Shown here: one piece after another, positions 1 to 64,000 of the stretch
How the letters are laid out: the number at the start of each line of letters is the position of its first letter
Numbering within the stretch: position 1 is the first letter of the stretch
Source: Escherichia phage AV124
Sequence record: OR352954
Length of the DNA stretch: 64,000 bases
Strand: one strand, 5' to 3'
Made by a program: the position numbers and the translations under genes
The notes under the pieces: model-generated
Told to the model about the DNA's origin: nothing
Seen by the model: the letters and a program-made list of their open reading frames with translations, nothing else
Database searches by the model: none

Positions 1-2
1 AA

Positions 3-194
3 AAAGATCTTGATCTTATCCATAACGTGGCCTTTTTGATTAGCGAGCTTGAAGAATATGTTGACGAACTAGATCTGAGCATCTATGATGACTACAGTGA
101 AATGAAATCAGCACAAAAAGAAGTGCTCAAATTATTGAAAAATCTCAGACGAAGGAGAGAACATGAAATTCAACGTAGACGATTTGGTCGCTAA
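3..194 (+). CDS. 3' end of an upstream gene (partial), unknown function
   Basis: Open frame from window edge to TAA at 192-194; acidic, helix-like translation; overlaps start of next gene. Confidence 0.3.
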   Translation, partial: KDLDLIHNVAFLISELEEYVDELDLSIYDDYSEMKSAQKEVLKLLKNLRRRREHEIQRRRFGR

Positions 195-1125
195 AAAACT
201 GGTAACCAAAAAGACTTACACCGAAGGCCCGTTCGCGGGTCTTTCTGTGCTGAAGTATAAGAACAATGTGTTCTGGGATAACCTGTGGCATACTGACCCA
301 CGACTGCTTGAGTGCCGTGGCATGGTTGTTGATGCAGAGGACAACGTTGTTATCTGGCCTTTCACGAAGATCTTCAACCGCTTCGAGAATAACACGGATG
401 TCCCTCAGGACCAGTTGGTATGCGTACCTCGTAAAATCAACGGCTTTATGGCAGCAATGAGTATTTACAATGGGGAGGTGATTGTATCTACCACAGGAAC
501 ACTTGATTCTGATTTTGCACAAATGGCAAAAGACAAAATCATTGGCTCTATGCCTGACGGAATGCTTGACTATTTCGTGAAGAACGCTGGACCTTGCACA
601 CTTATCTTTGAGATATGTGATGATAGCGACCCGCACATCGTCGCAGAAGAAGCAGGTGCTTATCTGATCGGTTGTCGTGTTCATTTAAGTGGTGGTATGC
701 TCCCAGAATGGGACCTTGATAAGGTCGCAAATCGTTATGGGTGGAAACGTGCTGGTTGGGACAACATGCTCTTCAGCGATGTTGTTAAGGCCTCTCAAAG
801 TGTTAACCATGAAGGTTTTGTTGTTCGCGATGTTGACACCAATGAGCTATTACTGAAAATCAAGTCTCCACATTACCTTGCGAAGAAATTCCTGATGCGC
901 GGGGGTGATAACAAGTGGGACATGATCTGGGATAACCCGAAAGAGGCCAAGAAGCGTATTGACGAAGAGTATTACGAGTTGCTTGACCATATCCGCGAGT
1001 ATTACTCTAAAGATGACTGGGCTGGGATGGACTCTCAAAAACGTCGTCAGGTTGTTGAAGATTATTTTGCGATTGAAGACCTCTTTGATCGCGATAGTCG
1101 TTTTTACGTTGGAGTTCAAAAATGA
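163..1125 (+). CDS. RNA ligase-like covalent nucleotidyltransferase (Rnl family)
   Basis: AGGAG RBS; motif I KINGF (KxNG), motif IV EGFVV, motif V LLKIK in correct order. Confidence 0.5.
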   Translation: MKFNVDDLVAKKLVTKKTYTEGPFAGLSVLKYKNNVFWDNLWHTDPRLLECRGMVVDAEDNVVIWPFTKIFNRFENNTDVPQDQLVCVPRKINGFMAAMSIYNGEVIVSTTGTLDSDFAQMAKDKIIGSMPDGMLDYFVKNAGPCTLIFEICDDSDPHIVAEEAGAYLIGCRVHLSGGMLPEWDLDKVANRYGWKRAGWDNMLFSDVVKASQSVNHEGFVVRDVDTNELLLKIKSPHYLAKKFLMRGGDNKWDMIWDNPKEAKKRIDEEYYELLDHIREYYSKDDWAGMDSQKRRQVVEDYFAIEDLFDRDSRFYVGVQK

Positions 1126-1466
1126 TTGTCTGGCTTGACGATTTAAGAGACCCTAAAGACTACGGTTATCCTGATGCATTGTGGTTCAAGACCTCTCAGA
1201 AATTTATGGATTTTCTTGATAATCGGTCAAAGTTCTATCGTTATGTCACAGAGTGGCATTTCGACAATGACCTCGGTGAAGATTCAGAAATGGAGGGCTA
1301 TGACTGCCTGTTAGCCTTGGAAGAGAAGCTTGTGTATGGGAAACTTCCTGTGCATGATGCTAAACTCTATGTCCACACGTCTAACCCTTCTGCTGCACAA
1401 AAGTTCATGCTTGCAAAAGAGAGCTTCTCGAAGTATCGTATTACGATCTTGAGAAACAATTACTGA
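1122..1466 (+). CDS. hypothetical protein
   Basis: ORF with ATGA start/stop overlap to upstream gene. Confidence 0.5.
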   Translation: MIVWLDDLRDPKDYGYPDALWFKTSQKFMDFLDNRSKFYRYVTEWHFDNDLGEDSEMEGYDCLLALEEKLVYGKLPVHDAKLYVHTSNPSAAQKFMLAKESFSKYRITILRNNY

Positions 1467-1475
1467 GGAGAAGAG

Positions 1476-1883
1476 ATGGAAAAGACTCTGATTATCCTGC
1501 GCGGTGTGTCTGGTGCTGGTAAATCTACAGTTGCAGATATGCTAGCAGAATGTTTGTGGCCTATCTGTGAAGCAGATAAATTTCACTACACGGAAGATGG
1601 TGTTTACGACTGGAAACCTGAAAATATCCAGGCAGCGCATAAATGGTGCCAAGATCAAGTAAAGGAAATGATGGAATGGAAATTTCGTAAAATCATCTTG
1701 TCTAATACTTCTACCAGTGAAAAAGAACTGAAACCTTATCTTGATCTCGCTGCGGAGAATGGGTATCGTGTTATCAGCCTAGTGGTCGAGAACCGCCACG
1801 GGAATGATTCTATTCACAGTGTTCCGCAGGAAACTCGTGATGCTCAAGAGCGTCGTCTGCGTAACTCATTGAAATTACAGTAG
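1476..1883 (+). CDS. small P-loop kinase (polynucleotide-kinase-like)
   Basis: Walker A GVSGAGKST near N-terminus; RBS GAGGAG. Confidence 0.4.
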   Translation: MEKTLIILRGVSGAGKSTVADMLAECLWPICEADKFHYTEDGVYDWKPENIQAAHKWCQDQVKEMMEWKFRKIILSNTSTSEKELKPYLDLAAENGYRVISLVVENRHGNDSIHSVPQETRDAQERRLRNSLKLQ

Positions 1884-1893
1884 GAGGAAATAA

Positions 1894-2670
1894 TTGAGGC
1901 GTTTAATTGTTATTAGTGGCGCTGGTTTCTCTGCCGAGAGTGGTGTCCGTACATTCCGTACAGATACTGACTCCGGTAAAGCTCTGTGGGATGAATACGA
2001 CCTTGAGGAGGTTTGTAACATACACGCCTTCCGTGGTAACTTCTACCATAAAACGCACATGTTTTATAACAAGCGTCGTGCAGAGTTACCAACGGTACAT
2101 CCGAATGCGGCGCATCTTCGCGTGGCTGAGTGGTACAAACGTTATCCTGGGCAGGTTGTTAACATGACGACTAACGTTGATGACCTTCTGGAACGTGCGG
2201 GTGTCCCTAAAGAAGATACTCTTTACATACATGGTTATCTGAAAGAGATCCTTGTTAAAGATGCTTTCACCAAGAAGATAAAGGTTGTCGATATTGGTTA
2301 CGACCAAATTGATCCTGATGATTATGATTGGTGTAAACCAAACGTAATTTTCTTTGGTGAAAATGCCCCGGCGTATGGACCTATGTATGATACCTTAGAG
2401 TCCTTGACAAACCAAGATCTTGTAATTGTTGTTGGTTGCTCAAACACGGTAATCAACTTCAACTGGGAGTTGTTCCCTGCGGTTGTGCGGGGGACTAAAG
2501 TTGTTGTTGTCAATCCTGCTATTAGGTATGATGAACAAATGATGTATGAGAATGCGGGTGTTCTTGTATATCGTACCGGAGCTGTTGATGCCTTTAATAA
2601 TCCCGGCCTTATCAAGATAGTTGAGAATCACCTTGAAGGTAAGACACCATTGCAAAGCAAGGAGAAATAA
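1894..2670 (+). CDS. Sir2-family NAD-dependent deacylase / ADP-ribosyltransferase-like protein
   Basis: GAGFSAESGVRTFR (Sir2 GAGISxxSGIPxFR), NVDDL, IHG, PNVIFFGE motifs. Confidence 0.65.
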   Translation: MRRLIVISGAGFSAESGVRTFRTDTDSGKALWDEYDLEEVCNIHAFRGNFYHKTHMFYNKRRAELPTVHPNAAHLRVAEWYKRYPGQVVNMTTNVDDLLERAGVPKEDTLYIHGYLKEILVKDAFTKKIKVVDIGYDQIDPDDYDWCKPNVIFFGENAPAYGPMYDTLESLTNQDLVIVVGCSNTVINFNWELFPAVVRGTKVVVVNPAIRYDEQMMYENAGVLVYRTGAVDAFNNPGLIKIVENHLEGKTPLQSKEK

Positions 2671-3983
2671 TGCAACAAGTAAACAGTACACTGTACGCCC
2701 TTAATAAAGATGGTTCTTTCCAGTGTTGGAAGGTGTTTATTGCTGGTAATCAGGTAGTTGTAGAGTTTGGCAAGGTTGGTGGTAAGAAGCAACAAAAGGT
2801 TACCACCTGTGAACCGAAGAACGTTGGACGTTCTAACGAAACCACCGCAGAACAGCAGGCATTGGTTGAGGCGGTTTCCAAATGGGAGAAACAGGTTCGC
2901 CTTGGATATCGTGACGATACAAGCAAGCTTGAGCAGGAAGAGAACTTCTCCCCAATGCTGGCCCATGACGCAATTAAACGTTCAAAATCAATAGTTTATC
3001 CTGCATACGTGCAGCCTAAGCTAGATGGTGTACGTGCTCTGGTTACTCTTGATGCAGATGGCTTCCCACAATTCAATAGCCGTGGTAACAAACTGTATCC
3101 TGTACCGCTTGATTCTGAGTTGTCTGAACAGGTTAAATCCCTTTCTGAGCATTCCGGGTTTGACAAATTCGATGGGGAGCTGTACATTCATGGTCTGAGT
3201 CTGCAAAAGATTGTCGCTCTTGCTAAGAAGTGGCGTACACCAGAGCAGATCGAAGAAGAGATTGAAAAGGATTATCAGTCTGACCTGAAGCGCCATCAGA
3301 AAGCTATTGACAATGGGGAAGACAGTTGGAAAGATTTCGATGGTGATGTTTACTCTGTCGCAATCGAACCAGTTAAAGATGTTGATCGTTATGGCGGCTA
3401 TTCAAGCCTTGACCTAGAGTACCATATCTTCGACATTCCGTGTTCAAATAAACCTTGGATGATTAACGATGGGATTTCAGACTATACAGATAAGGAGTGT
3501 CGATACAAAGACCTTATGGACACTGACCACTTCACCTCTGTTATTAAAGCAGATAAAATAAATGTGGTCCAAGGGAATGTCTTTGACACTGAGGATGAGG
3601 TTAAGCAATCAATCGGACATTTTATGCAGCAAGGCTTTGAGGGTGCTATCATCCGAAATTTCAAAGGTGTCTATGAATTTGGTCAGAGATCTTCTGATCT
3701 CCAGAAATGGAAACTTTTCCAAGACGGTGAGGCTAAAGTCCTTGATTCTGTGGAAGATAAGAACGGTGAGGGTGTATTACTCTGCGAAGAGAAAGATGGT
3801 ACACGTTTCAACTGTAAAATGAAGGGAACCCACGCAGAGAGATCTCAGGAACGAATGCTCCTGCTGGTGGGTAAGTTTATTAACTTCACGTTCCAGGCTA
3901 GAACTGATGATGGTGTTCCTCAGTTTGCCATAGGCCAAAGCGTTCGTGAACTCGATACATTAACATGGGAACCTACTTATTAG
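2670..3983 (+). CDS. ATP-dependent DNA ligase
   Basis: Motif I KLDGVRAL, motif III FDGELY, motif IV EGAIIRN, motif V LQKWKLF. Confidence 0.8.
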   Translation: MQQVNSTLYALNKDGSFQCWKVFIAGNQVVVEFGKVGGKKQQKVTTCEPKNVGRSNETTAEQQALVEAVSKWEKQVRLGYRDDTSKLEQEENFSPMLAHDAIKRSKSIVYPAYVQPKLDGVRALVTLDADGFPQFNSRGNKLYPVPLDSELSEQVKSLSEHSGFDKFDGELYIHGLSLQKIVALAKKWRTPEQIEEEIEKDYQSDLKRHQKAIDNGEDSWKDFDGDVYSVAIEPVKDVDRYGGYSSLDLEYHIFDIPCSNKPWMINDGISDYTDKECRYKDLMDTDHFTSVIKADKINVVQGNVFDTEDEVKQSIGHFMQQGFEGAIIRNFKGVYEFGQRSSDLQKWKLFQDGEAKVLDSVEDKNGEGVLLCEEKDGTRFNCKMKGTHAERSQERMLLLVGKFINFTFQARTDDGVPQFAIGQSVRELDTLTWEPTY

Positions 3984-4038
3984 CGTATATAATGTCGGTA
4001 TAAATGATTCTTCTACACCAGTCTACTCAAATGGAAAC

Positions 4039-4574
4039 ATGGATGTCTATTACTCAAGATGGAAAGACATCCTTAAAAGATGCTATTCTGAAAGCTTTCA
4101 TGCAAACAACCCTTCCTACATTGGATGCTCTGTTTGTGAAGAATGGAAAACATTTTCTATCTTTAAGGCTTGGTTAGTAGGTTCTGGATTTGATGGAACA
4201 CAGGTTATTGATAAAGACCTTTTGTTCAGGGGAACAAATTGTACAGTCCAGAAACTTGTGTTTTGATTGATTCAGAACTTAACTCTTTTTTAGCGATTGG
4301 CGGTAGAGGTTCTCACTTGCCCCACGGGGTTGGTTTGCAAAGCGGTAAATGTGTAAAACCTTATACAGCAAAGATTAAGGACTCTGTTAAGACAGAGTAT
4401 ATTGGAAGCTATGAGACAGCAATGGATGCTCATAAGGCTTGGCAAAATAGAAAATATCAGGCAGCATGTAATCTTTCTTTAAGGTATGATGACCCAATTA
4501 GAGCATACATTGTAAACGCAGCAAATAGGATTTTAGAAGATATAGAAAACAATAGACAGACAAAGGAGATATAA
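4039..4574 (+). pseudogene. frameshifted AP2-domain homing-endonuclease-like gene (paralog of 21765..22349)
   Basis: ORFs 4039..4266 and 4239..4574 align end-to-end with the intact paralog; single-nt frame change near 4236-4245. Confidence 0.5.
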
Positions 4575-5035
4575 TGGGATTTTATCGTAAAAAACCTGTA
4601 GAGGTTGAAGCACATAAGTTTGACGGATCGTCAACCAGCGCAGGGCAGATCCATAATTGGATGGAAACTGGTGTGTGGAAGGATTCCGAAATCCACACTC
4701 GTGATTGTGGTCGTACTGTAGAGATAAAAACCCCAGAGGGGGTGGTTGTAGCCTCTGCTGGGGATTATGTAATTAAAGGGGTGGCTGGAGAATTCTATCC
4801 TTGCAAATCAGAAATTTTCCATGCAACATATGACCCGCTGGAAGACACTGATCGGGAACCTGGGAACTACCCAGCTAAAGCAATCCGTAAGGGTGATGAG
4901 ATCATGTTTTGCGGAAAGGTTTATACCGTAACGAATACTGGTGCGATGGGGGAGGATGTTATCCTGACTCTCGGCGATGGTTCCCAAATCCCTGTGCGCC
5001 CGGATACTCAAATTATCGTAACAAAGGCACAGTAA
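4574..5035 (+). CDS. hypothetical protein
   Basis: ORF, ATGA overlap with upstream ORF, RBS AAGGAG. Confidence 0.5.
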   Translation: MGFYRKKPVEVEAHKFDGSSTSAGQIHNWMETGVWKDSEIHTRDCGRTVEIKTPEGVVVASAGDYVIKGVAGEFYPCKSEIFHATYDPLEDTDREPGNYPAKAIRKGDEIMFCGKVYTVTNTGAMGEDVILTLGDGSQIPVRPDTQIIVTKAQ

Positions 5036-5036
5036 A

Positions 5037-5387
5037 ATGATCTGGTATTGGCTGGCGCTACTAGGCGCATCATTTGTAACAGGAGGCGGCATTTATACCG
5101 CTTACAGATTCCGAAAAGATAAGCTGGATGATTTCTTTGACTGGGTTGCTGGAAAGGTTAAACGTCTGCTGATCATCTGGGTATTTGTTATGGGCCTTGT
5201 TACGCTGGCCCTTACTGTCCCATTATGGAATACTATGACTTGTCAGTTCGACGGCTGGGCCGCGAATACAGAGACCAGTTATTCATGGTACAAATCAACC
5301 TGCCTGTATAAAAGCAAGACAGGGGCATGGCTACCTTTAGGTATCAGTCGTGATCAACCGCAAGGAGATGGTGATGCATCAAATTAA
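5037..5387 (+). CDS. membrane protein
   Basis: Two hydrophobic helices in translation. Confidence 0.45.
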   Translation: MIWYWLALLGASFVTGGGIYTAYRFRKDKLDDFFDWVAGKVKRLLIIWVFVMGLVTLALTVPLWNTMTCQFDGWAANTETSYSWYKSTCLYKSKTGAWLPLGISRDQPQGDGDASN

Positions 5388-5628
5388 AGAAAATACTGTA
5401 GATTTTGAAGCGCATATCTACGATTCTGCGATGAACGACAACTACAGATGGTCAATTCGTCCAGATCCTGATCTGCCAGGTTCAGTTAACCTTTCTTACA
5501 ATGAGTTAGCTCATTATGACAACCGTTCTCGCCAAGGTTATGAACAGCGGGGTATGGTAGGTTTCGATAAAGAAACTTGGGAAAAAATTAAATACGCCAT
5601 CGATGGTGTTTTTGAAAAAACAATTTAG
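5374..5628 (+). CDS. hypothetical protein
   Basis: ORF; AAGGAG RBS before internal ATG. Confidence 0.4.
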   Translation: MHQIKENTVDFEAHIYDSAMNDNYRWSIRPDPDLPGSVNLSYNELAHYDNRSRQGYEQRGMVGFDKETWEKIKYAIDGVFEKTI

Positions 5629-5636
5629 GAGATTTA

Positions 5637-6314
5637 ATGAAAGAAGCTTATGATACTCTGAATGCTATGCTGCGCCCAACCTCTCTTGTTAAGTATGCGA
5701 AACATGTTGTAGATTGGAATTCTATCGCAGCCTCTGCAAAGGGTGAATTTACCCCATTGGAAAAGCAGTGGGAGTTTGTAGGAGAGGAGTTACAAGAAAC
5801 CGTTACAGCATTAATCGAAAATGACCGTAAGGAAGTTGTTGATGGAGCGTGTGATTTGTTTGTTGTGGCGTCGTATGCTTATTGGTTGAGTAATAACTAT
5901 TCGCTATCCTCAGATAAATATTTAACTTATAATCCTGACCTTAAGTTTTCTCCTGGTAAAGCTTTGGATGCTTTTGCGAATGATGACTATGAGGGGATGC
6001 TTAAATTGAGCACAGCTTTGTTGTTTGGTCTTGATATGCAATTGCATAAGAACATGCATAGCGTTCTGGAATCTAATGATTCTAAATATCCAACACTTAG
6101 TGAAATTCAGTCTTTGCATAAAGACCTTGACTTGGCAAAAGCCCTTGAGGCAGAATGCACCTGTATCGAACAGCGTAATGGTGGACGCTATGAAGGTGTT
6201 CATTTCTCCATTGTTGATGAGAATATGAAAGAAGAGCCACGTGTCGTATTCTTCGACAAAGGCGGTAAAATCATGAAGCCAGGGACTTTCAAAAAACCAA
6301 ACATTATTGTTTGA
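5637..6314 (+). CDS. hypothetical protein, possibly MazG-like NTP pyrophosphohydrolase
   Basis: EFVGEELQE ... DGACDLFVV resembles MazG EExxE/D motifs; weak. Confidence 0.3.
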   Translation: MKEAYDTLNAMLRPTSLVKYAKHVVDWNSIAASAKGEFTPLEKQWEFVGEELQETVTALIENDRKEVVDGACDLFVVASYAYWLSNNYSLSSDKYLTYNPDLKFSPGKALDAFANDDYEGMLKLSTALLFGLDMQLHKNMHSVLESNDSKYPTLSEIQSLHKDLDLAKALEAECTCIEQRNGGRYEGVHFSIVDENMKEEPRVVFFDKGGKIMKPGTFKKPNIIV

Positions 6315-6339
6315 CAATCGTATCGGGGTCTGTATAATG
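6312..6339 (+). promoter_or_regulatory. sigma70-type promoter (TTGACA-N16-TATAAT)
   Basis: Perfect consensus hexamers. Confidence 0.55.
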
Positions 6340-6366
6340 ACCCCATCAAGACAAAAGGAGAAAGAA

Positions 6367-6591
6367 GTGGAAGAAAATATTGATTATTCTGAAATTGTTG
6401 CCTTGGCTAAACGCCTTAAAATGACCATCATGAATCGCGGGGCATCTTCCCGTCATGTTATCCGCTTCACAATGAAGCGTCGTTGGGGCGGCGTAAAGAA
6501 ATACGCTTATGAATGCACACTCGGAACTCTGGTAGCTCATGTAAACCAGATCGAGAGAATGGGCGGAAAAATTGTCGGAATTGACAATTAA
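6367..6591 (+). CDS. hypothetical protein (GTG start)
   Basis: AAGGAG RBS then GTG downstream of consensus promoter; track ORF 6307 start lies upstream of promoter. Confidence 0.4.
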   Translation: MEENIDYSEIVALAKRLKMTIMNRGASSRHVIRFTMKRRWGGVKKYAYECTLGTLVAHVNQIERMGGKIVGIDN

Positions 6592-6594
6592 AGT

Positions 6595-6622
6595 TTGACA
6601 AATAAAACTGAACGGTTATACT
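6595..6622 (+). promoter_or_regulatory. sigma70-type promoter (TTGACA-N16-TATACT)
   Basis: Consensus -35 and near-consensus -10, followed by AAAGGAG RBS and ATG 6654. Confidence 0.5.
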
Positions 6623-6653
6623 TACCACACTAAACCAAACAAAGGAGCAATAT

Positions 6654-7013
6654 ATGCCACGTATGCCAAAAATCAAAATCGAACTGATCACCTCTCTGCC
6701 ATCTGACCCGGTTCAGCGTAAGCGCCTGAAAGATAGCGTAACTGAAGTGGTTGATCTCCAGCGTCAAATCGCTGATCTGAAAGACCAGATCAAAGATATT
6801 CGCTCTGTGGAGAAAGAAACGCATAATATCTCTCCAAAATTCTTCAATAGTCTCGTGAAGCGAGAGTATGATGTTCGTTTCGAAGCAGAAAAGAAAACCG
6901 CTGCATTAGAGGCCGAAAAAGAAGTCTTCACCGAGGCAGATATTCTTTTTGGTCGTGGAACACCCAATGTTGCACAGACTGAAGCAGATGATGGTGCTGA
7001 GGACACTGAATAA
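6654..7013 (+). CDS. hypothetical protein
   Basis: ORF with strong RBS. Confidence 0.5.
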   Translation: MPRMPKIKIELITSLPSDPVQRKRLKDSVTEVVDLQRQIADLKDQIKDIRSVEKETHNISPKFFNSLVKREYDVRFEAEKKTAALEAEKEVFTEADILFGRGTPNVAQTEADDGAEDTE

Positions 7014-7213
7014 TGAAATACTACCTAAATGGTGTTGGCCTCTTTGTCTTCATCTGTGTCGTATTCGGGTTTGGTGTTCCAACTCTGGTTTCTGCCAAAG
7101 ATACAATCAGTGTTATTGGCGGGTTTGCCTTAGTCTTCACTGCCCCGGTTGTCGTATGGTACTGGTTGCGTAAGGTCTTCATTCCGAAGACAAGCGCTGA
7201 AGGAGATCGATAA
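7013..7213 (+). CDS. small membrane protein
   Basis: Two TM-like segments; ATGA overlap. Confidence 0.4.
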   Translation: MKYYLNGVGLFVFICVVFGFGVPTLVSAKDTISVIGGFALVFTAPVVVWYWLRKVFIPKTSAEGDR

Positions 7214-7377
7214 TGTTGCTAAATCTGAAGGCGGCAACTTGGGAAAAGTTGCAGCACTTGGCAAAGTCCAAAGGTAAGTCTGCGGCATCTTATGTTGCAA
7301 AAATCGTAGATGACCACGTTGATGAAAACGTAAAGACTGAGTATAAAATCAAAGAGGAGAAACAAACTGATGCTTAA
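7213..7377 (+). CDS. small protein, possibly ribbon-helix-helix-like
   Basis: 54-aa ORF not in track; KAATWEKLQHLAKSKGKSAASYVAKIV pattern; stop overlaps SPFH gene start. Confidence 0.3.
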   Translation: MLLNLKAATWEKLQHLAKSKGKSAASYVAKIVDDHVDENVKTEYKIKEEKQTDA

Positions 7378-8260
7378 GAATATCAAACGCGTAGTATTTG
7401 CTGGACTGATCGCTCTGGGTGCAATTGGTCTGACTGGTTGTGAACGTGCAACTGTTCCGGCGGGTTATGTTGGTGTTAAGGTTGACCTGTATGGTGATGA
7501 GAAAGGCGTTCAGCAGCAAGAAGTCGGCGTTGGTAAATATTGGTTGACCTGGAACGAAGAGATCTATCAGTTCCCGACGTTTAACCAGTTGAACAACTAC
7601 GAACAACCGTTCAACTTCCAGACCAAGGATTCCATGACGGTTACTGCAAAGATCGGTGTTGAGTATTACGTTGACCGCTCCAAGGTTACCAAGATCTTCC
7701 AGACCTACCGTAAAGGCGTCCAAGAGATTACAGATGTCAACATCCGTCAGAACATCTCTGATGCGCTGATCAAAGAAGCTGGTACGATGGATATTGGTAC
7801 ACTTGCTGGTGATGGTAAATCTCAGCTTCTAGACCGAGTGACCAAGACACTGAAGCAGAAACTTGACCCGGTAGGTATCGTTATTGTAAAACTATCTTAC
7901 ACTGATGACCTTGGTTATCCTCCTCAGGTAACTGCGTCCATCAATGCTAAGATCGAAGCTACTCAGAAAGCTCTGCTGCGTGAAAACGAAATCCAGCAGA
8001 CTAAAGCTGAAGCTCAGAAACAAATTGAAGCAGCTCGCGGTGAAGCAGAATCCCAGCGACTTCAAGCTCAGGGCCAGGCCGATGCTAAAGTAGCTCTGGC
8101 AAAAGGTGAAGCAGAATCCATCCAACTGCGTGGTGATGCTCTCCGTAAGAACCCTGAAATCATGCAACTGGAAGCGATCAACAAGTGGGACGGTAAAACC
8201 CCGACCATTATGGGTGGCAACGGTGCAGTACCTTTCGTAAATCTGCCAGCAGGTAAGTAA
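7370..8260 (+). CDS. SPFH/band-7 (prohibitin/HflKC-like) lipoprotein
   Basis: Signal peptide with lipobox LTGC; SPFH core then Ala/Gln/Glu-rich coiled coil. Confidence 0.7.
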   Translation: MLKNIKRVVFAGLIALGAIGLTGCERATVPAGYVGVKVDLYGDEKGVQQQEVGVGKYWLTWNEEIYQFPTFNQLNNYEQPFNFQTKDSMTVTAKIGVEYYVDRSKVTKIFQTYRKGVQEITDVNIRQNISDALIKEAGTMDIGTLAGDGKSQLLDRVTKTLKQKLDPVGIVIVKLSYTDDLGYPPQVTASINAKIEATQKALLRENEIQQTKAEAQKQIEAARGEAESQRLQAQGQADAKVALAKGEAESIQLRGDALRKNPEIMQLEAINKWDGKTPTIMGGNGAVPFVNLPAGK

Positions 8261-8263
8261 AGG

Positions 8264-8292
8264 TTGACAAAAGGCCCGGTGATTAGTATCAT
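8264..8292 (+). promoter_or_regulatory. sigma70-type promoter (TTGACA-N17-TATCAT)
   Basis: Hexamers upstream of AAAGGAG RBS and ATG 8323. Confidence 0.45.
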
Positions 8293-8322
8293 CGGGTATC
8301 TACTTACAAAAGGAGATACACA

Positions 8323-8517
8323 ATGATCCGCACAAAAATTCTTATCGCAGCATTGCTGCTATCTTCTCCGGTATTCGCGACTGTAAACACTCTTGATTTG
8401 GTTGATGAATACACCGACGGAAGTTCTAAAGTCTGCATCTACAGCGACGGTAATCGCACAGAATCTGTTCTGAAAGAAGGTGCTGGTTCTTGTCCAAGTA
8501 AGAAAACATTTCATTGA
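8323..8517 (+). CDS. small secreted protein
   Basis: N-terminal signal peptide MIRTKILIAALLLSSPVFA. Confidence 0.45.
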   Translation: MIRTKILIAALLLSSPVFATVNTLDLVDEYTDGSSKVCIYSDGNRTESVLKEGAGSCPSKKTFH

Positions 8518-8521
8518 GGCA

Positions 8522-9031
8522 ATGATGCGAGTAACTGATAAATACGTATTCTTCTTCACATACCGGGATATGTTCAGTAATCACTACCGCCAAGTTATTC
8601 CTATTCGTTGTGGTGGTTACGAGTTTTTTACTGTAGAACATTACATGATGTTCCAGAAGGCAATGCTCTTCGATGACAAAGAAATTGCTTCCCGCATCGC
8701 TACGGTTGATAACCCGAATGAGGCCAAAGCTCTTGGTCGTCAGGTAAAAGGTTTCGACAACAGCGTCTGGGAAGAGAATAGAATGGATATTGTGACTTCA
8801 GGCCTTGTATTGAAAATGAAGGCCAACAGGTCTGTTCTGGAAGCGGCGCTTGGGCATCGGGATGCTGGTCGTAAGTTTGTGGAAGCCTCCCCTTATGATG
8901 CCATCTGGGGTGTTAAATTAAACGAATATGACACACGTATCGATGACCCAACCAACTGGCGGGGTTTGAATCTTCTCGGTGAGTGCTGGGAACGAGCTAT
9001 TGATATTGTTGTTGCTGCAACGTGGAGGTGA
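8522..9031 (+). CDS. NADAR / YbiA-family protein (predicted ADP-ribose N-glycosidase fold)
   Basis: FSNH, TVEHYMMFQKAMLF, PNEAKALGR, DAIWG motifs colinear with YbiA family. Confidence 0.6.
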   Translation: MMRVTDKYVFFFTYRDMFSNHYRQVIPIRCGGYEFFTVEHYMMFQKAMLFDDKEIASRIATVDNPNEAKALGRQVKGFDNSVWEENRMDIVTSGLVLKMKANRSVLEAALGHRDAGRKFVEASPYDAIWGVKLNEYDTRIDDPTNWRGLNLLGECWERAIDIVVAATWR

Positions 9032-9470
9032 TTTGAAATTAGAGATTGAACTAGTTCCAAAGACCGCGTGGTTTACTAATCTCCGATCTCGTCTCCCCAA
9101 AGCCCAGTGGGATGTTGTCAGAAAGAAGTGTTATGAGAAGGCCAATTATCGATGTGAAATCTGCGGGGGTAAAGGAACAAAACACCCTGTTGAATGCCAT
9201 GAGAAGTGGAATTTCGGAGACGGTAAGATAACTCTGATAGGTCTAATCGCGCTATGTCCTTCCTGTCATGAAGTCAAGCATATTGGTTTGGCAGGGATCC
9301 GTGGGCGGGGTGAAATTGCCCTTCGTCACTTTATGAGAGTGAATGAAGTGAGTCGCCATGTGGCAGAGAAATATGTTAAGGAAGGGTTTGATTTGTATCA
9401 TGAACGAAGCAAGCGCGAAAAGTGGGAATTGGATGTCCGGTATTTGGACGAGTATTTGAGTAAAGATTGA
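8979..9470 (+). CDS. HNH endonuclease
   Basis: CEICGG ... HPVECHEKWNF ... CPSCHEVKH zinc-finger HNH motif; start uncertain. Confidence 0.6.
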   Translation: MSAGNELLILLLLQRGGDLKLEIELVPKTAWFTNLRSRLPKAQWDVVRKKCYEKANYRCEICGGKGTKHPVECHEKWNFGDGKITLIGLIALCPSCHEVKHIGLAGIRGRGEIALRHFMRVNEVSRHVAEKYVKEGFDLYHERSKREKWELDVRYLDEYLSKD

Positions 9471-10012
9471 GAGGGCTAGTGGGTGATCGTGAGATTGAAG
9501 ATTTAAGGAGATGCCTTACATACGACCAATCAACCGGAATGTTAAGATGGAACAGTCGTCCAAGAGAGGATTTCAAATTCGATTGGACGTTCGAAAATTG
9601 GAATTCGAAGTGGGCTGGTAAGGAAGTAGATAGCATCGGAAATACAGGTTATTATCGCTTCTCTCTTAACTACAAGAGATATCTTGCACACAGAGCTATT
9701 ATAGCCATGACATACGGTTATTGGCCTTCTGTAGTAGATCACCTAGATGGTGACAAGTTGAACAATAGACTTAGTAATCTAAGGGCAACCACCCAGGCTG
9801 TCAACATGATGAATAAGTCAGGCTACAAAAACAATACCTCTGGTGTTACAGGAGTACACAAGAGAAAGGATAATGGTAAATATTCTGCATCGGTAGTCTT
9901 AAATGGCAAGAGAAAACATCTTGGCACTTTTGACACTATTGAAGAAGCCATTCGTGTTAGAGAAGAAGAACTTTCCAAGAGGGGGTTCTCCTCCTCTCAT
10001 GGAAGTTTCTGA
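9467..10012 (+). CDS. HNH homing endonuclease with AP2 domain
   Basis: HR...VDHLDGDKLNNRLSNLR HNH_3 motif then AP2-like GVTGVHKRKDNGKYSASV...LGTFDTIEEA. Confidence 0.65.
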   Translation: MRGLVGDREIEDLRRCLTYDQSTGMLRWNSRPREDFKFDWTFENWNSKWAGKEVDSIGNTGYYRFSLNYKRYLAHRAIIAMTYGYWPSVVDHLDGDKLNNRLSNLRATTQAVNMMNKSGYKNNTSGVTGVHKRKDNGKYSASVVLNGKRKHLGTFDTIEEAIRVREEELSKRGFSSSHGSF

Positions 10013-10026
10013 AAATAGGGGGAATA

Positions 10027-11148
10027 TTGGGTTATCCATACGATGAAAATTGGAAGAGTAAAGTCACGAAAGACTGCGTATTAGCTTTGGATCTCGACCA
10101 GACATGCTTTGTATCAGCCGCTGGTGCTGAAAAGAGGACGATAAAAGCAACACATATCAAAACAGGCAGGACTAAAATCTTCCGCAACAGAACAGAATTC
10201 TGGGGTTCCACCAAAAGGGTGGTGGGTGGGTGGTTGAAAGACCAGAACGCCAATATGGAGGTGAAGGCAAAAGCTGAAGGCAGGGAGTTTACTCCTTGGG
10301 GTCGTGATGATTTCCTCATCGAGGACATTCAAACCCCTGAGCCTGTGGAGAACTGCCTTCATATCCTGAAGACAAAGATCAATGCTATCTTTGAACACCT
10401 TGAGATGGAAAGCAATACAGGGATGGGTGTACTTGGTGGTGAGGGTAACTTCCGCCTTATGCTCCCAGCTCCAGAACGTTATAAGGGTAACCGTGAGGAT
10501 ACATTACGCCCACTCCTTCTTCAGGAAACAAGGGATTATGTTACCCGGAAGTATAACGCTAAGGTGATTAATGGTGTTGAGGCAGATGACTATCTGTCTG
10601 TTCTTGCCTATATGGGGTGGGAGAATTACCAGAAGACCGGGAAGTTCAACTACATCGTGGCATCGTTTGATAAAGACCAGAAAGGAAACCCTGGGCTTAT
10701 CTTCGACACCATGCGCGATTCAGAAGAGAAGACATGGAAGCACCCGATTCCTATGTTGATCGATGATTCGATGGGAGAAATCTGGATGGAAGGTAACAAG
10801 GTCAAGGGATGGGGACGTAAGTTCTTCGGTTACCAGATGCTTTGCGGGGACAGCTCAGATAACATCAAGCCATACCAGTGTTTTGATATTGCTGGACGTT
10901 TCGGTGATACGGCGGCATTCAACCTGATCGGACACCTTCAGGATGAGAAATCCATGTGGCAAGCGATCATTAACCAGTATAAAACCTGGTTCCCGAACGG
11001 TGTTGAGTTTACTTCGTGGGACGGCACACAACGGAAAATGAGTGCAGGCCAGTGGGCATCTATCATCTTCCAGATGGTCTACATGAAACGTTCTGCAAAT
11101 GATAAGACAACCCTTTCAACAGAGCTGCGTCGTGTGGGGGTTATATGA
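10027..11148 (+). CDS. FEN-type 5'-3' exonuclease / flap endonuclease
   Basis: VLALDLDQ, GVEADDYLSVLA, CGDSSDNIKPY motifs of 5' nuclease family. Confidence 0.55.
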   Translation: MGYPYDENWKSKVTKDCVLALDLDQTCFVSAAGAEKRTIKATHIKTGRTKIFRNRTEFWGSTKRVVGGWLKDQNANMEVKAKAEGREFTPWGRDDFLIEDIQTPEPVENCLHILKTKINAIFEHLEMESNTGMGVLGGEGNFRLMLPAPERYKGNREDTLRPLLLQETRDYVTRKYNAKVINGVEADDYLSVLAYMGWENYQKTGKFNYIVASFDKDQKGNPGLIFDTMRDSEEKTWKHPIPMLIDDSMGEIWMEGNKVKGWGRKFFGYQMLCGDSSDNIKPYQCFDIAGRFGDTAAFNLIGHLQDEKSMWQAIINQYKTWFPNGVEFTSWDGTQRKMSAGQWASIIFQMVYMKRSANDKTTLSTELRRVGVI

Positions 11149-11164
11149 TAACCGGAGGAGGGAT

Positions 11165-11488
11165 ATGATGATCGATAACTTAATCATGCAGGCAGTTATG
11201 AGGGATGCTGAGGCGCTGGCTGTTCCCAGCGTCAAGGGTAAATTCTTAGTCGCCACAGGATTGTGGCGCATGGTTGAGTCTGGTGATGATTGCTATGTGA
11301 TTTTCACGGATGACTATACGGATCCGAATGTTGCATTCACCGTGTTGCTTCTGGATGATTGCGAGCTGGTAGAAGGTGAGAAGCTGTTGATGTTAACAAG
11401 CGTTTTGCTAGACACTCAAGAATTCTCCCTGGTTGTGTTCAAGGACCAAAATGACTCGGAGGCAACCGATGAAGCTGATGTCGGTTGA
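11165..11488 (+). CDS. hypothetical protein
   Basis: GGAGGAG RBS before ATG 11165. Confidence 0.4.
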   Translation: MMIDNLIMQAVMRDAEALAVPSVKGKFLVATGLWRMVESGDDCYVIFTDDYTDPNVAFTVLLLDDCELVEGEKLLMLTSVLLDTQEFSLVVFKDQNDSEATDEADVG

Positions 11489-12083
11489 TCAGAGTCTTAG
11501 CCACTGTGCTGTTGTCATATTCGATGATGGGGTGCCTGTTTACCGGGAAATGATCAGAACAGGCTCAAACAATAGCAAGAGCAAGAAAAACAAGGATGTT
11601 ATTTATTTTGACAATGTTCATGAACAGATTAGATTCATTGTTGGAAGAATCCTTACTCTGGCTGAAGAACATCGGATTGACAAATATGTTATGGAGGCCC
11701 TTAGCCTTAGTTCTATAGGCAGCGCCACTCGGGATTTGGCTGGTCTGTTCTACTGTATTGTGTACGGGTTGTATCAGTCAGCAATTTTGGGGTATCAAGC
11801 GATTCATACTGTAGCCCCTACCTCTGTGAAGGCTTATGCCAGAGCACTTTTGCCTGAATCAGAACGCACAGTTGTTAAAGAAAAGGTTGACAAAAAGACC
11901 GGGAAAAAGGTATACTCCACAGGTCAGGTTAAAATGGAAAAATCGCACATGGTGAGAGCCGTAGATTGTGATTTCCCAGGTTGGCTTGACGGAATGACTC
12001 TTGCCGCCGGAAAGGCTGACTACGCAGATGCATATTTGATAGGGAAGAAGTTCTTGGAGGATATATCCGTAGGAAAAGAATAA
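11469..12083 (+). CDS. hypothetical protein
   Basis: ORF with GGAGG RBS; function not recognisable. Confidence 0.4.
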   Translation: MKLMSVDQSLSHCAVVIFDDGVPVYREMIRTGSNNSKSKKNKDVIYFDNVHEQIRFIVGRILTLAEEHRIDKYVMEALSLSSIGSATRDLAGLFYCIVYGLYQSAILGYQAIHTVAPTSVKAYARALLPESERTVVKEKVDKKTGKKVYSTGQVKMEKSHMVRAVDCDFPGWLDGMTLAAGKADYADAYLIGKKFLEDISVGKE

Positions 12084-12127
12084 AGAGTCGAGCATCCAAA
12101 CCAAAAGCAAGGAAGAAGCCAGTAGTT

Positions 12128-12622
12128 GTGCCATTAACACCGGAACTTTGGGTGAAAGATGCAAAGCAGATTGCTGCTTTCAGAAACAAATTGATTCTGG
12201 AGCAGCAAGGGTTAGATCCTATACTTGGCGAGCCACTTCGCAAGCCGTGCTTGGATCATGACCATTTCGAAGGTAAATGCAGAGGTGTCCTTAGTCAGTG
12301 CGTGAATACTTTTGAGGGATATGTCCTGAAGGCTTGGATGAAGTACGTTTCAGAGAATACTCAGACGTCGTTATCCACCGCTCTTAGAAATTTGGCAGAT
12401 TACTTAGAGCAAGACTTCAGTGGCTATCCGCTTCACGGCGGGTTTAAGAACGATATGTTGAAGTTTTTGAGAAGATGCACCAACGAGAAGATAATTGAAA
12501 GAGCTAAGGCTGACCTTGGCATAATTATCCCCGAAGGTACTCAGAAACAAGACAGCCTCTTGCTATACCTTACAGAGTTCGTCAAGCAGACGGAGGAAAA
12601 ACATGCCAAAGAAACCACTTAA
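12128..12622 (+). CDS. endonuclease VII-like (His-Me finger) junction-resolving nuclease
   Basis: CLDHDHFEGKCRGVLSQCVNTFEG matches T4 gp49 LDHDH...RGLLCNLCN...EG. Confidence 0.5.
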   Translation: MPLTPELWVKDAKQIAAFRNKLILEQQGLDPILGEPLRKPCLDHDHFEGKCRGVLSQCVNTFEGYVLKAWMKYVSENTQTSLSTALRNLADYLEQDFSGYPLHGGFKNDMLKFLRRCTNEKIIERAKADLGIIIPEGTQKQDSLLLYLTEFVKQTEEKHAKETT

Positions 12623-12806
12623 ATTCTTTTACAGAAATTGGCGAGGTAAGTGCGGATATCGTACTGTAGAAGAACCCGTCATGTGGTATGGGTCTACCCA
12701 GTATCACAAGAACTCTCAATGGTTTATTAGAGGTTATGATCTCGATAAACAAGACTTTAGAGATTTCGCTGTGAATGATATCATTGAATTCGTCCGAGAG
12801 GTGTAA
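12603..12806 (+). CDS. hypothetical protein
   Basis: ORF overlapping neighbours by short start/stop overlaps. Confidence 0.4.
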   Translation: MPKKPLKFFYRNWRGKCGYRTVEEPVMWYGSTQYHKNSQWFIRGYDLDKQDFRDFAVNDIIEFVREV

Positions 12807-13747
12807 TGCTACCTGTAGATAAAAAGATTATAGAACTTCATGAAAGCGGAATGAGTAACCGTGAAATTGCTCGCACATTCCTTGGAAAAGAGTCGAGAGA
12901 GTCATACATCCGTTTGGTTCTTAAGCGTCATAGCGCAGAGTCTACGCCTTTGACAAAGTCCTTAGTATCGGACTATAAGAAAGCTAAAATCCTGTTCTTA
13001 GACATCGAGACCGCACCGCTGAAGGGGCATCTCTGGAGTCTTTGGCAGAATGGAATTGGGCTGAACCAAATGGTTTCTGACTGGTACATGCTATCTTTCG
13101 TAGCCAAATGGGCTGACCAGGACGAGGTCATTTATCGCGATATCCGTGATAACTACGATAAGGAAAGTGATGCATCTATCCTTCAAGACCTGTGGGATTT
13201 GCTTGATGAAGCGGATTTTGTTGTTGGGCATAATGTCCGTAAGTTCGACATTAAGAAGATCAATGCTCGTTTCCTATTGAATGGAATGGATAAGCCATCA
13301 ACCTTCCGTATTATCGATACCATGCTTATCGCCAAAGCCCTGTTTGGATTCACCTCCAACAAGCTGGAATATCTGACCGATCGCCTGTGTACGAAATACA
13401 AGAAGTCTAAGCACACTAAGTTCCCAGGACACCTGCTGTGGGATGAGTGCTTGAAAGGTAACCCCGAGGCTTGGGATGAAATGGAAGAGTATAACAAGTT
13501 CGACGTTTTATCGAACCAAGAGTTGTACGAAATCTTCATGCCGTGGGATTCTCGCCTGCCTAACTTCGATCTTTATGTTGATGGTGTTCTTGATATGAGC
13601 GAGTGGATAGAGGATGGTTTCCATTACACCAATCTTGGCAAGTACCAACGTTACCGTCACAAGGTCACCGGGCAACAGCGCCGTGGGAGAACAAACCTCC
13701 TCTCGAAAGAGAAACGAGCGCAACTGCTGTCTAATATTTTGGTTTAA
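12806..13747 (+). CDS. DEDD-family 3'-5' exonuclease with N-terminal HTH
   Basis: Exo I FLDIET, Exo II GHNVRKFD, Exo III YNKFD; N-terminal SNREIAR HTH. Confidence 0.6.
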   Translation: MLPVDKKIIELHESGMSNREIARTFLGKESRESYIRLVLKRHSAESTPLTKSLVSDYKKAKILFLDIETAPLKGHLWSLWQNGIGLNQMVSDWYMLSFVAKWADQDEVIYRDIRDNYDKESDASILQDLWDLLDEADFVVGHNVRKFDIKKINARFLLNGMDKPSTFRIIDTMLIAKALFGFTSNKLEYLTDRLCTKYKKSKHTKFPGHLLWDECLKGNPEAWDEMEEYNKFDVLSNQELYEIFMPWDSRLPNFDLYVDGVLDMSEWIEDGFHYTNLGKYQRYRHKVTGQQRRGRTNLLSKEKRAQLLSNILV

Positions 13748-13752
13748 CTTCA

Positions 13753-13770
13753 AGGGCTTCGGCCCTTTTA
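13753..13770 (+). terminator. rho-independent terminator (GGGC-UUCG-GCCC + U tract)
   Basis: Hairpin gggcttcggccc followed by tttta. Confidence 0.5.
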
Positions 13771-13867
13771 AGGAGAGATTTTGGATATTAAGATTCCTGA
13801 ATTTGCAGATGATGATTGGTTGAGGGAGCAGTTTAATGCATTACAACAATATTCGGGGTACTGATGG

Positions 13868-14380
13868 GTGAAGATCTCTGAAAAAGACCTTTCCCTTCTG
13901 AAGAGGATATTCGAATATAACCCTGAAAATGGCACACTTGTATATAAGTGGTTACCGCGTAAAAAGGCGCTAATTGGCAAGACACTCTCTCCGAGTGTCT
14001 CAGCTTTTGGGTACAGACATGTTGTTATTGATGGTAGATGTTTTTACCACCATGTGATATGTTTTTGTATAGGGAATAATTGTACTCTTGCATCTTCTGA
14101 TGAGGTTGACCATAAAGACCTCTGCAAAGTAAATGATAAGCTTTGTAACTTACGTCTTGCAACTAAGTCTCAGAATATGAAAAACAGGCGTTGTTTTTCC
14201 AACAACAAAACTGGTCATAAGTGCATACAACTCTGCAAAAATGGCAAATACCGGGTTGTTGTTAGTTCAGATAAGAAAAAGACCCATGTTGGTTATTTTG
14301 ATGACCTTGAGAGCGCAATTTTAAGTAGAAACATAGCGTTGGGTGAACTTCACAAAGATTTTATTTTCGAGGAGGATTGA
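13868..14380 (+). CDS. HNH homing endonuclease with AP2 domain (GTG start)
   Basis: HNH_3-like DHKD...N..NLR and AP2-like GKYRVVV...HVGYFDDLESA. Confidence 0.6.
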   Translation: MKISEKDLSLLKRIFEYNPENGTLVYKWLPRKKALIGKTLSPSVSAFGYRHVVIDGRCFYHHVICFCIGNNCTLASSDEVDHKDLCKVNDKLCNLRLATKSQNMKNRRCFSNNKTGHKCIQLCKNGKYRVVVSSDKKKTHVGYFDDLESAILSRNIALGELHKDFIFEED

Positions 14381-14986
14381 TTGGACATATTGGTTTTAAA
14401 CGCCCCGCCACAGAGTGGTAAAGATGAGATCTCCGCATATCTGTGCAAAGGAAACCCAAACATCAATCACGAAGAGGTGAAGGAACTCCTTTTTGAGGTG
14501 GCTGTCCGTAGTGCCGGTATCTCTCGCGAGCTATGGGACTCTCTGTACACGCGTCGCTACAAAGAGAAACCAACACCTTACCTGATGATAGACGGCTTCT
14601 TTGTTTCTCCCCGCGAATGGATGATCCATTGCTCTGAGAAGGTAATCAAGCCGTTGTTCGGAAAGTCAGCATTCGGTAAAGCTGCTGTGGAAAAACTGAA
14701 GCAGACCTATGCCAACGATGAGGTGATTGTATTCTCTGATGGTGGTTTTGCTGAAGAAATCAAAGAGTTGTCAGATTATGCATACTCGACTGGTGGTGAA
14801 TTCTTCCTTGCACGTATCCACCGAAAAGGTTATGATTGGGGGAATGACAGTCGTAACTGGCTATACCTTGACGGTATCCGAGGTCATGAACGTGACTTCG
14901 ATAACAAAGAGGGCGGTATGATCGACTGCGCAGAAGAGATCCTTGAGTGGGCAAGAACAATTAGCTATGGAGAAGACGATGCGTAA
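14381..14986 (+). CDS. P-loop protein, possibly dNMP kinase
   Basis: NAPPQSGKDE resembles phage dNMP kinase SGKD P-loop; weak. Confidence 0.35.
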   Translation: MDILVLNAPPQSGKDEISAYLCKGNPNINHEEVKELLFEVAVRSAGISRELWDSLYTRRYKEKPTPYLMIDGFFVSPREWMIHCSEKVIKPLFGKSAFGKAAVEKLKQTYANDEVIVFSDGGFAEEIKELSDYAYSTGGEFFLARIHRKGYDWGNDSRNWLYLDGIRGHERDFDNKEGGMIDCAEEILEWARTISYGEDDA

Positions 14987-15581
14987 ACCGCTGAATATCG
15001 GTATTGATGTAGACCTGACCTTTGTGGATTCTGGTACTCCTTGGCTCCATTGGCTGGAGTTAGTATACGGCGTTAAGGCAGATGCTACCTTACCCCCGCT
15101 TAATCCACAGCGTAAGGTTTACTACAATCTTTCCAAGTATTTTCCCCCGGCTAAGGTAAATCAAGTCCCGCCGTTTGAGTTTTGGGAAGACCCGTACCTG
15201 TATGACAAGCTGAAGCCTTTACCTGGAGCTGTAGAAGCAGTTGCTACTTGGGCTAAAGCAGGCCATTTTAATCAGTTTGTATCTCACTGTAAAAAGGGCC
15301 ACTTTTCGTCTAAGGTGCGATTCTTAAAACGTGAGACAGAAGAGTTCTTCAGTCTTGAGCCAGGCTCAGGCCACGGATTCTATGCTACTAAAAACAAGGC
15401 TGGTATCAAGCTCGATGTCATCATTGATGACCGCAATGAGTTTCTGAACCAGTTCGGACCTGAAGTTATCAAGATTAAGTTTAAGACGCCATATGACCAG
15501 TCTGAAGATCTTAAGGTTTCTATCGATCTTGAAACTGATAATTGGGATGAGATTCGTGACTTTGTTATGGACATTTCCTAA
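14979..15581 (+). CDS. HAD-superfamily phosphatase (possible 5'-nucleotidase)
   Basis: HAD motif I IGIDVDLT near N-terminus. Confidence 0.45.
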   Translation: MRKPLNIGIDVDLTFVDSGTPWLHWLELVYGVKADATLPPLNPQRKVYYNLSKYFPPAKVNQVPPFEFWEDPYLYDKLKPLPGAVEAVATWAKAGHFNQFVSHCKKGHFSSKVRFLKRETEEFFSLEPGSGHGFYATKNKAGIKLDVIIDDRNEFLNQFGPEVIKIKFKTPYDQSEDLKVSIDLETDNWDEIRDFVMDIS

Positions 15582-15781
15582 TGAAAAGAAATAGATGTGA
15601 GGGCGGTGATTTCATCGCCCGTCAGGGTGAATGGTACGAAGTGTTTGATGAGAAAGATAATTTCATATACTCATTCAAAGCGACAAGTGACATGTGTAAG
15701 AATGTGCTTAATCGCTACTTGGTGTTCAAGGCAGATCTTGACCCAAATGTTAACTACAGAATTAAGAGGGTTGGAAAATGA
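15581..15781 (+). CDS. hypothetical protein
   Basis: ORF, ATGA overlap. Confidence 0.4.
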   Translation: MKRNRCEGGDFIARQGEWYEVFDEKDNFIYSFKATSDMCKNVLNRYLVFKADLDPNVNYRIKRVGK

Positions 15782-16095
15782 CAAAGAATGAAATGGCTGA
15801 ACACATCCGAACACAAGCAACGGATCGTGTCAATCGTGTGATCGAAGGTATGTTCCCAGGTACAGGCCTGACGGCAGACATCATGGGAATTGATGCTGAG
15901 TTTAATCAAGGTCTTTTTGATGACGTCTATTTGAACTTATTCTCTCTTCGCGAGTTGGAAGAGATCATTATTCCTCAGATAAAATACAAAGACCGCCTTG
16001 CTGAACTTGACCTGTTGGTTGAAACTGCGGTCGCTACCCGTATGGCTGAAAACCAAGACAAGATTATTGAGAAATTAGGAGCAATGAGTGAGTAA
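15778..16095 (+). CDS. hypothetical protein
   Basis: ORF, ATGA overlap. Confidence 0.45.
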   Translation: MTKNEMAEHIRTQATDRVNRVIEGMFPGTGLTADIMGIDAEFNQGLFDDVYLNLFSLRELEEIIIPQIKYKDRLAELDLLVETAVATRMAENQDKIIEKLGAMSE

Positions 16096-17119
16096 TTTGA
16101 TTTCCGTAAAAATTGTAGCTGATAGCATTTCCCCTTCTGGTGTTCGAATCACGACCTTCGAACTTGAATATCCACGAATAATCCATAGTGAGCTGATGAC
16201 TCACCGACTGTTGAGTCGGAATGCGATGAGCAGTCGTGCTATCCCGATCAATAAGATGATCGACCAAGTCCGTAGAAACCCGGCAATGCCTGTTAAGTTC
16301 GGTAAGAATCAGCCCGGAATGCAGGATGCTGGTGAGCACAATACCCCTATCACTGTTGTGAACATCCTGCCTGATGGAGAGAAGCACACAGAAACATACA
16401 CGGCTGAACAGTGGTGGCACAAAGCGGCTGTGAGTGCAAGCGTTTATGCTGATGGTTTTGCGGAGGCTGGTTATCATAAGCAGATCGCAAACCGTCTGTT
16501 GGAAGCATTCCAAAGAATGAAGACAATTGTCACCGCTACAGACTGGAATAACTTCTTCTGGTTGCGTGTTGACCCGGATGCTGACCCGACGATCTATGAG
16601 CTGGCTAAGGCAATGAAAGAGGCTAGCGATAACTCTATTCCAGACCCTCTTGAACCGGGACAGTGGCATACACCATACGTTGACCACGTTTATGGCTTTG
16701 AAGATATCGACGATAAAGAGTGTGCAGTATTTGAAGGTTATTGCGTTCTTGACGAAGAGAACAAACCTGTAATGCTGACTCTGGAAGAGGCTTTGGCTGT
16801 TTCCGCATCTTGTTGTGCTCAGGTGTCTTATCGTGTTCTAAATACGAGCAAAGAAAAGGCTCTGGATATCTACGGCAAGCTAGTCAGTGGTAATAAGGTT
16901 CATGCTTCTCCTTTTGAACATGTGTGTACCCCGATGGCTCATGCTGACCAGTTAAGTAGAACGGATTATGTTTTGTCTACTCAAGAGGTTAATCAAGAAA
17001 CCCACATGTGGGAAGAAGGAGTTACCCACGTTGACCGTAAAGGAAGATTCTGGAGTGGTAACCTTCGTGGGTGGGTGCAATTACGTCAATTAGTGCCTAA
17101 CAATTATGTTGAGGGTTGA
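16088..17119 (+). CDS. ThyX-like (flavin-dependent thymidylate synthase family) protein, divergent
   Basis: PRIIHSELMTHRLLSRNAMSSRA parallels ThyX RHR-X7-S signature but with THR; 343 aa, longer than typical ThyX. Confidence 0.45.
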   Translation: MSNLISVKIVADSISPSGVRITTFELEYPRIIHSELMTHRLLSRNAMSSRAIPINKMIDQVRRNPAMPVKFGKNQPGMQDAGEHNTPITVVNILPDGEKHTETYTAEQWWHKAAVSASVYADGFAEAGYHKQIANRLLEAFQRMKTIVTATDWNNFFWLRVDPDADPTIYELAKAMKEASDNSIPDPLEPGQWHTPYVDHVYGFEDIDDKECAVFEGYCVLDEENKPVMLTLEEALAVSASCCAQVSYRVLNTSKEKALDIYGKLVSGNKVHASPFEHVCTPMAHADQLSRTDYVLSTQEVNQETHMWEEGVTHVDRKGRFWSGNLRGWVQLRQLVPNNYVEG

Positions 17120-17531
17120 TGTATCTGGTTATGAGGGTATTTATCAGGTAGATACTGATGGTAATGTTTGGTCTCTTGAAAGGTGGGTTGAGAAAACCCG
17201 CCACGGAAAAAGAACAGCACCACAGCTTGTCCCTGCAAAGAAAAGAAAGTGTTCTGAGCATGGCACAGGTTATCTGACTGTTAGATTGGCAAATAAAGGT
17301 GTTATAAAGACTTTCAGAGTGCATAGGTTGATTGCTGAAGCTTTCCTACCTAACCCGCTTAACAAGCCCTTTGTGAATCATAAGGATGGCGATAAGAGGA
17401 ACAATAAGGACTCTAATCTTAAGTGGGTAACCGAGAAAGAGAATACCGAACATGCTATGGAAACAGGTCTGAAGCCTGAAAATCTGAGAGACCCCGTTAC
17501 TGGACGTTATGTAAGCGAACAACTGGAATAA
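17106..17531 (+). CDS. HNH homing endonuclease (NUMOD4 + HNH_3)
   Basis: GYEGIYQVDTDGNVWS, VHRLIAEAF, VNHKDGDKRNN..NL. Confidence 0.65.
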   Translation: MLRVDVSGYEGIYQVDTDGNVWSLERWVEKTRHGKRTAPQLVPAKKRKCSEHGTGYLTVRLANKGVIKTFRVHRLIAEAFLPNPLNKPFVNHKDGDKRNNKDSNLKWVTEKENTEHAMETGLKPENLRDPVTGRYVSEQLE

Positions 17532-17544
17532 ACGTAATTTCAGG

Positions 17545-17573
17545 TTGACAAAGATATCGTTAATTCGTATCTT
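17545..17573 (+). promoter_or_regulatory. sigma70-type promoter (TTGACA-N17-TATCTT)
   Basis: Hexamers followed by 5' UTR hairpin ggggcgcttttgcccc. Confidence 0.45.
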
Positions 17574-17628
17574 AGAAGCATATTAATTAGGGGCGCTTTT
17601 GCCCCTTGCTAGGCAGAATGGAGATTAC

Positions 17629-18108
17629 ATGAGTAAAGAAAAACGCAAGCCGCCCCAACATATTTCGGTCACCATTGACTTCCTGAGAACAGTCCCAGGG
17701 TTCGATGTCCAGAAAGATAATGACCTCCGCGCTGCCTTATACGCACTCGGTTTTCAGGTTACCGATAAAGATGGGAACCCGAAGCATGTAACAGTGCTTC
17801 AAAACAAAAATGTACGATGTGCCAATATGCCCTCAACGTATCGTAAGACAATGATTTTCGTTGGAGACATGCGCCCGGATTACAAGTATGCAAATATCTA
17901 TAATGGGGTAGAGATCCTTGACGTAGGTGTTTATTCAGGACGTGATATGGAATTCGTTCTTGATCTACCTTACGACATCCCCGTAACTGAAAAGGTTAAT
18001 ACTCGTAAGTACACCAAGCGCGGTGACCGACCAGAAGCATTTGAAATTACTTTCGACAGCGAAGCCGAAGCACGTCTGGGCAATATCTTTGGCCTGGAGG
18101 ATGAATGA
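17629..18108 (+). CDS. hypothetical protein
   Basis: GGAG RBS before ATG at 17629. Confidence 0.5.
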   Translation: MSKEKRKPPQHISVTIDFLRTVPGFDVQKDNDLRAALYALGFQVTDKDGNPKHVTVLQNKNVRCANMPSTYRKTMIFVGDMRPDYKYANIYNGVEILDVGVYSGRDMEFVLDLPYDIPVTEKVNTRKYTKRGDRPEAFEITFDSEAEARLGNIFGLEDE

Positions 18109-18335
18109 GTAAAGAAAAGACAAAGTGGAAAGACCGAGGCTTCGATGACAAACATCACTATGCTGGGTGGCTCTACTTTAATGATTTAACCGATGACAGT
18201 AAGATGTACGATGATGTTTACTATGATGAGTTTTCTGGTAAAATAGTTAACATCGTTGCGCCAGATCAAAACGAGAAAGACGATCAGGATGTTGACGAGG
18301 CAGATGATTTTTTGTCTCAATTTGAAGAAGAATAA
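18105..18335 (+). CDS. small acidic protein
   Basis: Asp/Glu-rich C-terminus; ATGA overlap. Confidence 0.45.
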   Translation: MSKEKTKWKDRGFDDKHHYAGWLYFNDLTDDSKMYDDVYYDEFSGKIVNIVAPDQNEKDDQDVDEADDFLSQFEEE

Positions 18336-18344
18336 GGGGAAAGT

Positions 18345-20657
18345 TTGATCAATACAGTTGTGAAGAGTGATGGCAGTGTGGTTCCATTTGAACCAGAACG
18401 TCTAAACAAGGCCGCTATCTTTGGTGATGACGGCAATGGTAACTGGTCGTACATCTCAATGGATGCATATAAGCGACTGTATGACGGCTGCACCACTCGT
18501 GAAGTTAACCAGGCATTGATCGACGCCTGTGTGAGTCGTAAAGACGAAGCCCATTCACGGATGGCTGGGCGCGTCCTGATTGGACAAATCTACAAGGAAG
18601 CTTTTGGTGGATTTAAGAAAATTCCAAGCCTTGCCGAGTTTTACCAGGACATGGTGACGCGTGGGTACTGGGAAGAAATGGGTTATACTGGGCCGGAGCT
18701 GTTAAGCTTTGATCAAGTCATTGACCACAGCAAGGACCTGAGTTATGGGTATGCTGTTCTGAAACAGTTCCGGGATAAGTATGGTATCAAAGATAACATC
18801 AACGATATCCTGTTCGAATCTCCTCAGATGATGTTTATGGGTATTGCTATGGCTGTTATGAAGAATATGCCATTATCCCGTAGAAAGAATGACGTCATCC
18901 GACTGTATACGTATCTCTCTGACCTTAAGATCAATGCACCAACTCCGTACCTGAATGGTCTGCGTACTGGACGTACAGGATACGCGTCCTGCTGCATCAT
19001 AAAGGCTGATGATACAGCGAAAAGTATTGGAGTTGCTCGTGAAGTAGCGTACACTATGACGGTAGCACAGGCAGGGATTGGTTATTACCTGTCCTCCCGC
19101 TCTATCGGCGATGGTGTTCGTGACAATACGATCAAACACATGGGTAAACTCCCGTATTACCGTGGAATTGATGTTGGTGTTAAGGAAAATCGTCAACAAT
19201 CCCGTGGTGGTTCTGCAACGGTGTCTTTCCTTGCGTTAGACCCGCAAGTTGAAGAACTGATGCGTCTGCGTAATCCGATGACGGTTACCTCAAAGCGTAT
19301 CAATACGATGGACTATTCGATTGGTGTCAACCACTCGTTCATGAATCGAGTAGCTAAGAATCTGGACTGGATGTTGGTGTCATATAAGGATGCTCCTCAG
19401 TTGCATGAGGGTATGTTCCGAATGACAATGCAGGAGTTTGATGCTGAGGTTGCCCGTGTAGCAGCAGATACTAAGATTCAAAAGACTTGGGTGAAGGCTC
19501 GTGATCTGGCAATGGAACTGATTACCCAACGTGCTGAAACTGGTCGTCTTTATGTTTACTGGCCTGACGAAATGAACCGTCATACGCCATTCCTTGAGAC
19601 AATTTACTCATCTAACTTGTGTCAAGAAATCTGTCTGCCAACAAAAGGGTATACAGATATGCGCAATATTTTCAACCCGACCATCGATGATGGTGAAGTT
19701 GCATTGTGCTTTATCGCCTCTCTGGTTGCTGGTCGTGTTTCCGAAGAAGAATACGAGGATGTTGCTTACTACACCGTCCTGATGATCGACAACGTTATGG
19801 ATATCATGGATTATCCGTATGAGAATATGAAGTACACAGCAGAATCTCGTCGTTCGATTGGTGTTGGCCTGACCAACCTTGCACACTACATCGCGAAACA
19901 CAAAGTCGCGTATGGTTCTCCTGAGAGCAAGCAGTTGGTTCACGATCTGGCAGAACTGCATAGCTTCAGTCTGCATAAGGCAAGTCTGCGACTGGCTAAA
20001 GAGCGTGGTGTTGCTCCGTGGATGAATAAGACTAAGTATCCGCAGGGTTGGTTGCCTATCGATACCTATAATAAGGCAGTTGATAGTGTTGTGAAGAATC
20101 CGAGCCTGAAGCAGGACTGGGAAACTTTGCGCCAGGAAATCATCGAAAATGGTGGTATCCGTAACAGTGTTCTGGAAGCTTATATGCCGAACGAAAGTTC
20201 ATCATTGGCTACCAACACAACAAATGGCCTGTATCCGGTACGTGACCATGTGATCTTCAAGAAATCCCCTCAAGGCTCTGTGCTGTTTATCGTGCCTGAG
20301 TATGAAGAGCTGAAGAAATATTACACGTCGGCTTGGGATATCGATACGAATGACTTGATTGATATCTATGCAATCATTCAGAAGTTCGCAGGGCAAGCAA
20401 TTAGTGCGGATCTTTACATCGACTATACCCAGTTGCCTGATGGTAAGATTTCCATGAAACAACAACTGGGATATCTGATCCGCGCCACGAAGATGGGGAT
20501 GAAGACATGGTATTACCTGAACTCCAAGGTTGGGGCTGGAGACTCCCTCACTGAGGAACTTCATGCTAAGGCAAAAGCTGAGGAAGAGACAAGAGCTGTT
20601 GCACCGTTTATCGCCGGGGATACTGAAGACCCTTATTGCGAAAGTTGTTCTTTATAA
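18345..20657 (+). CDS. nrdA: ribonucleotide reductase class I large subunit
   Basis: TTG start with RBS; SNLCQEICLP active-site motif; C-terminal CESC pair. Confidence 0.85.
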   Translation: MINTVVKSDGSVVPFEPERLNKAAIFGDDGNGNWSYISMDAYKRLYDGCTTREVNQALIDACVSRKDEAHSRMAGRVLIGQIYKEAFGGFKKIPSLAEFYQDMVTRGYWEEMGYTGPELLSFDQVIDHSKDLSYGYAVLKQFRDKYGIKDNINDILFESPQMMFMGIAMAVMKNMPLSRRKNDVIRLYTYLSDLKINAPTPYLNGLRTGRTGYASCCIIKADDTAKSIGVAREVAYTMTVAQAGIGYYLSSRSIGDGVRDNTIKHMGKLPYYRGIDVGVKENRQQSRGGSATVSFLALDPQVEELMRLRNPMTVTSKRINTMDYSIGVNHSFMNRVAKNLDWMLVSYKDAPQLHEGMFRMTMQEFDAEVARVAADTKIQKTWVKARDLAMELITQRAETGRLYVYWPDEMNRHTPFLETIYSSNLCQEICLPTKGYTDMRNIFNPTIDDGEVALCFIASLVAGRVSEEEYEDVAYYTVLMIDNVMDIMDYPYENMKYTAESRRSIGVGLTNLAHYIAKHKVAYGSPESKQLVHDLAELHSFSLHKASLRLAKERGVAPWMNKTKYPQGWLPIDTYNKAVDSVVKNPSLKQDWETLRQEIIENGGIRNSVLEAYMPNESSSLATNTTNGLYPVRDHVIFKKSPQGSVLFIVPEYEELKKYYTSAWDIDTNDLIDIYAIIQKFAGQAISADLYIDYTQLPDGKISMKQQLGYLIRATKMGMKTWYYLNSKVGAGDSLTEELHAKAKAEEETRAVAPFIAGDTEDPYCESCSL

Positions 20658-20664
20658 GTTGTAA

Positions 20665-20684
20665 GGGGCTTCGGCCCCGTTTTT
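20665..20684 (+). terminator. rho-independent terminator (GGGGC-UUCG-GCCCC + U tract)
   Basis: Hairpin ggggcttcggcccc followed by gttttt. Confidence 0.5.
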
Positions 20685-20695
20685 GAGGAGAGAAA

Positions 20696-21784
20696 ATGGC
20701 AGTTTTTAACGTAGAAAACACCGCACATAAGACTGGGGATTACCCACTGTTCCTTGGTCAACAGATGGGGATGTATGACTCCATCAATAAGAAGTACCCG
20801 CAACTATTTGATCTGTATAAAAAGCAGAAAGAACAGGATTGGTCAGAAGATGAAGTTGAACTGAGCCAGTCTATCACTGACTTTGCAACTTGCAGCAAAT
20901 CCACTTACGACGTCATGGTGCAGACCCTGATGTGGCAATGGGAAGCTGATAGCGTTGCAGCACAGTCTATCATCTGTCTGTTTGCACCCTTCATCACGAA
21001 TAGTGAACTGTTCGCCATGATGATGAAGCAATCAGAGATTGAAGTCTTACATGCTCTGACGTATTCTGATATTGTTCGCCAATGTCTGCCTAATTCTCGC
21101 CAGATCATTGAAGATATCCAGAACAACCAGGCAGTCCTTGAACGCTCTGGAGTCATTGTCAAATTCATGCGTGAATTAGAAATCCTCGGTGCTCGATACC
21201 GTATTGACCCGGACTCTGTTGACAAAGAAGAGATCCGTCGAGGAATTCTGAGAGCGATGTTCTCCCTGTTGGGTCTGGAAGGTATTGAATTCATCTCTAG
21301 CTTTGCCTGTACGTTCGCTCTTGCAGAACAGGGCGTCTTTGTCCAAGTAGGCCAGCTTGTGCAGAAAATTATGTTGGATGAGATGCTGCATACCAAGATG
21401 GATTTCGGGGTTATCGATATCCTTCTGAAAGACCCGGTATGGAAGGCAAGCTTTATCGCAATCAAACACGAGCTGAAAGCAATTCTGGATGAAGTTCGTA
21501 TCAATGAATATGGATGGGGCGATTATCTCTTTAGTGAAGGACGTGCGATCATCGGTTTGAACGCTCCGTTGCTGAAAGATTGGACTGACTGGAACTGTGC
21601 TCCGATCTACGATTACTACGGCATTGAAAAAGATTTCGTAGCACCAAAACGTGATCCTCTCCCGTTCATGGATGTTTGGATGAATCCTTCCAAGCAACAG
21701 AATGCGAATCAGGAAATGAGTAATACAGATTATAGGCTTAATGCTATAAACGACGACATAGGGGATGATACGTTTGATTTTTAA
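20696..21784 (+). CDS. nrdB: ribonucleotide reductase class I small subunit
   Basis: Two ExxH iron-ligand motifs (EVLH, EMLH); adjacent to nrdA. Confidence 0.8.
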   Translation: MAVFNVENTAHKTGDYPLFLGQQMGMYDSINKKYPQLFDLYKKQKEQDWSEDEVELSQSITDFATCSKSTYDVMVQTLMWQWEADSVAAQSIICLFAPFITNSELFAMMMKQSEIEVLHALTYSDIVRQCLPNSRQIIEDIQNNQAVLERSGVIVKFMRELEILGARYRIDPDSVDKEEIRRGILRAMFSLLGLEGIEFISSFACTFALAEQGVFVQVGQLVQKIMLDEMLHTKMDFGVIDILLKDPVWKASFIAIKHELKAILDEVRINEYGWGDYLFSEGRAIIGLNAPLLKDWTDWNCAPIYDYYGIEKDFVAPKRDPLPFMDVWMNPSKQQNANQEMSNTDYRLNAINDDIGDDTFDF

Positions 21785-22349
21785 TCTCGGTATTTGCGAT
21801 CTTCCCAGCAGGGACAAAGATGGTAAATTGACGCCCCACTATTCCAGATGGGTCAACATGTTAAGGAGGTGTTATGACCCTAAGTATCAGACAAGAAGAA
21901 ATTCTTATGCAGATACAACTGTTTGCCAAGAATGGTTGACATTCTCTAAATTTAAAGAGTGGATGGATCTTCAAGATTGGGAAGGAAAGGACTTAGATAA
22001 AGACCTTCTTGGGGATGGTACTATTTATTCACCATCTACGTGCGTATTCGTAACGCCATTAGTTAACCAGTTTACTAAAAGAAGCTCTGCATCTAGAGGC
22101 GACCAGCCTCTTGGTGTACATCTTAAAAGAAATGGCAGATACGGGTCTTGTATAAGGAAATATGGAAAGTTAGAGCATCTTGGATATTTCGAGAACGAGG
22201 AGGCTGCACATGTTGCTTGGCAAAGAGCCAAGATTGCTTATGGGAAGGAACTTTGTCACTTACAAACAGATGAGAGGTCTATCCTAGCGCTCACACGTTA
22301 CATTGCGAGGATAGAAGAAGACCTATTATTGAAAAGGAGAACAATTTGA
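21765..22349 (+). CDS. AP2-domain homing-endonuclease-like protein
   Basis: YSRWVNMLRRCY...CQEW N-terminal motif and AP2-like GRYGSCIRKYGKLEHLGYFENEEAAHVAW; sits between nrdB and glutaredoxin. Confidence 0.55.
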   Translation: MIRLIFNLGICDLPSRDKDGKLTPHYSRWVNMLRRCYDPKYQTRRNSYADTTVCQEWLTFSKFKEWMDLQDWEGKDLDKDLLGDGTIYSPSTCVFVTPLVNQFTKRSSASRGDQPLGVHLKRNGRYGSCIRKYGKLEHLGYFENEEAAHVAWQRAKIAYGKELCHLQTDERSILALTRYIARIEEDLLLKRRTI

Positions 22350-22609
22350 ATCTGAAGAATTCCACCTTCACCATTTATGGTAAGGATAACTGCTCACACT
22401 GCGTCCGTGCTAAGGAGTTTGCCATTGCAAACGGGATCGAGTATATCTACCTTACGCTAGGGAAGAATTATACCAAGGAAGAGCTGGTGGAGCAATGTGC
22501 CCCGGTTATTCCGCGCACCGTCCCGCAGATTTTCCGTGAGACGGACTCCTCTACGGAGTACATTGGGGGCGCTGACGAGTTCATTGCGTTTGTAAAAGCA
22601 AACAAATAA
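22346..22609 (+). CDS. glutaredoxin/NrdH-like redoxin
   Basis: CSHC CxxC motif near N-terminus; TTG start with AGGAG RBS. Confidence 0.6.
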   Translation: MNLKNSTFTIYGKDNCSHCVRAKEFAIANGIEYIYLTLGKNYTKEELVEQCAPVIPRTVPQIFRETDSSTEYIGGADEFIAFVKANK

Positions 22610-22620
22610 GAGGGTTTGTC

Positions 22621-24699
22621 GTGAAGGTTGTTAAAAGAGATGGACGTGTTGAAGATTACTCGGCTGAGAAAGTGACACGAGCGGTGAAAGCCGCTCTGTT
22701 AGCCTCGGGTCTTGACCAGGAAGTGGCTGATGAGAAGGCCCGTGGAATTGCTCAGAGAACCTTCAGCCTCTTCATGGCGACCCCTGTACGAAGTGTGGTA
22801 GATTTTCACCGGGAGGTTGAAAACCTCCTGATGGAAGACCCTGATCTTCGTGACGCTGCTCGCTGTTACATAGAATACCGTCATGACCGTGACAACGCTC
22901 GTGAAGGAAAAGGAAAACTGTATGCAGACATCACTGGATTCTTGGATCAATCGGCTGAAGAGTTTACCCGCGAGAATGCCAATAAACCAAGTTCCATCGT
23001 AAACACGCACAGGGACCTCTTAGCGGGGATTTTGAGTAAGCATGTGGCATTGACCCAGATACTTCCCAAAAACCTCTCAGAATGGCATACAAGCGGCTAT
23101 GGGCACATCCATGACCTTGATTACCTGGTAAGCCCTCTGACGAACTGTTGCCTGGTGAACTATCGGGACATGTTAGAGAACGGGTTTAAGATCGGTAATG
23201 CCCAGATTGAGAAACCAAAATCAATCGGTGTGGCTACCACGGTCTTGACCCAAATCATCCAGGCGGTTGCCTCAAGTCAGTATGGTGGGCAGACCTGCGC
23301 CCATATTGACGAGGGACTCAAGCAATACGTCGAAATGAGCTTCATGAAGAACGTGAAGCAGTACCGAAGTCACCGCAATGCATACGGCCCGACCAACAAG
23401 TTGGTGTACGATGCGATGCAGACCCTGATCTACCAGGTGAATACACTGATGAGCGTCAACGGTCAATCGCCGTTCATTACCATCAGTTTGGGGCTTGACA
23501 CCTCCATGTTTGGGCGTATGATTACTGCAAACTACTTGAAAGTCCACAAAGAAGGGCTTGGGAAGGACAAAGTAACCCCGGTATTCCCGAAGGTTGTGTT
23601 CTTCCTGCAAGAAGGTGTGAACATGAACCCGGAAGACCCGAATTACGATCTGAAACAGTTGGCTATGGAATGTTGTGTAGAGCGAATCTACCCGGACTTC
23701 ATCTCTGTCCCACTGAATAAGGAAGTCACTGGGTCAGCGGAAGGCAAGGTCACGAGTATGGGTTGCCGATCATTCTTGTCTAAATTCACCACGGAAAATG
23801 GTGAAAAGTACGACGGAAGGTTCAACCTGGGTGTTGTGTCGGTGAATCTGCCGATGATTGCTGCCGAAGCGAAGCAGAAAGGCGAGAGATTCTTCCCACT
23901 GCTCCGTTATCACATGGACATGGCCTATGAAGCGCATATGGTTCGTGTGAAACGGCTGATGGATGTGAAGGCATCTCAAAACCCGACTCTGTTCATGGAA
24001 GGAGCGCTGGCCCGGTTGAGACCTGATGAGCCGATCAGTAAGCTGTTCTTCAACGGTTATGCATCGATCAGCATCGGATATGTCGGCCTGGCGGAGGCTG
24101 TGGACATCCTCAACGGCAAAGAGGACAAGGAATATGCTATGGGAATCCTCGGGTACATGAAACTGGTGTGCGATGAGTACAAAGCCATGACGAACCTGTC
24201 TTTCAGCCTTTATGGGACGCCTGCGGAGAGCTTGTGCTACCGCTTTGCCACCAAACTGAAAGAAAAGTTCCCTAACTTCATAGAGAGGGATTACCTGACG
24301 AACTCTTTCCACCAACCTGTCTGGGTGCACAGCGATCCTTTCAGTAAGTGGGACTACGAATCGGGCTTTGCAAACATCAGTAATGGTGGAAACATTGGAT
24401 ATGTGGAAACTGCCAATTTGCGTGACAACTTGCTGGCTCTTGAATCCCTGATCGATTATGGGTACAAGAAGATTCCTTACTTCGGAATCAATCAGCCTGT
24501 GGATCAGTGTCTTAAATGCGGTCACAGTGGTGAGTTTACCGCCACGGCGAAGGGTTTTGAATGCCCGGCCTGCGGAAACCACGAAGAGGGGACGCTTTCG
24601 GTTATCCGTCGTGTATCTGGGTATTTATCTGCACCCAATTCTCGACCTTATAACAAAGGGAAGATGCAGGAAGTGGTTCAGCGGGAGAAACATCAGTGA
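22621..24699 (+). CDS. nrdD: anaerobic ribonucleoside-triphosphate reductase
   Basis: Glycyl-radical motif RVSGY and C-terminal CxxC...CxxC zinc ribbon; GTG start. Confidence 0.85.
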   Translation: MKVVKRDGRVEDYSAEKVTRAVKAALLASGLDQEVADEKARGIAQRTFSLFMATPVRSVVDFHREVENLLMEDPDLRDAARCYIEYRHDRDNAREGKGKLYADITGFLDQSAEEFTRENANKPSSIVNTHRDLLAGILSKHVALTQILPKNLSEWHTSGYGHIHDLDYLVSPLTNCCLVNYRDMLENGFKIGNAQIEKPKSIGVATTVLTQIIQAVASSQYGGQTCAHIDEGLKQYVEMSFMKNVKQYRSHRNAYGPTNKLVYDAMQTLIYQVNTLMSVNGQSPFITISLGLDTSMFGRMITANYLKVHKEGLGKDKVTPVFPKVVFFLQEGVNMNPEDPNYDLKQLAMECCVERIYPDFISVPLNKEVTGSAEGKVTSMGCRSFLSKFTTENGEKYDGRFNLGVVSVNLPMIAAEAKQKGERFFPLLRYHMDMAYEAHMVRVKRLMDVKASQNPTLFMEGALARLRPDEPISKLFFNGYASISIGYVGLAEAVDILNGKEDKEYAMGILGYMKLVCDEYKAMTNLSFSLYGTPAESLCYRFATKLKEKFPNFIERDYLTNSFHQPVWVHSDPFSKWDYESGFANISNGGNIGYVETANLRDNLLALESLIDYGYKKIPYFGINQPVDQCLKCGHSGEFTATAKGFECPACGNHEEGTLSVIRRVSGYLSAPNSRPYNKGKMQEVVQREKHQ

Positions 24700-25169
24700 A
24701 CTTCTGTGGATATGAACCCGTAGATTTAGTGAATGGAGAGGGAGTTCGCTGCTCCCTCTGGGTCAGCGGGTGTAGCCACGGTTGCCGTGGATGTTTTAAC
24801 CAGAAAGCTTGGTCATACACCTACGGTAATGAGTTTACAGCAGCACAATTGGAGAGGCTCATTGCTGATCTCGGCCGCCCCTTCGTGAAAGGGCTGTCCG
24901 TTCTGGGAGGGGAGCCGCTTGACCCGCAAAATGTTGATTCTGTTATCGAAATCCTGACTTCCGTCAGAGATTTTTACGGTGACAAGAAGGATATCATGTT
25001 GTGGACTGGTTACAAATTCAGCGAAGTTCCGGAACAAGTGAAGAATCTGGTTGACATAGTGATGGACGGCAAGTATGATGAATGCAATCCTACTACAAAA
25101 CGGTTCAGAGGATCGGACAACCAGAAAATGTGGACAAAACAAAACGGTAAGTGGATAGAGGAGAAATGA
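24696..25169 (+). CDS. nrdG: anaerobic RNR activating radical-SAM protein
   Basis: CSHGCRGC (Cx3Cx2C); ATGA overlap with nrdD. Confidence 0.8.
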   Translation: MNFCGYEPVDLVNGEGVRCSLWVSGCSHGCRGCFNQKAWSYTYGNEFTAAQLERLIADLGRPFVKGLSVLGGEPLDPQNVDSVIEILTSVRDFYGDKKDIMLWTGYKFSEVPEQVKNLVDIVMDGKYDECNPTTKRFRGSDNQKMWTKQNGKWIEEK

Positions 25170-25310
25170 ATGAGTAAGAAAGCACTGCGTAAGGCATATA
25201 CCAAGGAACTGGCTCTGGAACTGCGTGGCAAAAAGCCGAAGAATAAGCGTTATTCTGATGAAGAACTTCAGCAACTTGCAGCAGACGCTGCCGCTCGCGG
25301 GGGTCACTAA
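25170..25310 (+). CDS. small basic protein
   Basis: 46-aa ORF not in track; abuts nrdG stop; TAATG overlap with next gene. Confidence 0.3.
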   Translation: MSKKALRKAYTKELALELRGKKPKNKRYSDEELQQLAADAAARGGH

Positions 25311-25690
25311 TGCCAAAAAAGGCCGCAGTTGTAACCACGGACTTACGACCTTCTCTGGCAAAAGAGTTTGTCTCTCTGGTGTGGGACCGTCTGATCGGAG
25401 ATTTTGCTACCGGATTACAGATACAGGTTGAAAGCCTCCAGAATATGGTGAAGGGAGAGAAAGACGTTTATTTCGCCAAGGAAATCAAGGAGAAAAAAGA
25501 ACGACTTCGTAAAACTCTCTCTACAGAGGTTCAACAGAAAGTGTTTGATAAATTGGTCTGCCAACTGGCAGAGGCTTTGACAGAAGAAGAGCTGAGATAC
25601 GCGATCTTCCAAGAGAAGATTACGATCAAGATTCATGGGGTAGCCTCCCAGCTCGAAGCGGCTTTTGAAGAGGCGGTGGGAGAGGCCTAA
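25310..25690 (+). CDS. hypothetical protein
   Basis: ORF. Confidence 0.45.
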   Translation: MPKKAAVVTTDLRPSLAKEFVSLVWDRLIGDFATGLQIQVESLQNMVKGEKDVYFAKEIKEKKERLRKTLSTEVQQKVFDKLVCQLAEALTEEELRYAIFQEKITIKIHGVASQLEAAFEEAVGEA

Positions 25691-25708
25691 CCTGAAAAAG
25701 GAGGTCTT

Positions 25709-26263
25709 TTGAAACTTACGCTGGAACAACTCAACAAAATCTTTCCGAATGGCGCGAAGGCTGGTAGAAATGCCAAGTTTATCGGTCCTTTGAACGACTT
25801 GTTTGAGAAGGGCGGTATTAACACTGTCAATCGCATTGCCGGATTCCTTTCCCAAATCGGGGTGGAGTCCGCAGAGTTCCTGTATACCAGAGAGCTTGGC
25901 AACAATGCCTACTTTGATAAGTATGATACCGGACCAATTGCAAAGCGACTTGGCAATACACCAGAAAAGGATGGTGACGGAGCTAAGTACAAGGGACGTG
26001 GTCTGATCCAAGTCACCGGGCTTGCAAACTACAAAGCTTGTGGTAAAGCCTTAGGGTTGGATCTCGTCAATCACCCTGAATTACTTGAACAGCCGAAATA
26101 TGCAGTTGACAGCGCTGGTTGGTACTGGAACATGAGAAACATCAACGCCGCTTGCGATGCTGATGATATCACCAAAATCACCAAGCTGGTAAACGGCGGG
26201 ACTAACCACCTCGCAGAAAGAACTGCATACTACAAAAAGGCAAAATCTGTTCTAACCTCTTAA
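25709..26263 (+). CDS. glycoside hydrolase family 19 (chitinase-like) endolysin
   Basis: IAGFLSQIGVES and YKGRGLIQVTGLANY...AGWYWN resemble GH19 core; TTG start. Confidence 0.55.
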   Translation: MKLTLEQLNKIFPNGAKAGRNAKFIGPLNDLFEKGGINTVNRIAGFLSQIGVESAEFLYTRELGNNAYFDKYDTGPIAKRLGNTPEKDGDGAKYKGRGLIQVTGLANYKACGKALGLDLVNHPELLEQPKYAVDSAGWYWNMRNINAACDADDITKITKLVNGGTNHLAERTAYYKKAKSVLTS

Positions 26264-26273
26264 GGAGAACCAC

Positions 26274-27062
26274 ATGGGAAGAAGCAAAGAGGCTCGTGCA
26301 ACCAAACTCAGCGTTCGCCAGCAACAACGTGCTGAGAGACAAGCCAAGCACCACCCTAAATTCGATGAGGAAAGGAATAGCGCTCCACCGCTGACTCCTC
26401 TGAATGACAAGCAGCAAGATTACCTTCACAAGTTGCAAACTTGCAATATTGTTATCGCAAAAGGTATCTTCGGTACAGGTAAAACTTACCTAGCATCGGC
26501 CTACGCTGCTGATCTGCTCCGTAAGAATGAACTCGACAAGATCATTGTCGCTCGTCCTTATGTGCAGACGGGTAAAACCTCCGGCTTCAAACCGGGAACA
26601 TCGTTGGAAAAACTCTTCCCGTATGTTCGTAACATGTTAGACACCATCCGTAAACGTATGGGCGACGGTGCCTATTACAATGCGCTTAAAGATGGTCTGA
26701 ATGGGCGTATTGAAGTTCAGGAATTGGAAAGCATCCGTGGTCGTTCATTCGATGAAAGAAGCTATCTCCTGATCGACGAAGCCCAGCAGAGTACCCCAGA
26801 GGAAATGTTGAGTATCATCACACGTATCTCTGACAACTGTACACTCGTAGTTATGGGGGATGCCTCTCAGAAAGATATCCACGGCATCTCCGGTCTGGAG
26901 TGGGTGGAAGATTTCCTGAGCCGGAACGGGATCGCGGGTGTGGGTATTGTAAACTTCGACAACCCAGATGATGACATCGTCCGTGGTGGTATGGTTCGTG
27001 ACATTGCCAAGGCGTTAATCGCCGACCGTGCAGAAGGACGCTATACTCCACTGGCTTCGTAA
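26274..27062 (+). CDS. phoH: PhoH-like ATPase
   Basis: Walker A GIFGTGKTYLA; colinear PhoH-like layout. Confidence 0.8.
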   Translation: MGRSKEARATKLSVRQQQRAERQAKHHPKFDEERNSAPPLTPLNDKQQDYLHKLQTCNIVIAKGIFGTGKTYLASAYAADLLRKNELDKIIVARPYVQTGKTSGFKPGTSLEKLFPYVRNMLDTIRKRMGDGAYYNALKDGLNGRIEVQELESIRGRSFDERSYLLIDEAQQSTPEEMLSIITRISDNCTLVVMGDASQKDIHGISGLEWVEDFLSRNGIAGVGIVNFDNPDDDIVRGGMVRDIAKALIADRAEGRYTPLAS

Positions 27063-27071
27063 CGGAGGATT

Positions 27072-27710
27072 ATGGCTTATTATACAGGCGTGGGGTCAAG
27101 GGAGGCCCCTCCTGAGGTTATCAGCATCATGGAAGATGCTGGTTTCCGCCTTGCAAGGTGCGGATTCACCTTGAGAAGTGGAAAAGCAGGTGGCGCAGAT
27201 GAAGCATTCCAAGTCGGAATGCAAAAATATTACGAATCTCTTGACAATGGGAAGCAAGAAGAGTATCGTACACATTTGGCGGAGATCTATATCCCCTGGG
27301 ATGGATTTGCATCTGACAATGACAATCTCTGGGATTTCTGGGATTATCCTTTAGATTATCTTGATTATCTGATTCCCGACCAAAAGGTTGTACGTGAGGC
27401 ACTGGTTGAGGAGATTCATCCTAATTTTGAAGCTCTTAAAAGAAAAAGAGGAGCTTTTGCGCTCCATTCTCGTAATGTGCATCAAGTCTTGGGGGCCAAT
27501 ATCCTCGATCCACGTCCCTCTGCATTTTGTTTGTACTATGCCAAAGAAGATAGGAACGGAAATCCTAAGGGAGGTACTGCAACCGCAGTTAATTTAGCCA
27601 GAAAGTACGGAGTTCGGGTTCTTAACCTGAACACACCCGATAAACTAGCCTTGTTGGAGAGGTTCTTAAGGTCCTTGGAGGAAAAACGTGGCATCCAGAT
27701 TTCGCGATAA
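27072..27710 (+). CDS. DprA/Smf-like Rossmann-fold protein
   Basis: TGVGSR...SGKAGGADEAF...HSRNVHQVLG...GGTATAVNLARKYGVRV parallels DprA motifs. Confidence 0.45.
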   Translation: MAYYTGVGSREAPPEVISIMEDAGFRLARCGFTLRSGKAGGADEAFQVGMQKYYESLDNGKQEEYRTHLAEIYIPWDGFASDNDNLWDFWDYPLDYLDYLIPDQKVVREALVEEIHPNFEALKRKRGAFALHSRNVHQVLGANILDPRPSAFCLYYAKEDRNGNPKGGTATAVNLARKYGVRVLNLNTPDKLALLERFLRSLEEKRGIQISR

Positions 27711-27999
27711 GCTTAATAATTCTTATTGTCTCGTTAAAGTGGATGGACAGGGCTGGTCAGTTGGTAAAATCGGTAACAAAGTGATTTTCATTACTTACAA
27801 GGATGGTGGGATGAGAAACATTTGTAATACGGATGATACTGATTTATTCAGATACTTCCTGGAATCCATTGAGTACCAAAGTAAGCGAGAGTTATTCGTT
27901 GGTGACAAGGTGAACATTGACAAGTTCGGGCCGTACTATGTGGTAGATATTGGTCACCGTGAGAAAGACGGAAGTATTAAGTACCTTATAGCTCGATAG
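27688..27999 (+). CDS. hypothetical protein
   Basis: ORF. Confidence 0.4.
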   Translation: MASRFRDKLNNSYCLVKVDGQGWSVGKIGNKVIFITYKDGGMRNICNTDDTDLFRYFLESIEYQSKRELFVGDKVNIDKFGPYYVVDIGHREKDGSIKYLIAR

Positions 28000-28006
28000 G
28001 AGGAGT

Positions 28007-28501
28007 ATGACAGTTAGTATTCATGGGATTCTTTCCCATCGGAGACTGATGGAACTGAAGAATTGTAGAGTCGTCGAGCCTGAATTTTTCGAGTCCGAGG
28101 TGACAAAGTATTACAATCTCTATCTGAAGGTTGTGGCTGAGTCACTTTATAAAATGAATGACGGGTTCTTCACCCGAATGATTTATAGCCGTCCCGCTGC
28201 CGAGCGGGATGCCTCTTGGATGTTCCCGGATCGTCGTGACCTGCTGGAGCATTTGATTTACCTGGATGGGAAATCTCAGTACGTGAGTTTGACCAAAGAA
28301 GAGCTTAACCACTTTACGCTGTTGCATCAGGCAGCAGTAGCCTCAGAACGCGCCAAAAGGGTTCTTCTGTGCTTTAAGTACAGCGATCAAGTCCTTGTGG
28401 ATGATGATTCAGGGTTCAATATAGACTGGTTGTTACGGAATGCATACACATTACGACAACTGATTGTAGACGCGAATGGGGAGACACAAGATGCAGAATA
28501 A
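28007..28501 (+). CDS. hypothetical protein
   Basis: ORF with GGAGGAG RBS. Confidence 0.45.
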   Translation: MTVSIHGILSHRRLMELKNCRVVEPEFFESEVTKYYNLYLKVVAESLYKMNDGFFTRMIYSRPAAERDASWMFPDRRDLLEHLIYLDGKSQYVSLTKEELNHFTLLHQAAVASERAKRVLLCFKYSDQVLVDDDSGFNIDWLLRNAYTLRQLIVDANGETQDAE

Positions 28502-29408
28502 CGACAAAAAGAATTACTTTGGTTTCGGTGGGGGTTTTGGTGGGGAAGGTTCTTTCTGTTACCCAATGCCATCCCATGAGCATGTAATCTACATCCACGA
28601 TTTGGATTATATGGAAGATCACTTTAATAAATTACAACAAATTCGCCAAGCCAATCCCGACGATATGGTGCGTGTGATCATCAATACCTATGGTGGTCGT
28701 GTTGATATTGCAATGGCTTATGTGAGCGCGATGCGTGAGAGTCAAGCAACCGTGGTGACCCATGCAGAGGGGCAGGTGTGTTCTGCTGGGACAATCTTGT
28801 GGTTGGCTTGCAAAGAACGCACTGTAGCCCCGATGACGGAATTCATGTTCCACAACTATCAGGGAGGGGCATATGGAGACGGGGCCAATATCTATACCCA
28901 GGTGCTGTTCTACAAACAGCATTTCGATCGTTTAATCGATTATTTCTACAAGGGTGTTTTGACTGATGGGGAGATCAATACAATCAAGGGTGGTGGGCAG
29001 GTATGGCTGGATGAAGTGGAGATTACTAAAAGAACCCGTGCAGTAATCCTGGATGATAAAAATATCGAAAGGATGAAGTCAGGTAAAAATCCTATCGTAA
29101 ACCCCACTGGAAAACAGGCGGAGAAGGTTGCGGAGGAGAGTGTTGTTGGGACTGACGCTGAGAAATCAATTTGCTTGAAAGTGCATGTTGATGGGGAGGT
29201 TTTCTCTTTTGATGTAAGGACTCTAAAAGCCTCGGATTTCGATTCCTTTAATATTGACGAGATACAGAGTATTCTGTCACAGGTTGGTGCCTTGGCCCAA
29301 GGTGAGGAAGAACCTTTGGAGATTACCTCTCGTGATCGTAAGGCACTTATCGAAGCTATGCTTACAGCAGCTCAAGTAATAGTTGATACATACGGAGAAG
29401 ACGCATAA
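28491..29408 (+). CDS. ClpP-like (S14/S49) serine peptidase
   Basis: INTYGGRVDIAMA, GQVCSAG (Ser), MFHNY (His) in ClpP-like order. Confidence 0.5.
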   Translation: MQNNDKKNYFGFGGGFGGEGSFCYPMPSHEHVIYIHDLDYMEDHFNKLQQIRQANPDDMVRVIINTYGGRVDIAMAYVSAMRESQATVVTHAEGQVCSAGTILWLACKERTVAPMTEFMFHNYQGGAYGDGANIYTQVLFYKQHFDRLIDYFYKGVLTDGEINTIKGGGQVWLDEVEITKRTRAVILDDKNIERMKSGKNPIVNPTGKQAEKVAEESVVGTDAEKSICLKVHVDGEVFSFDVRTLKASDFDSFNIDEIQSILSQVGALAQGEEEPLEITSRDRKALIEAMLTAAQVIVDTYGEDA

Positions 29409-30091
29409 TGAGTGCTCCCCTGAAGAAAAAGGGGGAGCGTAGGGATTATGACGTCTATGAGACTCCTGAATGGGCCGTACAGGCCCTTTTGGATGTTATC
29501 CCTATCAACCCATCATGGACATACCTAGAGCCTTGTAGAGCGTCTGGGAGGTTCTATAATCACATGCCTCTCGGTTCAGCTTGGGGTGAAATTCGTGAAG
29601 GTGTAGATTATCTCAGTACCGATTATCCAAATCATGTTGATTGCATCATCACTAATCCTCCATATTCGTTGGCCCAAGAGTTTGTGACAAAAGCTCTTGA
29701 CGATGCCGATGTTGTGATTATGCTTTTGCGGTTAGGATTCCTTGAGAGCATGAAACGCTGGGAATGGTGGCAAGAGAATCCTATCACCAGTTTGATGGTG
29801 TTGTCTCAAAGACCATCGTTTACTGAAGATGGTAAAACAGATGGAAGTGGCTACGCTTACTTTGTTTGGGATAGAAAGAACAGGCTGAATCTTAAGCCAT
29901 TTTATTTTTTGGAGGGACAAGACGATGAGTGCCGCAAGCAAGATGCGAGGGATCGCAGAAATCGCAAACGCAGCAATCCCGCCCGAGATGAACCAGTTGT
30001 ACGACAACATGGTGGAGGGGATTCACCAATGTGCCAAGAAGGGACTTTTGGGGATGGGGATGGTGATAGATCTGCCGGATCACCTGCTTGA
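29408..30091 (+). CDS. N6-adenine DNA methyltransferase (C-terminal boundary uncertain)
   Basis: Motif I LEPCRASGRF, motif IV IITNPPYS; low-complexity Arg/Asp/Gly tail overlaps next ORF. Confidence 0.55.
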   Translation: MSAPLKKKGERRDYDVYETPEWAVQALLDVIPINPSWTYLEPCRASGRFYNHMPLGSAWGEIREGVDYLSTDYPNHVDCIITNPPYSLAQEFVTKALDDADVVIMLLRLGFLESMKRWEWWQENPITSLMVLSQRPSFTEDGKTDGSGYAYFVWDRKNRLNLKPFYFLEGQDDECRKQDARDRRNRKRSNPARDEPVVRQHGGGDSPMCQEGTFGDGDGDRSAGSPA

Positions 30092-30203
30092 TTATTTGCC
30101 TCATATTATTGCTGATCTTCGTGGTGGAGGTTTCGAGGTTGATGTCGTAGAAGTTGAACCCTCTATGCAAGGCATTAGAGCACGATTGTATATTACATGG
30201 TAA
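29925..30203 (+). CDS. hypothetical protein
   Basis: ORF ends immediately before strong terminator; overlaps MTase frame by ~167 nt. Confidence 0.45.
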   Translation: MSAASKMRGIAEIANAAIPPEMNQLYDNMVEGIHQCAKKGLLGMGMVIDLPDHLLDYLPHIIADLRGGGFEVDVVEVEPSMQGIRARLYITW

Positions 30204-30230
30204 ACCTGCTTCGGCAGGTTTTTTTTTTTC
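30203..30230 (+). terminator. rho-independent terminator
   Basis: aacctgc-ttcg-gcaggtt hairpin followed by T10. Confidence 0.7.
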
Positions 30231-30240
30231 GTTTTTTCAC

Positions 30241-30269
30241 TTGACTCCCTGCAAAGCTTCAATTATGCT
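30241..30269 (+). promoter_or_regulatory. sigma70-type promoter (TTGACT-N17-TATGCT)
   Basis: Hexamers directly after terminator, upstream of GAGGAG RBS. Confidence 0.45.
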
Positions 30270-30291
30270 TCTCGTATTAGAGGAGATTGCT

Positions 30292-30570
30292 ATGAAATTC
30301 TACATTTATCACCGTCCTATGCACACCATCAAATTCAAAGAGTACATGGGCGACCTGATCCATGTTTCTTGTGAAGATAAAGATTTCAGCCCGGATGGGG
30401 AGCGATGGAAAATTAAACGTTGCAATCGTCCTGAGGCTGTGTATAATCGATTGAACAAAATGCTAGCTTCTGGTGGCGTCCCTTCAGATGGTATTTATCC
30501 ACTATCAGACAAACGATCACTTAAGGATCTGGTTTCTTATATGAATACTTGGGAGAAACATAATGACTAA
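30292..30570 (+). CDS. hypothetical protein
   Basis: GAGGAG RBS before ATG; track ORF start 30154 lies within terminator. Confidence 0.45.
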   Translation: MKFYIYHRPMHTIKFKEYMGDLIHVSCEDKDFSPDGERWKIKRCNRPEAVYNRLNKMLASGGVPSDGIYPLSDKRSLKDLVSYMNTWEKHND

Positions 30571-30880
30571 TAAAACTTATACCGTTGTTAAAGACCTGTG
30601 CAATGAAAATATGGGAACACCATCAACTGTCGGACAAAGTGTAACAACAGTCGTGGCAGTTCCTGCTGACACCACTGTGGTTGTGTTCGATCAGGAAGGT
30701 CAGTTTTGTTTCACCTCTACAGTTCGTAGCGATGTATTTCTTACCAAGGGTGGGAAATCTAGGAGCAAAGATGGGTTTGGTGGTGCAATCCTAGACCGAA
30801 TTTTTGCTTTCCGTATCAACGGTGTTTGGTATGAGGGCAACGATGTGTATACGGCAGAAGAGCTGGGGATTAATGAATGA
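30563..30880 (+). CDS. hypothetical protein
   Basis: ORF. Confidence 0.45.
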   Translation: MTNKTYTVVKDLCNENMGTPSTVGQSVTTVVAVPADTTVVVFDQEGQFCFTSTVRSDVFLTKGGKSRSKDGFGGAILDRIFAFRINGVWYEGNDVYTAEELGINE

Positions 30881-31161
30881 ATCTTTATGCAAAGCTTACC
30901 AATCCGAATGCGGGTTGGCCTTATGATGGAAAACGAGCAAAAGAGTTTTTGAAAACTCACGAGGAGGAAGAAATTCTCTCTGTGCTTGAGGTCGCTATTG
31001 GTCGTAGCAGCACAGACATAACTCTGGAGGGGTATGGAAAAAACTGGAACAGTGTTCAGTTTACATTTTTCGTTGAAGGTGAAAATGGTCTTGAAGAGTA
31101 CGATATCTTCATGAATAAAAACAACCTGCCCCAAATTTATAAAACTTACGTGATGTGGTGA
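30877..31161 (+). CDS. hypothetical protein
   Basis: ORF, ATGA overlap. Confidence 0.45.
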   Translation: MNLYAKLTNPNAGWPYDGKRAKEFLKTHEEEEILSVLEVAIGRSSTDITLEGYGKNWNSVQFTFFVEGENGLEEYDIFMNKNNLPQIYKTYVMW

Positions 31162-31165
31162 TGGT

Positions 31166-31432
31166 ATGAAAGTAACTGCATTTGTGAAATATGATTTGTA
31201 TCCGTATTACGTTGTTCTTGAGGGCGACCTGCAAGATAATTTCGATGTGAAAACATCATGCGGTACATATAACCGTGGAAAGGTGATATGTGTCAGACCA
31301 ATTGATGAGTTTGGTAAACACCAAGAGGCTCGCAATACTATTACAAAAGAATATGATCGACTTCATCGTCAATTAAAGGTTGACGTGTTGAGGCATAACG
31401 GTGTAAACTTCATCAACACAGAAAATTTCTAA
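31166..31432 (+). CDS. hypothetical protein
   Basis: ORF. Confidence 0.45.
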   Translation: MKVTAFVKYDLYPYYVVLEGDLQDNFDVKTSCGTYNRGKVICVRPIDEFGKHQEARNTITKEYDRLHRQLKVDVLRHNGVNFINTENF

Positions 31433-31442
31433 GGAGAAAAGA

Positions 31443-31944
31443 ATGAGATCCATTGTTCCGGTTAAGGGCTTGGAGGGATTATACTCTGTTAACTTTTTCG
31501 GAGCTGTGTATTCTCATCGGTCTGAAAAATTTCTGAAACCAGAAAGAATGCCAGACGGATACCTACGTTATACACTAATTGATGAGAGGGGCAGAAAAAT
31601 ACGTAGGCAGGCCCATATCTTTACCTTGGAGTCCTACCCTGGAGGTATTTATCAAGAAGAGGTCAACCATAAGGACCACGTCAGGGATAACAATTGGATT
31701 GGAAACTTAGAGTGGGTGTAATGTAGAGCACGGGAAATCAAGAAGCTTCATAATTACATTTCCCGATGGCAGAAAAGAGAAGGTATTCAACCTCAGTAAG
31801 TTTTGCAGGGACAATGATTTACACTTGGGGGCAATGCATGAAATGGCAACGGGAAGGATTAGAGAAGGAAGATCCCTAAGAACTCACCACAAAGGTTATT
31901 TCTGTGAATATGACCAGGACTATACAGAATCAGGAGAATGGTAA
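31443..31944 (+). pseudogene. disrupted HNH homing endonuclease (NUMOD4/HNH N-terminal ORF plus out-of-frame C-terminal segment)
   Basis: 31443..31721 encodes GLEGLYSVN...VNHKDHVRDNNWIGNLEWV then stop; a +1 frame stays open ~73 codons to 31944. Confidence 0.45.
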
Positions 31945-33200
31945 TGCAAGATAAGAAGATCTATTTGGTTGGTGGAGCCGTAAGGGACTCCTTGCTCGGT
32001 AGGCCCGTGCATGACAAGGACTATGTTTGTGTCGGGTACACACACGAAGAGATGATCGCCGCCGGATTTACACAGGTTGGTGCAAATTTTGCAGTATACC
32101 TTCATCCTGAAACCAAAGAAGAATACGCACTGGCCCGTACTGAGCGCAAAACGGGTGAGGGCCATACTGGCTTTGAGACCTTCTTCAGCCCGGATGTAAC
32201 TCTGGAAGAGGATTTATCGCGTCGTGACCTGACGATCAATGCGATGGCTAAAGACATGGAAACAGGATTTATCATTGATCCGTTCAACGGTATGCATGAC
32301 CTGTGCAACAGGACTCTTCGTCATACCACTTCGGCATTCATGGATGACCCATTACGTATCCTGCGACTTTTCCGATTCAAGGCCCAGCTGGGTGATGGTT
32401 GGACTGTCGATCATGAGACATATAGTCTCGCTTACAACAACCGTTACCGCCTGGCAGAAATTAGCCCAGAACGCAAATGGAAGGAGATGGAGAAAGCTCT
32501 TAATTCCAACAACTTTATGAGTTATGCTTACGAAATGGCCGTGCTTGGTGAACTCCCAGAGCTAGATGCCCTTCATGGTGTAGAGCAACCACCTGAGCAT
32601 CATCCAGAGGGTGATGCCTTCATCCACACCCTGATGTGCCTGGAGCAGGCAGACAAAACCTTTTGCTCTCCTCAGGTGAAATTTGCGGTGCTGTGCCATG
32701 ACTTTGGAAAGGCGATCACTTTCCGTAAGTACGGTAATCTCCTCGGTCATGAAGAAGCTGGTCTTGATCCTGTGCGGACGCTGTGCAGTCGAATTCGAGT
32801 TCCTAACGAATTCAGGGATATTGCACTGTACGTGACAGAGCACCATACTCGTGTGCATTGCATTTTGGGCCGTGGGAATAATAAAGGAATCAAGCCACGT
32901 TCCATGATGAAGCTTTTCGAAGCCGCAGGTAACGTGGCTAGTCAGAAGACACAGGACAAGGTGTTTGCCTTAGCAGACGCTTGTTTCTGCGATGCCCGTG
33001 GTCGTGGTGCCACGCACGCAGATAAGGAATACCCGCAAGGAAAAATTCTCCTTGATGCTTTCGATGCGGTTGTAAATACGGACAGCAAGGCGGTATCTTC
33101 AGCAATGCTGGAGAAAGGAAAAAGCGGCAAGGAGATCGGTGAGGCGATCCGTGTTGCACGTATTGATGCAATTCGTAATGTCCTTAAGGAGAGATCATGA
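31938..33200 (+). CDS. CCA tRNA nucleotidyltransferase (Pol-beta head + HD domain)
   Basis: N-terminal GGAVRDSLLGRPVHDKDYV motif; C-terminal HD-type region. Confidence 0.75.
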   Translation: MVMQDKKIYLVGGAVRDSLLGRPVHDKDYVCVGYTHEEMIAAGFTQVGANFAVYLHPETKEEYALARTERKTGEGHTGFETFFSPDVTLEEDLSRRDLTINAMAKDMETGFIIDPFNGMHDLCNRTLRHTTSAFMDDPLRILRLFRFKAQLGDGWTVDHETYSLAYNNRYRLAEISPERKWKEMEKALNSNNFMSYAYEMAVLGELPELDALHGVEQPPEHHPEGDAFIHTLMCLEQADKTFCSPQVKFAVLCHDFGKAITFRKYGNLLGHEEAGLDPVRTLCSRIRVPNEFRDIALYVTEHHTRVHCILGRGNNKGIKPRSMMKLFEAAGNVASQKTQDKVFALADACFCDARGRGATHADKEYPQGKILLDAFDAVVNTDSKAVSSAMLEKGKSGKEIGEAIRVARIDAIRNVLKERS

Positions 33201-33655
33201 AACTTGTAAGTCACGAAGATTTTAACTTGTGGTGGATAAGACGTTCTCCAAAGAATATTATAGACGCGAAGGCAGAGTATGCTCGACTTGTGGCGAGATG
33301 TGATTACCCGGCTTGGGAATTCCTTAAGTTCTTGGAAAAAGAGGCGAACAACTTTAGGACTGCAAATGAAGGGAAAAGGAAATTTCTTGTGTGGAAAAAT
33401 GGAGAGCTTCCTTTCCGCATAGAGAAGGTGGAAATCTTCGATATAACTGAGTATGGGGCTGATCACGCAATCAGTTTTAAAGGAATTTCTTGGGCGACTC
33501 TGTTTGAGAGAACGCTGCTCAACCATGCGTTAGCAAGACTTTTCAACCTGGCAGACAGCCACACGGAAAAAGATGAGAAACTGCTTGAACTTGAATCTTT
33601 CCAACAGACCAGAAATGAACTTGGGAATTGGCTGGAGGAGCAGAATAATGCCTAA
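33197..33655 (+). CDS. hypothetical protein
   Basis: ORF, ATGA overlap. Confidence 0.45.
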   Translation: MKLVSHEDFNLWWIRRSPKNIIDAKAEYARLVARCDYPAWEFLKFLEKEANNFRTANEGKRKFLVWKNGELPFRIEKVEIFDITEYGADHAISFKGISWATLFERTLLNHALARLFNLADSHTEKDEKLLELESFQQTRNELGNWLEEQNNA

Positions 33656-33857
33656 GGACAAAGAGGAGTACACTTACGAGAAACACCATTTCTTTCTGGA
33701 CAAACACGCAGGGAAACAAGTTTGTGCTTGGTGCGGCTTAGTCGCCCTGCGTAACAAGGCCACAGACTGGTGTATCGAAAAAGGTTGTAATTATCGCTTG
33801 CATCCAAGCTACAAGGGTGCTATGTTTAAATACACAGAGTTCTTTAAAAAAGGATAG
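33648..33857 (+). CDS. small Cys-containing protein
   Basis: ORF with RBS; CAWCG..C motif. Confidence 0.4.
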   Translation: MPKDKEEYTYEKHHFFLDKHAGKQVCAWCGLVALRNKATDWCIEKGCNYRLHPSYKGAMFKYTEFFKKG

Positions 33858-33861
33858 AAAA

Positions 33862-34173
33862 ATGAATTATCTTGATGACGTTGTACTCCCTGTATGGAGA
33901 TTTATTTTTGATAACGCAGCCTTGTTGGTTATCGTTCTAAGCATCTTGGCTGGATTGTGTGTTGGTATCGTTTATCGTGCAGAGGATGATACAATCTGGG
34001 ATAAGTATGGAATACCGGCTTTTATAGCTGCTATGTGCGGTTTATTCCTTCCGGTGATTATAGGCTTGGGTATTCTACTTCTTCCTGCATTTATATTCCT
34101 CGCCATAACTGCGGCTATCAGTTTGGGGGTGTTCCTTCTGGTTAAGTTTGTGAAGGAAAGGAAAGAAAAATGA
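33862..34173 (+). CDS. membrane protein
   Basis: Multiple TM-like helices. Confidence 0.45.
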   Translation: MNYLDDVVLPVWRFIFDNAALLVIVLSILAGLCVGIVYRAEDDTIWDKYGIPAFIAAMCGLFLPVIIGLGILLLPAFIFLAITAAISLGVFLLVKFVKERKEK

Positions 34174-34385
34174 TTTTTGCCATTATCTATATTATTCTCA
34201 GTATTATCACAGCGGGAGCTGTAATTTATTACACCCTTCGTGAACAAGATTTGCTGAGGGTAGAAGATATTTTAACTTCCCTGATCTGCGGTGTTTTTTG
34301 GTGGTTAACTATTTTATGCGGCGCCCGTGCTTGGATAGGAAAGCATCTTAATAGCAGGACAGTTGTGTATAGGAGAAAGAAATAA
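34170..34385 (+). CDS. small membrane protein
   Basis: Two TM-like helices; ATGA overlap. Confidence 0.4.
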   Translation: MIFAIIYIILSIITAGAVIYYTLREQDLLRVEDILTSLICGVFWWLTILCGARAWIGKHLNSRTVVYRRKK

Positions 34386-34876
34386 TGAAGACACGCATGT
34401 ATTGCGTAGTAAATCAGTATATTGCAGGTATCCATGCCGGAATTCAGTCTGCTCATGCCATGACTGAAGTGTTCTTAGACTACCCACAGCGTAGGAACAA
34501 GGCCAGCAACCTGTTGTGGGACTGGGCGGATAGCGATAAGACGATGATCGTCCTTAATGGTGGCTACCAGTCAAACTTACAGGACCTTTGTTCAAAATTG
34601 CGGTTTCTCAGTGGCACTTACCCGTGGGCATTTTTCTGTGAAGAACACGATGCTCTAAACGGGGCAATGACAGCAGTTGCTGTTGTACTGCCGGAGTATA
34701 TGTACAACCCACAATACATGGAAGTTACGGATCTCGTATATCGACCAGGCCAACTCGTAGGGCCGCAGATTGCTAACCAGTACCGGGACGAGCTGGGCAA
34801 TGTGGTCCACAACTACACCCAAACAGAGAAAGACTTGATCACCATGATCAAATCCTTCCGCCTGAAAGGCGAATAA
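34385..34876 (+). CDS. hypothetical protein
   Basis: ORF. Confidence 0.45.
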   Translation: MKTRMYCVVNQYIAGIHAGIQSAHAMTEVFLDYPQRRNKASNLLWDWADSDKTMIVLNGGYQSNLQDLCSKLRFLSGTYPWAFFCEEHDALNGAMTAVAVVLPEYMYNPQYMEVTDLVYRPGQLVGPQIANQYRDELGNVVHNYTQTEKDLITMIKSFRLKGE

Positions 34877-34877
34877 T

Positions 34878-35252
34878 ATGAATGATGTTCGTGGTGATAC
34901 TCTCAAGGTCGGCGACTCAGTTTATATTTATTTCGGGTACAATGAACTAAAACCTGGTATTGTAAAGCAGATCCGTGGTAAGCTGGCTAAGGTGCTGGTT
35001 GATGCATACCCTAACCGGGAAGACGACGAGAGTCGTTATTCCCTATCTAAGTGGAAACCTGGTGTCTGCATGATCAAGGCTGATGAGCCTACAGGTTGGT
35101 ATCCCGACGAGGTTATCCTACTCTTAGAAGAGATCCGCAGGTTGCGGGATGAGGCCCCTAGTAACAAAGAAGGTTTACCGACTAAACAACTATGCCAATA
35201 CCTCTTGAATTATTGGGATAGAAAACGACCATGTAACCTAGTCTGTTCATAA
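34878..35252 (+). CDS. hypothetical protein
   Basis: ORF. Confidence 0.45.
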   Translation: MNDVRGDTLKVGDSVYIYFGYNELKPGIVKQIRGKLAKVLVDAYPNREDDESRYSLSKWKPGVCMIKADEPTGWYPDEVILLLEEIRRLRDEAPSNKEGLPTKQLCQYLLNYWDRKRPCNLVCS

Positions 35253-35261
35253 GGAGAGATA

Positions 35262-36332
35262 ATGGAAAAGTTTGAAGTGATGCGATGCTATTCCGGTAGC
35301 CTCGCTTATGGCACAAATCTTCCAACTAGTGATGTGGATATTCGGGGTCTGTTCTGCGCCCCACCTAAATTCATCCGCACGCCGTTCTTTAACATCAAAG
35401 AGCAAACCTTGGAAGATGAAGAGGATGGGAAGATTTATGAGTTGACAAACTTCATGAGATTGTTTTCAGAGATGAACCCCAACATCATTGAACTGATGTT
35501 TGTCGATGACAAAGACATTTTACAAACCTCTGAAGTTTATGAATATCTTCGCACAATGGCCCCGGCACTGCTGACCAGTAAGGTAGCGTTCTCCTTCTCT
35601 GGGTATGCGATGGCACAGCTTAAACGTATTCGCGGTCATGATAAGTGGATCAGCAATCCGCAGCCTGAAGAAAAGCCTACGCAAAAAGAGTTCTTCCGAT
35701 TAGTTCACAACTATAGTGAGAACGAATTCCTTGCCGGGGCAATTAAGCACGATCGCTTCATGGAAGCAATGAACAATCTCAACGATATGTGTATCCTTGT
35801 ACCTTATGGGAACGATATCTATGGGGTGATGGAAAACTTCAGTAGCTCAGGGATGTTCAATGCTAACGGTTCAATTCGCCATGTTGACTATCAGCAACTT
35901 TCTGACTCTGACAAGCGGAGAAAACCTGTCTTTATTGTCAAATATTTGGCAGAGGAACACAAACAGGCCAAAGAGAAGCATCGTAACTATTGGACATGGA
36001 AACAGAACCGAAATGAAGTTCGTCACCAGCTCGAAGTTGATTTTGGTTATGACACGAAACATGCGATGCACCTTGTGCGCCTGATGCGTATGGCAGAAGA
36101 GATTCTTTCTGATGGGAAGGTCCTAGTGAAGCGTCCTGATGCTCAGGAACTTCTCGACATCCGGGCAGGTAAGTGGACTCTTGACGAACTGCTCTCTTGG
36201 GCTGATGAGAAGGACCGTTATATTCGTGAGGATCTGTACAAAAAGACACAGCTTCCTAAAATGGCGGATCTTGACCTGTTTGCTAGGGTTCTCATGACGG
36301 CTCAGGATATGTGTTGGAGTAAACTGGTATGA
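35262..36332 (+). CDS. Pol-beta-superfamily nucleotidyltransferase (RlaP-like)
   Basis: N-terminal YSGSLAYGTNLPTSDVDIRGLF (GS...D.D motif). Confidence 0.45.
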   Translation: MEKFEVMRCYSGSLAYGTNLPTSDVDIRGLFCAPPKFIRTPFFNIKEQTLEDEEDGKIYELTNFMRLFSEMNPNIIELMFVDDKDILQTSEVYEYLRTMAPALLTSKVAFSFSGYAMAQLKRIRGHDKWISNPQPEEKPTQKEFFRLVHNYSENEFLAGAIKHDRFMEAMNNLNDMCILVPYGNDIYGVMENFSSSGMFNANGSIRHVDYQQLSDSDKRRKPVFIVKYLAEEHKQAKEKHRNYWTWKQNRNEVRHQLEVDFGYDTKHAMHLVRLMRMAEEILSDGKVLVKRPDAQELLDIRAGKWTLDELLSWADEKDRYIREDLYKKTQLPKMADLDLFARVLMTAQDMCWSKLV

Positions 36333-36541
36333 TTGAAGCACTGGTAGGAATATTTGGTGTTGCATATTCAATCATTGGCGTGATATACTCAATCAGGATG
36401 GAAAAGGACACAGTCCTTAAGCAAATCTATAAAGCCAAGACGGACCGGGACTGGTCTGAAATTTGTTTCACCATCGGTTTTGCATGGCCCTTCGGGGCCT
36501 TAATCCACTATGTTATGAGGAGAAGAAATGCGACAGCTTGA
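36329..36541 (+). CDS. small membrane protein
   Basis: TM-like helices. Confidence 0.4.
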   Translation: MIEALVGIFGVAYSIIGVIYSIRMEKDTVLKQIYKAKTDRDWSEICFTIGFAWPFGALIHYVMRRRNATA

Positions 36542-36700
36542 GTTTATGGGGAGAATGGTAGAACTGGTTTCCGAATGGCAATCAGAATATAAGATGCACA
36601 GGAATCTCTCCGAAGAGCCTGAGAACTGGCCCGACACCAGAGATCAGGAAGATTGGTTGGGTGATTTCTTTGTTTGGCTACAATGTAAGGGGTATACAGT

Positions 36701-36937
36701 ATGAGCTATGGGCCACTGACCGCAGAGCAGGCTAAGATCCTGCAAGACCGTTATTATGAGCAGCAAGGTATCAAGAAAGTTGTCTGGCCTTCTCCCGGTG
36801 ATGGTGATACCGGAACTGTGAAATGCATGCACGACGCTTGTCCTAATTGTGGTGGCACGGGTGTCAGAAAAGATGGCACTGGTTTATGCGTTCACGGCAT
36901 CTCTTGCCCTTGCCCTAAATGCAGCTTTAAGTGCTGA
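36701..36937 (+). CDS. Cys-rich zinc-binding-like protein
   Basis: CMHDACPNCGGTG...CVHGISCPCPKC. Confidence 0.4.
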   Translation: MSYGPLTAEQAKILQDRYYEQQGIKKVVWPSPGDGDTGTVKCMHDACPNCGGTGVRKDGTGLCVHGISCPCPKCSFKC

Positions 36938-37009
36938 ATCGTCCCTATCTTATATGATAACCCTGTTTTTCATGATAAAATGGATCTATCATTAAGATAG
37001 GAGGCTAGT

Positions 37010-37489
37010 ATGTTTCAAAAGATTGTACGTGAACACCCTATCCTTCGAGAGCACTGGCATACTCTGCTGGAAAAGGGTTTTATAGAAAACTCAAAAGGTT
37101 GCATCGCTCTCGTAAGGGAGCCTGTGACAGAAGAACGAGTTCTCGTCATAAGGGATGCCAAAAACGGCATCCTTTTTTCTATCAAAGTTGGTCGTCTGGA
37201 CGTCACTAGGGGTTCAAATACCATAAGACCAACAACTTACACTTTTCGTGTTGGAGACATGGGGAAGCTCTATCCAGAACATCTGGAAGAGGCCTTTGAT
37301 AGTTATGAAGGGTTCGAAGCCTCTATTCGTGATCTCTATAGATCGTTGGATAGGATTATCAGTGAACACAAGAAAACGCTAGGTGTAAAATACCGAGTAA
37401 AAGACTGGTTCAGAAATTCCAATAACCGCTGGTTTCTCCTAGCGGCAGTTCTCTACGGCCTGTTGACGGTATTTCTGACCTTGCACTAA
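37010..37489 (+). CDS. hypothetical protein with C-terminal TM helix
   Basis: AGGAGG RBS; hydrophobic C-terminus. Confidence 0.45.
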   Translation: MFQKIVREHPILREHWHTLLEKGFIENSKGCIALVREPVTEERVLVIRDAKNGILFSIKVGRLDVTRGSNTIRPTTYTFRVGDMGKLYPEHLEEAFDSYEGFEASIRDLYRSLDRIISEHKKTLGVKYRVKDWFRNSNNRWFLLAAVLYGLLTVFLTLH

Positions 37490-37501
37490 GAGGAGATTCT
37501 T

Positions 37502-37876
37502 ATGAGAGATCGTCAGGAGTATTATCGTCAGTATGCCGCCCGTCGTCGTGAGATTGATCGTCAGCGGCGTTCTACACCAGAAGGTAAAGCAGAACAACTT
37601 CGTATCCGTCTTGCCCGTATTGAAGCAGAGAAACGCGCTACCCTTCATAGTGAGTGGGATGAGTTTGTCAGGGATGAGGCTGATCACTTGTGTTCTGTTC
37701 GTTGTGAAGATACTGGTATCAAGTGGGAACCAGACCACATGCTACCACTAAGGGCAACCAAAGTATCCGGCCTTAACTGTGGTGATAATATACAGGTGAT
37801 ACCTGCAACTCTCAACAGGAAGAAGAAAAACCGTATGATTTATACCGAAATGAATGAATGGTTGAAAGATGTATAG
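37502..37876 (+). CDS. HNH endonuclease
   Basis: C..C...WEPDHMLPL...GDNIQVIPATLNRKK HNH-like motif. Confidence 0.5.
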   Translation: MRDRQEYYRQYAARRREIDRQRRSTPEGKAEQLRIRLARIEAEKRATLHSEWDEFVRDEADHLCSVRCEDTGIKWEPDHMLPLRATKVSGLNCGDNIQVIPATLNRKKKNRMIYTEMNEWLKDV

Positions 37877-37909
37877 AAAAAACCCGGCGATTGCCGGTTT
37901 TTTTTTTAT
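37877..37909. terminator. bidirectional rho-independent terminator
   Basis: A6-cccggc-gatt-gccgg-T10; plus-strand genes end to the left, minus-strand genes to the right. Confidence 0.65.
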
Positions 37910-38202
37910 TGACCTTTGGATAGCTTTTCTATCACGAGATGGTCTGAATCATCCAGGTGCATCAGGTGATCAACTCGGATATCATGCAGGTATGGGAGTC
38001 CATCAACGTGGCAAAGAAACCATGATTCGTGACGAGGATAATATCCATTTACACCGAGAACGGTCTTCTCCAGCACAAGACAACGTTTACCGTTAAGGAT
38101 ATTATTCTCCGAGAATCCATACAACAGGCAGATTGAATCAACACAAACCTTATGGTCTGGCTCATTACGATCAGGCATACCACTATCTTCTAATTTCAGC
38201 AT
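37906..38202 (-). CDS. hypothetical protein (opposite-strand cassette, gene 2)
   Basis: ATGCTGA start/stop overlap with upstream minus-strand ORF. Confidence 0.4.
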   Translation of the reverse strand: MLKLEDSGMPDRNEPDHKVCVDSICLLYGFSENNILNGKRCLVLEKTVLGVNGYYPRHESWFLCHVDGLPYLHDIRVDHLMHLDDSDHLVIEKLSKGQ

Positions 38203-38435
38203 TTTTTATCTCCAAAGTTAAGTTCGCCATTCAACTTTTGTACACGGTGCGGGAGAATTTCCTGCCACCACCAATCCTTCTCATGAAGACGATAAGACAC
38301 ATAGACCTCTACGGTATCCTCGTCCTTACGGACAGTCCTGGTATAGATATCCCGAATGGTTGCTTCGAATTGACCGTCAACAAGGACGACCTCGTAAATT
38401 TTGTACTTGTCTTGTTCAAGAATTTGTTCTGACAT
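38196..38435 (-). CDS. hypothetical protein (opposite-strand cassette, gene 1)
   Basis: AGGAGAT RBS before ATG on minus strand. Confidence 0.4.
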   Translation of the reverse strand: MSEQILEQDKYKIYEVVLVDGQFEATIRDIYTRTVRKDEDTVEVYVSYRLHEKDWWWQEILPHRVQKLNGELNFGDKKC

Positions 38436-38642
38436 TTTATCTCCTATTTGATTCTTTTTCCACCATGTTTTTCATAGATGGAGATGACTTTTTCTAAGTC
38501 TAGCACAGAAACGGTCTCGACAAACTCCACTCATCCTGTTCAAGCTCTTCTGCACAAGTAACACCGAAATCACTATAGTTCAAAATCAACCTCCTCTAAA
38601 GTCTGTACGGGGAGTATACCAACAAATTTGGTATCAATCAAC

Positions 38643-38672
38643 TGTTGACACGACCTCTTTTTCTGTCATAAT
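38643..38672 (+). promoter_or_regulatory. sigma70-type promoter (TTGACA + ATAAT-like -10)
   Basis: Consensus -35; resumes rightward transcription. Confidence 0.4.
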
Positions 38673-38842
38673 GCCAAGAAAAACAATTTCAGAGGAGAAA
38701 TCCTTGAGCATATTGTCAAAGCTGTCACCAACAACCAGAAAAAGAGAGACCAGTTTGAGAGAGGCTCATTAAATCGGGCAGTGATGACAGTGGCTATCGA
38801 TGAGCTTTTGTATGTTGGAGATTTCATAATGAAGAGGGGCGC

Positions 38843-38995
38843 ATGAAAAAATTCTGCGTCTATGGGTGGGTGAGCGTTGACAACGGCTGGTATTTGTGCA
38901 AATCTAGTGTCAGTGAAGACGAGCTTGCCAAGTTGCTGGACTACTACCGTAAAACTTGGCGTTATGTTAAGGGGATTTCTTACAATGAATAAATT
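38843..38995 (+). CDS. small protein
   Basis: 50-aa ORF not in track; ATGAATAA overlap with next gene. Confidence 0.3.
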
Positions 38996-39281
38996 TAGGC
39001 TAAAATGTCAGGGTGGGCGATGGTGGGTTCAGGAAAAGTTCTTTGGATTCATGTGGCTAACCATTTGGAATTCCTCTTTGACGAAAGAAAGTGCAATGGC
39101 AAAGATTGCAGAGCACGTTCAGGAAAAGGAGGATGAGTGCATTTACTATCCAACACAGGAAGAGATTATCTCCGCAGTCTCTGCTAAAATGGTGCGACCA
39201 AGTACACCTCCCTCTCCACCAGCAGACTACTCTTTAAAAAGGAGACAGATATGTTCGAATGGTTTAAGCGAAGAAAGCTAA
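38985..39281 (+). CDS. hypothetical protein
   Basis: Internal ATG of track ORF 38877..39281. Confidence 0.4.
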   Translation: MNKFRLKCQGGRWWVQEKFFGFMWLTIWNSSLTKESAMAKIAEHVQEKEDECIYYPTQEEIISAVSAKMVRPSTPPSPPADYSLKRRQICSNGLSEES

Positions 39282-39520
39282 ACCTGATAGGTACATCAAA
39301 GTGGCAAATCAACTGGACAGATACAGGGTGTCAAGAGAAAGGGGTGTGGCTATATTACCAGTCAGAAAGTGGTAGACGGGAGATCGAATCATCTGCCATT
39401 CCCTGGGTCTATAAAGGTATGGGTGGTGAAACTCGCCTCCCAGGATATCCTGAGGCCCTGACGTGGTTGCGAGGAGGCACCCTACCAAAAAGCTTTGTTG
39501 GTGTTAAGGAGACGTTATGA
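39251..39520 (+). CDS. hypothetical protein
   Basis: ORF. Confidence 0.4.
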   Translation: MFEWFKRRKLNLIGTSKWQINWTDTGCQEKGVWLYYQSESGRREIESSAIPWVYKGMGGETRLPGYPEALTWLRGGTLPKSFVGVKETL

Positions 39521-39762
39521 TTCAAGACGATTTTGAGTTGATAAAAAGAAACCTTCAGGAGTCTAGGAGCAATGGGATTTATTTCCGTGACCCGGCATGG
39601 CTGAAAGGAATTTACATCTATCTTTCCCAAAAAGGTAGTTTGTACATGGTCTACAACTTGGAGGACATGTTTGGAGGTGAGGGTTATCGATACACCCAGA
39701 TCAACGAGTACGATCTCCCTAACCTCGGTTGTAACTTTGAGATTTGGGAAGGTTCTGTATGA
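39517..39762 (+). CDS. hypothetical protein
   Basis: ORF, ATGA overlap. Confidence 0.4.
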   Translation: MIQDDFELIKRNLQESRSNGIYFRDPAWLKGIYIYLSQKGSLYMVYNLEDMFGGEGYRYTQINEYDLPNLGCNFEIWEGSV

Positions 39763-39935
39763 TTGAAATCTGGAAAACCTTGGGGTGTGTCATCATGACC
39801 ATTATTATGGGGACTGGCTTGGTGCTGACAACAGAATTCCGTGAATTCTTAGGGATGTTGTTGTTTGGAATGGCATTCGCATTCTGGGCTAACCTTTTCC
39901 TTGTCCGTTTTTGGCGGCTATTAGAAAATTATTAG
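39744..39935 (+). CDS. small membrane protein
   Basis: Two TM-like helices. Confidence 0.35.
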   Translation: MGRFCMIEIWKTLGCVIMTIIMGTGLVLTTEFREFLGMLLFGMAFAFWANLFLVRFWRLLENY

Positions 39936-39943
39936 GAGACCAC

Positions 39944-40102
39944 ATGGGAAGCACTTTTACTGTTCAATACTGGACAAACGCCTACGAAGGCGAGTATAAA
40001 TACTACGTGTTCTGGCAGGGCGAGAGCTTTGACGAGGCCATTCGGCAGATGGTAAAATGTAAGGACAAAGGCTACGGTTGCGTGAAGCTGGAATGGCGTT
40101 AA
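39944..40102 (+). CDS. small protein
   Basis: AGGAGA RBS before ATG 39944. Confidence 0.4.
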   Translation: MGSTFTVQYWTNAYEGEYKYYVFWQGESFDEAIRQMVKCKDKGYGCVKLEWR

Positions 40103-40300
40103 CATATGGGCGCGAAGCGCCGCGCCGCCTCAATCCAGTACCCCCGCTACGCCGGGGCCTGGATTTTGCCGTCGATCTTTTTGTGAAGGAGTTTTCGTGG
40201 AAAATGTTAAAAAGGCATTAGAGCATCTTGATACAACGCGTCCCGGTATTCGATGGGCGGAAGGAGTTTCTAAGTTAATACCGACACCGGGAGTTATGAA

Positions 40301-40495
40301 ATGACCACAGAAGAATACCTGAAAGAACTCTCTGATGAGCGACTGATTGAGTATGCCGAGACGGCAGAGAGTTACCTGGTAGAACACCCAGAACCTGAAA
40401 TTCTAAAAGGTCGTAGCCAAGTCCGTAAATGGGCCAGCTTTGCTCGTGAAGAGCTGGAACGTCGTAGATTAACGAAGGTGGGGAATGGAAAATAA
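40301..40495 (+). CDS. hypothetical protein
   Basis: ORF. Confidence 0.4.
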   Translation: MTTEEYLKELSDERLIEYAETAESYLVEHPEPEILKGRSQVRKWASFAREELERRRLTKVGNGK

Positions 40496-40805
40496 CATAA
40501 CCAGTCTTATTAGAAAGATAAGAGATATTTTCCCGCCTCAAGTAGACGTCAGTTGGGTAGGAAAAAACGGAAAATGTTATCAAGTAGCCTTGGTGCTCAG
40601 ACACATTTTCCCGGATTCAGAAATATGTTACTCCCCAAGTGAAGGCCATGTTTATACCAAAATAGGGAAGGTGTTCTACGATATAGAGGGGGCACATTTA
40701 TCCGTCCCTCCCGATACCACCAGATTGGATCATAACCGTGGGCACAAGCCGCACAGATGGCATAAAAGCTTTGGTGACATACCTATCGATAAATGGATAA
40801 TATGA
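40485..40805 (+). CDS. hypothetical protein
   Basis: ORF. Confidence 0.4.
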   Translation: MENNITSLIRKIRDIFPPQVDVSWVGKNGKCYQVALVLRHIFPDSEICYSPSEGHVYTKIGKVFYDIEGAHLSVPPDTTRLDHNRGHKPHRWHKSFGDIPIDKWII

Positions 40806-40806
40806 G

Positions 40807-41043
40807 ATGAACACCCTAAACACCTACACGAAAGTCTTTCACTTCTGGTGGCAAAATCTGGGAAGGCTCGATGTCGGCTCAAAAGATGAGGCACTCAGAG
40901 GTTGGCGAGACTGTATGCTTAAGCAGCACGAAATCAATGACAAAGGGAGTATCCTTCGGGGAACAGATGCTTATTGCTTGGGGTGGAACGCCGCTGTCGA
41001 GTTTATTCTTGGGGAGAATTACTATGGCTTACAGAACATTTGA
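40807..41043 (+). CDS. hypothetical protein
   Basis: ORF. Confidence 0.4.
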   Translation: MNTLNTYTKVFHFWWQNLGRLDVGSKDEALRGWRDCMLKQHEINDKGSILRGTDAYCLGWNAAVEFILGENYYGLQNI

Positions 41044-41227
41044 TGAATGGAACGCCCGTGGGAGGATCGTCAAAAAGGGCGAGAAAGCTATGGGTCACCT
41101 TCTTGACGGAACTGCTCTTTTTGGGAAGGAACAGACCAAAGGGAAAAAGAGTCGTGACTGGGGAGAGACTGACCTGGGTGATGCGCCAGACTCCTGGTAC
41201 ATGGGTGGGCCTGAGGATTATTATTAA
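41024..41227 (+). CDS. hypothetical protein
   Basis: Internal ATG of track ORF 40871..41227. Confidence 0.35.
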   Translation: MAYRTFDEWNARGRIVKKGEKAMGHLLDGTALFGKEQTKGKKSRDWGETDLGDAPDSWYMGGPEDYY

Positions 41228-41511
41228 TGAAACATATCCTACTGAAGAAGTGCAAACCTATAACCTACTGCAAATTCTGCAAAGCCATTGGTATACGCAG
41301 GCGTTGCACAGTTATGACGAAATACCAACCGCCGTGGGGACTGCGTGACTGGTACAAGCATTACGCCTGTGATGAACACAAACACCTGATTGAAGACCCC
41401 GACCCACGGGGAATCATGGAAGCTGCTGCAAAGAACCCTGCCCCACCACAAAAAGTTGCACGTGATGAGCACCACACAGAAGCTGACTATCAAACCTGGA
41501 TGAGGCTATAA
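41227..41511 (+). CDS. Cys-rich protein
   Basis: CKPITYCKFC...C...CDEHKH. Confidence 0.4.
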   Translation: MKHILLKKCKPITYCKFCKAIGIRRRCTVMTKYQPPWGLRDWYKHYACDEHKHLIEDPDPRGIMEAAAKNPAPPQKVARDEHHTEADYQTWMRL

Positions 41512-41940
41512 ATGATAAAACATTGCCATAATTGCAGTGCCTGTTGTGAAGTTATCGCCATAGATAACATCACGCACGAAGAATTTCACGAAAAGGTCAG
41601 GACCGGAAGAGTATCGGCTATCCACGGGGAGATGATGAAACCAATCTCCAGGGATGAGGCCTACAAACGGAATCCTCTTGTTGTTACAGGTCGTGAAGAG
41701 GTTGGTAAAGGAACAAAACACTTCACCAGCTACTTTACCTGCACAAAGCTGAAAGACAACAAGTGCTCAATATACGGGGATCGCCCGTACATGTGCAGCG
41801 GATATCCGTTCTATGACCGAGTGCCTGTGGACACACAATCACATGCTTCTCTGTGCAAGACACAGCTTCGCAGGAAGGACACCCCGTACTCCTCAACATG
41901 CACGTATGTCCCAAACCTGATCGCAGTCAAGAATATCTGA
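41512..41940 (+). CDS. CxxCxxCC-motif (YkgJ-like) metal-chelating protein
   Basis: HCHNCSACC N-terminal motif plus further conserved Cys. Confidence 0.4.
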   Translation: MIKHCHNCSACCEVIAIDNITHEEFHEKVRTGRVSAIHGEMMKPISRDEAYKRNPLVVTGREEVGKGTKHFTSYFTCTKLKDNKCSIYGDRPYMCSGYPFYDRVPVDTQSHASLCKTQLRRKDTPYSSTCTYVPNLIAVKNI

Positions 41941-41953
41941 CCCACACAACAAG

Positions 41954-41980
41954 GGAGCCTGAAGAGGCTCCTTTTCTTTT
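41954..41980 (+). terminator. rho-independent terminator
   Basis: ggagcc-tgaaga-ggctcc hairpin + ttttctttt; ends rightward block. Confidence 0.65.
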
Positions 41981-41994
41981 ATCTAAATTTTCCT

Positions 41995-42022
41995 TGACGT
42001 AAACAGTCAGCCCTGATATAGT
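41995..42022 (+). promoter_or_regulatory. sigma70-type promoter (TTGACG-N16-TATAGT)
   Basis: Hexamers just after terminator, reading into the non-coding region. Confidence 0.4.
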
Positions 42023-42029
42023 CATTATA

Positions 42030-43855
42030 CGCCAAATCTCCTGAAGCGGGAGGATACAATCACCACCCCTGCGTGAAAGGTTGCACATCCCATTAACACA
42101 CATAATATGAAGGGTCTCCCCGATATGTCGATAAAACACCATTTCATAAACACATTGCCGTAACGTGTCGATGCCATAAACATTACGGTGCGAAGCACTT
42201 TGCCAAAGGCAAAAACCTCCGGTGCTATAAATATATCGCCTTGGGCGATTAGCCAGAGGCTAACCCGTACACGGGTAAATATATCGCGTAAACAGGCCCC
42301 TGTTTTCCCCGTATAACCACCCCTTCCCCCCGTGGGGAAATCAAAACATACCCCCTGCCGAAAATATCACTTGCCGAAAAATATCATGGCTTGGTCCTTG
42401 GGTAAAAAATATTGTATTCGCACCATCTGCGGTGTTAGACGGACAGCTCCGGGCGTCAACTATCTTTACGGATCTTTACAAAATATCATGGGCAAGGTCG
42501 ATCCGGTTCCCGGTTCCTCGGGGCCTCTTCAGGCATGATAGTTACTTGCCGAAACTAATAATAATTGGGTGTGTCAGATAGCAAGCTTATGGTTTGCCAG
42601 CTTAGAGCACGATTTGCTATTGACTTGTTTATATTTATATGAATTACACCATTTAACATAAAACACGTTATACGCACTGACCAACAACGCATAGCAGACT
42701 AATAATGCCCCAATGTTACCAGTGTGACGCATAGGACAGCCGCTTCAGGTCATTACATGGTGTGACTGTTACTGTGGTGATAGTTTCATATGTGATTATT
42801 CATGTTTTAGGGTTGTTTTGTGAATGAGACGACGAATGAGAATCATTATTATTTCGATTTCGAATTCAATTTCGAAATGAGAATCATTCCGCAAATATAA
42901 ATATTTTGTAAATTTATAAATAAAAGCTTGACGAGGGAAGAGAATCGTGTTTAGCAATACATACTCTTTGAGCATCATTATCATTTGCGACTAATTCCCA
43001 TAAACCCTTGCTACGCAAGGGATTGATAGATATTTTCGATAATAAAAACACTTGACACTTCAGATAAAATCATGCTCAAAAACAAGCCTTTTCTCATAAG
43101 ATACGATCATCATTCTAATGGTTTGTCAACCATTAAACACGAATTAATTTGATTAAACTGCTAATTGTTTACAGGGTTTACTATCATCAGCGACACAATA
43201 ACACAATGCCCTTCGGGTTGTTTTCGCCACGGAAAACAATGTCCAGATTGACCAAAGGGGTTTTGTGAATCCCCTTTATCTGGACACAATAACACTAGGG
43301 CGATCAACGATAGTTGATCGGTGTTATCGTGGCGATGTGATAAAGTTTCATTGCTAATCATTACAGATGTAATGATAATATACTGTGATAATTTCGTCCT
43401 TGATCGTAGCGTCTACGAGCCACGATAACGCGAACGAGAATGCGATTTGTTCGCATTTGAGTTACCCTAGTGTTATTGTGTCGCTCGCTCCGCTCGCGCC
43501 ACTCCCCACGATTCGCGAACGAGAAATTTTATTGACAGAAAATGATTTCTATGCTCATAAAAAGCCAGTTCACACAATGAGTTAGATGAGGAAAGTTATC
43601 ATTATAGTGATTTATGCTCATATTCACTTCCAGTGCATAGAAATTCATGATTTATTCAGTTAATAACATGCGTTATTAATTAGGTGGGGTTGTGGGGTGA
43701 AAAGCCAGGACCGACACACAATTAAACGCAATATAAAGCGTTTTGAGCGTGGTTATCGGTTACCCTCATCATGGTATGTCTTGTGTTAGATCTCAATTAT
43801 GCACTTTTTTGCATAGCGGCGGGGCCGTGGTGTGGGTTGTTTATGGTGTGGATCT
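42030..43855. other. ~1.9-kb non-coding, palindrome- and repeat-rich region (candidate origin / regulatory region)
   Basis: No convincing ORF; numerous direct repeats, palindromes and nested inverted repeats. Confidence 0.5.
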
Positions 43856-43857
43856 GC

Positions 43858-43885
43858 AAAGAGAAAAGCCAGGTAAAAACCTGGC
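43858..43885 (-). terminator. rho-independent terminator for leftward block
   Basis: gccagg-taaaaa-cctggc hairpin; U tract on minus strand. Confidence 0.55.
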
Positions 43886-44142
43886 CTTTGTGTGATTGTC
43901 TTATGACTGGCTAGCCATATTGTTTTAGATAGTTTACAGCGGAAATTATTGCTTGTGCTCGGCTGTACTCTTCGCCGTTCACACGATAGCGCCGCGCGCC
44001 TTTATGGCACTGGGTGATCATAACCTGGATTATTCCATCCATAACATAGAATGCTTTACTTACGAATAAAATCATCTGATACTTTGCAACCGTGATCCGT
44101 GGCGTATGTTATCGCGTCATCAATTTTTAACATGTCACAACC

Positions 44143-44355
44143 TCATTCATTGATTAGTTTAAATTCCGCTTCAGGGTGATAAAGATCAGCCATATAGCGC
44201 ATTTTGTAATAGAAAGATACTTCCACAATGTGAGGCGCTTCGATTTCTATTTGTGTGATGAGAACGCTACCCGGCTTAAATCCTGGGGCGATGTCCGGTA
44301 ATTCGATAATCATTCCGCCTTTTAAATCTTTCGCTTTTACAGTTCCCATGATCAT
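44143..44355 (-). CDS. hypothetical protein
   Basis: ORF. Confidence 0.45.
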   Translation of the reverse strand: MIMGTVKAKDLKGGMIIELPDIAPGFKPGSVLITQIEIEAPHIVEVSFYYKMRYMADLYHPEAEFKLINE

Positions 44356-44585
44356 TAGCCTTTTTTACGTTTCATTACTTTGATCGCTTTTATGCCTTTT
44401 TGTTCGAAAAATTCCGGGCTTCGCAATTGTGCGGCACTGCTACGGCTTTTTACCTTAGTAGACAATACACCATAATAGCGCCCGTCATCATACTGACCAA
44501 TAAAATAAAAATCGTTTACGCCATATTTTTCATCCCCTGCTTTCTGGATGATTTCGGATAACTTGTCAATACTAATATTAATCAT
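44355..44585 (-). CDS. hypothetical protein
   Basis: ORF. Confidence 0.45.
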   Translation of the reverse strand: MINISIDKLSEIIQKAGDEKYGVNDFYFIGQYDDGRYYGVLSTKVKSRSSAAQLRSPEFFEQKGIKAIKVMKRKKG

Positions 44586-44633
44586 AATTGCTTTACCTCA
44601 AAGGATAGCGGGGCGGCTAGCGCCCCGGTTTGA

Positions 44634-44963
44634 TTATTTGTTAAGCTCTTTATATTCAGCGATCCAGCGGGTAAAAATCTCATACTGTTTTTGTGCTGCT
44701 TTCGCTGTTTTGTGAGAGATAACAGTTATATACCAGCAATTTCCTAAAACATAACCGGATGAATGATAAACCCACGGATATTTCGGATCGATCTCTTTCA
44801 GTTCTTTTTGACGTTCTGGGGACTCGCTCCAGACGTGAGAGACAAAATCAACGGCAGTATAACGGGGAACTTCAAGCGGGACACGCTGACCGAAAGCGTC
44901 AAACTTAAAATTGTGCGACTCTAAATGCTTGTCTAAAAAGGTGAAAAATTCTGATTTTGTCAT
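44634..44963 (-). CDS. hypothetical protein
   Basis: ORF. Confidence 0.45.
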   Translation of the reverse strand: MTKSEFFTFLDKHLESHNFKFDAFGQRVPLEVPRYTAVDFVSHVWSESPERQKELKEIDPKYPWVYHSSGYVLGNCWYITVISHKTAKAAQKQYEIFTRWIAEYKELNK

Positions 44964-45210
44964 TTCCGTTTACCTCGTCAAGTTGTTTTCGTTTGTTTGC
45001 CCTACGAGATAAATAATAATATAAGCGGGGATCGCTGTAAATAGCTCTTTACGTATCTTTACATTACTGTCGTTGTTGAGAGTAATTCTCATTACCGGAA
45101 TAGCGGGCACCTCCGGTGGCTTTCCTCCGGTATCCATCGTTGCCGCTTCAAAAAAGAATAGCAAAAACCAGGACCGAAAGCAAGCCCTAGAATTGTAAAG
45201 ATTTTGCCTA

Positions 45211-45678
45211 TCATACCAGGCCGGATCGCTTCGCCTTTGCAATGTCTGAATATAATTTCCTGAAGTATGCCGGGCCTCGCTCGTTTACTCTCACATATTC
45301 ATCACGCGCCGCCAACTGGTGATCGTCGGGTAATAACCCATGATAACCACTGCTAACAACGGCAATCCGCTTTTTGTTGCAGTCATAGTAAACATATGAA
45401 CCATCGGCTAGATAAATTGTGCAGTTCTGCCGGATGTAGGGTATCAAATACGCGTTGCCCTGGTGCCGGATTTTGTAAAGCGCCATTTGTCCATTGTAGA
45501 TCCGGCGGACGTGATAAGGGTCATTGATTGCCTGGTGAATGTTTTCCTTCCAGGCCTGGCGAGCGTTGCCAACATTACGGATCAGCGCTTCCACCTCTGG
45601 GATCACGACGTTAGCACGGGCGGCGGCTTTTGCCTGGTCTGATAATTCATCGTAATAAAACATTCGTACACTAATCAT
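45211..45678 (-). CDS. hypothetical protein
   Basis: ORF. Confidence 0.45.
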   Translation of the reverse strand: MISVRMFYYDELSDQAKAAARANVVIPEVEALIRNVGNARQAWKENIHQAINDPYHVRRIYNGQMALYKIRHQGNAYLIPYIRQNCTIYLADGSYVYYDCNKKRIAVVSSGYHGLLPDDHQLAARDEYVRVNERGPAYFRKLYSDIAKAKRSGLV

Positions 45679-45824
45679 TTTTTAATCCCCATGAAAGGAA
45701 AGCAAGCCAGATCGGCGGGGCGCAAGTGGTTAACACGTCGCCAGCCTTTTGGCGTTTCAACAAAAACGCGGTTTTCAATCCAGTGATAAATTTTACCAGA
45801 TCGCATATTGAGAAAACGTATCAT
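45675..45824 (-). CDS. small protein
   Basis: 49-aa ORF not in track; ATGA overlap with downstream gene. Confidence 0.3.
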   Translation of the reverse strand: MIRFLNMRSGKIYHWIENRVFVETPKGWRRVNHLRPADLACFPFMGIKK

Positions 45825-45873
45825 TTGCGTTTATCCGTAAAAGTTGCCCCGGATCGCCGGGGCCTGGTGTACA

Positions 45874-46644
45874 TTATGCCACAATGGCGGGACGGTTTAC
45901 AACGGTTGTTTTTACGTCCTGATAGGTATCGTGTTTTTTAACGGTAGCCTTAAACTTAACAACCGCGCCAACCGGGCCGAACTCTTTTGATCCGATGTAT
46001 GTTACTAGGTCATCGCCCTGGCGGACTTTGATAATATAGTATGATGATTGATTCCATTCATCAATTTTGAGATAAGAGAAAACGATCTCACCCTCAAAAA
46101 CCAGGCGATCGCCAATGTTACCGATCCAATTGCTTTTTAAATCCTCGGCTTTACGCTCGGCGCGTTTCTGGTCACGGGCTGCAATGTAACCATGATCAAG
46201 AGCATAACCCAAACACGCCGCGCTTAGTGCTTCCATTACCGGGCCGTTATCTGGCTTGTTTGCCATATCAGCAAAAAATAAAACATAGGATTCTTTAACA
46301 TCGGCAAACGTTTTACCGCAATGCTTGCCAAAAGGAAAGCGCCCCGCTTCGATTTCTTCGATCCGGGCGGTATCGACGATCGACAATTTACCGCGACGTT
46401 GCCCCAGCTCAAAATCTGCGTAGCCTGCAAAAACTTGTTCAAAGTTTTCTGTGTTGGCGATCCGCGCGGTTACTCGATCAAAATATTCCTTTGCTTTAGT
46501 TTCTGCTTTTTGGGGATCGGTTGAAAGATTGCAGATGTAAGAATCTGCAAAAACGCCACCGCCAAAGTTACGGCGGCGCAATGTATACATTGCATTCAGC
46601 TTGCCGGAGTCGATGTAATAGGTAACGGTGATTTTAGTAGTCAT
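45874..46644 (-). CDS. hypothetical protein
   Basis: 256-aa ORF. Confidence 0.5.
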   Translation of the reverse strand: MTTKITVTYYIDSGKLNAMYTLRRRNFGGGVFADSYICNLSTDPQKAETKAKEYFDRVTARIANTENFEQVFAGYADFELGQRRGKLSIVDTARIEEIEAGRFPFGKHCGKTFADVKESYVLFFADMANKPDNGPVMEALSAACLGYALDHGYIAARDQKRAERKAEDLKSNWIGNIGDRLVFEGEIVFSYLKIDEWNQSSYYIIKVRQGDDLVTYIGSKEFGPVGAVVKFKATVKKHDTYQDVKTTVVNRPAIVA

Positions 46645-46751
46645 TCTGTTTTACCTCGATTTGTGGGCCGTCGCATCATTGCCGCCCTATACATTAAATA
46701 TAATAAAAGTCGCTCACGTTTGCAAGCGACTTTTTAGATTAATTTTCTCAA

Positions 46752-47075
46752 TTAGTTAGCACGGAAAACATCGTTTACAATAGCAGTTGTAAACATCCAG
46801 ACCAGATCCGGGGTGGTTATCGGCAGGCTGTCAGCCTGTTTTATTGTTACTCCGCTTCTTTCAAGAGTGTAGGCGATAAAATGACGGTTTTCAAGTTTTC
46901 CACTATGTGATTGAATAGATTTTTCAGTACGGATCAGGACGGTTAAACGGTCCGCTTGTTCGCTGTCATTCTCATGACAAAACACTAACATGGTTTTTTC
47001 TCCCTGGCGATTAAAGTCACAATTAACATTATCGTTAACATTTTCCAGAAAGAAAAATTTGTTTGCCTTTTCCAT
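46752..47075 (-). CDS. hypothetical protein
   Basis: ORF. Confidence 0.45.
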   Translation of the reverse strand: MEKANKFFFLENVNDNVNCDFNRQGEKTMLVFCHENDSEQADRLTVLIRTEKSIQSHSGKLENRHFIAYTLERSGVTIKQADSLPITTPDLVWMFTTAIVNDVFRAN

Positions 47076-47146
47076 ACTATTTTACCTTTTTGTTAGTGGG
47101 CCAATCTTGCCCGGTCCAAGTAATATAGCCTAACCGGGCCGGGTGA

Positions 47147-47443
47147 TCAATGATTATTTTCTTTTTCGGCGTACATCTGGATCAAGCTGGCTGCGTCGAT
47201 ATTGTCAACAAAAAACGAGGATACCGCCACCGCCGGATCACCGTCTACTGGTTCACCATCCGGCATAGGTTCGACTTCTGGCGATGGTATGCACGCCGGA
47301 TTAATCCAGCGCCCATAGCGCTGATAGTCAACGGCGACGATCTCGCAAGTCAATTGATCATCATAGCTTTCTACTACATAATCGCCACACTGTTTTAAGG
47401 CTAGCGCACTATAAAAACACACACCCGCGAATACTTCGAACAT
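47147..47443 (-). CDS. hypothetical protein
   Basis: ORF. Confidence 0.45.
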   Translation of the reverse strand: MFEVFAGVCFYSALALKQCGDYVVESYDDQLTCEIVAVDYQRYGRWINPACIPSPEVEPMPDGEPVDGDPAVAVSSFFVDNIDAASLIQMYAEKENNH

Positions 47444-47453
47444 GTTAACCGCC

Positions 47454-47696
47454 TTATTTTTTCAGAGTAATGATCGGGCGCTTGTCGCCCTCTTTGACGC
47501 CAGGATCTAACGTATCGCAGATCCCCACTTGCTCACCCTTTTTCAAAGTGTAGCTGTTTTCGTACACCTCGCAAGCTTGTTCGTCATCAAAAACTTTCTT
47601 TACAGTCCAATCACATTGTAATGACATTGAACTAACAGAAATGTGACAAGCTAATAAAATAAATCCGAACATGGTAGCCGCCTTAATGGGGCGCAA
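47454..47696 (-). CDS. small lipoprotein-like protein
   Basis: Signal peptide with lipobox-like LLAC. Confidence 0.45.
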   Translation of the reverse strand: MRPIKAATMFGFILLACHISVSSMSLQCDWTVKKVFDDEQACEVYENSYTLKKGEQVGICDTLDPGVKEGDKRPIITLKK

Positions 47697-47710
47697 GGCC
47701 CCGCTATTGA

Positions 47711-48034
47711 TTATTTGTTGATCTGGTTTGTCTGATTATAGATCCCATATTGAACACGGGACACGGTAACAGATTGAGGGAGTAAGCAACGAACACGATC
47801 CGCGCGGTTGTCATATTTTTTAATATGCGCCGGAGTATTGTTGCGGGTAAACTTAACACGCAAACGTAATTTATTTGGATCGCGGTCATCGATGCCGGTT
47901 ACCACACCGAAAGCGATTTGGCCATAGTTATGATAAACCATTTTACCCAGAAATTTTGATTCAAGATCGGCGATGTTAGATTTTACGTTTTGCATGTTGT
48001 TTACCTTTTTCAGAGTGGCGGTGAATTCCGCCAC
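47711..48034 (-). CDS. hypothetical protein
   Basis: ORF. Confidence 0.45.
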   Translation of the reverse strand: MAEFTATLKKVNNMQNVKSNIADLESKFLGKMVYHNYGQIAFGVVTGIDDRDPNKLRLRVKFTRNNTPAHIKKYDNRADRVRCLLPQSVTVSRVQYGIYNQTNQINK

Positions 48035-48295
48035 TGATTAAAGGATAGCATAACGCCGACAGGATGCAACAAATATTTTTAGAATTGTTGAGAACTGTTC
48101 TCATATGCAGTGATATGCATAGAAAATCGCTGTTATGCAATTAGTTTCAACTGGTTACTAAATTTGTGGCGTTTTGAGCGTGGCGCGGCTATCCGATACC
48201 CTCTAAAACGCCCTCAAATCGATTCTAAGCGCTTCAATCTGTAGCCCTGGTAAGTGCATTGCTACGCTGAGATCTCGCTAAATTCACTTTTTTGC

Positions 48296-48323
48296 ATAAA
48301 AAAGCCGGGGATAATTCCCCGGC
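48296..48323 (-). terminator. rho-independent terminator / intergenic hairpin
   Basis: gccgggg-ataatt-ccccggc hairpin, U tract on minus strand; near-identical hairpin at ~49299. Confidence 0.5.
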
Positions 48324-48327
48324 CTGG

Positions 48328-48543
48328 TTACTCACCTGTTACGGCGTATCGCTGCAAATTACGTTTACGATCGGCAAGGCGTTTATTTAACTTCGGGTCG
48401 TACTGGTCCGGCGACCATTGAACCGCGATCCGTTCCGGCTTATGCCGTTTATTGTTACGCTCTCGCCGCTCGTTAGTCTCACCAAAAGCAAGGCGATCGC
48501 GCTGGCTTGTCATCTTCTCAAAGTTGCGGCTTTTTGCTGTCAT
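48328..48543 (-). CDS. small basic protein
   Basis: Arg/Lys-rich ORF. Confidence 0.45.
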   Translation of the reverse strand: MTAKSRNFEKMTSQRDRLAFGETNERRERNNKRHKPERIAVQWSPDQYDPKLNKRLADRKRNLQRYAVTGE

Positions 48544-48880
48544 GTTTTGATCCTCTGTGGTTGTATGTTTCCGCTCGCCATTCCGCGATCTGTTTTTTGC
48601 GATACTCGATCAGCTCTTCGATGTAGTCGAAAGATCCCTCTTTATGTACCAGGACCACGCCGCCCCGGTGTTTAATCTCACAAATCAGGCCGCTACCCTC
48701 CAAATCATTTAACGGCCCGGATCGCCTGGTGTGGTACTCCTCCCCCTGGAAGCAATATTCTATATAATGAAACATTGTTTTAACCCTGTACCAGTAGTAA
48801 AACCACTTCAGAACACGCCAGATCCTGACGTGAATTTTTGCATAATAACAAAATATGAGTAGAATCAAAAATTCTTTCAT
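48518..48880 (-). CDS. hypothetical protein with hydrophobic N-terminus
   Basis: Start at internal Met (MKEFLI) 1 nt after upstream stop; track start 48952 overlaps upstream gene. Confidence 0.4.
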   Translation of the reverse strand: MKEFLILLIFCYYAKIHVRIWRVLKWFYYWYRVKTMFHYIEYCFQGEEYHTRRSGPLNDLEGSGLICEIKHRGGVVLVHKEGSFDYIEELIEYRKKQIAEWRAETYNHRGSKHDSKKPQL

Positions 48881-48881
48881 A

Positions 48882-49277
48882 TTACGCCGCGCTGTTTTTA
48901 AATGGCTTATCCCATGATCCGAACTGTAGATCGATATAGTGACCAACATCAAAATAATCTGTCATCACGTCGCTATTGTTATAATTATCAGTGTCTAGCG
49001 CTTCAATGATTTTTTCAAGCGTTGCGGTAAACTCTTTATCACTCGAATAAGTATGAGCGTTATAATGGTTAACACTGATATATGTAAAGCCGTCCGGGTA
49101 TCCTTCTTTAACTGATTTATGATCCATTTTAGACACAAGATCAAACGGCGCGGATCGGATAGTGCAAACAATAGTTGAATAGTGACGGATCGCAAATGTT
49201 GCTTTCCAACCTTTGGGCAATACAGCTTTTACCGCTTCGACAATTTTCGCTTTCTTCTCTTTATTCATGTAGGCCAT
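48882..49277 (-). CDS. hypothetical protein
   Basis: ORF. Confidence 0.45.
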   Translation of the reverse strand: MAYMNKEKKAKIVEAVKAVLPKGWKATFAIRHYSTIVCTIRSAPFDLVSKMDHKSVKEGYPDGFTYISVNHYNAHTYSSDKEFTATLEKIIEALDTDNYNNSDVMTDYFDVGHYIDLQFGSWDKPFKNSAA

Positions 49278-49336
49278 TTTGTTTACCTTTTAGGTTATGC
49301 CGGGGACAATTCCCCGGCTTTAATCAGTATAGCGGT

Positions 49337-49849
49337 TTAAAGAATCTTTGCAACGTCTTTATAAGACCATGCAAAAAGAGAATTTTGCTTACCTGGTGCA
49401 ACGTCCGCCAGACGTCCAGCAAATCGGGCGCGGTTATGGGGGAACTCAAAGACTACCACGCGCCCGGATATCATTTCCACGCGATCACCGTTTTTCAGAA
49501 GTTTAATCCGGTCAATCAGTGCTTTATGCTCTTTTTTGTGTTTAACATGTTGACGACAAGCGGCGCGCCAATTAACGGAGAATTCATCTTGTTGCGTGGA
49601 TCGCTTAAGGAATTTTTCAGGACAATTGTAATAACACGGGCCGCAGGATTCATCCATATCTTTATAAAAAACCATACCATCTTTGCGGGAAAGGATTGTA
49701 ACACGAATGTAAAGACTTTCATCTCTCGCCCTTGCAAGCTGATAAACTTCATTGCCTACAATAGACGTTTCGATCACGCGGTTATCAGTCAGATAATTTT
49801 CAACAAATTTTTTGTTATTAAGATTAGAATAAATGCTAGTCCAGCCCAT
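49337..49849 (-). CDS. hypothetical protein
   Basis: ORF. Confidence 0.5.
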   Translation of the reverse strand: MGWTSIYSNLNNKKFVENYLTDNRVIETSIVGNEVYQLARARDESLYIRVTILSRKDGMVFYKDMDESCGPCYYNCPEKFLKRSTQQDEFSVNWRAACRQHVKHKKEHKALIDRIKLLKNGDRVEMISGRVVVFEFPHNRARFAGRLADVAPGKQNSLFAWSYKDVAKIL

Positions 49850-49917
49850 TTTATTTACCTCGTTTAGTGTTTAATTTGTTGGTGCCTGGTAATTATAGGC
49901 CCTTTCCGGGCCTGGTG

Positions 49918-50703
49918 TCAAATGATACGTTCGAATTTATCGAATCTTTTTGCGGATCTGCCGTGAACGTCGATCACGACGTTGGCGCGTTTACCATCGC
50001 ATAAGCCGCAATCTAAGCAGCTAATGTTGTGAGTGGTATTAACGCAAGTGATCTCGCCCTCCAGGCGGCGCATATTGTGAGTTTTCACGCGGAAAGTTTT
50101 ATAACCCTTGCGCCATGCTGTGATCGCTTGTTTTTCCGTATCGGCTGAGATCTGGCAAATGGTAGCGATACGATGATCAAAATTCTTATGGTGGATCTGG
50201 TGAGTGTACCCCGTATTGCCTTGCGTATGGTTGACCATGTTTTGCCATACCTCAAAAGGGACCGCCGCCGGATCGCCGTAGGAACCTAAACGGATATAAC
50301 GCCCCGCAAAATGTACCAGATCGCGAGAATCAAGATCTTTATAATTGCCTTTTTTGTAAGACTTCCAGACTGACAGCGGGGCCTGGTGTAATGTCACATA
50401 ACAAGCGCCGTTTAAGCTGGTACGATGGGGACACATACCGCAAACAGATGAATCAAGTTTTTTAGCGCTCGCTTCCAGTGGGCTAACATCCTCACGCATG
50501 ATCCAGGTTTGAACCATATCGCCAGTCTTATCGTTAGCGGTTGACATTGTAGCAATGACCACGATCGGGGCCTTATCCAGGACTGACGGGCCTTTATATA
50601 ATACATAACCCTTTTTTGCTGTGGATTTTTTACCCGGTACACTATGCACGATCTCGGATTCAGAGTTGACAACCAGACCATTATTAAGTTTAAACGTAGA
50701 CAT
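49918..50703 (-). CDS. hypothetical Cys-containing protein
   Basis: 261-aa ORF with CGMCPH and CLDCGLCDG motifs. Confidence 0.5.
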   Translation of the reverse strand: MSTFKLNNGLVVNSESEIVHSVPGKKSTAKKGYVLYKGPSVLDKAPIVVIATMSTANDKTGDMVQTWIMREDVSPLEASAKKLDSSVCGMCPHRTSLNGACYVTLHQAPLSVWKSYKKGNYKDLDSRDLVHFAGRYIRLGSYGDPAAVPFEVWQNMVNHTQGNTGYTHQIHHKNFDHRIATICQISADTEKQAITAWRKGYKTFRVKTHNMRRLEGEITCVNTTHNISCLDCGLCDGKRANVVIDVHGRSAKRFDKFERII

Positions 50704-50806
50704 TGCTTTTTACCTCGATTTATCGCGGCCCTTGCCGCCTGAGAAAACACTTTAGCAAGGGCGCTAACTGAAAGCAAGCGCCCAGGGTAAAATATTTTAT
50801 TTAGCT

Positions 50807-50964
50807 AGTGATAAGGTTTTTCCGTGGTTGATCCCAGGGATAACCCATTGCCCGGCGCCATCTTTAACAGGCTGACGTAAACGCGCCGCCGTGGTTACCT
50901 TGCTGTTAACATTACGGGCAAAAGCGCGGGCCTGGTCACGGGTAGTAAAAGAAATATTTTTCAT
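50807..50964 (-). CDS. small protein (first gene of leftward block)
   Basis: 52-aa ORF not in track; GAGG RBS; promoter-like TTGACG-N17-TAATAT upstream on minus strand. Confidence 0.3.
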
Positions 50965-51193
50965 GTTGTAGCCTCTTCAGTAGATGTAATTTTGTTTTGC
51001 CCTGGATTTTGGAGATCCTCACCTTTCCGGGCCAGATTGAATCCTCATCGCTTGCGCTTTACTCCACGCCCCACTATTTCAACCGGGGGCCTTGGATTCA
51101 CCCCGCCCCGGTGAGATGAATATTAAGTGATAGCGATCCCCGCGTCAATCCCCTGGATGAAAATAAATTAAAAATATTTTTGTTCGTGTGGGC

Positions 51194-51224
51194 TTGCGCC
51201 CCGGCCTGGTTAGTGTACTATATA
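51194..51224 (+). promoter_or_regulatory. promoter A (TTGCGC-N16-TACTAT) with GC hairpin in spacer
   Basis: First of three similar promoters; precedes small ORF 51253. Confidence 0.45.
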
Positions 51225-51252
51225 AGGACTCCCACAAATAAAGGTAAACGAA

Positions 51253-51438
51253 ATGGAAAACGCAAAAGTGATAACGAGTGAAACAATGGTTACCCTTTCC
51301 ACCTGGGAGACGGAAAGCGCAGCGCCCCAGGTTAGGATCGTGCCTTTACCCTTCGCGTTGAAAATGTATAATGCAGGATTTACCAGGGTGAGAATTGTTG
51401 CGGAAAATGGGGAAGTGATCGCGGACTCCTGGGAGTAA
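51253..51438 (+). CDS. small protein
   Basis: 61-aa ORF between promoters A and B. Confidence 0.4.
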   Translation: MENAKVITSETMVTLSTWETESAAPQVRIVPLPFALKMYNAGFTRVRIVAENGEVIADSWE

Positions 51439-51458
51439 AAAATATTTTATCACGGGGC

Positions 51459-51487
51459 TTGCAAACGGCCCCGACCTGGGTTATATT
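51459..51487 (+). promoter_or_regulatory. promoter B (TTGCAA-N17-TATATT)
   Basis: Same architecture as A; downstream ~120 nt lack an ORF. Confidence 0.45.
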
Positions 51488-51619
51488 TATCAGACAGGAG
51501 AAGAGACGCCACCCCCACGGCGGAAAGGCGGGGCTAACATACCAGGCGCGGCGATCTGGTTGGAAGGTGGATCGCCGGTAGCTCGCCTTAAGCCTGTTTG
51601 TAAAGAATTGTAAAGACGA

Positions 51620-51649
51620 TTGCAACCGGGGGTAGGATATACTATATTA
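51620..51649 (+). promoter_or_regulatory. promoter C (TTGCAA-N18-TATATT)
   Basis: Third member of the tandem set. Confidence 0.4.
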
Positions 51650-51818
51650 TACACATAGCGGGAACATTGAAACCGGAGTACAAAACACCGGGGGTGCCTA
51701 TCATTCAGCAAATGAGAATGATTACCATTCAAATAACTAAATAAGAATGCTTCTCATTCAACAAAAAATTTAAATATTGACTTCTGATTTTTCGTGTGAG
51801 ATACTGAGCGATACCCCT

Positions 51819-52030
51819 AAAAAATTTTTTCGCGTAAGAAAACAAATACGATCTGGAAATTGAGATCTCGATCGAGAACCGGGCCGAAAAATTTTTTCTA
51901 GAGAGAAAACAATTACGATCTCGATTTTGAAAAACCGATCGAGAACCCGGTTGATACAGAGAAAAATTTTTTGATAGTGAGAGCAAATACGTTTTTGAAA
52001 ACGAAAAGTCGATCGAGAACCCAGAGTTTG
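51819..52030. repeat. three tandem ~70-bp direct repeats (candidate iterons / regulatory array)
   Basis: Each unit has AAAAATTTTTT, AGAAAACAA(A/T)TACG and palindromic TCGATCGAGAACC core; unit starts ~51819, 51887, 51963. Confidence 0.6.
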
Positions 52031-52257
52031 CTACCTGAAAATTTGAGTTATCTTTTTCGCTTATTTGAGATAAATGTCCAATCTTGATGCCAAGATACCT
52101 ATAGCAATCATACACTTGTGCATCATTTTTCGACATAGCTCCCACAAAGGTTTGAGATAATCTACTCCCAAAACTCTTGATTTAAAAATTTGCAGGGAAG
52201 ATGAAATCCGTTTCAAAAACGATTTTGAAAACCATTTCGAATTTTAAAATATCTTTG

Positions 52258-52290
52258 GGATATTAAATATCATACAAATATCCCACAGTT
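52258..52290 (-). terminator. hairpin downstream of leftward gene 52298..53134
   Basis: gggatatt-N15-aatatccc inverted repeat in AT-rich context. Confidence 0.35.
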
Positions 52291-52297
52291 TTGAATC

Positions 52298-53134
52298 TTA
52301 TCTGGGATTGAAAATATCCTTCCATTTAATAATATCATAGGTTGTGCCTGTAGAAATTTCATACATTTTAATCTCATCTGGGGTCGGATTACAAATGTCA
52401 ATGAAAAATGTGCTCAATACAGAAATCAGGAACCGTTCTGTCTTTCCTGGGACTGTGTAAACAATACGCATATCACCGGGAATAGGAGAAATGGCCAAGG
52501 AGGTAGGGCCATTCATAAGTGTAACGGTATTATCAGCAATCTTGATACGACCATCGACACCATACACCAAATCATGGACAGAAGAATAATGTGCAAGCAC
52601 CTCTACTACCGGGTTACCGACAAGGTTCACGAGGTAATCAAGATACAGGTCTCGCCATCCACGATTCTGCATCATGTACCGTATATGGGAACCTCCATCA
52701 AACATCTCGCCCAGTTGCTCTGCGATCCAGGCAACACCATTTGCAATGTCTTCTCTGTTCCAAGTGTTGTCGATATCTAAAATATCCTTGCTGAACTTGT
52801 TCAAACGGCGCATAGCATTGAGTACATACTCACCTCTTTCAACGAAGGCACGTTCAGTGTCTTTTGCATAATCGAGAAGCCCTTCAACCTCTGATCCTGT
52901 GGCGTATTGCTTAAGGTCATCAAGCACACTTTCCACACTGGCCTTGGCCTGATTGAAAGTATACTCATCAGTCTCGTCAGTAGAGAATTCTACACCACCA
53001 AGGGCGTATGTAGCATCATCATAGAGCTTTTTGAGATCATGACGCATATCCGGGAAGTCATAACCAACCTTGTTATGAGGGATAAGTTCAAGAGTGTTTA
53101 AAATAGTAGTCATCGTATATCGTCCTGTAATCAA
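52298..53134 (-). CDS. hypothetical protein
   Basis: 278-aa ORF. Confidence 0.5.
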   Translation of the reverse strand: MITGRYTMTTILNTLELIPHNKVGYDFPDMRHDLKKLYDDATYALGGVEFSTDETDEYTFNQAKASVESVLDDLKQYATGSEVEGLLDYAKDTERAFVERGEYVLNAMRRLNKFSKDILDIDNTWNREDIANGVAWIAEQLGEMFDGGSHIRYMMQNRGWRDLYLDYLVNLVGNPVVEVLAHYSSVHDLVYGVDGRIKIADNTVTLMNGPTSLAISPIPGDMRIVYTVPGKTERFLISVLSTFFIDICNPTPDEIKMYEISTGTTYDIIKWKDIFNPR

Positions 53135-53394
53135 TCCTGAGGCGTTTTATTAAAAGGCAGTACGTTTGCCTATCTTACATGCTAAAAACCCCGCTACGGC
53201 GTTCCTACGCATCATACGGGGTATTCTAGCATCTGTTTTTCAGTCACGTTTCATTTGGTAGCGCATATACGCCATATTCATTCTGTGTTTGACGTTGTAA
53301 GTTACCGGAAGATGACCAAATACAAAGTAACAGACATCATACAGGATCTCCCAGAACTTAAAAACCAAATATTTAGACCGTTTTTCTAAGCTCA

Positions 53395-53805
53395 TCATCT
53401 CACCTCCACAGGTTCAATAAAATAGTTCTGGCCTTGTTTTGTTTGACAAAATGAACCAATGTACCAGACACCGCCGCCGCCATGCTGGGTGATACGGAGA
53501 ATATCATACCCACCAAGCTTTTCTGGTCTTTTGACACTTGCTGGTGCATCGACTATCTTCATCAACAAATCAAACCCAGACATTGACATCAGGAACTTGT
53601 TCCCGTCTTGATCGACCATTTCAATATTCGCAGCAGAACGACCACGACTGAATCCAGTATACTGGAGTTTCAGCTCTCGAATTTCATGACGATCGGAAAC
53701 ATCCACCTTATCTTCCATCTTCCAGTCATGGGCGTACCCGGTATACCAAGCATTACTGCCCTTCAGGTATAGTGCGGGGTATCCGCGCTTTCCTAACTTA
53801 GCCAT
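53395..53805 (-). CDS. hypothetical protein
   Basis: Internal Met start chosen to limit overlap. Confidence 0.4.
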   Translation of the reverse strand: MAKLGKRGYPALYLKGSNAWYTGYAHDWKMEDKVDVSDRHEIRELKLQYTGFSRGRSAANIEMVDQDGNKFLMSMSGFDLLMKIVDAPASVKRPEKLGGYDILRITQHGGGGVWYIGSFCQTKQGQNYFIEPVEVR

Positions 53806-54148
53806 GCTTACCCTCGTTCTTTTCAATACCAAGGATCATACCCTGGAGTTGCTGTTTCATTGGAATCAGGATTGGCATATCGTCAATCCAGACATCTGGT
53901 GTCCAGCGATTTTCTGCACACACCTGTGCCTTTTGTACACCACTACAGTAGATTATCTTGATATCCAGCTCATTAGCCCAGAACTCAATGTCCGAGTTAT
54001 TATCAGTCGGATATCGGAAGGTAACGAAACGAACATCAAAGTCACCCTCGATGACCATCAAATCAACAATGTGATGCCACATGGTTGGATTTAACGTGAA
54101 AGTATCATCGAAGTCAAGTGCTATTTTCTTTTTCTCGAATGGTTTCAC
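53798..54148 (-). CDS. small HAD-like phosphatase
   Basis: ALDFDDTFT HAD motif I. Confidence 0.4.
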   Translation of the reverse strand: MKPFEKKKIALDFDDTFTLNPTMWHHIVDLMVIEGDFDVRFVTFRYPTDNNSDIEFWANELDIKIIYCSGVQKAQVCAENRWTPDVWIDDMPILIPMKQQLQGMILGIEKNEGKHG

Positions 54149-54531
54149 TCAGCCTCCCACTTGACTACAATCCCATGTGCTGACAAATACTTTTCAACAC
54201 TGACCTTGCATTCCAGCCGACACGCATTATGTATTGCTGCCAAATCATCATTGCCGAATTCACCATCAACGTAATCAGATGGTAATCGGCGGGATGCTAG
54301 ATTCACGGTGACGGTGCGGGACTCCAACTGAGAAATCCGCTGCTGCACCTTCTCCAGCGCCTCTACCAGCGCGAGAACGTTGACAGGGTTAGCAAGACTA
54401 ATAAGATTTATCTTTGACTTATGAACGGTACAAATCTGATGGCCTTCCTCAAACCATTCACTGTCGTAATTTTTAATAACGCGCACTGCTGCCGCTTTCA
54501 GGCTCTGCGCCAGTTCGTTGATATCAATCAT
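54145..54531 (-). CDS. hypothetical protein
   Basis: Internal Met start after upstream stop. Confidence 0.4.
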   Translation of the reverse strand: MIDINELAQSLKAAAVRVIKNYDSEWFEEGHQICTVHKSKINLISLANPVNVLALVEALEKVQQRISQLESRTVTVNLASRRLPSDYVDGEFGNDDLAAIHNACRLECKVSVEKYLSAHGIVVKWEAE

Positions 54532-55174
54532 GCTGAGAATCCTTTTTATCTTCTTTTGTTTTGGCGGCTGCATCCAACTCTTCAGTATATTTCTTGATTT
54601 GAGCATCAAGATACTTAATGGTGCTATCAGCCAGTTGTTGTGTACGTGGTGACTCAACCACATTCTGACCTACATACGCTGCCAGCATCTTATAGGCCGT
54701 CTCTTTCTGCGGCATAAAGTTAGCGTACAGGATACCTAGGAAACATATAACCATGCCAAAGACTGCGATCTTACGTGGACCTTTGGTAACATCCTTTACC
54801 ACAACAGGTGTTGTTGATTGGCCTTCCTTCCGGGTTACTTTGTAGATTGTGGACTGCTTAATATCGTTGCTGGAGACCCTTCCATTCGGCAAGCGAACTC
54901 GAAGCGTATTATCACTGTTCCATACCGTAACGATTTCAATCGTATCCCCGGCCTTACATCCATTCCAGTCTTGATTAAGAATCAGGTTTTCACCTTCGAA
55001 GAACTGATACCCTAAGGCTGTACCATTCTTCTCAAGATCTTCATAAATCTTCTGACCGAAATAGCAACCGGCGTATGCGAGAGCAGAGATAAGCATCAGA
55101 GCAACCCAACCACCATAATTACCGTCTGTAGTCAGAACATCAATTACATAAATCAGAAAAGGCCATGAACCCAT
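54524..55174 (-). CDS. membrane protein
   Basis: N-terminal and central TM-like helices. Confidence 0.45.
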   Translation of the reverse strand: MGSWPFLIYVIDVLTTDGNYGGWVALMLISALAYAGCYFGQKIYEDLEKNGTALGYQFFEGENLILNQDWNGCKAGDTIEIVTVWNSDNTLRVRLPNGRVSSNDIKQSTIYKVTRKEGQSTTPVVVKDVTKGPRKIAVFGMVICFLGILYANFMPQKETAYKMLAAYVGQNVVESPRTQQLADSTIKYLDAQIKKYTEELDAAAKTKEDKKDSQHD

Positions 55175-55199
55175 TTTGTAATCTCCTCTTAGGATAACT

Positions 55200-55460
55200 T
55201 TAATTAAGTGTTAAATTTCCAACAGTTTCAATGAAGCCGAAGGGCATAGAGAATACCTTCACCATATAAATCTTGTCCTTACCATCTTCATAGTAAGGCA
55301 CAACTACAACATCATCAGCTCCCAGAGGAAGCATAGTCATAATCATACCAGAATCTACAACGTATTCAAGCACAGCTTCTTTGGTGGCAGGAATTTCTTT
55401 CTCTGTTTGTTTGCTTTCCAACAGGCCACCACGGTGTTGACGAATACGGATCGTTTTCAT
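55200..55460 (-). CDS. hypothetical protein
   Basis: ORF. Confidence 0.45.
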   Translation of the reverse strand: MKTIRIRQHRGGLLESKQTEKEIPATKEAVLEYVVDSGMIMTMLPLGADDVVVVPYYEDGKDKIYMVKVFSMPFGFIETVGNLTLN

Positions 55461-55668
55461 TTGTTGTCGGCCTCGCGCCGCCCCCAGTTAAGTCGTTCAT
55501 AAGATTCACTGTCGCCCATGCCTCCATCACATAAGCGAACAAGTTCGCACTTCCACACACATCTAACACCCGTAAACGGGTTAGCTCATGGCTAATCCAC
55601 TTGTGGATGACTGAAGTGATGAATCACTTCCTCTTGAAACTAACTATACACTAACTAAACCATAGATC

Positions 55669-55780
55669 AAGATCTTTTTATAAAGATCTATGTTTTATGT
55701 TTTTAAGATCTTATGTGTATTATTTTATATATGTATTCATGTGCAAAATTTGCATGACACGAGACGCAAAATTTGCATCA
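55669..55780. promoter_or_regulatory. operator-like palindromes (AGATCTTT-N4-AAAGATCT; two copies of TGCAAAATTTGCA)
   Basis: Palindromes between leftward genes, adjacent to wHTH protein gene. Confidence 0.4.
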
Positions 55781-56056
55781 CAAGACGGTGTACTCATACG
55801 TACTCATCCCTCTGCGTTCTGTAGATAGATACCCTAGTGCCACGAGGTTTTTTATGGATGTACTGATTGACCTTTCAGACACACCCGTAGCTTCACTAAT
55901 CGTTTTATAACTAGCAAAGTATTTCTTCCCTTTTGTCTCTAAGTATCCTGCCTTGTACTTTATGTGGAGCAGGACACGAAGATCTGTGCATGACAGGTTC
56001 TTATCATGCAGCTCTTTTTCGTCACAAGCTACCCACTTCTCACTCTTTTTTGGCAT
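55778..56056 (-). CDS. winged-helix DNA-binding protein
   Basis: ASYKTISEATGVSERSISTSIKNLVALGYL HTH signature. Confidence 0.45.
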   Translation of the reverse strand: MPKKSEKWVACDEKELHDKNLSCTDLRVLLHIKYKAGYLETKGKKYFASYKTISEATGVSERSISTSIKNLVALGYLSTERRGMSTYEYTVL

Positions 56057-56450
56057 CCAAGTATTTCTCCAAATGAGTGAGTACAACCCCTTGGGCATAC
56101 TCTTGAGATGCATCATTGTGGTGAAGAACAGCCAGATCACATCCAAGTTTGTGCAAACTCCTCTCGAATGGAGACAAGTGTGTCATCATAACTTCGACCA
56201 GACTAAGCTCTTCTTCTGTGATGTGGAGGGGATCATCCGTGAAATCCCTGGAGATGAGAATCTCTCTCTCACCTCCTTCTCCGTGACCATAGACCTCGAC
56301 AATCCTCCTGTTACAGAAAATTTCGTACTGATAGCCGTTCCAATCTTGACCGTCTTGGGCTTCAAAGTTCACAATGAGGCAACAACCAAGCCCCAACAAG
56401 AGTACCTGGAAATCCAAATTGTGAACAATTTTTTTATTTAAAGTGTTCAT
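56040..56450 (-). CDS. hypothetical protein
   Basis: ORF; co-oriented with neighbours. Confidence 0.4.
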   Translation of the reverse strand: MNTLNKKIVHNLDFQVLLLGLGCCLIVNFEAQDGQDWNGYQYEIFCNRRIVEVYGHGEGGEREILISRDFTDDPLHITEEELSLVEVMMTHLSPFERSLHKLGCDLAVLHHNDASQEYAQGVVLTHLEKYLDAKKE

Positions 56451-57873
56451 CTAAGTCCACAGCTTTTCCAAATGGTGGAATCCAACCCTTGCGCCCACCG
56501 CAGATAACCCAGAGAGTGTTGTACTTACGCCCCCAGCTTGAGCCACGATGTCTCAGGTCCTCTATGTAACCATCTGTGAAGATTATAACCTCTTTTGCCT
56601 TAGGAATAAACTCATCGATGTACTCAAAAGCACATGCAGCAGTTGTCCCACCAGTCGATGTAACTCTGTAATCCAGAATTTCCTTTATGTTATCCTGTGT
56701 GTACACGTTGACGTTGCCAACTTGGGTTGACCAACAGAACAATGTGATACGGAAACATTGGTACAGGGTGCTCAAAGCGATTATCTCATTGAAGATACGT
56801 GTCATTGTTTGACGAGAGATAGAACCTGAAACGTCAAAACCGATTACAATATCAACAGTCTCTGTTCTTTTTCTGCCAGGCATAACCATGAACTGTTTCT
56901 TAGTTAGAGCGCCGTGATCACGAAGGACTTTTGTCATTCCTCCTGATCGACGACCTAAGACCCGATAAGTACGGTCTGATTTAACACGAGAAATCATTCG
57001 CTGCTTAATGATTTGCAGGTAATTAATCTTCGGTTTACCTTTTTGTGCGATTAATTCTCTGGCTTCTTTTGGCCCTTCACCACCTGCGGCTTTCATAGCA
57101 GCGTCAATCATGTCCTCAGACCAAGACATATCCTCATCTTCCTGATCAGCAGACTTCTGTGGGTGTGGGTCCGTATACCCCAGGATGTCAAGGTCTTTAT
57201 CATAATCCCCTATGTGCGCTCCCAGCGGCTTACCTTCACCGTCACCAATCTCTTCCGGTAGTAGAGCATAAATCTCTTCAGCCGTTTTTCCCTCATATTG
57301 GTAATCGCAATAACAGTAAGCAAGGAAACCAAATTCTTTTGACTTATCAAACACTTGTCGATGAGTGAACCATTTCAAACTCTCGGCTTTCTGGCCCAAC
57401 TCCTTGACTAGGTCAGTATTGATATAGTGATCAGCGGCGATGTTGAAACGTTTGCGATCAAATGTTTTCCCACGAGACATGTGGTCGTTGGTGACATGGC
57501 GGACCTCATGCATCATGATGAATACAATTTCTTTCATGGTCTTTTGACGATAAAATACATTGATGTACTCTTTGTAATCATCTTTTTGCTGTTGTGTCAT
57601 CATCGGATGCTTGTCAATACGAGCAAAGACTTTTTTCTTGCGATCAGCAGGCATACCCATAATGAACTCTGGGTTAAAGTATAGATTGCGATGATCAGTT
57701 GCTGCGGTTGGAAGCCATGCACAGTCAACTATCAGCGGCATACCGCTTAATAATGTCCCATAGAATGGTCGATTAGTAAGTAAAGCGATGCGGGCAGACT
57801 GAACTCTCTTCAGTGCTTCATCAGCCAGTTCCATAATGCTTTCTTTTTCATCAGTATACATTCTTATCTCCAA
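56434..57873 (-). CDS. HExxH metallopeptidase-like + von Willebrand factor A domain protein
   Basis: HEVRH motif in N-terminal half; vWA MIDAS VIGFDVSGSIS in C-terminal half. Confidence 0.55.
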   Translation of the reverse strand: MEIRMYTDEKESIMELADEALKRVQSARIALLTNRPFYGTLLSGMPLIVDCAWLPTAATDHRNLYFNPEFIMGMPADRKKKVFARIDKHPMMTQQQKDDYKEYINVFYRQKTMKEIVFIMMHEVRHVTNDHMSRGKTFDRKRFNIAADHYINTDLVKELGQKAESLKWFTHRQVFDKSKEFGFLAYCYCDYQYEGKTAEEIYALLPEEIGDGEGKPLGAHIGDYDKDLDILGYTDPHPQKSADQEDEDMSWSEDMIDAAMKAAGGEGPKEARELIAQKGKPKINYLQIIKQRMISRVKSDRTYRVLGRRSGGMTKVLRDHGALTKKQFMVMPGRKRTETVDIVIGFDVSGSISRQTMTRIFNEIIALSTLYQCFRITLFCWSTQVGNVNVYTQDNIKEILDYRVTSTGGTTAACAFEYIDEFIPKAKEVIIFTDGYIEDLRHRGSSWGRKYNTLWVICGGRKGWIPPFGKAVDLDEHFK

Positions 57874-57910
57874 GAAAAAAGGCCATCAGTTACGATGGCC
57901 TTATTATAGG

Positions 57911-58171
57911 TTAATTCATCACCCTTTGCAATGCAATTTGGGGTAAAAATTCATCTATCCCCTCAACCCTGAAACCCCACGCTAATTGTGGACCAGGCGC
58001 TCCCGGAAGGTGAGGAACAGCAAACAAGACGATCCCATCAATAGCTCCGCGAATCGCGTTCTCTGTGAAAGTCTCTACCAGATCCCCGAAATTAAGACCC
58101 GGCCTGAAGCCAGCATTCAGCATTTTTTGCTCTGGCGCGGATGCAGGCCTGCCCAAGATATCTTCGTACAT
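57911..58171 (-). CDS. hypothetical protein
   Basis: ORF. Confidence 0.4.
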   Translation of the reverse strand: MYEDILGRPASAPEQKMLNAGFRPGLNFGDLVETFTENAIRGAIDGIVLFAVPHLPGAPGPQLAWGFRVEGIDEFLPQIALQRVMN

Positions 58172-59037
58172 TACACCACCTTGTTGAGCATTGCTGCAAC
58201 TTTTGGCAGGCTCAGGCCCGTCTGGATCATCAGTTGGGTCATCGCAGTTTCCATTTTCTTGGAGACAATGATGAAATTATCTTTGGCAAAGCCAATGTTC
58301 AGATCCAGAATCAGAATAGATTTCGGTTCTTCAGTTAATTTTTCACCAGATAAGGCACAGGTGTTGCGAATGTATCGTGCCTTAAATTGCGAATAGGTGA
58401 CCGATACAGACATTCCAGCCTCGTGGAAGGTGTTGCAGTAACGGGCATACGCCAATGCAACAGAGACGTCCTCAGGCAACTTCTGGGCCTCTTTCTGAGC
58501 ACTTGTCTCTTCCGCCGCAGGTTTTTGGTTGTGAACATGTTCTTCGGCATTATCCATAGCGTTCTGCATTGTCTCTTCAGTATTCATTTCGTTCTCCTGT
58601 TGTGGGATATATTTGGTTTTCAGTTTTTCAAGGTGGTCTTTGGACATGTTCAACATCATGGCCTTTACTATTTCGCGATCTAAAGGATCTTGAATCAGTA
58701 TAGATGTTGTCTTGTCAACTAAACGGTCCTTAAGTTGGTTTGCGCGAAGCATAACCACACAGACGTTTCCCCGGACATACCCTTTCGAGTCATCGATTCT
58801 CTCTATAGACGGATACCTTGGGTTAGCTTCCTCACCATCATTCGCGATGTTGGTACTGAAAGGTAGCCCCGTGTAATCACAAGAGCCGTGGCCCAAAAGC
58901 TTGAATCCGAGCATACGCATATCTTGCATTGTTAAATCACAGTCAAGGCCCCGTTTTCGAGCATTCAACTTCTTATGCTTCAAACGATTCCTCAACTTTT
59001 CCACTTCTTCAGGTGTAAACTCTTGTAATACAGACAT
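58171..59037 (-). CDS. HNH-like endonuclease-related protein
   Basis: CDYTGLPF...PSIERID...GYVRGNVCVV..ANQLK with a second degenerate copy. Confidence 0.4.
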   Translation of the reverse strand: MSVLQEFTPEEVEKLRNRLKHKKLNARKRGLDCDLTMQDMRMLGFKLLGHGSCDYTGLPFSTNIANDGEEANPRYPSIERIDDSKGYVRGNVCVVMLRANQLKDRLVDKTTSILIQDPLDREIVKAMMLNMSKDHLEKLKTKYIPQQENEMNTEETMQNAMDNAEEHVHNQKPAAEETSAQKEAQKLPEDVSVALAYARYCNTFHEAGMSVSVTYSQFKARYIRNTCALSGEKLTEEPKSILILDLNIGFAKDNFIIVSKKMETAMTQLMIQTGLSLPKVAAMLNKVV

Positions 59038-59072
59038 TTCTAACTCCTTGGGTCTTGCCCGTTCTTAGTAAG

Positions 59073-59140
59073 GTGATTATCACCATTCGGAAAAGGGTTG
59101 TCAACCCTTGATTTCTAAAAAGTGGCGGTGTATCTTTGTC
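59073..59140. promoter_or_regulatory. divergent promoter region with palindromes GGTGAT-T-ATCACC and AAGGGTTG-T-CAACCCTT
   Basis: Two perfect palindromes plus TTGATT-N17-TATCTT between divergent blocks. Confidence 0.4.
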
Positions 59141-59170
59141 CATTATTCGTATAAGAGGGTAAGTGAGATT

Positions 59171-60178
59171 ATGAGCAAAGTAGATATTAATGTAAAACCA
59201 AACGAGGCTTGGAATGAGGAGCGAGATTTCATAGATAAGTTGTTACAAGGGAAGCAGGCTGCTCAAGAGAGATTTCTTTCAACTTTTGAGAGGGACAGAC
59301 ATGTTGACAATCCCATCACCCGCTTTATCGAGTATCTTCGTGGGGTGGGGGATCAGAATCCTGTGTTGGAAATTGTTTTGTCTTGCCTTCATAAACTTCC
59401 CACACATGGCGGACCTTTTTATTGGGAATGGTTTGATGGTAATGATGAGGATGTGATGGATTTCGCTTTTGATATGAATCGGAAGACTACCTCTCATTCC
59501 CTATCCAGTATGGTGGCAGAGCATAGAACACATCGCACAGGCGGAAATCATCCTTGGTCAGATCGTTTAACAGAGACAGTGGAACTTTGTTTTCATGGTC
59601 ATGGGAATAGTGAGGCGTTTAAATGCTCGTTCTGGGATTTTTCACACCGTACCCGCAATTTTCTTTATCATTTGAAGCCTCTTCTTGAGGATATGTCGAA
59701 TGGGGATGACCTTCGTTTAGTTGTAGAGTATGCGAGTCATCAAAGAAATGCCTCGATATCGTGGAAGAATCTCCCTGCTGGTCGATTTGAACTTCTGCAT
59801 GTGAGGCTGGTTTGTGGTGACTTGGTTCTTTACTCTGACTATCTTGAGCCTTCGGCGTTCGATCGTGTTTGTAGCCAACTGAACCATTCTGTTATCAACA
59901 TCATGAACAGAAAGATCGCTAATAAGGCACGTAAAGCAATGTTCGTTTGTTCTCCGAAAGAAACGATGTTCCACTTGGAATATGACCCCAAGCTACAGAG
60001 CATGATGGAGGGGGACTCCCCGACAGAAGAAGAACTCATGATGATGTCTATTGCAGGATATGAAGATGAGTTTTGGCTTGACAACGTAAAATCTTTCGAT
60101 AGACTGAACATAAAACCCTTTAACCTAGAGGAAGCTGTCAAATGGTATCAACAGACAAGAGTTGTATTCAAGCTTTAA
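59171..60178 (+). CDS. hypothetical protein
   Basis: 336-aa ORF from internal ATG of track ORF 59108. Confidence 0.5.
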   Translation: MSKVDINVKPNEAWNEERDFIDKLLQGKQAAQERFLSTFERDRHVDNPITRFIEYLRGVGDQNPVLEIVLSCLHKLPTHGGPFYWEWFDGNDEDVMDFAFDMNRKTTSHSLSSMVAEHRTHRTGGNHPWSDRLTETVELCFHGHGNSEAFKCSFWDFSHRTRNFLYHLKPLLEDMSNGDDLRLVVEYASHQRNASISWKNLPAGRFELLHVRLVCGDLVLYSDYLEPSAFDRVCSQLNHSVINIMNRKIANKARKAMFVCSPKETMFHLEYDPKLQSMMEGDSPTEEELMMMSIAGYEDEFWLDNVKSFDRLNIKPFNLEEAVKWYQQTRVVFKL

Positions 60179-60651
60179 GTCCAGCACAAGAACTTGCTTT
60201 GGCAATTAAAATTGCAGCAGAAGGCCACCTGAATCAGAAAGATAAGGGTGGTAACCCGTACATCCTTCATCCACTGAAGGTAATGCACTACCTGAAGACT
60301 GATGATTTTCAGCTCATGGCTATCGCTGCCCTACATGATGTTATCGAAGATACTGACGTTATGGCGGCTGATCTCGTGATGATGGGATTCTCCAACCGTG
60401 TTGTCTGTGCAGTGGTCCTACTGACGAAGACACCAAACCAGTCACCAGAAGAATATTTTCAGGGTATTGCAAGCAACTACGACGCGGTTCGTGTGAAGCT
60501 TGCAGACCTGCGTCACAACTCTGACGTTCGTCGCCTGAAAGGTCTGACAGATAAGGATTTGTTGCGTGTTCGTAAGTATCACGACATGTATCTTCGTTTG
60601 ACAAAGATGAAAGAACACCACGAAGCGATCAACGTCTTATCTAAACTATAA
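60142..60651 (+). CDS. HD-domain (p)ppGpp/alarmone hydrolase (small alarmone hydrolase-like)
   Basis: HPLKV...IAALHDVIEDT...KLADLRHN motifs of RelA/SpoT hydrolase domain. Confidence 0.65.
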   Translation: MVSTDKSCIQALSPAQELALAIKIAAEGHLNQKDKGGNPYILHPLKVMHYLKTDDFQLMAIAALHDVIEDTDVMAADLVMMGFSNRVVCAVVLLTKTPNQSPEEYFQGIASNYDAVRVKLADLRHNSDVRRLKGLTDKDLLRVRKYHDMYLRLTKMKEHHEAINVLSKL

Positions 60652-60710
60652 AGGAGTGCCACTGATGACAATTAAATCAAGTGATGAATTTGAACTGAGG
60701 GGGATAAAAA

Positions 60711-61088
60711 ATGCCTGACTGGAAAACTACTCTTGACATAAGTGATATATGGTCTAAAAGAAATGGTGAATGCGGCAGAGAAGACTGGACAGACAAGACG
60801 GTGCATGAGCTTGCTAAGGAGATAGCTCGTCGTCTTGAACGGAAATTCCCTCGCGAGTCAAACTATGACAACTGGGATAATGGCTGCGATTATGAGCTGT
60901 GTGATATAATTGGCTATTTCCGGGATGTTTCAACATACCCAGATTGGTTAGCCTCTATTGCGGAATGTGAGAATGAGGGGTATGATGCCGACCCAATTCG
61001 CCATTATACACCCTTGCGGGAATTCAACGACATCATGAAAGATTTTTATGATTGGTGTGATGAAAATCGTGTTTGGGTGGATAAATAA
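60711..61088 (+). CDS. hypothetical protein
   Basis: ORF. Confidence 0.45.
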   Translation: MPDWKTTLDISDIWSKRNGECGREDWTDKTVHELAKEIARRLERKFPRESNYDNWDNGCDYELCDIIGYFRDVSTYPDWLASIAECENEGYDADPIRHYTPLREFNDIMKDFYDWCDENRVWVDK

Positions 61089-61151
61089 TCATTGCAATGG
61101 GGGAGGATCAAATGTATCCTGCTCCCGAATTTCATTTACAGGAGACAAATA

Positions 61152-62348
61152 ATGTCAAGTCGCAACATCTTTTCTGGTAACTGGATCACTTTGCGTGATC
61201 TCCCGCCGCTCGTACAATTTTGCCAGCGTCACAAACGTTCACTGATGATCTTCGGCGGGGCAGGTATTGGTAAAAGTCAGGCTGTGAAGCAAATTGCGGA
61301 TTCTCTTTTCGGGCCTGGTGATAACTTGGTAGACTTCCGCTTGGCTGATAAAGATAACACCGACCTCACCGGGGTGCAGATTCCATACACCGATGACAAT
61401 GGTGTTACTCGCACAGTGTACGCCTTGCCGGATTTCTGGCCTCGTGATCCTAACTGGAAAGGTATTGTGTTCCTTGACGAGCTTCTCCACGCCGAGCCTT
61501 ACCTTCAGAAACTGGCATTCCAAATCATGCTGGACCGTCGAATCGGGACCTACCAGTTCCCTGAAGGGGCTGTACTGGTTGCTGCTGGTAACCGTGCTGG
61601 GGATGGTACTGCCGTGACTGCACTGGAAGCTCCTTTGGCTAACCGTATGATGCTGGTAGAGCTTACCTATAGCGCATCGGTGTTCATCGAAGACTATGCC
61701 ATGCAGAACGGTATTCATTCGTCAATCATTGGTTTTCTGTCTCGTAAGAACAGTGCTATTGAAAACTATGAAGAAATGCTGGATATCGGGTGTCCTTCTT
61801 TCGCCACACCGCGTACTTTAACTTACGCCAGTGATGTATTGTACGATTACGATGCTAATTTGCTGCCTGCCAACCTAGCTAAGGTTGCTCTTCAGGGCTT
61901 CATTGGCACACCTTTAATGGCTGAACTGTGGGCATACCACACTAAGATTCGTAATATGGTCCCGATCGAAGACGTTATGAACGGTACTGCCCAAGACCCC
62001 GGAGACCTTCCATCCGATAGTTTGTGGATTTTAGGTTCCGAAGGTGCTATTTGGTTGCGTAAGGCTATTGCAGATACCAACTACACCGATGATCAGATTA
62101 TTGAATTCTCTGGTAACTTCCTACAGTATCTTTATGATCACTTTATGGACCAGAACCGAGACTTCGTAAGCTCTATTTTCCTGTCGTTCATTAAGGAAAA
62201 TGCATTCGGTAAGGCGCTGTTGACCACTGCAAGCAACCGTGACAAGCTTCCTGCACGTTTGTTGAAGGCAAAGCCCATCATAATGAAAATTATGGCAGAC
62301 TTCCAGGTCAACTACGCTGAAGATATTAAGCTTATCGAAGGAAAATAA
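61152..62348 (+). CDS. MoxR-like AAA+ ATPase
   Basis: Walker A GGAGIGKS, Walker B VFLDELLHAEP, sensor VAAGNRA; AGGAGA RBS. Confidence 0.55.
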   Translation: MSSRNIFSGNWITLRDLPPLVQFCQRHKRSLMIFGGAGIGKSQAVKQIADSLFGPGDNLVDFRLADKDNTDLTGVQIPYTDDNGVTRTVYALPDFWPRDPNWKGIVFLDELLHAEPYLQKLAFQIMLDRRIGTYQFPEGAVLVAAGNRAGDGTAVTALEAPLANRMMLVELTYSASVFIEDYAMQNGIHSSIIGFLSRKNSAIENYEEMLDIGCPSFATPRTLTYASDVLYDYDANLLPANLAKVALQGFIGTPLMAELWAYHTKIRNMVPIEDVMNGTAQDPGDLPSDSLWILGSEGAIWLRKAIADTNYTDDQIIEFSGNFLQYLYDHFMDQNRDFVSSIFLSFIKENAFGKALLTTASNRDKLPARLLKAKPIIMKIMADFQVNYAEDIKLIEGK

Positions 62349-62411
62349 TATTGACAGCCCCTCTTGGGGCTGTTATGCTTCATGTATCAAACAAAACGAG
62401 GATAGACTCAA

Positions 62412-62750
62412 ATGCAAATTACTGAAACTCTGAATGATCAACAACGTCTTATGTCTTTGGGACACAAAGAAGCTCTCCAACAGACATTCCCTATTTTCAA
62501 CGAGCTGACTGCTGACGGCTATGAAGTTGAGTTCTATTATGTGGATGGTTTTGGTGGCCTGACCATCGTTCCAAGCGTGAAGCGTATCCGCGTTAAGGCA
62601 AACCAAGAAGCGTTAGCGGATGCTGATTATTGTTCTAGCTTCGCGCACAAAGTACGCCAGTCTTTTGAATCGCGTCTGACTAATCCTAAATTCTTGGCAG
62701 GCCAGAAAATTTCTACCAGACTCAAACACAAGGGTCATTACAGTGTCTAA
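62412..62750 (+). CDS. hypothetical protein
   Basis: ORF. Confidence 0.45.
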   Translation: MQITETLNDQQRLMSLGHKEALQQTFPIFNELTADGYEVEFYYVDGFGGLTIVPSVKRIRVKANQEALADADYCSSFAHKVRQSFESRLTNPKFLAGQKISTRLKHKGHYSV

Positions 62751-62907
62751 TTCTGTGATCTACAAAAACCAGTTTCGTAACATCTGGCGCAAGTTTGTTA
62801 ACGGTAAAGGCTATGTGTCTGGTGACCAAGGCCTCACTTGGACAGAAAACGGTGCCTCTGAGGACTTGATAAAGCGATTACCTTATTACGTGGAGGTTAA
62901 AGTATGA
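62743..62907 (+). CDS. small protein (GTG start)
   Basis: 54-aa ORF not in track; ATGA overlap with next gene. Confidence 0.3.
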   Translation: MSNSVIYKNQFRNIWRKFVNGKGYVSGDQGLTWTENGASEDLIKRLPYYVEVKV

Positions 62908-63203
62908 TCCGTTCACCCGGTTTTGGTTATATCTACATCCCAGATTTCACTGGGGAAGATCGTCTTGTTAGGATCAGTGATCTTGACATCAGTGATATTG
63001 AAAATCAGGCACGATATGGACAGGCTGAAAAAGAGTGTTATATTCGTACAGATAATGGCTTCTGTCAGACAAGCTGGACATCGGGCATAACTGCAATGGA
63101 AGTTCTTGAGAAGATTGCTAAACACGATAAAGATAATCTTGGAGCCTTCCGTGATTATGCACATCGTAACCGGATTGTCTTAATGAAGGGGGAATTATGG
63201 TAA
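62904..63203 (+). CDS. hypothetical protein
   Basis: ORF. Confidence 0.45.
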   Translation: MIRSPGFGYIYIPDFTGEDRLVRISDLDISDIENQARYGQAEKECYIRTDNGFCQTSWTSGITAMEVLEKIAKHDKDNLGAFRDYAHRNRIVLMKGELW

Positions 63204-63523
63204 AAAACTTTTCGAATTCTGACGATATCCCTTCTTCTGTACCAATTACGGAAGAGCATTTCCAGATTGTTGGTAATGCGTGGGAGTTGGTTATGTCATA
63301 CAAACCAATTTGGTATGATGTTGAAGCACTTTCCTACTTCTTCGTGTTCTGCTCTAATCGAGACAGCATGTATAAGCCTGCTTGCGATGCTGTTGATCGA
63401 CTCTATGGTGAGATCAAGAATGAAGGTTGGAACGATAATCGAATTCAGCGTTTCAAGAACTTAGATGCTCTGTCGCGTGAAATTCATGATACGACCCCTG
63501 ATATGTTCGTTCAGGACATGTGA
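63197..63523 (+). CDS. hypothetical protein
   Basis: ORF. Confidence 0.45.
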   Translation: MVKNFSNSDDIPSSVPITEEHFQIVGNAWELVMSYKPIWYDVEALSYFFVFCSNRDSMYKPACDAVDRLYGEIKNEGWNDNRIQRFKNLDALSREIHDTTPDMFVQDM

Positions 63524-63795
63524 TGAGAGACATACCTGAGAGCAAGTATCAATGCTTCTGGAAGTGCCGCCGCTGTGGAACATTCCTACGCCTAGGTGTT
63601 AGGTATTGTGATTGCGGCTGTCAGGAGATCGTTGCAGAGCTTATAGGTCTCGATGTGCTGGCAAGTTATGGCTACCTTCCCGACCGAAAGGTAGAGGTTG
63701 AATTGAAAGGCCAAAAACCTAAAAGGTTAGAAGATTTGCGAAAAGCACAAGCGTATCTGAATGAACTTATCAAACTGGTGGAAGAAGATGGCTAA
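63520..63795 (+). CDS. zinc-ribbon protein
   Basis: CFWKCRRCG...CDCGC. Confidence 0.45.
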   Translation: MMRDIPESKYQCFWKCRRCGTFLRLGVRYCDCGCQEIVAELIGLDVLASYGYLPDRKVEVELKGQKPKRLEDLRKAQAYLNELIKLVEEDG

Positions 63796-63964
63796 GTTTA
63801 AATTCCAGAAATCTGAGCTAAACGAGTGTTGGTGGCTTGACACCGCCGACTGTGTTATGGCAGGATACACCTATCGACGGCATCGGGTTTTTGTTGTCTG
63901 TGCGAAAAATCGTGCGGATGCTATTGAATCCATGAAAGAGTTTAAAGAGAGGAGTTGCAAATGA
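63788..63964 (+). CDS. small protein
   Basis: Internal ATG with GGAAGAAG RBS. Confidence 0.4.
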   Translation: MAKFKFQKSELNECWWLDTADCVMAGYTYRRHRVFVVCAKNRADAIESMKEFKERSCK

Positions 63965-64000
63965 AGGAGAGCGAAGAGGCATTGCAGGCACTTAAATCTT
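63961..64000 (+). CDS. 5' end of a gene continuing past the window
   Basis: ATGA overlap, open to window end. Confidence 0.3.
   Translation, partial: MKESEEALQALKS

Follow-up and report, generated by a model that had tools for sequence, protein, structure and literature searches.

Phages of the Vequintavirinae (rV5-like, PVP-SE1-like, Mydovirus) have been widely proposed for therapy and biocontrol, yet neither the early regulation nor the replication origin of these phages, nor their large terminal non-coding region, has been explained. In Escherichia phage AV124 (sequence record OR352954), a Mydovirus-like member of the subfamily, the initial annotation of a 64,000-nt stretch of DNA, hereafter the window, drew attention to an exact 15-mer present in two separate intergenic regions, which was read as part of a common regulatory or RNA element. 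Here we ask to what unit the two 15-mers belong, and whether this unit is better understood as DNA or as RNA.

RESULTS

Two copies of a non-coding cassette

The 15-mer GCGTTTTGAGCGTGG is present in both intergenic regions as claimed (Table 1), and a motif search found only these two matches within the window, even when up to two mismatches were allowed. The companion strings were also found, namely the similar stretch that follows each 15-mer (TATCGGTTACCCTC at 43754-43767 and TATCCGATACCCTC at 48190-48203), TGCATAGAAA (43634-43643 and 48116-48125) and CACTTTTTTGCATA (43802-43815 and 48285-48298). As to the frequency expected at random, about ten other independent exact 15-mer pairs arise by chance in the window, so that an exact repeat of this length is not unusual and might be taken for one without biological meaning. 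That explanation, whose residual probability we regard as negligible, was refuted by two comparisons. A profile HMM trained on copies of the element from this phage and its relatives matched exactly two places in the window, R2, which was in the training set, and R1, which was not; and the Smith-Waterman score of R1 against R2 was 36, compared with 9.6 +/- 1.3 for shuffled sequences (z ~20 for a colinear similarity over 200 nt), the next-best score among 552 other tiles of the window being 16. Both loci are, moreover, conserved in non-coding DNA of three genera.

R1 and R2 are colinear paralogues, and the two 15-mers belong to two diverged copies of one conserved, non-coding cassette of about 200 bp. 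The exact match couples non-equivalent blocks of it, 'b' of R1 with 'a' of R2; the 15-mer is one conserved block within the cassette and not the unit of function. The long imperfect stem predicted for the R2 copy can indeed form, by pairing of GGCGTTTTGAG (48168-48178) with CTCTAAAACGCC (48201-48212), at -20.8 kcal/mol on the + strand (z -2.6) and -24.0 kcal/mol on the - strand (z -3.5). The R1 15-mer, in turn, pairs upstream and the R2 15-mer downstream, and the stem is therefore not a conserved feature. A terminator role of the 15-mer stems was rejected, as no U-run lies behind them and separate - strand hairpins are the true terminators (Table 1). In R1 and R2 each of the six frames is interrupted by stops, and no ORF is conserved; because stops run throughout the six-frame translation of seven copies, and the short peptide MHLPG...EALR recurs among R2 orthologues only, being absent from R1 and R3, a conserved ORF was rejected.

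Table 1. Features of the cassette copies and their surroundings in the window.
Feature	Position	Strand	Remarks
R1 copy of the cassette	43617..43817	+	nhmmer E = 1.4e-32 (not in training set); within the large non-coding region
R1 left direct repeat, ATTCACTTCCAGTGCATA	43622..43639	+	includes TGCATAGAAA
R1 hairpin/inverted repeat H1, TTAATAAC-ATGC-GTTATTAA	43660..43679		5/8 pairs changed on both sides
15-mer copy 1, block 'b' of R1	43738..43752	+	GCGTTT 43738-43743 pairs upstream with AAACGC 43724-43729
R1 right direct repeat, ATGCACTTTTTTGCATA	43799..43815	+	176 nt from TGCATA to TGCATA
Terminator closing the leftward gene block	43868..43885	-	50 nt right of R1; annotated in phage Mydo
Scar of third copy (R3)	45058..45092		whole cassette and both repeats missing; present in nearly all relatives
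Sigma70-like promoter of next leftward gene, TTGCAT-16-TATCCT	48042..48069	-	hexamers conserved; sequence read directly; -35 hexamer 35 nt from R2 left repeat
R2 copy of the cassette	48097..48303	+	nhmmer E = 2.5e-54 (in training set); between leftward genes 48328-48543 and 47711-47995
R2 left direct repeat, ATGCAGTGATATGCATA	48105..48121	+	perfect palindrome TATGCA-N6-TGCATA at 48104-48121
15-mer copy 2, block 'a' of R2	48169..48183	+	5' arm of the stem 48168-48178 / 48201-48212
Three ~10-nt tandem units, CTCTAAAACGC / CCTCAAATCG / ATTCTAAGCG	48201..48231	+	10-nt spacing; alignment columns 111/121/131
GAGATCTC palindrome, conserved block	48269..48276		R1 equivalent AGATCT 43788-43793
R2 right direct repeat, ATTCACTTTTTTGCATA	48282..48298	+	177 nt from R2 left repeat
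Intrinsic terminator of upstream leftward gene	48302..48325	-	directly adjoins R2 right repeat

Anatomy and distribution

The cassette is bounded by two 17-nt repeats (ATTCACTtTTTTGCATA) 176-177 nt apart, of which the annotated TGCATAGAAA and CACTTTTTTGCATA are parts; they are direct and on the same strand in 9/9 phages, and the right one is nearly invariant across 31/31 aligned copies. Between them lie short inverted repeats and ~10-nt units (TAAAACGC) at 10-nt spacing, followed by the GAGATCTC palindrome; the 15-mer carries the unit inverted. AA/TT dinucleotides show a periodicity of 9.75-10.75 bp that is individually significant in most copies (2/300 in R2 of the window, 1/300 in Esp_R2, 3/300 in KpS8_R3 and 0/300 in Hena1).

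The element occurs two to four times per genome in Mydovirus, Seunavirus and Henunavirus, in one orientation, without an ORF and never annotated, and in Mydovirus and Seunavirus phages the copies sit between early genes. Orthologues are 70-93% identical, against ~50% between paralogues, and orthologous positions are held across genera. R1, 670-870 bp inside the predicted left terminal repeat, is conserved at 74-79% in Seunavirus non-coding DNA, while R2 has 92-96% identity in Mydovirus and ~76% in Seunavirus and is without annotation everywhere. The loss of R3 in AV124 left a 5-nt filler and not a duplicated target, and phage FENT2 has an extra copy, R4, duplicated together with the adjoining leftward promoter. 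A scan of IMG/VR with the 17-nt box gave mostly chance matches but yielded seven useful divergent relatives, the cassette being found in related phages only, and no match was present among 5,426 E. coli genomes. rV5 has no copy, and the 2.6-kb non-coding box of that phage has repeats of its own, of the TGTTTAC type. The cassette has no known earlier description.

Transcription context and RNA structure

R2-type copies are preceded by a terminator and followed, 23-35 bp past their end, by a sigma70-type early promoter. In L033, L022 and L010 the promoter lies inside the cassette, and in certain distant relatives the cassette's left end doubles as the promoter of the downstream gene (TTGCAT-N17-CATAAT). 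Searches of Pfam and PHROGs gave no informative domains for the neighbouring ORFs except a T7 gene 1.1-like protein in the ORF adjoining R2; a 'transposase-like' label carried by a neighbouring ORF in phage EspYZU08 was without Pfam or PHROGs support in its homologue in the window. The literature yielded no transcript map for any Mydovirus or Seunavirus phage.

RNAalifold gave no consensus structure over the 31 copies (0 pairs, 0 kcal/mol), and for a neighbouring element at 43283-43482 it gave -64 kcal/mol with 13 compensated pairs. Two local helices stand out, H0 (90% paired) and H1 (77% paired, with 5/8 pairs doubly changed), the position of H1 being occupied in other copies by a stem of different sequence. 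G.T and A.C mismatches in the candidate helices are balanced (10:11 and 55:66), with no strand-specific tolerance of G.U; these unbiased counts overturned an argument for a + strand RNA from about ten G.U-only changes picked by eye. A thermodynamic strand preference was likewise rejected, the - strand folding slightly better if anything. Rfam returned no match at gathering thresholds in the whole window and, at E<=10 in 43000-48400, only chance-level matches, all at least 20 bits under the cut-offs; no tRNA or tmRNA was found.

DISCUSSION

Our results uphold one half of what had been proposed for the two regions, since they do contain one non-coding element, for which a regulatory role seems to fit better; the RNA half fares poorly, as the 31 copies have no consensus structure and the wobble counts carry no strand signal. 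We tentatively favour, as a reading somewhat short of probable, that the cassette is a cis-acting bent-DNA regulatory module of early transcription units rather than a folded RNA. It would act chiefly at the DNA level, as an upstream architectural or regulatory region of early units read by the host RNA polymerase, beginning directly behind the terminator of the preceding unit and ending at a fixed 23-24 bp upstream of the next -35 hexamer (35 bp, one turn more, in R2 of the window). The two 17-bp boxes, 177 bp or ~17 helical turns apart, would for that reason lie on the same face, and between them A/T tracts in helical phase, together with TAAAACGC-like units at 10-bp spacing in both orientations, would make the DNA bent or wrappable. 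The boxes may be bound by a host or phage DNA-binding protein, or by RNA polymerase itself, and such binding might set the strength or timing of the neighbouring early promoters, with R1, which has no downstream gene, as a retained copy, perhaps a boundary element near the genome end. The 17-nt box and the TAAAACGC unit were also compared with the sigma54-like, MotA-box-like, DnaA-box, IHF, CRP, PurR, MetJ and LexA consensus sequences, and all these readings were rejected for a misfit in spacing or key bases.

Several observations are consistent with this proposal: the repeat spacing stays at 177 nt even in copies only ~50% identical, the 17-nt right repeat, GAGATCTC and the TAAAACGC units are kept as sequence, the -35 of the next leftward promoter stands at a fixed distance, and the A/T and G/C skews of R2 and R3 match those of the flanking leftward units. 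Others speak against it. R1 is conserved though it has no leftward promoter or gene downstream, and its AA/TT phasing is not significant (80/300); the promoter at 45041-45013 was kept in AV124 after the loss of R3, the cassette being therefore unneeded for the existence of the promoter; and Certrevirus KaOmega has a half-cassette inverted relative to the homologous promoter.

The cassette could instead specify a functional RNA, either a + strand small RNA of ~120-200 nt that is antisense to the genes on its flanks, or a part of the leftward mRNAs, as a structured leader or intercistronic segment that acts on the next gene through processing, stability or control of translation. We consider this possible but doubtful. 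H0 and H1 persist with altered sequences across copies, as one would expect of a nucleic-acid hairpin more than of a duplex site recognised by its sequence, and this counts against bent DNA, as does the folding of the cassette cores, modestly better than that of shuffles (z -1.7 on the + strand, -2.5 on the -); the z-scores of the R2 stem and the switch-like alternative pairings a:m and m:b point the same way. In L018, L033 and L010 no terminator separates a stop codon from the RBS that follows, and the cassette between the two must therefore be transcribed there on the gene-sense strand. Candidate + strand promoters lie upstream of R1 (TTGACA-17-TCATAA with TG, 43532-43560) and R2 (CCGACA-18-TAGAAT, 48056-48085) and in Seunavirus (TTTACA-18-AAnnAT), but their position differs between copies, that of R2 in the window is poor, and in phage Mydo a 53-nt insertion splits the R1 promoter-like motif. 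The hairpins adjoining the cassette have their U-runs on the - strand only and terminate that strand, not the + strand, and the 10-bp AA/TT phasing has no RNA rationale; the missing consensus structure, the absence of G.U excess over A.C on either strand and the lack of an Rfam match also weigh against an RNA.

That same phasing, with its direct 10-bp units in tandem at helical spacing (~10-10.5 bp AA/TT periodicity), an inverted unit, bent DNA and palindromes, recalls iteron-type sites, and the copies might be iteron-type or auxiliary origins, or primosome or protein-loading sites, several of them in the left arm by the terminal repeat. R1 does lie in the terminal non-coding region, and a copy number of two to four with single copies dispensable resembles multiple origins. 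Transposon insertions are not tolerated in the corresponding ~2-kb intergenic region of Vequintavirus Bas54 (preprint 10.1101/2025.11.20.689424), but the cassette is absent from rV5 and so probably from Bas54-type phages, and this essentiality is therefore not transferable to it. As no initiator gene was recognised among the neighbouring ORFs, no AT-rich unwinding element was identified and GC skew tracks transcription direction only, we regard a replication role as improbable. Still less credible, and in our judgement very improbable, is the idea of a MITE- or REP-like sequence, small, mobile and non-autonomous, that has spread in these genomes without any function for the phage. The precise borders of the R3 loss and of R4 in FENT2, the opposite relative orientation of the KaOmega half-copy and a 30-nt core of the cassette in unrelated jumbo Klebsiella phages would suit it; the terminal repeats, however, are direct rather than inverted as in a MITE, there is no target-site duplication, the paralogues are ancient and hold orthologous positions across genera, no transposase, HUH/Y1 or RAYT gene is nearby, and the E. 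coli genomes and IMG/VR place the cassette in related phages only.

The analysis defines a discrete multi-copy cassette across genera, with exact coordinates, borders, 17-bp boxes, 177-bp spacing and phased bends, and shows where it lies on the physical map, just within the T7-type terminal repeat. If it controls early promoters or encodes RNAs, it would offer a handle on the timing of host take-over and could be put to use in engineering these phages; a lack of any measurable effect would show that intergenic 'dark matter' can stay conserved from genus to genus on other grounds. A more speculative view, rather unlikely to hold, takes one of two forms. In the first, the cassettes and the strongly structured element beside them (43283-43482) encode a new multi-copy family of phage ncRNAs; transcribed from the initial 1-6 kb of DNA past the left terminal repeat, these would rank among the earliest products once the DNA has entered the cell. 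In the second, the cassettes are a new multi-copy architectural DNA site organising early transcription, replication or DNA entry in myoviruses with T7-type ends.

Among known systems, the PeSL (promoter-early stem-loop) regulatory cassettes of T4-type phages, reportedly described by Arbiol and colleagues in 2010, are likewise short, repeated and non-coding. Like the present cassette, they occur in a plastic early region, in the spaces that separate its small genes, go together with sigma70-type early promoters, and are gained by duplication or lost as whole modules. A PeSL is, by its description, a promoter with one downstream stem-loop, whereas the present cassette measures ~200 bp, precedes the promoter and has a 17-nt direct repeat at either end, the two at a constant distance of 177 nt; one of its copies (R1) stands without any gene. 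Curved-DNA or UP/Fis-type upstream activating regions, as at rrnB P1 and the SPO1/SP82 early promoters, share with it helically phased A/T tracts upstream of a sigma70 promoter and conserved blocks at fixed helical phase from the -35; the cassette, however, reaches to about -250, far past known RNA polymerase wrapping, contains conserved GC-containing boxes and palindromes, and has no recognised Fis, IHF or CRP consensus. Iteron-type origins such as lambda ori, with its O-binding repeats, also combine short units at helical spacing, inherent bending and partial dyad symmetry, and the R2 strings CCCTCTAAAACG and CCCTCAAATCG resemble the lambda iteron core CCCTCAAAACG, a lead only; R1, R3 and other copies do not keep the CCCTC part, the units measure 10 nt against 18-22 nt, and there is no O-like initiator. 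Enterobacterial REP/BIME/ERIC sequences are similarly intergenic, palindrome-rich and multi-copy, and lie just past terminators or stop codons, but they number hundreds against two to four, and the cassette keeps a single orientation and orthologous positions and has neither a host counterpart nor a RAYT. Unlike the early RNase III sites of T7, the cassettes lie between terminator and promoter and have no conserved long irregular hairpin, although both are paralogous, structured intergenic elements of one orientation in the early region, and AV124 has T7-type terminal repeats and the gene 1.1-like ORF beside R2.

Results

A 200-bp non-coding cassette present twice in the window

The exact 15-mer GCGTTTTGAGCGTGG, which the initial annotation had reported from two separate intergenic regions, was indeed found twice, with no third copy in the window at ≤2 mismatches, and the sequences TATC(G/C)G(T/A)TACCCTC, CACTTTTTTGCATA and TGCATAGAAA, also described as common to both regions, proved to be so and to occur essentially nowhere else in the window. 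Because ~10 other independent exact 15-mer pairs exist in the 64 kb, the 15-mer repeat alone is unremarkable. The two regions, R1 and R2, are colinear over ~200 nt, with a local alignment score of 36 vs. 9.6 ± 1.3 in shuffles and a best score of 16 among the 552 other tiles of the window, and a chance resemblance can practically be dismissed. The exact match pairs block 'b' of R1 with block 'a' of R2; these conserved blocks are mutual direct repeats, each containing the inverse of a unit TAAAACGC.

The anatomy of the cassette was derived from an alignment of 31 copies. A left 17-nt repeat, (A/T)ATTCAC-N4-5-TGCATAA, is followed by a TATGCAA box (an inverted repeat of TGCATA, making helix H0), by a further inverted repeat, H1, whose sequence varies among copies, by CTAAATTTAAG, and by block 'a' (CGTTTTGAGCGT) with a variable stretch next to it. 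There are then three units, TAAAACGC, TGTAACGC and T(C/T)TAAGCG, whose starts lie exactly 10 columns apart and the last of which overlaps block 'b' (GCGTTTT(G/A)AGCG), followed by ACCCTGG, GAGATCTC and the nearly invariant right repeat AAATTCACTTTTTTGCATAA. The distance from TGCATA to TGCATA is 177 nt in R2 and in all relatives measured, and 176 nt in R1. Given this anatomy and repeat spacing, TGCATAGAAA and CACTTTTTTGCATA are the two terminal repeats of the cassette.

Coordinates of the features in the window
Feature	Position	Strand
Consensus σ70 promoter	6301-6329	
Predicted direct terminal repeat	42438-42951	
Promoter-like motif, twin	43052-43078	+
Structured conserved element	43283-43482	
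Promoter-like motif left of R1	43532-43560	+
Cassette R1	43617-43817	+
15-mer in R1	43738-43752	+
Scar of cassette R3	45058-45075	
Conserved DNA of the small ORF	45072-45205	
Palindrome, right side of R3 scar	45077-45092	
Small ORF (40 aa)	45092-45214	-
-10 hexamer TATCCT after R2	48047-42	-
-35 hexamer TTGCAT after R2	48069-48064	-
Palindrome, left side of R2	48089-48103	
Cassette R2	48097-48303	+
Stem in R2	48168-48178 with 48201-48212	
15-mer in R2	48169-48183	+
Intrinsic terminator before R2	48325-48302	-
Phage_1_1 gene	48328-48543	-

Distribution and conservation

R1 and R2 have 74-88% and 76-96% identity, respectively, to unannotated DNA of Mydovirus and Seunavirus, and through R1/R2 cross-matches in other phages a third site (R3) and, in phage FENT2, a fourth (R4) came to light. 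An HMM built from 20 copies, including R2 but not R1 of the window, recovered exactly two copies in the window (R2, E = 2.5e-54; R1, E = 1.4e-32) and 2-4 per genome in relatives, among which are Erwinia phage Hena1 and contigs of uncultivated phages from IMG/VR; in rV5 the same search detected no copy. All copies have one orientation; paralogues align almost without gaps at ~50% identity, orthologues reach 70-93%, and no open or conserved frame runs across the copies.

R3 is kept by nearly all other Mydoviruses and is cleanly gone in the window phage, where CTTTACATTA, CTGTC and GTTGTTGAGAG follow one another at the site at which KpS8 has the entire cassette. The Certrevirus KaOmega has the right half only (sequence L041, 1195-1300), inverted relative to the homologous promoter, and a 30-nt central core (TTTAAACGTCCTGTAACGC...) is intergenic in the unrelated jumbo Klebsiella phages KP13-7 (sequence L040, 1191-1236) and RaK2, which hints at a modular exchange of intergenic DNA among host-sharing phages. 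A palindrome, TGAGAA-N3-5-TTCTCA, adjoins the cassette terminal repeat at R2 and at the R3 scar and also lies within an insertion beside R1 in FENT2, EC152 and PVP-SE1. An operator-like site and a hairpin are both conceivable roles for it.

Genome position and transcription signals

The window phage belongs to the Vequintavirinae, near the Klebsiella Mydoviruses (92-94% identity to DP, KpS8 and Mydo). Its rightward genes stop near 42400 and its leftward small genes run from ~58000 to 43911, the ~1.5 kb between these blocks being non-coding or almost so. In Mydovirus KPP-1, packaging is of the T7 type, and coverage and PhageTerm define a direct terminal repeat of 514 bp (PMC9862379). This repeat maps onto the window, and the annotated terminal repeat of Henunavirus Hena1 has the same end sequences, both starting with GACGGACA... 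and ending in ...TGTGTT right after a TTGAC(A/G) motif. From this homology, the matching 514 bp of the window are predicted to be a direct terminal repeat marking the physical genome ends, and the 'convergent junction' would be the genome terminus. R1 lies 670-870 bp inward of the predicted left terminal repeat and R2 5.7 kb from the predicted physical left end, towards which the genes in between are transcribed. The gene just upstream of R2 encodes 71 aa matching Pfam PF08200 Phage_1_1 (T7 gene 1.1; E = 2.7e-7), so that a T7-like early gene accompanies the predicted T7-type terminal repeats in this myovirus. The other neighbouring genes have no informative domains.

On the gene-sense (-) strand, R2 starts right after an intrinsic terminator and ends 35 nt ahead of the -35 hexamer of a conserved σ70-like promoter with a 16-nt spacer. 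In R2, R3 and R4 of Seunavirus and in R3 of Mydovirus this gap is shorter by about one helical turn (23-24 nt), and the extra copy in FENT2 arose with cassette and σ70-like promoter duplicated as one. The cassette's left end itself reads TTGCAT/CTGCAT-N17-CATAAT/CATAAA in three divergent contigs (L033, L022 and L010), with RBS and ATG immediately after; the corresponding hexamer is degenerate (CATATC) in the window phage. Since no terminator precedes the cassette in L018, L033 and L022, it must there be transcribed as part of the mRNA.

Beyond R1 there is no leftward promoter or gene. To its left and facing it, a conserved motif, TTGACA-N13-14-ATGCTCA(A/T)AAA, points inward from the genome end, as does a twin. 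By its sequence the motif is promoter-like with a non-canonical -10, a candidate promoter whose status is uncertain because its spacing is interrupted by insertions in Mydo and, in the twin's case, in EC152. Read in reverse complement, ATGCTCAAAA is similar to the 15-mer core (TTTTGAGCAT vs. TTTTGAGCGT). A perfect consensus promoter, TTGACA-17-TATAAT, stands upstream of a rightward gene; therefore, the phage uses canonical host promoters, and the odd -10s of the terminal region stand out.

Discussion

With paralogy, conservation, anatomy, fixed spacing, AA/TT phasing, position relative to terminators and promoters and the lack of a family-wide RNA fold established, the best-supported reading, which we hold tentatively, is that the cassette acts in cis as a bent-DNA module, regulatory or architectural, of early transcription units. 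Two equivalent, putative protein-binding boxes would lie 17 turns apart with phased internal units between them; proteins or RNA polymerase may bind the cassette, and the output would be promoter strength or timing. The AA/TT periodicity of 9.75-10.75 bp is individually present in most copies, its power being reached by few shuffles of R2 in the window (2/300), EC152 (3/300) and Esp (1/300), of 4MG R1 (5/300), KpS8 R3 (3/300) and Hena1 (0/300), and it is not significant in R1 of the window (80/300) and in L018 (78/300). Such phasing belongs to bent or wrapped duplex DNA, not to RNA. The base skews in R2 and R3 track the flanking leftward units.

A functional RNA, on either strand, is rather unlikely. 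The long stem claimed for the second 15-mer copy does exist in R2 (-20.8 kcal/mol, z -2.6, on the + strand; -24.0 kcal/mol, z -3.5, on the - strand), and folding z-scores of the cassettes are -1.7 (+) and -2.5 (-). In the 31-copy alignment, H0 is 90% paired and H1 77%, with both sides changed in 5 of its 8 pairs (e.g. A-U 13, G-C 13), while the 15-mer stem (block 'a' pairing, a:m) and the alternative hairpin m:b are each 65% paired; as slid controls reach 28-45%, these short inverted repeats are real and partly co-varying. RNAalifold, however, predicted zero pairs for the 31 copies, which is not a failure of the method because it folds the adjacent conserved element at 43283-43482 (-64 kcal/mol, 49 pairs, 13 compensated). 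The counts of G.T vs. A.C cells also give no strand signal, at 10:11 for helices from an unbiased search and 55:66 for the named ones. Replication-related sites are improbable and a selfish mini-element is very improbable. The cassette comes closest to T4-type PeSL cassettes, curved activating regions upstream of promoters, iteron arrays and REP/BIME repeats, but of none of these does it show all the defining features. We class it, by its predicted function, as an interspersed intergenic regulatory repeat of the phage early region. It is not described in Rfam, in the rV5 (PMC3606486) and Certrevirus (PMC7344957) papers or in the annotations of 60-odd related genomes.

The rV5 paper merely marks a 'non-coding' box (PMC3606486); these 2.6 kb are not detectably similar to the window's non-coding region and carry about ten iteron-like TGTTTAC/TGTTCAC repeats (sequence L039, 7480-7660; record ~105480-105660). 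The element at 43283-43482, in the terminal non-coding region, is strongly structured and has no Rfam match; its 18-bp outer stem is wholly different in Erwinia phage Hena1 (CTATAAACGCTGATAG/CTATCAGCGTTTATAG) with pairing kept, and a + strand U.G pair is conserved in 9 of 10 sequences, so that it is a candidate for a new structured RNA or a cruciform. The small ORF, MIGKIFTILGLAFGPGFCYSFLKRQRWIPEESHRRCPLFR, has a hydrophobic N-terminus and is probably a small membrane protein; its DNA is the best-conserved stretch of the entire region, with 88-90% identity between genera.

Follow-up and report, generated by a model that had tools for sequence, protein, structure and literature searches.

A probable early hyperplastic region with PeSL-type promoter and stem-loop cassettes in an rV5-like Klebsiella phage

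Results

The DNA analyzed here (the window) is a 64-kb stretch which, judged by sequence relatedness, is from a Klebsiella phage of the genus Mydovirus (Vequintavirinae, rV5-like): it has 93-95% DNA identity to Mydovirus phages, including KB57, Mydo and KpS8. Its leftward block holds 18 co-oriented minus-strand genes, the number given in a preliminary description of this DNA, and lies ~1 kb from a site annotated as the genome terminal repeat in one relative (Table 1). Gene content of the block differs among the nine relatives compared.

The block proteins had been taken for ORFans with no recognisable domains, and the block was said to look like an anti-defence or host-takeover module. ORFan status was refuted by PHROG matches (families all of unknown function) for 15 of the 18 proteins at E<1e-33; the same genes are annotated as hypothetical proteins in relatives, and on sequence comparison they are conserved hypotheticals. 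As to domains, 17 of the 18 genes indeed lacked a Pfam match, but gene 48328-48543 matched Phage_1_1. The functional label has no direct support either: no protein could be assigned to anti-defence or host takeover, and the largest (931 homologues; a weak radical-SAM-like fold) is a widely conserved, enzyme-like protein. Across the 64 kb, an Rfam scan returned nothing at gathering score and a tRNA scan found no tRNA.

Table 1. Positions of the block, its cassettes and the motif copies outside hairpins (coordinates of the window)
Position	Strand	Feature	Basis
43858..52000	.	Compositional island: CpG observed/expected 1.3, GATC 2.8x and CCWGG 3.8x over base composition	Synonymous-permutation tests also run
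43868..43885	-	Hairpin GCCAGGT-tttt-ACCTGGC with T tract, terminator-like, at block end; stem made of two CCWGG sites	
43911..50964	-	18 small genes (40-261 aa) in one orientation; presumed early genes	ORF map, translations, relatives' annotations
45846..45868	-	Hairpin GCCCCGG-N4-CCGGGGC; motif 45861-45868 is its 5' flank	5 nt past stop of gene 45874-46644
46697..46734	-	Cassette: -35 TTGCAA in loop of 13-bp hairpin, -10 TATATT right after	Fold z -3.1; promoter score 10.5
47109..47150	-	Promoter TTGATC-17-TATATT, -10 within loop of hairpin GCCCGGT...ACCGGGC	Promoter score 10.0; fold z-score not significant
48296..48328	-	Intrinsic terminator 3' of gene 48328-48543: motif 48321-48328, 10-bp stem (core GCCGGGGA/TCCCCGGC), T6 tract	Terminator scan
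49299..49353	-	Promoter TTGCAA-16-TATACT (49353-49326), then hairpin GCCGGGGA-attg-TCCCCGGC (49299-49318)	-19.1 kcal/mol, z -3.0
49892..49921	-	Perfect sigma-70 promoter TTGACA-18-TATAAT; motif 49909-49916 and hairpin GGCCC-ggaaa-GGGCC (49897-49913) in spacer	12/12 consensus; PWM 14.5; fold -12.3 kcal/mol
50380..50387	-	In-gene motif copy, codons CAC-CAG-GCC, no hairpin	Within gene 49918-50703; no fold
50759..50783	-	Hairpin GGGCGCT...AGCGCCC, TTGCTT -35-like hexamer in loop	Weak promoter score 6.5
50929..50936	-	In-gene motif copy, codons GAC-CAG-GCC, no hairpin	Within gene 50797-50964; no fold
51120..51148	-	Predicted hub promoter TTGACG-17-TAATAT, would start leftward block transcription	Score 9.7
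51194..51221	+	Promoter-like TTGCGC-16-TACTAT for gene 51253-51438; motif 51203-51210 in spacer, opposite to transcription	Read from sequence

In the intergenic regions, promoter-like hexamers and GC-rich stem-loops lie together as cassettes; their anatomy, the statistics that go with it and the gene junctions given below were read directly off the DNA. Scored with a promoter PWM, six of the 12 intergenic regions exceeded the 95th percentile of coding-sequence controls, and the other six were weak. The stop codon (TGA) of the gene upstream of the perfect promoter lies inside its -35 hexamer, and this cassette (49892-49921) is retained in relatives although the upstream gene differs. The register of the stem against the promoter varies: i) within the spacer (49909); ii) over the -35 (46725 and 50777); iii) over the -10 (47122); iv) past the -10 (49299 and 45861). 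Under the last arrangement, the hairpin at 49299-49318 sits at the predicted transcript 5' end, and that at 45846-45868 comes directly after a TG-extended promoter-like TTGTAA-18-CATAAT (45902-45873).

Thirteen of the 25 perfect GC-rich hairpins of the window fall within 40-52 kb (nine within 44-52 kb), mostly without T tracts, and the stem arms include GCCCCGG, GCCGGGGA, GGCCC, GGGCGCT and CGGGGCG. The terminator at 48296-48328 folds at -21.7 kcal/mol (z -3.5), a stability reached by none of 200 shuffles; several block hairpins were no stabler than shuffled sequence (z -0.2 to -1.9). Two hairpins that had been called nearly identical are so, with 19 of 20 bases the same between 48304-48323 and 49299-49318 (repeat family D20). 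Moreover, a Shine-Dalgarno GAGGTAAA or AAGGTAAA stands ahead of most starts, and a TTTACCTCG ribosome-site segment recurs at gene starts (repeat families D8 and D13).

Junctions of gene insertion and deletion were mapped against the nine relatives. At 45833/45842, beside a hairpin, relatives carry an additional 96-aa gene, and at 49916/49923, on a -35 edge, an additional 89-aa gene; furthermore a 29-nt segment with Shine-Dalgarno and start (47981-48009) is duplicated and flanks an additional gene. Other junctions were found at 47444/47451, 45066/45071, 49891 and 50975/51105-51143, and some lay within genes instead (44411/45617, 45726, 47259 and 49012-49202).

The compositional island has sharp boundaries, and the richness in CG dinucleotides noticed by eye was borne out (CpG observed/expected 1.30 versus 0.82 elsewhere, at an equal G+C of 44%). 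Much of the CpG excess is accounted for by the block's own codon usage: 383 CpG were observed, with 363 expected under that usage and 309 under the usage of other genes. Block and remaining window differ in codon usage (AAA 0.77 versus 0.49, AGA plus AGG 0.09 versus 0.25, GGC 0.39 versus 0.14), as expected if the block genes are expressed at a different time. Cowe and Sharp reportedly described, in 1991, codon usage classes by time of expression in phage T4; the block genes likewise depart from the rest of the genome in codon use, but here codon usage leaves an excess of GATC and CCWGG unaccounted for.

Given protein sequence and codon usage, GATC (the Dam site) was the top over-represented 4-mer and CCWGG (the Dcm site) the top 5-mer. 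Synonymous permutation yielded 70 GATC versus 40.8 expected and 22 CCWGG versus 8.8, and a stricter third-base shuffle keeping junction dinucleotides gave ratios of 1.5 and 1.9 respectively, so that codon usage is rejected as the cause. The GATC excess is evenly spread over 8 kb of coding sequence; in the non-coding DNA of the block GATC was not enriched, and CCWGG occurred 11 times versus 2.0 expected. PVP-SE1 and a Phapecoctavirus have the same GATC and CCWGG excess. The block is moderately close to E. coli in composition (dinucleotide delta* 100, tetranucleotide r 0.51); host-like composition was rejected as the cause, as the ratios in E. coli genes are just 1.06 (GATC) and 1.14 (CCWGG). 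Clusters of GATC bind SeqA, as at oriC, and Dam-regulated sites occur in phages, such as P1 pac. The block resembles these in its high local density of Dam sites, but GATC runs evenly through its coding sequence with no excess of close pairs (23 of 86 spacings, or 27%, were ≤31 nt versus 28% expected at random), and SeqA-type pairing was rejected.

The 8-mer GGCCTGGT (ACCAGGCC when read on the transcribed strand) is truly over-represented, and this is specific to the genus. All six plus-strand copies previously located in or near the block (45861, 48321, 49909, 50380, 50929 and 51203) were confirmed, and a seventh lies beyond them at 61312; on both strands there were nine hits versus 1.34 expected, and none of 100 shuffles reached nine. 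With six copies the word ranks first among the 8-mers of the block. The copies were said usually to adjoin a hairpin within ~10 nt of a stop, in the order stop, ACCAGGCC, hairpin. This holds for three of the six (45861, 48321 and 49909) but not for 50380, 50929 and 51203, two of which are in genes without a hairpin and one in the promoter spacer of the opposite strand. In the three cassettes the motif spans an unpaired ACCA flank and, after it, the stem's first GGCC; the remaining copies are part of a wider ACCAGGC and CCWGG excess in the block; a related spacer, CCCGGCCCGGTTAGG, occurs in the minus-strand promoter 47150-47122. GGCCTGGT does not act as a single, uniform signal, be it for termination or for processing, and nothing speaks for a dedicated RNA-processing code: the contexts of the motif are heterogeneous and no Rfam family was matched. 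A Chi-like function of GGCCTGGTG was rejected: Chi (GCTGGTGG), an octamer to be oriented towards an entering RecBCD, has no copy in the block, and GGCCTGGTG, which has just CTGGTG in common with Chi, points away from the closest annotated end of the genome. No boxA partner or repeat family was seen that would favour reading GGCCCGGAAAGGGCC as lambda boxB-like or the hairpins as REP-like.

Discussion

Promoter-early stem-loops (PeSLs) are known from the T4-type phages RB49/phi1, PST/T4 and nt-1/KVP40 (Arbiol et al. 2010, PMC2839356; Comeau et al. 2014, PMC4122927). They have polyG...polyC stems, are sorted into five subclasses by where they sit against the -35 and -10, lie in ORFan-rich hyperplastic regions and coincide with indels (PMC2839356; PMC4122927). 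The block elements are likewise intergenic, among small function-unknown genes of a hyperplastic region, and bring together a promoter of sigma-70 type and a G-run/C-run stem-loop whose register varies; an upstream stop codon forms the 5' edge and a Shine-Dalgarno with ATG the 3' edge, and junctions of gene insertion, deletion and replacement between close relatives fall at the cassettes. On the other hand, the block phage belongs to the Vequintavirinae and the PeSL phages to the Straboviridae. The repeats common to cassettes within this genome span only 14-29 nt (families D8, D10, D13 and D20), versus ~100 bp conserved among copies in RB49 (PMC2839356), and the genus-specific ACCAGGC stands beside several of the cassettes. 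Furthermore, the block is a GATC- and CCWGG-rich island and the RB49 PeSL region is not (0.90 and 0.54 in RB49 HPR3), by which the excess is rejected as a general trait of PeSL-rich regions. Criteria for PeSLs also include promoter and terminator activity in reporters and mini-circles in inverse PCR (Arbiol et al. 2010). The same design, with longer conservation among copies, is seen in a related phage group: in a Phapecoctavirus, TTGACA-17-TAAGAT and, after it, the hairpin ACRTAGGGCGGCaatggtGCCGC form an array. A literature search found no paper that connects PeSLs, GATC or methylation with rV5-like phages.

The block is therefore best read, with a probability of about 0.6, as an early hyperplastic region with PeSL-type promoter plus stem-loop cassettes; the preliminary view that the block forms a module apart, with an intergenic grammar and a composition of its own, is supported. 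We infer that the block is expressed early, that its promoters and terminators are active and that recombination runs via the cassettes. Host sigma-70 RNA polymerase would transcribe the block leftward, and each cassette would run from the upstream stop through a sigma-70 promoter, with the G/C-run stem-loop between, over or just past the hexamers, to a strong Shine-Dalgarno (GAGGTAAA) and the start codon. The hairpins may attenuate or terminate read-through (one as a full terminator) and cap transcript ends, which would make each small gene an insulated expression unit. In addition, the segments common to cassettes could serve as homology patches for whole-gene swaps between related phages.

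What the 8-mer itself does can be read in two ways. Tentatively, and at somewhat less than even odds, it has no function of its own and arises secondarily from the block's composition, rich in CCWGG and in G/C-run hairpin arms, and from duplication of related cassettes. Its expected number in Markov models trained on the block alone climbs with model order, from 0.06-0.10 (orders 1-2) through 0.38 (order 3) to 1.7 (order 4) and 3.3 (order 5), and thus its excess resides largely in shorter sub-words, although high-order models partly absorb the signal under test. CCWGG itself is 2.5-fold above synonymous expectation in genes, and its excess extends to the non-coding DNA; the GGCC portion forms stem arm in the three hairpin cassettes, and longer strings are common to cassettes, such as CGGGGCCTGGTGTA in three copies (family D10). 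However, an excess of the palindromic CCWGG predicts neither a strand bias nor a fixed ACCA 5' flank.

The other reading is that ACCAGGC(C) is a specific signal on the transcribed strand or RNA, read by a phage or host factor (for example an early-promoter or transcript-start regulator, or a determinant of processing or stability). In the block ACCAGGC occurs ten times on the coding strand and twice on the other (six times on both strands of the remaining 55 kb), CACCAGG is biased seven to none, and in-gene ACCAGG exceeds synonymous expectation (7 versus 1.6-2.4, P about 0.003). All six copies of GGCCTGGT are retained in most of the nine relatives, and three intergenic copies begin 1-6 nt past a -10-like hexamer (49884, 45862 and 51204). 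We nevertheless consider a specific signal unlikely: its contexts are mixed (promoter spacer, terminator stem, hairpin flank, coding sequence and opposite-strand promoter), one relative has lost two copies, the word is missing from PVP-SE1 (46 kb) and Phapecoctavirus (40 kb) despite the same cassette architecture, and no factor is known to recognise ACCAGGC(C).

That the hairpins are ordinary rho-independent terminators as elsewhere in the genome is highly improbable: a GC stem with a T tract is present at 48321 (T6) and 43868, but the tract is weak at 45861 (aacttttac) and absent at 49909, 49299 and 44609, most block hairpins have none and overlap promoter hexamers, and among hairpins beyond the block, those that most clearly resemble terminators (37153 and 41954) are mixed-sequence stems followed by T tracts; the two kinds differ within the window.

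The cassette model does not account for the two in-gene copies of the motif, the 10:2 strand bias of ACCAGGC and the GATC and CCWGG excess. A rather speculative proposal, which we hold to be doubtful, is that selection at the DNA level keeps GATC and CCWGG dense in the presumed early blocks of phages like rV5 (Vequintavirinae) and phi92 (Stephanstirmvirinae), and GGCCTGGT would be one visible tip of this. The purpose might be a methylation mark separating the methylated infecting genome from its under-methylated, fast-replicating progeny; such a mark could limit block expression to parental DNA, or protect the genome end near the annotated terminal repeat.

If the early regions of rV5-like and phi92-like phages are likewise built on PeSL-type cassettes, this would point to convergent or widely shared expression and exchange of small accessory genes in large lytic phages, and would aid the annotation and engineering of Klebsiella, E. 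coli and Salmonella phages of interest for therapy. More surprising is the excess of Dam and Dcm sites, which is specific, holds up under strict controls and recurs in three genera; through it, a link of host methylation with early phage gene expression becomes directly testable.

Putative promoter-hairpin cassettes between the genes of the block

Perfect GC-rich hairpins were concentrated around the block of 18 small co-oriented minus-strand genes (43911-50964): 13 of the 25 in the window were located in 40-52 kb, nine of them in 44-52 kb. A T tract was missing at most hairpins of the 40-52 kb region, and outside the block T tracts followed the clearest terminator-like hairpins (37153 and 41954). 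The upstream gene's stop codon sits within the -35 of the perfect promoter at 49909, and promoter hexamers and a G/C-run stem-loop co-occurred in other intergenic regions in varying register (Table). Under a simple weight matrix with coding-sequence controls, six of the 12 intergenic regions scored above the 95th percentile of the controls (0.6 expected). The cassettes terminated in GAGGTAAA-type ribosome sites, and these sites made up small repeat families; the two near-identical hairpins claimed in the preliminary description were real and belong to one family (D20).

Promoter-early stem-loops (PeSLs) were named in T4-type phages by Arbiol et al. (PMC2839356) and Comeau et al. (PMC4122927): in their description a stop codon and an AT-rich stretch precede the sigma-70 boxes, the polyG/polyC stem-loop falls into five positional subclasses, and Shine-Dalgarno and ATG come last; the cassettes cluster in ORFan-rich hyperplastic regions, at indel junctions (PMC2839356, PMC4122927). 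The anatomy of the block cassettes matches: five of the defining PeSL features were present in the sequence, and for copy-to-copy conservation, ~100 bp in PeSLs, the segments shared between copies in the window measured 14-29 nt. The rV5 genome paper reports 33 promoters and 20 terminators, composite elements not being among them, and we found no paper on PeSL-like cassettes in rV5-like phages. Given the matching anatomy and the lack of such a paper, the finding is filed as a further PeSL-type case. Our preferred explanation, put at roughly 60%, is that PeSL-like promoter-hairpin cassettes are arrayed along the block, which is probably early and recombinationally plastic.

In a Phapecoctavirus of a different subfamily, TTGACA-17-TAAGAT recurred in a regular array at the equivalent place, with the hairpin ACRTAGGGCGGCaatggtGCCGC downstream. 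A shared hairpin at the predicted transcript start, TAGGGCGGCAATGGTGCCGC, came after the -10 of many array promoters (24500-30260 of the Phapecoctavirus locus, L012), and was also found in PVP-SE1 (~22370 of its locus, L010) and, in diverged versions, in the window (46650-46700 and 50715-50740, at the 46690s and 50730s).

Table. Positions of cassettes, motif copies, genes and non-coding regions in the window
Position	Strand	Feature	Details
49909	transcribed strand	Perfect sigma-70 promoter TTGACA-18-TATAAT	Spacer contains the GGCCTGGT copy
46725, 50777		-35 in hairpin loop	TTGCAA or TTGCTT
51459	+	-35 in hairpin loop	TTGCAA or TTGCTT
47122		-10 in hairpin loop	
49299		Hairpin directly 3' of -10	Predicted RNA 5' end
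45861		Hairpin directly 3' of TG-extended TTGTAA-18-CATAAT	Predicted RNA 5' end
45861	+	GGCCTGGT copy	5 nt past a stop; 7-bp GC stem, -16.9 kcal/mol
48321	+	GGCCTGGT copy	Overlaps stop; 10-bp stem + T6, -21.7 kcal/mol, z -3.5; predicted textbook terminator
49909	+	GGCCTGGT copy	1 nt past a stop; 6-bp stem
50380, 50929	+	GGCCTGGT copies	Within genes, codons xAC-CAG-GCC; without fold
51203	+	GGCCTGGT copy	In spacer of plus-strand promoter-like site, hence inverted relative to transcription
48328-48543	-	71-aa, very basic protein	Pfam Phage_1_1 (T7 gene 1.1 protein), E 2.7e-7; predicted T7 gp1.1-like protein
49918-50703	-	261-aa protein	Seven invariant cysteines; confident predicted model, pLDDT 89.6
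29408-30058	+	PVP-SE1 gp152 homologue, 76% identity	Putative amino-methyltransferase with NPPY motif
44983-45187		Non-coding, or one tiny ORF	82-88% conserved in Erwinia phages, 4MG, GAP31 and a Phapecoctavirus; counterparts there unannotated
47996-48330		~330-nt non-coding region beginning with the 48321 terminator	Conserved across genera; PVP-SE1 counterpart (L010 22355-22700) between gp191 and gp192; partly repeated in the window (43560-43915) and in relatives; conserved palindrome TGAGAACAGTTCTCAACAA, with a TTGCAT -35-like hexamer ~35 nt further downstream
50965-51143		GC-rich ~150-nt leader between predicted hub promoter (51148) and first gene	Variable among relatives: absent in some, replaced in others by a 95-aa ORF annotated 'DNA ligase'
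51440-52300		~860-nt region, no annotated gene in relatives	Two plus-strand TTGCAA-17-TATATT sites; could be a replication origin or other regulatory region
51820-52024		Three ~67-bp direct repeats	Several GATC in each

The GGCCTGGT motif as a cassette component

The plus-strand 8-mer GGCCTGGT was found exactly at all six positions that had been reported, and it was enriched (nine copies in the window versus 1.34 expected). It was the most frequent 8-mer of the block, where models trained on the block alone predicted 0.06-0.10 (order 1-2), 0.38 (order 3), 1.7 (order 4) and 3.3 (order 5) copies against the six present. Of the six copies, only three (45861, 48321 and 49909) had the proposed placement, flanked by a hairpin and no more than 10 nt from a stop; those at 50380, 50929 and 51203 did not. 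The observation in the preliminary description was borne out in part, and its interpretation was likewise backed in part.

The core is shorter, ACCAGGC, and strand-biased: within the block the coding strand carried 10 copies and the opposite strand two, and only six were found in the 55 kb outside. It may have a function of its own; the strand bias and an in-gene excess (ACCAGG, 7 versus 1.6-2.4 expected) argue for this, its heterogeneous contexts and its absence from PVP-SE1 and the Phapecoctavirus against. Most of nine Mydovirus relatives keep all six GGCCTGGT copies. We read the motif as belonging to some cassettes and specific to the genus, not as a separate code.

Gene content, gain and loss

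At the DNA level the block was 93-95% identical to Mydovirus phages (Vequintavirinae, rV5-like myoviruses) of Klebsiella, Proteus and Raoultella, including KB57, Mydo, KpS8, Ro1 and BIS47; in the more distant PVP-SE1, 4MG, GAP31 and Erwinia phages, similarity was confined to short stretches. Its genes are 'hypothetical protein' in every annotated relative. The label of ORFans had to be dropped: 15 of the 18 proteins matched PHROG families (E<1e-33), every one of unknown function. The 261-aa protein had 931 homologues at E<1e-5, with identity of at least 50% in marine and Pseudomonas sources. For the suggested anti-defence role, the evidence from the block proteins spoke neither for nor against.

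Among relatives the block was mosaic, with entire genes gained or lost at cassettes, and in-gene junctions were a minority. For example, the 49909 promoter cassette was identical whether preceded by the 261-aa gene or by an extra 89-aa gene (junction 49916/49923); in three relatives carrying an extra 96-aa gene, homology ended just past the 45861 hairpin (45833/45842); and a 29-nt Shine-Dalgarno-plus-start segment (47981-48009) was duplicated, flanking another extra gene on either side. Other junctions were 47444/47451, 45066/45071, 49891 and 50975/51105-51143.

The Klebsiella phage DP record closes with an annotated 514-bp terminal repeat (repeat_region) that corresponds to 42438-42951, which places the block ~1 kb from the stated genome end of that phage. 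From this alignment, the block may adjoin the physical genome end.

Compositional island and excess of Dam and Dcm sites

The CG richness noticed by eye was upheld: CpG o/e was 1.30 in the block versus 0.82 elsewhere at equal G+C, and most of this excess arose because codon usage differs (AAA 0.77 versus 0.49, AGA+AGG 0.09 versus 0.25, GGC 0.39 versus 0.14, block versus rest). At the same G+C, block and rest of the window were separated by a dinucleotide delta* of 184 and a tetranucleotide r of 0.17, with sharp island edges near 43.9 and 52 kb; codon usage accounts for part of this difference. The blocks of the window, PVP-SE1 and the Phapecoctavirus were closer to one another (delta* 37, r 0.75) than to their own genomes.

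GATC and CCWGG are the target sites of the host Dam and Dcm methylases. With protein sequences and codon usage held constant, GATC was the top 4-mer of the block (70 versus 40.8 expected, z 7.5) and CCAGG the top 5-mer (13 versus 3.9), while CCWGG reached 22 versus 8.8. A stricter shuffle, which additionally fixed codon-junction dinucleotides, was applied to the blocks of the window (43858-52000), PVP-SE1 (L010 18000-27000) and the Phapecoctavirus (L012 18000-30000): the ratios were 1.51, 1.45 and 1.50 for GATC (z 7.3-8.1) and 1.88, 1.78 and 1.87 for CCWGG (z 3.9-5.4) respectively, while GCGC dropped to ~1.2. In each of the three blocks GATC ranked first among 4-mers, although they share little DNA-level similarity. 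No such excess was present in E. coli genes (GATC 1.06, CCWGG 1.14) or in the remaining genes of the same phages (~1 or less). RB49 HPR3, the original PeSL region, differed from the block in having neither excess (GATC 0.90, CCWGG 0.54).

GATC enrichment extended to all three reading frames, and CCAGG and CCTGG were each enriched, which points to the duplex site and away from an RNA or codon-pair effect. GATC enrichment was not found in the non-coding parts of the block, and GATC spacing in the block was random. Among relatives, GATC sites were retained at 85.2% versus 76.4% for frame-matched 4-mers (P about 0.007), and site numbers were at equilibrium.

Our literature search returned no report of this pattern. 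A methylation-based distinction of parental from progeny DNA is one candidate cause of the excess. Another is biased repair, for which Vsr would be an example at CCWGG; no comparable repair bias is known for GATC. A tentative proposal, to which we give rather low odds, is that selection favors Dam and Dcm sites in those regions of this phage supergroup that are presumed to be early.

Follow-up and report, generated by a model that had tools for sequence, protein, structure and literature searches.

The window, by which we mean the whole 64,000-nt stretch of DNA analysed, derives from a Klebsiella Mydovirus of the rV5-like type and shares ~96% identity with KpS11. At the left of the locus, our consensus scan places a − strand promoter (TTGACG-17-TAATAT, 51120–51148) whose −35 complement, CCGTCAAT, is invariant in six phages, and which is predicted to restart leftward transcription toward a 55-aa gene at 50797–50964. 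Its divergent partner on the + strand is promoter A (TTGCGC-16-TACTAT, 51194–51221), with a GGGC-TTGC-GCCC hairpin over the −35 hexamer. Between the two lies an A/T tract, AAAAATATTTT (51165–51181), in the position of an UP element for A, and, as originally predicted, the same AAAAATATTTT is found upstream of both A (51170–51181) and the next promoter, B (51438–51448). A related consensus, with an AAAA UP element, has been described for the early promoters of Certrevirus (PMC7344957). The ORF that A precedes (51253–51438, + strand) proved to be a real gene for a 61-aa protein with no assigned function, as it matches phrog_4653 (E = 1e-23) and is annotated in KpS11 as kps11_190; in other lineages, its slot is occupied by unrelated small ORFs. 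Promoter A would thus supply the mRNA of a small, lineage-variable protein, and this transcript probably ends at a candidate terminator hairpin nested in promoter B. Here, the GC hairpin GGGGC-TTGCAAACG-GCCCC (51453–51473, + strand) surrounds the −35 of B, and a stable hairpin (−7 to −21 kcal/mol) overlaps this promoter in every lineage, in many of them with a GNRA loop (GCAA, GTAA, or GAAA) and then TATACTGTTT. The tail of the hairpin, TATA(C/T)T(G)TTT, contains a short U tract, and a terminator-like site was flagged by the scan at 51467–51482.

Promoters B (51459–51487) and C (51620–51648) both read TTGCAA-17-TATATT on the + strand, and a fourth tandem promoter, D (51777–51805, + strand), reads TTGACT-17-GATACT with an upstream TG. 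In all four, the hexamers are close to TTGACA/TATAAT, and the spacing is within 16–18 bp, as for sigma-70-type promoters. A consensus scan of 4 kb returned 14 promoter-like sites against 8.9 ± 3.2 expected, which is no excess over chance, and so what carries the promoter observation beyond chance is the conservation of the hexamer positions across genera, and not the scan count or folding energy. In fact, alignments of 11, 26, and 6 loci revealed that the hexamer positions are fixed across genera while the spacers and flanks are divergent. For B and C, the −35 and −10 hexamers and the 17-bp spacing are retained in 26 distinct loci from two phage subfamilies, again with diverged spacers, and in other genera B takes the form TTGACA-17-TATACT/TATAAT. 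Promoter A keeps CTTGCG and TACTAT/TATAGT in GAP31, Csp-D17, KP12, and KP13-16, and promoter D is conserved in Mydovirus, Seunavirus, and Avunavirus loci. With hexamers and spacing conserved in this way, A, B, and C are predicted to behave as genuine bacterial-type (sigma-70-type) promoters.

All three promoters, the flanking motifs, the ORF, and a GGCGATC/GATCGCC stem lie where the original prediction had placed them. Its description of three near-identical promoters sharing TTGCRM-N16-18-TAYWAT applies in part. The near-identity holds between B and C, which A resembles less closely, and among the sites of this region the literal consensus fits A alone, since the −10 hexamer of B and C is TATATT. 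Likewise, the GC hairpin proposed to lie in or beside each spacer overlaps A and B, but shows no consistent overlap at C. Promoter D, together with the RNA2 element, the CpxR-type box, the palindromes and repeat array, and the conservation in more than 300 phage records that are described below, had not been part of that prediction. In phage T7, the early promoters A1, A2, and A3 are three tandem strong sigma-70 promoters that drive a 7-kb early mRNA. The resemblance consists of several strong host-type promoters that follow one another in tandem over a few hundred bp, are not separated by ORFs, and act, or here are predicted to act, right after infection. In contrast to T7, however, the promoters here each precede a conserved structured RNA of their own, and B, C, and D have no downstream protein gene.

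Downstream of promoter B is RNA1 (~51494–51587, + strand), an ORF-less structured RNA whose segment recurs in 336 phage records by BLASTN. The matches in Phapecoctavirus, Justusliebigvirus, and Certrevirus are limited to ~51486–51616, with 78–85% identity and flanks that cannot be aligned, and this region is mostly unannotated in those genomes. In all, the RNAs of the island are shared by hundreds of genomes of related phages of Klebsiella, E. coli, and Salmonella. An alignment of 20 distinct RNA1 sequences has 48 invariant columns out of 98, and our covariance model scores 105.5 bits at 51490–51587, the sole copy within the window; RNA1 is single-copy per genome. No similar sequence was found in 5,426 E. 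coli genomes, and a search of 100,044 bacterial species representatives gave a single genuine match, to a mis-binned phage contig, besides two chance matches. Searches against Rfam 15 at the gathering score gave no match for the whole window and seven related loci, E-value scans of 8 kb and 621 nt gave chance-level matches only, and ARAGORN detected no tRNA or tmRNA in the window or in 13 loci. Our literature search returned no paper describing RNA1 or RNA2 and no transcriptome paper for these phages.

That the stretch after B is ORF-less and structured had been part of the original prediction, and both points are borne out. No start codon follows the AGGAG downstream of B, and RNA1 is non-coding because indels of 1, 2, 4, 5, 6, and 8 nt among the homologs break any reading frame. 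The protein-coding genes annotated over RNA1 in phAPEC8, PsgM04F, and cardinal were rejected for want of a preserved frame; these annotations conflict in both strand and frame. As for structure, the RNA opens with a purine-rich, SD-like 5′ leader, followed by a CGCC/GGCG hairpin (51507–51522) with a CCCC loop (51513–51516), a GGCGG/UCGCC helix (51527–51531 with 51572–51576) in the proposed fold, a covarying hairpin of variable length (51534–51566), and a conserved tail, AUCGCCGGUAGCUCG (51571–51585). In this structure, 96.4% of the cells pair, as against 21–45% in slid controls. Two of the helices are invariant in sequence and hence uninformative for covariation. The evidence for structure is instead that one helix covaries across the related phages, since helix 3 has four pairs with compensatory double changes, a score that was reached in 0 of 500 shuffles; columns 50 and 72, for example, are GC in 11 sequences and AU in 9. 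Moreover, the arms of this hairpin are swapped in SSBI34, from ACC..GGT to GGT..ACC. Additionally, the CCCC loop and a GGGG at 51530–51533 could pair to give a putative H-type pseudoknot of 4+4 bp, which RNA1 probably contains. Its pairing holds in 88.8% of the cells against 29–50% in slid controls, with only one compensatory pair (CG:8/AU:6), which separates the two RNA1 alleles and may therefore represent one evolutionary event. The GGCGATC/GATCGCC stem that had been put forward as a sign of a small RNA is present and used in the minimum-energy fold of the window, but is not conserved: 56.6% of its cells pair, which is no better than slid controls, with no compensatory changes, and we regard it as specific to the window.

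Thermodynamic stability was set aside as evidence, as it is not significant on either strand (single-sequence folding energy against shuffles gives z = −0.56, which is not unusual). The invariant G-U pair that RNA1 carries, together with the G-U pairs of RNA2, favours an RNA made from the + strand. The complement of the RNA1 5′ domain (51531–51509, − strand) was called terminator-like by the scan. On the 3′ side of RNA1, no consistent intrinsic terminator was found across the lineages, and promoter C follows directly without a conserved hairpin; RNA1 may consequently be the 5′ part of a longer transcript that continues into RNA2 and the repeat array. Several likenesses noticed by eye were dropped, as they had no support from Rfam models or conserved pairing. 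These were domain IV of 4.5S/SRP RNA (AGGUCGGAAGG), an anti-Shine-Dalgarno complement (AAGGUGGAUC), a tRNA 5′ half (GGUAGCUCG), the preQ1-I pseudoknot, and an HDV-like ribozyme topology, in which P3 would not fit.

A second RNA1 allele is found in the same slot in Ro1, cardinal, KP12, A7_1, pEa55, and P7_Pc. The CGCC/GGCG stem and the tail are common to both alleles, and CCCC:GGGG in the window is replaced by CCAA:UUGG. In Ro1, an HNH homing endonuclease is inserted at the 3′ end of RNA1, and the alignment suggests that cardinal and P7_Pc carry such an insertion as well. Homing endonucleases typically target conserved functional sequence. The second allele (Ro1, P7_Pc) also aligns over the full model length of Rfam RF03044, Proteo-phage-1, a candidate sRNA motif from Proteobacteria phages with no function assigned (Rfam). 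Proteo-phage-1 is, like this locus, a phage-borne, ORF-less RNA, and shares with the second allele the first hairpin, the second hairpin with an AUAGCCG loop, and the CCGGCAGC 3′ tail. However, the scores of 21.6 and 20.6 bits fall below the gathering score of 42, and the window allele gave no match to this model even at E ≤ 10. At most, then, the second allele is a distant relative of Proteo-phage-1 and not a member.

Three nucleotides upstream of the −35 of promoter C is a CpxR-type box, GTAAAGA-ATT-GTAAAGA (51600–51616, + strand; GTAAAGAATTGTAAAG, 51600–51615), which over 51600–51614 matches exactly the GTAAA-N5-GTAAA form of the CpxR~P consensus, GTAAA(N)4-8GTAAA (PMC3158067). The positions G-T-A-A-A-G-A...G-T-A-A-A-G are invariant in the alignment, and three exact GTAAA-N5-GTAAA copies occur in 64 kb, as against 0.13 expected, each at 3–5 nt from a −35. 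In phAPEC8-type phages, the GTAAAGA box is 9–10 bp further off, which corresponds to one helical turn. The arrangement is similar to that of CpxR~P-activated promoters (cpxP, ppiA), with tandem GTAAA-N5-GTAAA upstream of the −35 and helical phasing kept between lineages, but differs from them in that the phage carrying the box is lytic, that 64 kb hold three copies, and that the motif extends to GTAAAGA. Since an exact box adjoins it, promoter C may be boosted by the host envelope-stress regulator, though a phage-encoded factor might just as well use the box instead of CpxR.

Beginning ~1–3 nt past the predicted start site of C is RNA2, a long imperfect hairpin (51655–51704, + strand) composed of an outer stem (AUAGCGG with CCUAUCA, weakened in the window), an inner CCGG/CCGG stem (51673–51676 with 51688–51691, from the per-lineage folds), and a conserved apical loop, AGUACAAAACA. 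RNAalifold gave no consensus structure on a plain MAFFT alignment of RNA2, because that alignment is not structure-aware, and RNA2 was assessed instead by per-lineage folds and a curated covariance model. In these folds, all lineages form the same long hairpin, with the outer stem 85.7% paired and G-U pairs frequent (GU:13 of 20). The model, R2, scores 74.9 bits at RNA2 and also finds rV5, KP13-16, phAPEC8, and pEa55, with rV5 having two tandem copies. On the − strand, a paralogous unit (45095–45183) consists of a promoter (TTGCTT-17-TATTCT, 45183–45155) and then RNA2b (45148–45095), which is detected at 21.7 bits (E = 0.0014) by an R2 model built without it; downstream are a GTAAAGA box (45062–45047, − strand), a palindrome, another promoter, and a 109-aa gene. 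On these sequence comparisons, RNA2 is a member of a multi-copy family. Recurrence behind separate promoters, at 51655 (+) and 45148 (−) and as the two rV5 copies, together with a beginning within a few nt of the predicted start site and a conserved loop, would suit cis-acting modifiers of RNA polymerase of the HK022 put type, in which RNA2-type hairpins bind their own polymerase and let it read through terminators, and RNA2b does lie upstream of a same-strand gene block. Yet a second promoter is always placed directly next and would escape the modification, the RNA2 at 51655 has no downstream genes, and RNA1 is left unaddressed. For these reasons, we hold antitermination to be very improbable.

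The explanation that we favour, with a confidence that stops a little short of even, is that a conserved non-coding transcription island gives rise to structured RNAs that are made early and stand alone, and that RNA1 works in trans. In mechanistic terms, the island would lie among the early genes of phages of the rV5-like and phAPEC8-like types, where host RNA polymerase with sigma-70 would start at the four tandem + strand promoters. Promoter B would give RNA1, at least ~95 nt long, as an RNA in its own right, and promoter C would give RNA2, a ~50-nt hairpin with a conserved loop. Through its invariant unpaired nucleotides, RNA1 would contact a conserved partner, either protein or RNA, and so serve as a regulator or decoy; it would neither work by antisense pairing nor be a mere by-product of transcription. 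Our search of the window for sequences complementary to the tail of RNA1 or the loop of RNA2 found nothing significant, and no target or partner. RNA1 is missing from rV5, in which the remainder of the island is retained, and this, with its single-copy state, is more in keeping with an accessory RNA gene than with an obligate cis element.

Further downstream are two palindromes of 19–23 bp, AAATGAGAATGATTACCATTCAA and AAATAAGAATGCTTCTCATTCAA (51710–51761), that are 29 nt apart and look operator- or iteron-like; CR3 and phAPEC8 have 2–4 copies with the same 29-nt spacing. Against the Fur box GATAATGATAATCATTATC, the best palindrome match is 14/19 (16/19 for the rV5 palindrome, counted by eye), which is not specific because 65 window sites reach at least 13/19, as against ~20 in shuffles. 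These are followed by an AT-rich array (51820–52024; GC content 0.32–0.36) of three direct repeats of 67–74 nt, each with an A5T6 tract, an internal hairpin of variable sequence, and GATCGAGAAC. GATCGAGWAC and AAAAATTTTTT occur nowhere else in 64 kb than in this array, and equivalent arrays are present in CR3 and rV5. In its sequence features, the array looks like a unique cis site resembling a replication origin. An inverted repeat, TGGGATATT...AATATCCCA (52253–52288), is flanked by T-runs left and right and is a candidate for a bidirectional terminator, at which the + strand transcripts as well as the convergent 278-aa gene would stop; the terminator scan is silent here because the loop is 12 nt. 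For the neighbouring proteins, only close homologs, PHROG families without assigned function, and no Pfam domain were found, and the AlphaFold model of the 278-aa protein was unusable (pLDDT 47). We considered these proteins as initiators or regulators and dropped the idea, as none has a recognisable initiator domain.

The palindromes and iteron-like repeats suit a cis-acting origin, which, on their account, could explain the promoters without any trans function, and such an origin is the main rival to stand-alone RNAs. Transcription-dependent origins include T7 phi1.1A/1.1B with its AT-rich region, T4 oriF and oriG, and ColE1 RNA II. As in these, tandem promoters and a G-rich transcript precede AT-rich repeats here, and B, C, and D would send such transcripts into the palindromes and the array, where the RNA would form an R-loop or open the duplex and prime DNA synthesis, with RNA1 and RNA2 as folding elements of the primer or activator transcript. 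Consistent with this, promoter D is ~10 nt upstream of an A5T6 tract, the GC content is 0.30–0.36 over 51700–52300 against ~0.45 in the flanks, and the + strand GC skew of +0.16 to +0.18 over 51300–51700 implies a G-rich RNA. Each of the three repeats holds GATCGAGAAC and AAAAATTTTTT, motifs exclusive to the array, and the order of 2–4 regularly spaced palindromes and then AT-rich direct repeats is common to the window, CR3, rV5, and phAPEC8. What is found, then, are promoters directly upstream of an AT-rich repeat region, that is, a resemblance only. The persistence of this architecture in rV5 without RNA1 can be read both ways, as it speaks for the origin and also makes RNA1 dispensable there, while the predicted RNAs of the window are short, discrete, conserved modules, unlike the transcripts of the T7, T4, and ColE1 origins. 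Moreover, RNA2b precedes ordinary genes without a repeat array nearby, and a primer RNA would not be expected to have 45 invariant nt across subfamilies or two homing-exchanged alleles. The neighbouring proteins lack recognisable initiator domains, no mapped origin is known for this group of phages, and a skew analysis of rV5 showed no changes other than those tied to the orientation of transcription (PMC3606486). On balance, we judge the origin unlikely.

Because all four promoters oppose the flanking genes, the + strand transcription could also form a barrier by antisense or interference, which had been raised in the original prediction. The + strand promoters would then face the leftward operon and stop or degrade read-through from the 278-aa block, so separating two leftward units. 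The leftward genes do restart from their own promoter (51148–51120), and any RNA from leftward read-through would be complementary to RNA1 and RNA2 over their full length. Nonetheless, interference needs promoters, and not an invariant transcribed sequence, covarying helices, or two alleles, and it would not account for the 48 invariant RNA1 columns. In addition, the candidate bidirectional terminator at 52253–52288 already divides the units, ~600 nt of non-coding DNA lie ahead of the + strand transcripts before the convergent gene, and RNA2b is co-oriented with its neighbouring genes. Such an antisense or interference role looks secondary, and as the explanation of the locus we find it improbable. 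Lambda OOP RNA and P22 sar RNA are short, ORF-less transcripts that oppose the surrounding operon, are antisense to an overlapping mRNA, and have clear terminators; OOP also adjoins an origin. Like them, the predicted RNAs here are small, constitutively promoted, ORF-less, and opposite in direction to the flanking genes, but RNA1 overlaps no coding gene, has no evident terminator, and shows far more conservation than an antisense function requires.

In the least probable of the readings that we weighed, the conserved blocks would be DNA-level elements only, serving to bind proteins or as a terminator on the − strand, with RNA from the + strand being incidental. In its favour are the GTAAAGA box, which keeps a 3–5-nt distance to the −35 or sits one helical turn further away in phAPEC8-type phages, the operator-like palindromes, and the terminator-like call on the complement of the RNA1 5′ domain (51531–51509). 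However, the variable hairpin keeps its pairing via compensatory changes and an arm flip, which would be unexpected for a protein site, the G-U pairs would be C-A mismatches on the opposite strand, and every block has a conserved consensus promoter exactly upstream of it.

Returning to stand-alone RNAs with RNA1 acting in trans, a precedent for accessory intergenic RNAs in the same phage group is the pseudo-ToxI of phiTE (Certrevirus), an RNA antitoxin mimic with 36-nt tandem repeats similar to ToxI (PMC3475682). It is likewise a non-coding RNA locus, in this case for counter-defence, but RNA1 is single-copy and unrelated in sequence. RNA1 as pseudo-ToxI itself, or as a type III antitoxin, was rejected, given the different locus, the unrepeated sequence, and the absence of an adjacent toxin gene. 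We infer that RNA1 acts as an RNA in trans. A more speculative version, which we consider distinctly unlikely, is that RNA1 represents a new class of phage pseudoknot RNA that serves as a molecular decoy or sensor, with the alleles reflecting an arms race and a CpxR-coupled circuit alongside. As a decoy, RNA1 would be transcribed from a consensus host promoter in the first minutes of infection, and its invariant pseudoknot and tail would bind and neutralise a conserved host defence or RNA-processing factor. As a sensor, it would instead respond to a small molecule and so control transcription into the origin-like array. In both cases, the two alleles spread by a homing endonuclease would reflect the arms race, and the coupling of the RNA2 promoter to CpxR would be a phage circuit that reads the host response to phage entry.

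Myoviruses of the rV5-like and phAPEC8-like groups are isolated widely and serve as candidates for therapy against Klebsiella, E. coli, Salmonella, and Cronobacter, and their early regions are annotated almost entirely as ‘hypothetical’. The present locus is among the most conserved stretches of those regions, and in GenBank it is either blank or covered by inconsistent spurious ORFs. Recognition of the locus would correct the annotation of several hundred genomes. For the biology of these phages, the locus offers two testable new RNA families, one of them with a likely pseudoknot and homing endonuclease targeting, a candidate host-regulator (CpxR) input into phage early transcription, and a concrete candidate origin region.

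The window shares about 96% identity with Klebsiella phage KpS11, with KB57 and with further members of Mydovirus (Vequintavirinae, rV5-like myoviruses), and its promoters belong to a 1.1-kb island (about 51150-52290) that breaks up a long leftward gene block. To the left of the island lies a 55-aa gene (50797-50964, minus strand) with further leftward neighbours, and to the right a 278-aa gene (52298-53134, minus strand). Altogether, 336 phage records were matched by 50965-51760 in a distant BLASTN search. Outside Mydovirus, this match narrows to about 51486-51616 or 51486-51758 (70-85% identity) and occurs in Phapecoctavirus and Justusliebigvirus (Stephanstirmvirinae) and in Certrevirus, Seunavirus and Avunavirus (Vequintavirinae), where the region mostly goes without annotation in GenBank. 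Records OY979426, OY978784, OY978796 and OY757067 (matches H6, H15, H21 and H25) list tail sheath, baseplate hub and tRNAs under the match, though such features are implausible for an early non-coding locus, and their coordinates seem out of register with the sequence. In alignments of 11, then 26 distinct loci, the plus-strand layout is fixed. A small ORF that differs between lineages comes first, followed by promoter B, the near-invariant block termed RNA1, TTTGTAAAGAAnTGTAAAGA (likewise invariant), promoter C, the conserved block termed RNA2, two to four palindromes, and AT-rich direct repeats, with promoter D placed between the palindromes and repeats in several genera only.

All three promoter-like sites in the original prediction are found where it placed them, these being promoters A (51194-51221, TTGCGC-16-TACTAT), B (51459-51487, TTGCAA-17-TATATT), and C (51620-51648, TTGCAA-17-TATATT) on the plus strand, and AAAAATATTTT indeed precedes both A and B. 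Taken literally, however, the consensus proposed for them fits A but misses B and C, both of which have TATATT. Promoter D (51777-51805, plus strand) is a fourth such site, while a leftward TTGACG promoter (51148-51120, minus strand) diverges from A. As a consensus scan gave 14 promoter-like sites in 4 kb versus 8.9 +/- 3.2 expected, and the folding energy after promoter B is ordinary (z = -0.56), chance is not excludable from the window sequence alone, and we regard the comparative evidence as decisive. Promoter B reads TTGACA-17-TATACT/TATAAT in other genera, with constant hexamers and a varying spacer, and promoter A and the leftward promoter are kept together on either side of an A/T tract. 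Judged by these alignments, the sigma-70-type promoters are conserved. The 61-aa ORF predicted behind promoter A is present (51253-51438) and matches phrog_4653 (E = 1e-23), with the same slot in phAPEC8-type phages holding an unrelated 87-aa ORF. In every lineage, a stable GC hairpin, frequently with a GNRA loop and followed by TATACTGTTT, overlaps promoter B. We infer that this is an intrinsic terminator of the small-ORF mRNA, nested within the promoter, which would provide RNA1 with a clean 5' end. No conserved overlapping GC hairpin of this kind was seen at promoter C in the lineages compared. Further upstream, the leftward 55-aa gene has a GC-rich 5' leader (50965-51119), in which 51019-51044 and 51094-51119 are inverted repeats of 26 nt. 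Several relatives have another insert in place of this segment, their matches begin only at 51104 or 51143, and a short "DNA ligase" gene is annotated nearby.

RNA1 (about 51494-51587, plus strand) is the conserved non-coding block downstream of promoter B, with 48 of 98 columns invariant among 20 distinct sequences. With gaps of 1, 2, 4, 5, 6 and 8 nt in its alignment, RNA1 preserves a reading frame on neither strand. The ORFs that GenBank places here in phAPEC8, PsgM04F and cardinal differ in strand and frame, and the AGGAG after promoter B lacks a start codon downstream, as originally noted. RNAalifold gave a CGCC/GGCG hairpin with an ACCCCAC loop, and a GGCGG/UCGCC helix enclosing an irregular hairpin of variable length. 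For this proposed structure, 96.4% of cells pair (21-45% with partners slid), compensatory changes occur at four pairs (e.g., GC:11/AU:9), and the covariation score was matched by 0 of 500 shuffles, a test that covers only helices of variable sequence. In SSBI34, GGT...ACC stands in place of ACC...GGT. Purely DNA-level elements are a less likely reading. The GGCGATC/GATCGCC stem on which a small RNA had been predicted does exist in the window, but with 56.6% of cells pairing, no compensatory changes and no gain over controls, it is a peculiarity of the window rather than a conserved structure. A covariance model of RNA1 (R1) detects it a single time in the 64 kb, at 105.5 bits. In the single-stranded 5' leader (51494-51506 and homologs), a purine run resembling a Shine-Dalgarno sequence (CAGGAGAAGAG, CAGAAGAGGAA, or CAGGAGAGGAG) is invariably present with no start codon, and by analogy the leader could serve as a 30S-recruiting, STAB-SD-like 5' stabiliser. 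On the minus strand, 51531-51507 covers the complement of the putative pseudoknot domain of RNA1 and, after it, that of the leader, which is pyrimidine-rich (UCUCUUCUCCUGU); this terminator-like stretch might also stop leftward read-through. The original suggestion of interference with the convergent leftward genes is considered less likely.

RNA1 exists as two alleles that are associated with a homing endonuclease. The window carries type A, while type B is native to the RNA1 slot in KP12, A7_1 and pEa55. Raoultella phage Ro1 (6296-7130, minus strand) has two R1 matches with an HNH endonuclease gene between them, inserted directly after ...GGAUCGC, exactly at the RNA1 3' end, and followed by a new consensus promoter and a divergent RNA, of type B, ending in the RNA1 tail AUCGCCGGCAGCUCG. 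The spacer of this HNH-borne promoter includes a GCGCCC-GGCAA-GGGCGC hairpin. In cardinal and P7_Pc, sequence just upstream of type B can be aligned to the 3' terminus of the HNH gene from Ro1, suggesting that type B is accompanied by the endonuclease there as well. This arrangement resembles intron-less homing in which the RNA gene is co-converted. Common to both types are ACGCC...CGGCG, an A-rich linker, a hairpin (in type B mostly GAUG/CAUC, with GCAU/AUGC in pEa55), and the 3' tail. In type B, CCAA replaces the type A loop CCCC and UUGG replaces the downstream GGGG, which fits a 4+4-bp H-type pseudoknot. For this candidate, 88.8% of cells pair versus 29-50% in slid controls, with one compensatory pair, possibly from a single evolutionary event. 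Type B reproducibly scored 21.6 and 20.6 bits against Rfam Proteo-phage-1, below its gathering score of 42, and type A of the window gave no match to it. Rfam 15 had no model at threshold, either in the window or in seven related loci, and RNA1 and RNA2 belong to no known RNA family. Nothing resembling the phage element was found in 5,426 E. coli genomes, and 100,044 bacterial species representatives gave only two chance in-gene matches and one mis-binned phage contig.

RNA2 (51655-51704, plus strand), the second conserved block, lies downstream of promoter C and folds as one long imperfect hairpin in every lineage. Its outer stem (AURGCGGG/CCCGYYAU) is weakened by two substitutions in the window, its inner stem varies (CCGG/CCGG, GCG/CGC, UCG/CGA, or CCCGG/CCGGG), and its apical loop is conserved as GAGACAAACAC or AGUACAAAACA. 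In the outer stem, 85.7% of cells pair, with one compensatory pair (AU:7/GC:6/GU:3); G-U pairs, which would turn into C-A mismatches on the opposite strand, are abundant (GU:13/20). By sequence comparison, RNA1 and RNA2 are two conserved, non-coding, structured plus-strand elements placed directly downstream of promoters. A put-like antitermination role for RNA2 appears less likely. Its covariance model (R2, built from 10 sequences) recovers rV5, KP13-16, pEa55 and phAPEC8, as well as a paralog in the window (45148-45095, minus strand; 21.7 bits, E = 0.0014), which has its own promoter (TTGCTT-17-TATTCT) and is followed by a palindrome, a GTAAAGA box, a promoter and a 109-aa gene. The rV5 locus (1795-2060) has no RNA1 and instead two tandem promoter and RNA2-like units, the second taking the place of RNA1. 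Around these units, CCCCGCCAGGT occurs three times, including within a promoter spacer, and the overlapping rV5 ORF198 is probably spurious.

At promoter C, GTAAAGAATTGTAAAG (51600-51615) exactly matches the CpxR~P consensus GTAAA(N)4-8GTAAA (PMC3158067). The 64 kb contain three copies of GTAAA-N5-GTAAA versus 0.13 expected, each copy reading GTAAAGAnnnGTAAAG and lying 3-5 nt upstream of a -35 hexamer; in phAPEC8-type phages this gap is 12-13 nt, one extra helical turn. As such spacing behaviour is that of an activator site or UP-like element, we read this CpxR-type box as a putative DNA element controlling promoter C. The palindromes (51710-51732 and 51739-51761, 29-nt spacing) recur at 42835, 42876, 42967 and 45075. 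They resemble a Fur box (14/19 in the window, 16/19 in rV5 as counted by eye), but such matches are common in this AT-rich genome, and so the palindromes may rather serve a phage protein as its operator. Three of these recurrences (42835, 42876, 42967) fall in a repeat-rich region of about 1.5 kb (42200-43700) that lacks a convincing ORF on both strands and also contains "cactagggtaac / ccctagtgttattgtgtc" blocks in repeated copies, as well as TTGACG with a GTAAAGAtccGTAAAGA box (42479-42453, minus strand). A second region of regulatory or origin-like character may lie here, which could correspond to the "non-coding" box that is marked, with nothing more, in the rV5 paper (PMC3606486).

Directly downstream of promoter D, where GC content drops to 0.30-0.36, are three direct repeats of 67-74 nt (51820-52024), each with an A5T6 tract, a sequence-variable hairpin and GATCGAGAAC, and both repeat motifs are confined to this array within the 64 kb. 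Equivalent arrays occur in CR3 and rV5, and different AT-rich repeats occupy the same place in phAPEC8. Among the 63-78-nt repeats of the window, locus L003 (1846-2039) and rV5 (2152-2350), the ends are conserved (A5T6...AATACG and TCGATCGAGAAC), and the internal hairpin differs per copy (GATCT/AGATC, TCGATTTT/AAAACCGA, or CGTTTT/AAAACG). Retention of the hairpin but not its sequence is more suggestive of a structure in RNA or single-stranded DNA than of a simple protein site. An inverted repeat with T-runs on both sides (52253-52288) probably terminates transcription from both directions. With its regularly spaced palindromes, AT-rich repeats and promoters transcribing into them, the island resembles a phage origin in this downstream half.

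Phage small RNAs made from host-type promoters are of a familiar kind, and an account of the early promoter class is given in the CB7 paper. New here are the RNA families, the predicted pseudoknot architecture, the putative promoter-nested terminator and the CpxR-type box; our literature search found no paper describing RNA1 or RNA2. The main rival reading takes the whole island as a transcription-activated origin, with the RNAs as parts of an activating or priming transcript. We favour RNA1 as a stand-alone early RNA that would act in trans, because invariance is as strong in its unpaired nucleotides as in its helices, because it is accessory (rV5 retains the rest of the island without it), and because it behaves as an exchangeable gene targeted by a homing endonuclease. 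Both readings are compatible, in that the array may be an origin and RNA1 a passenger gene.
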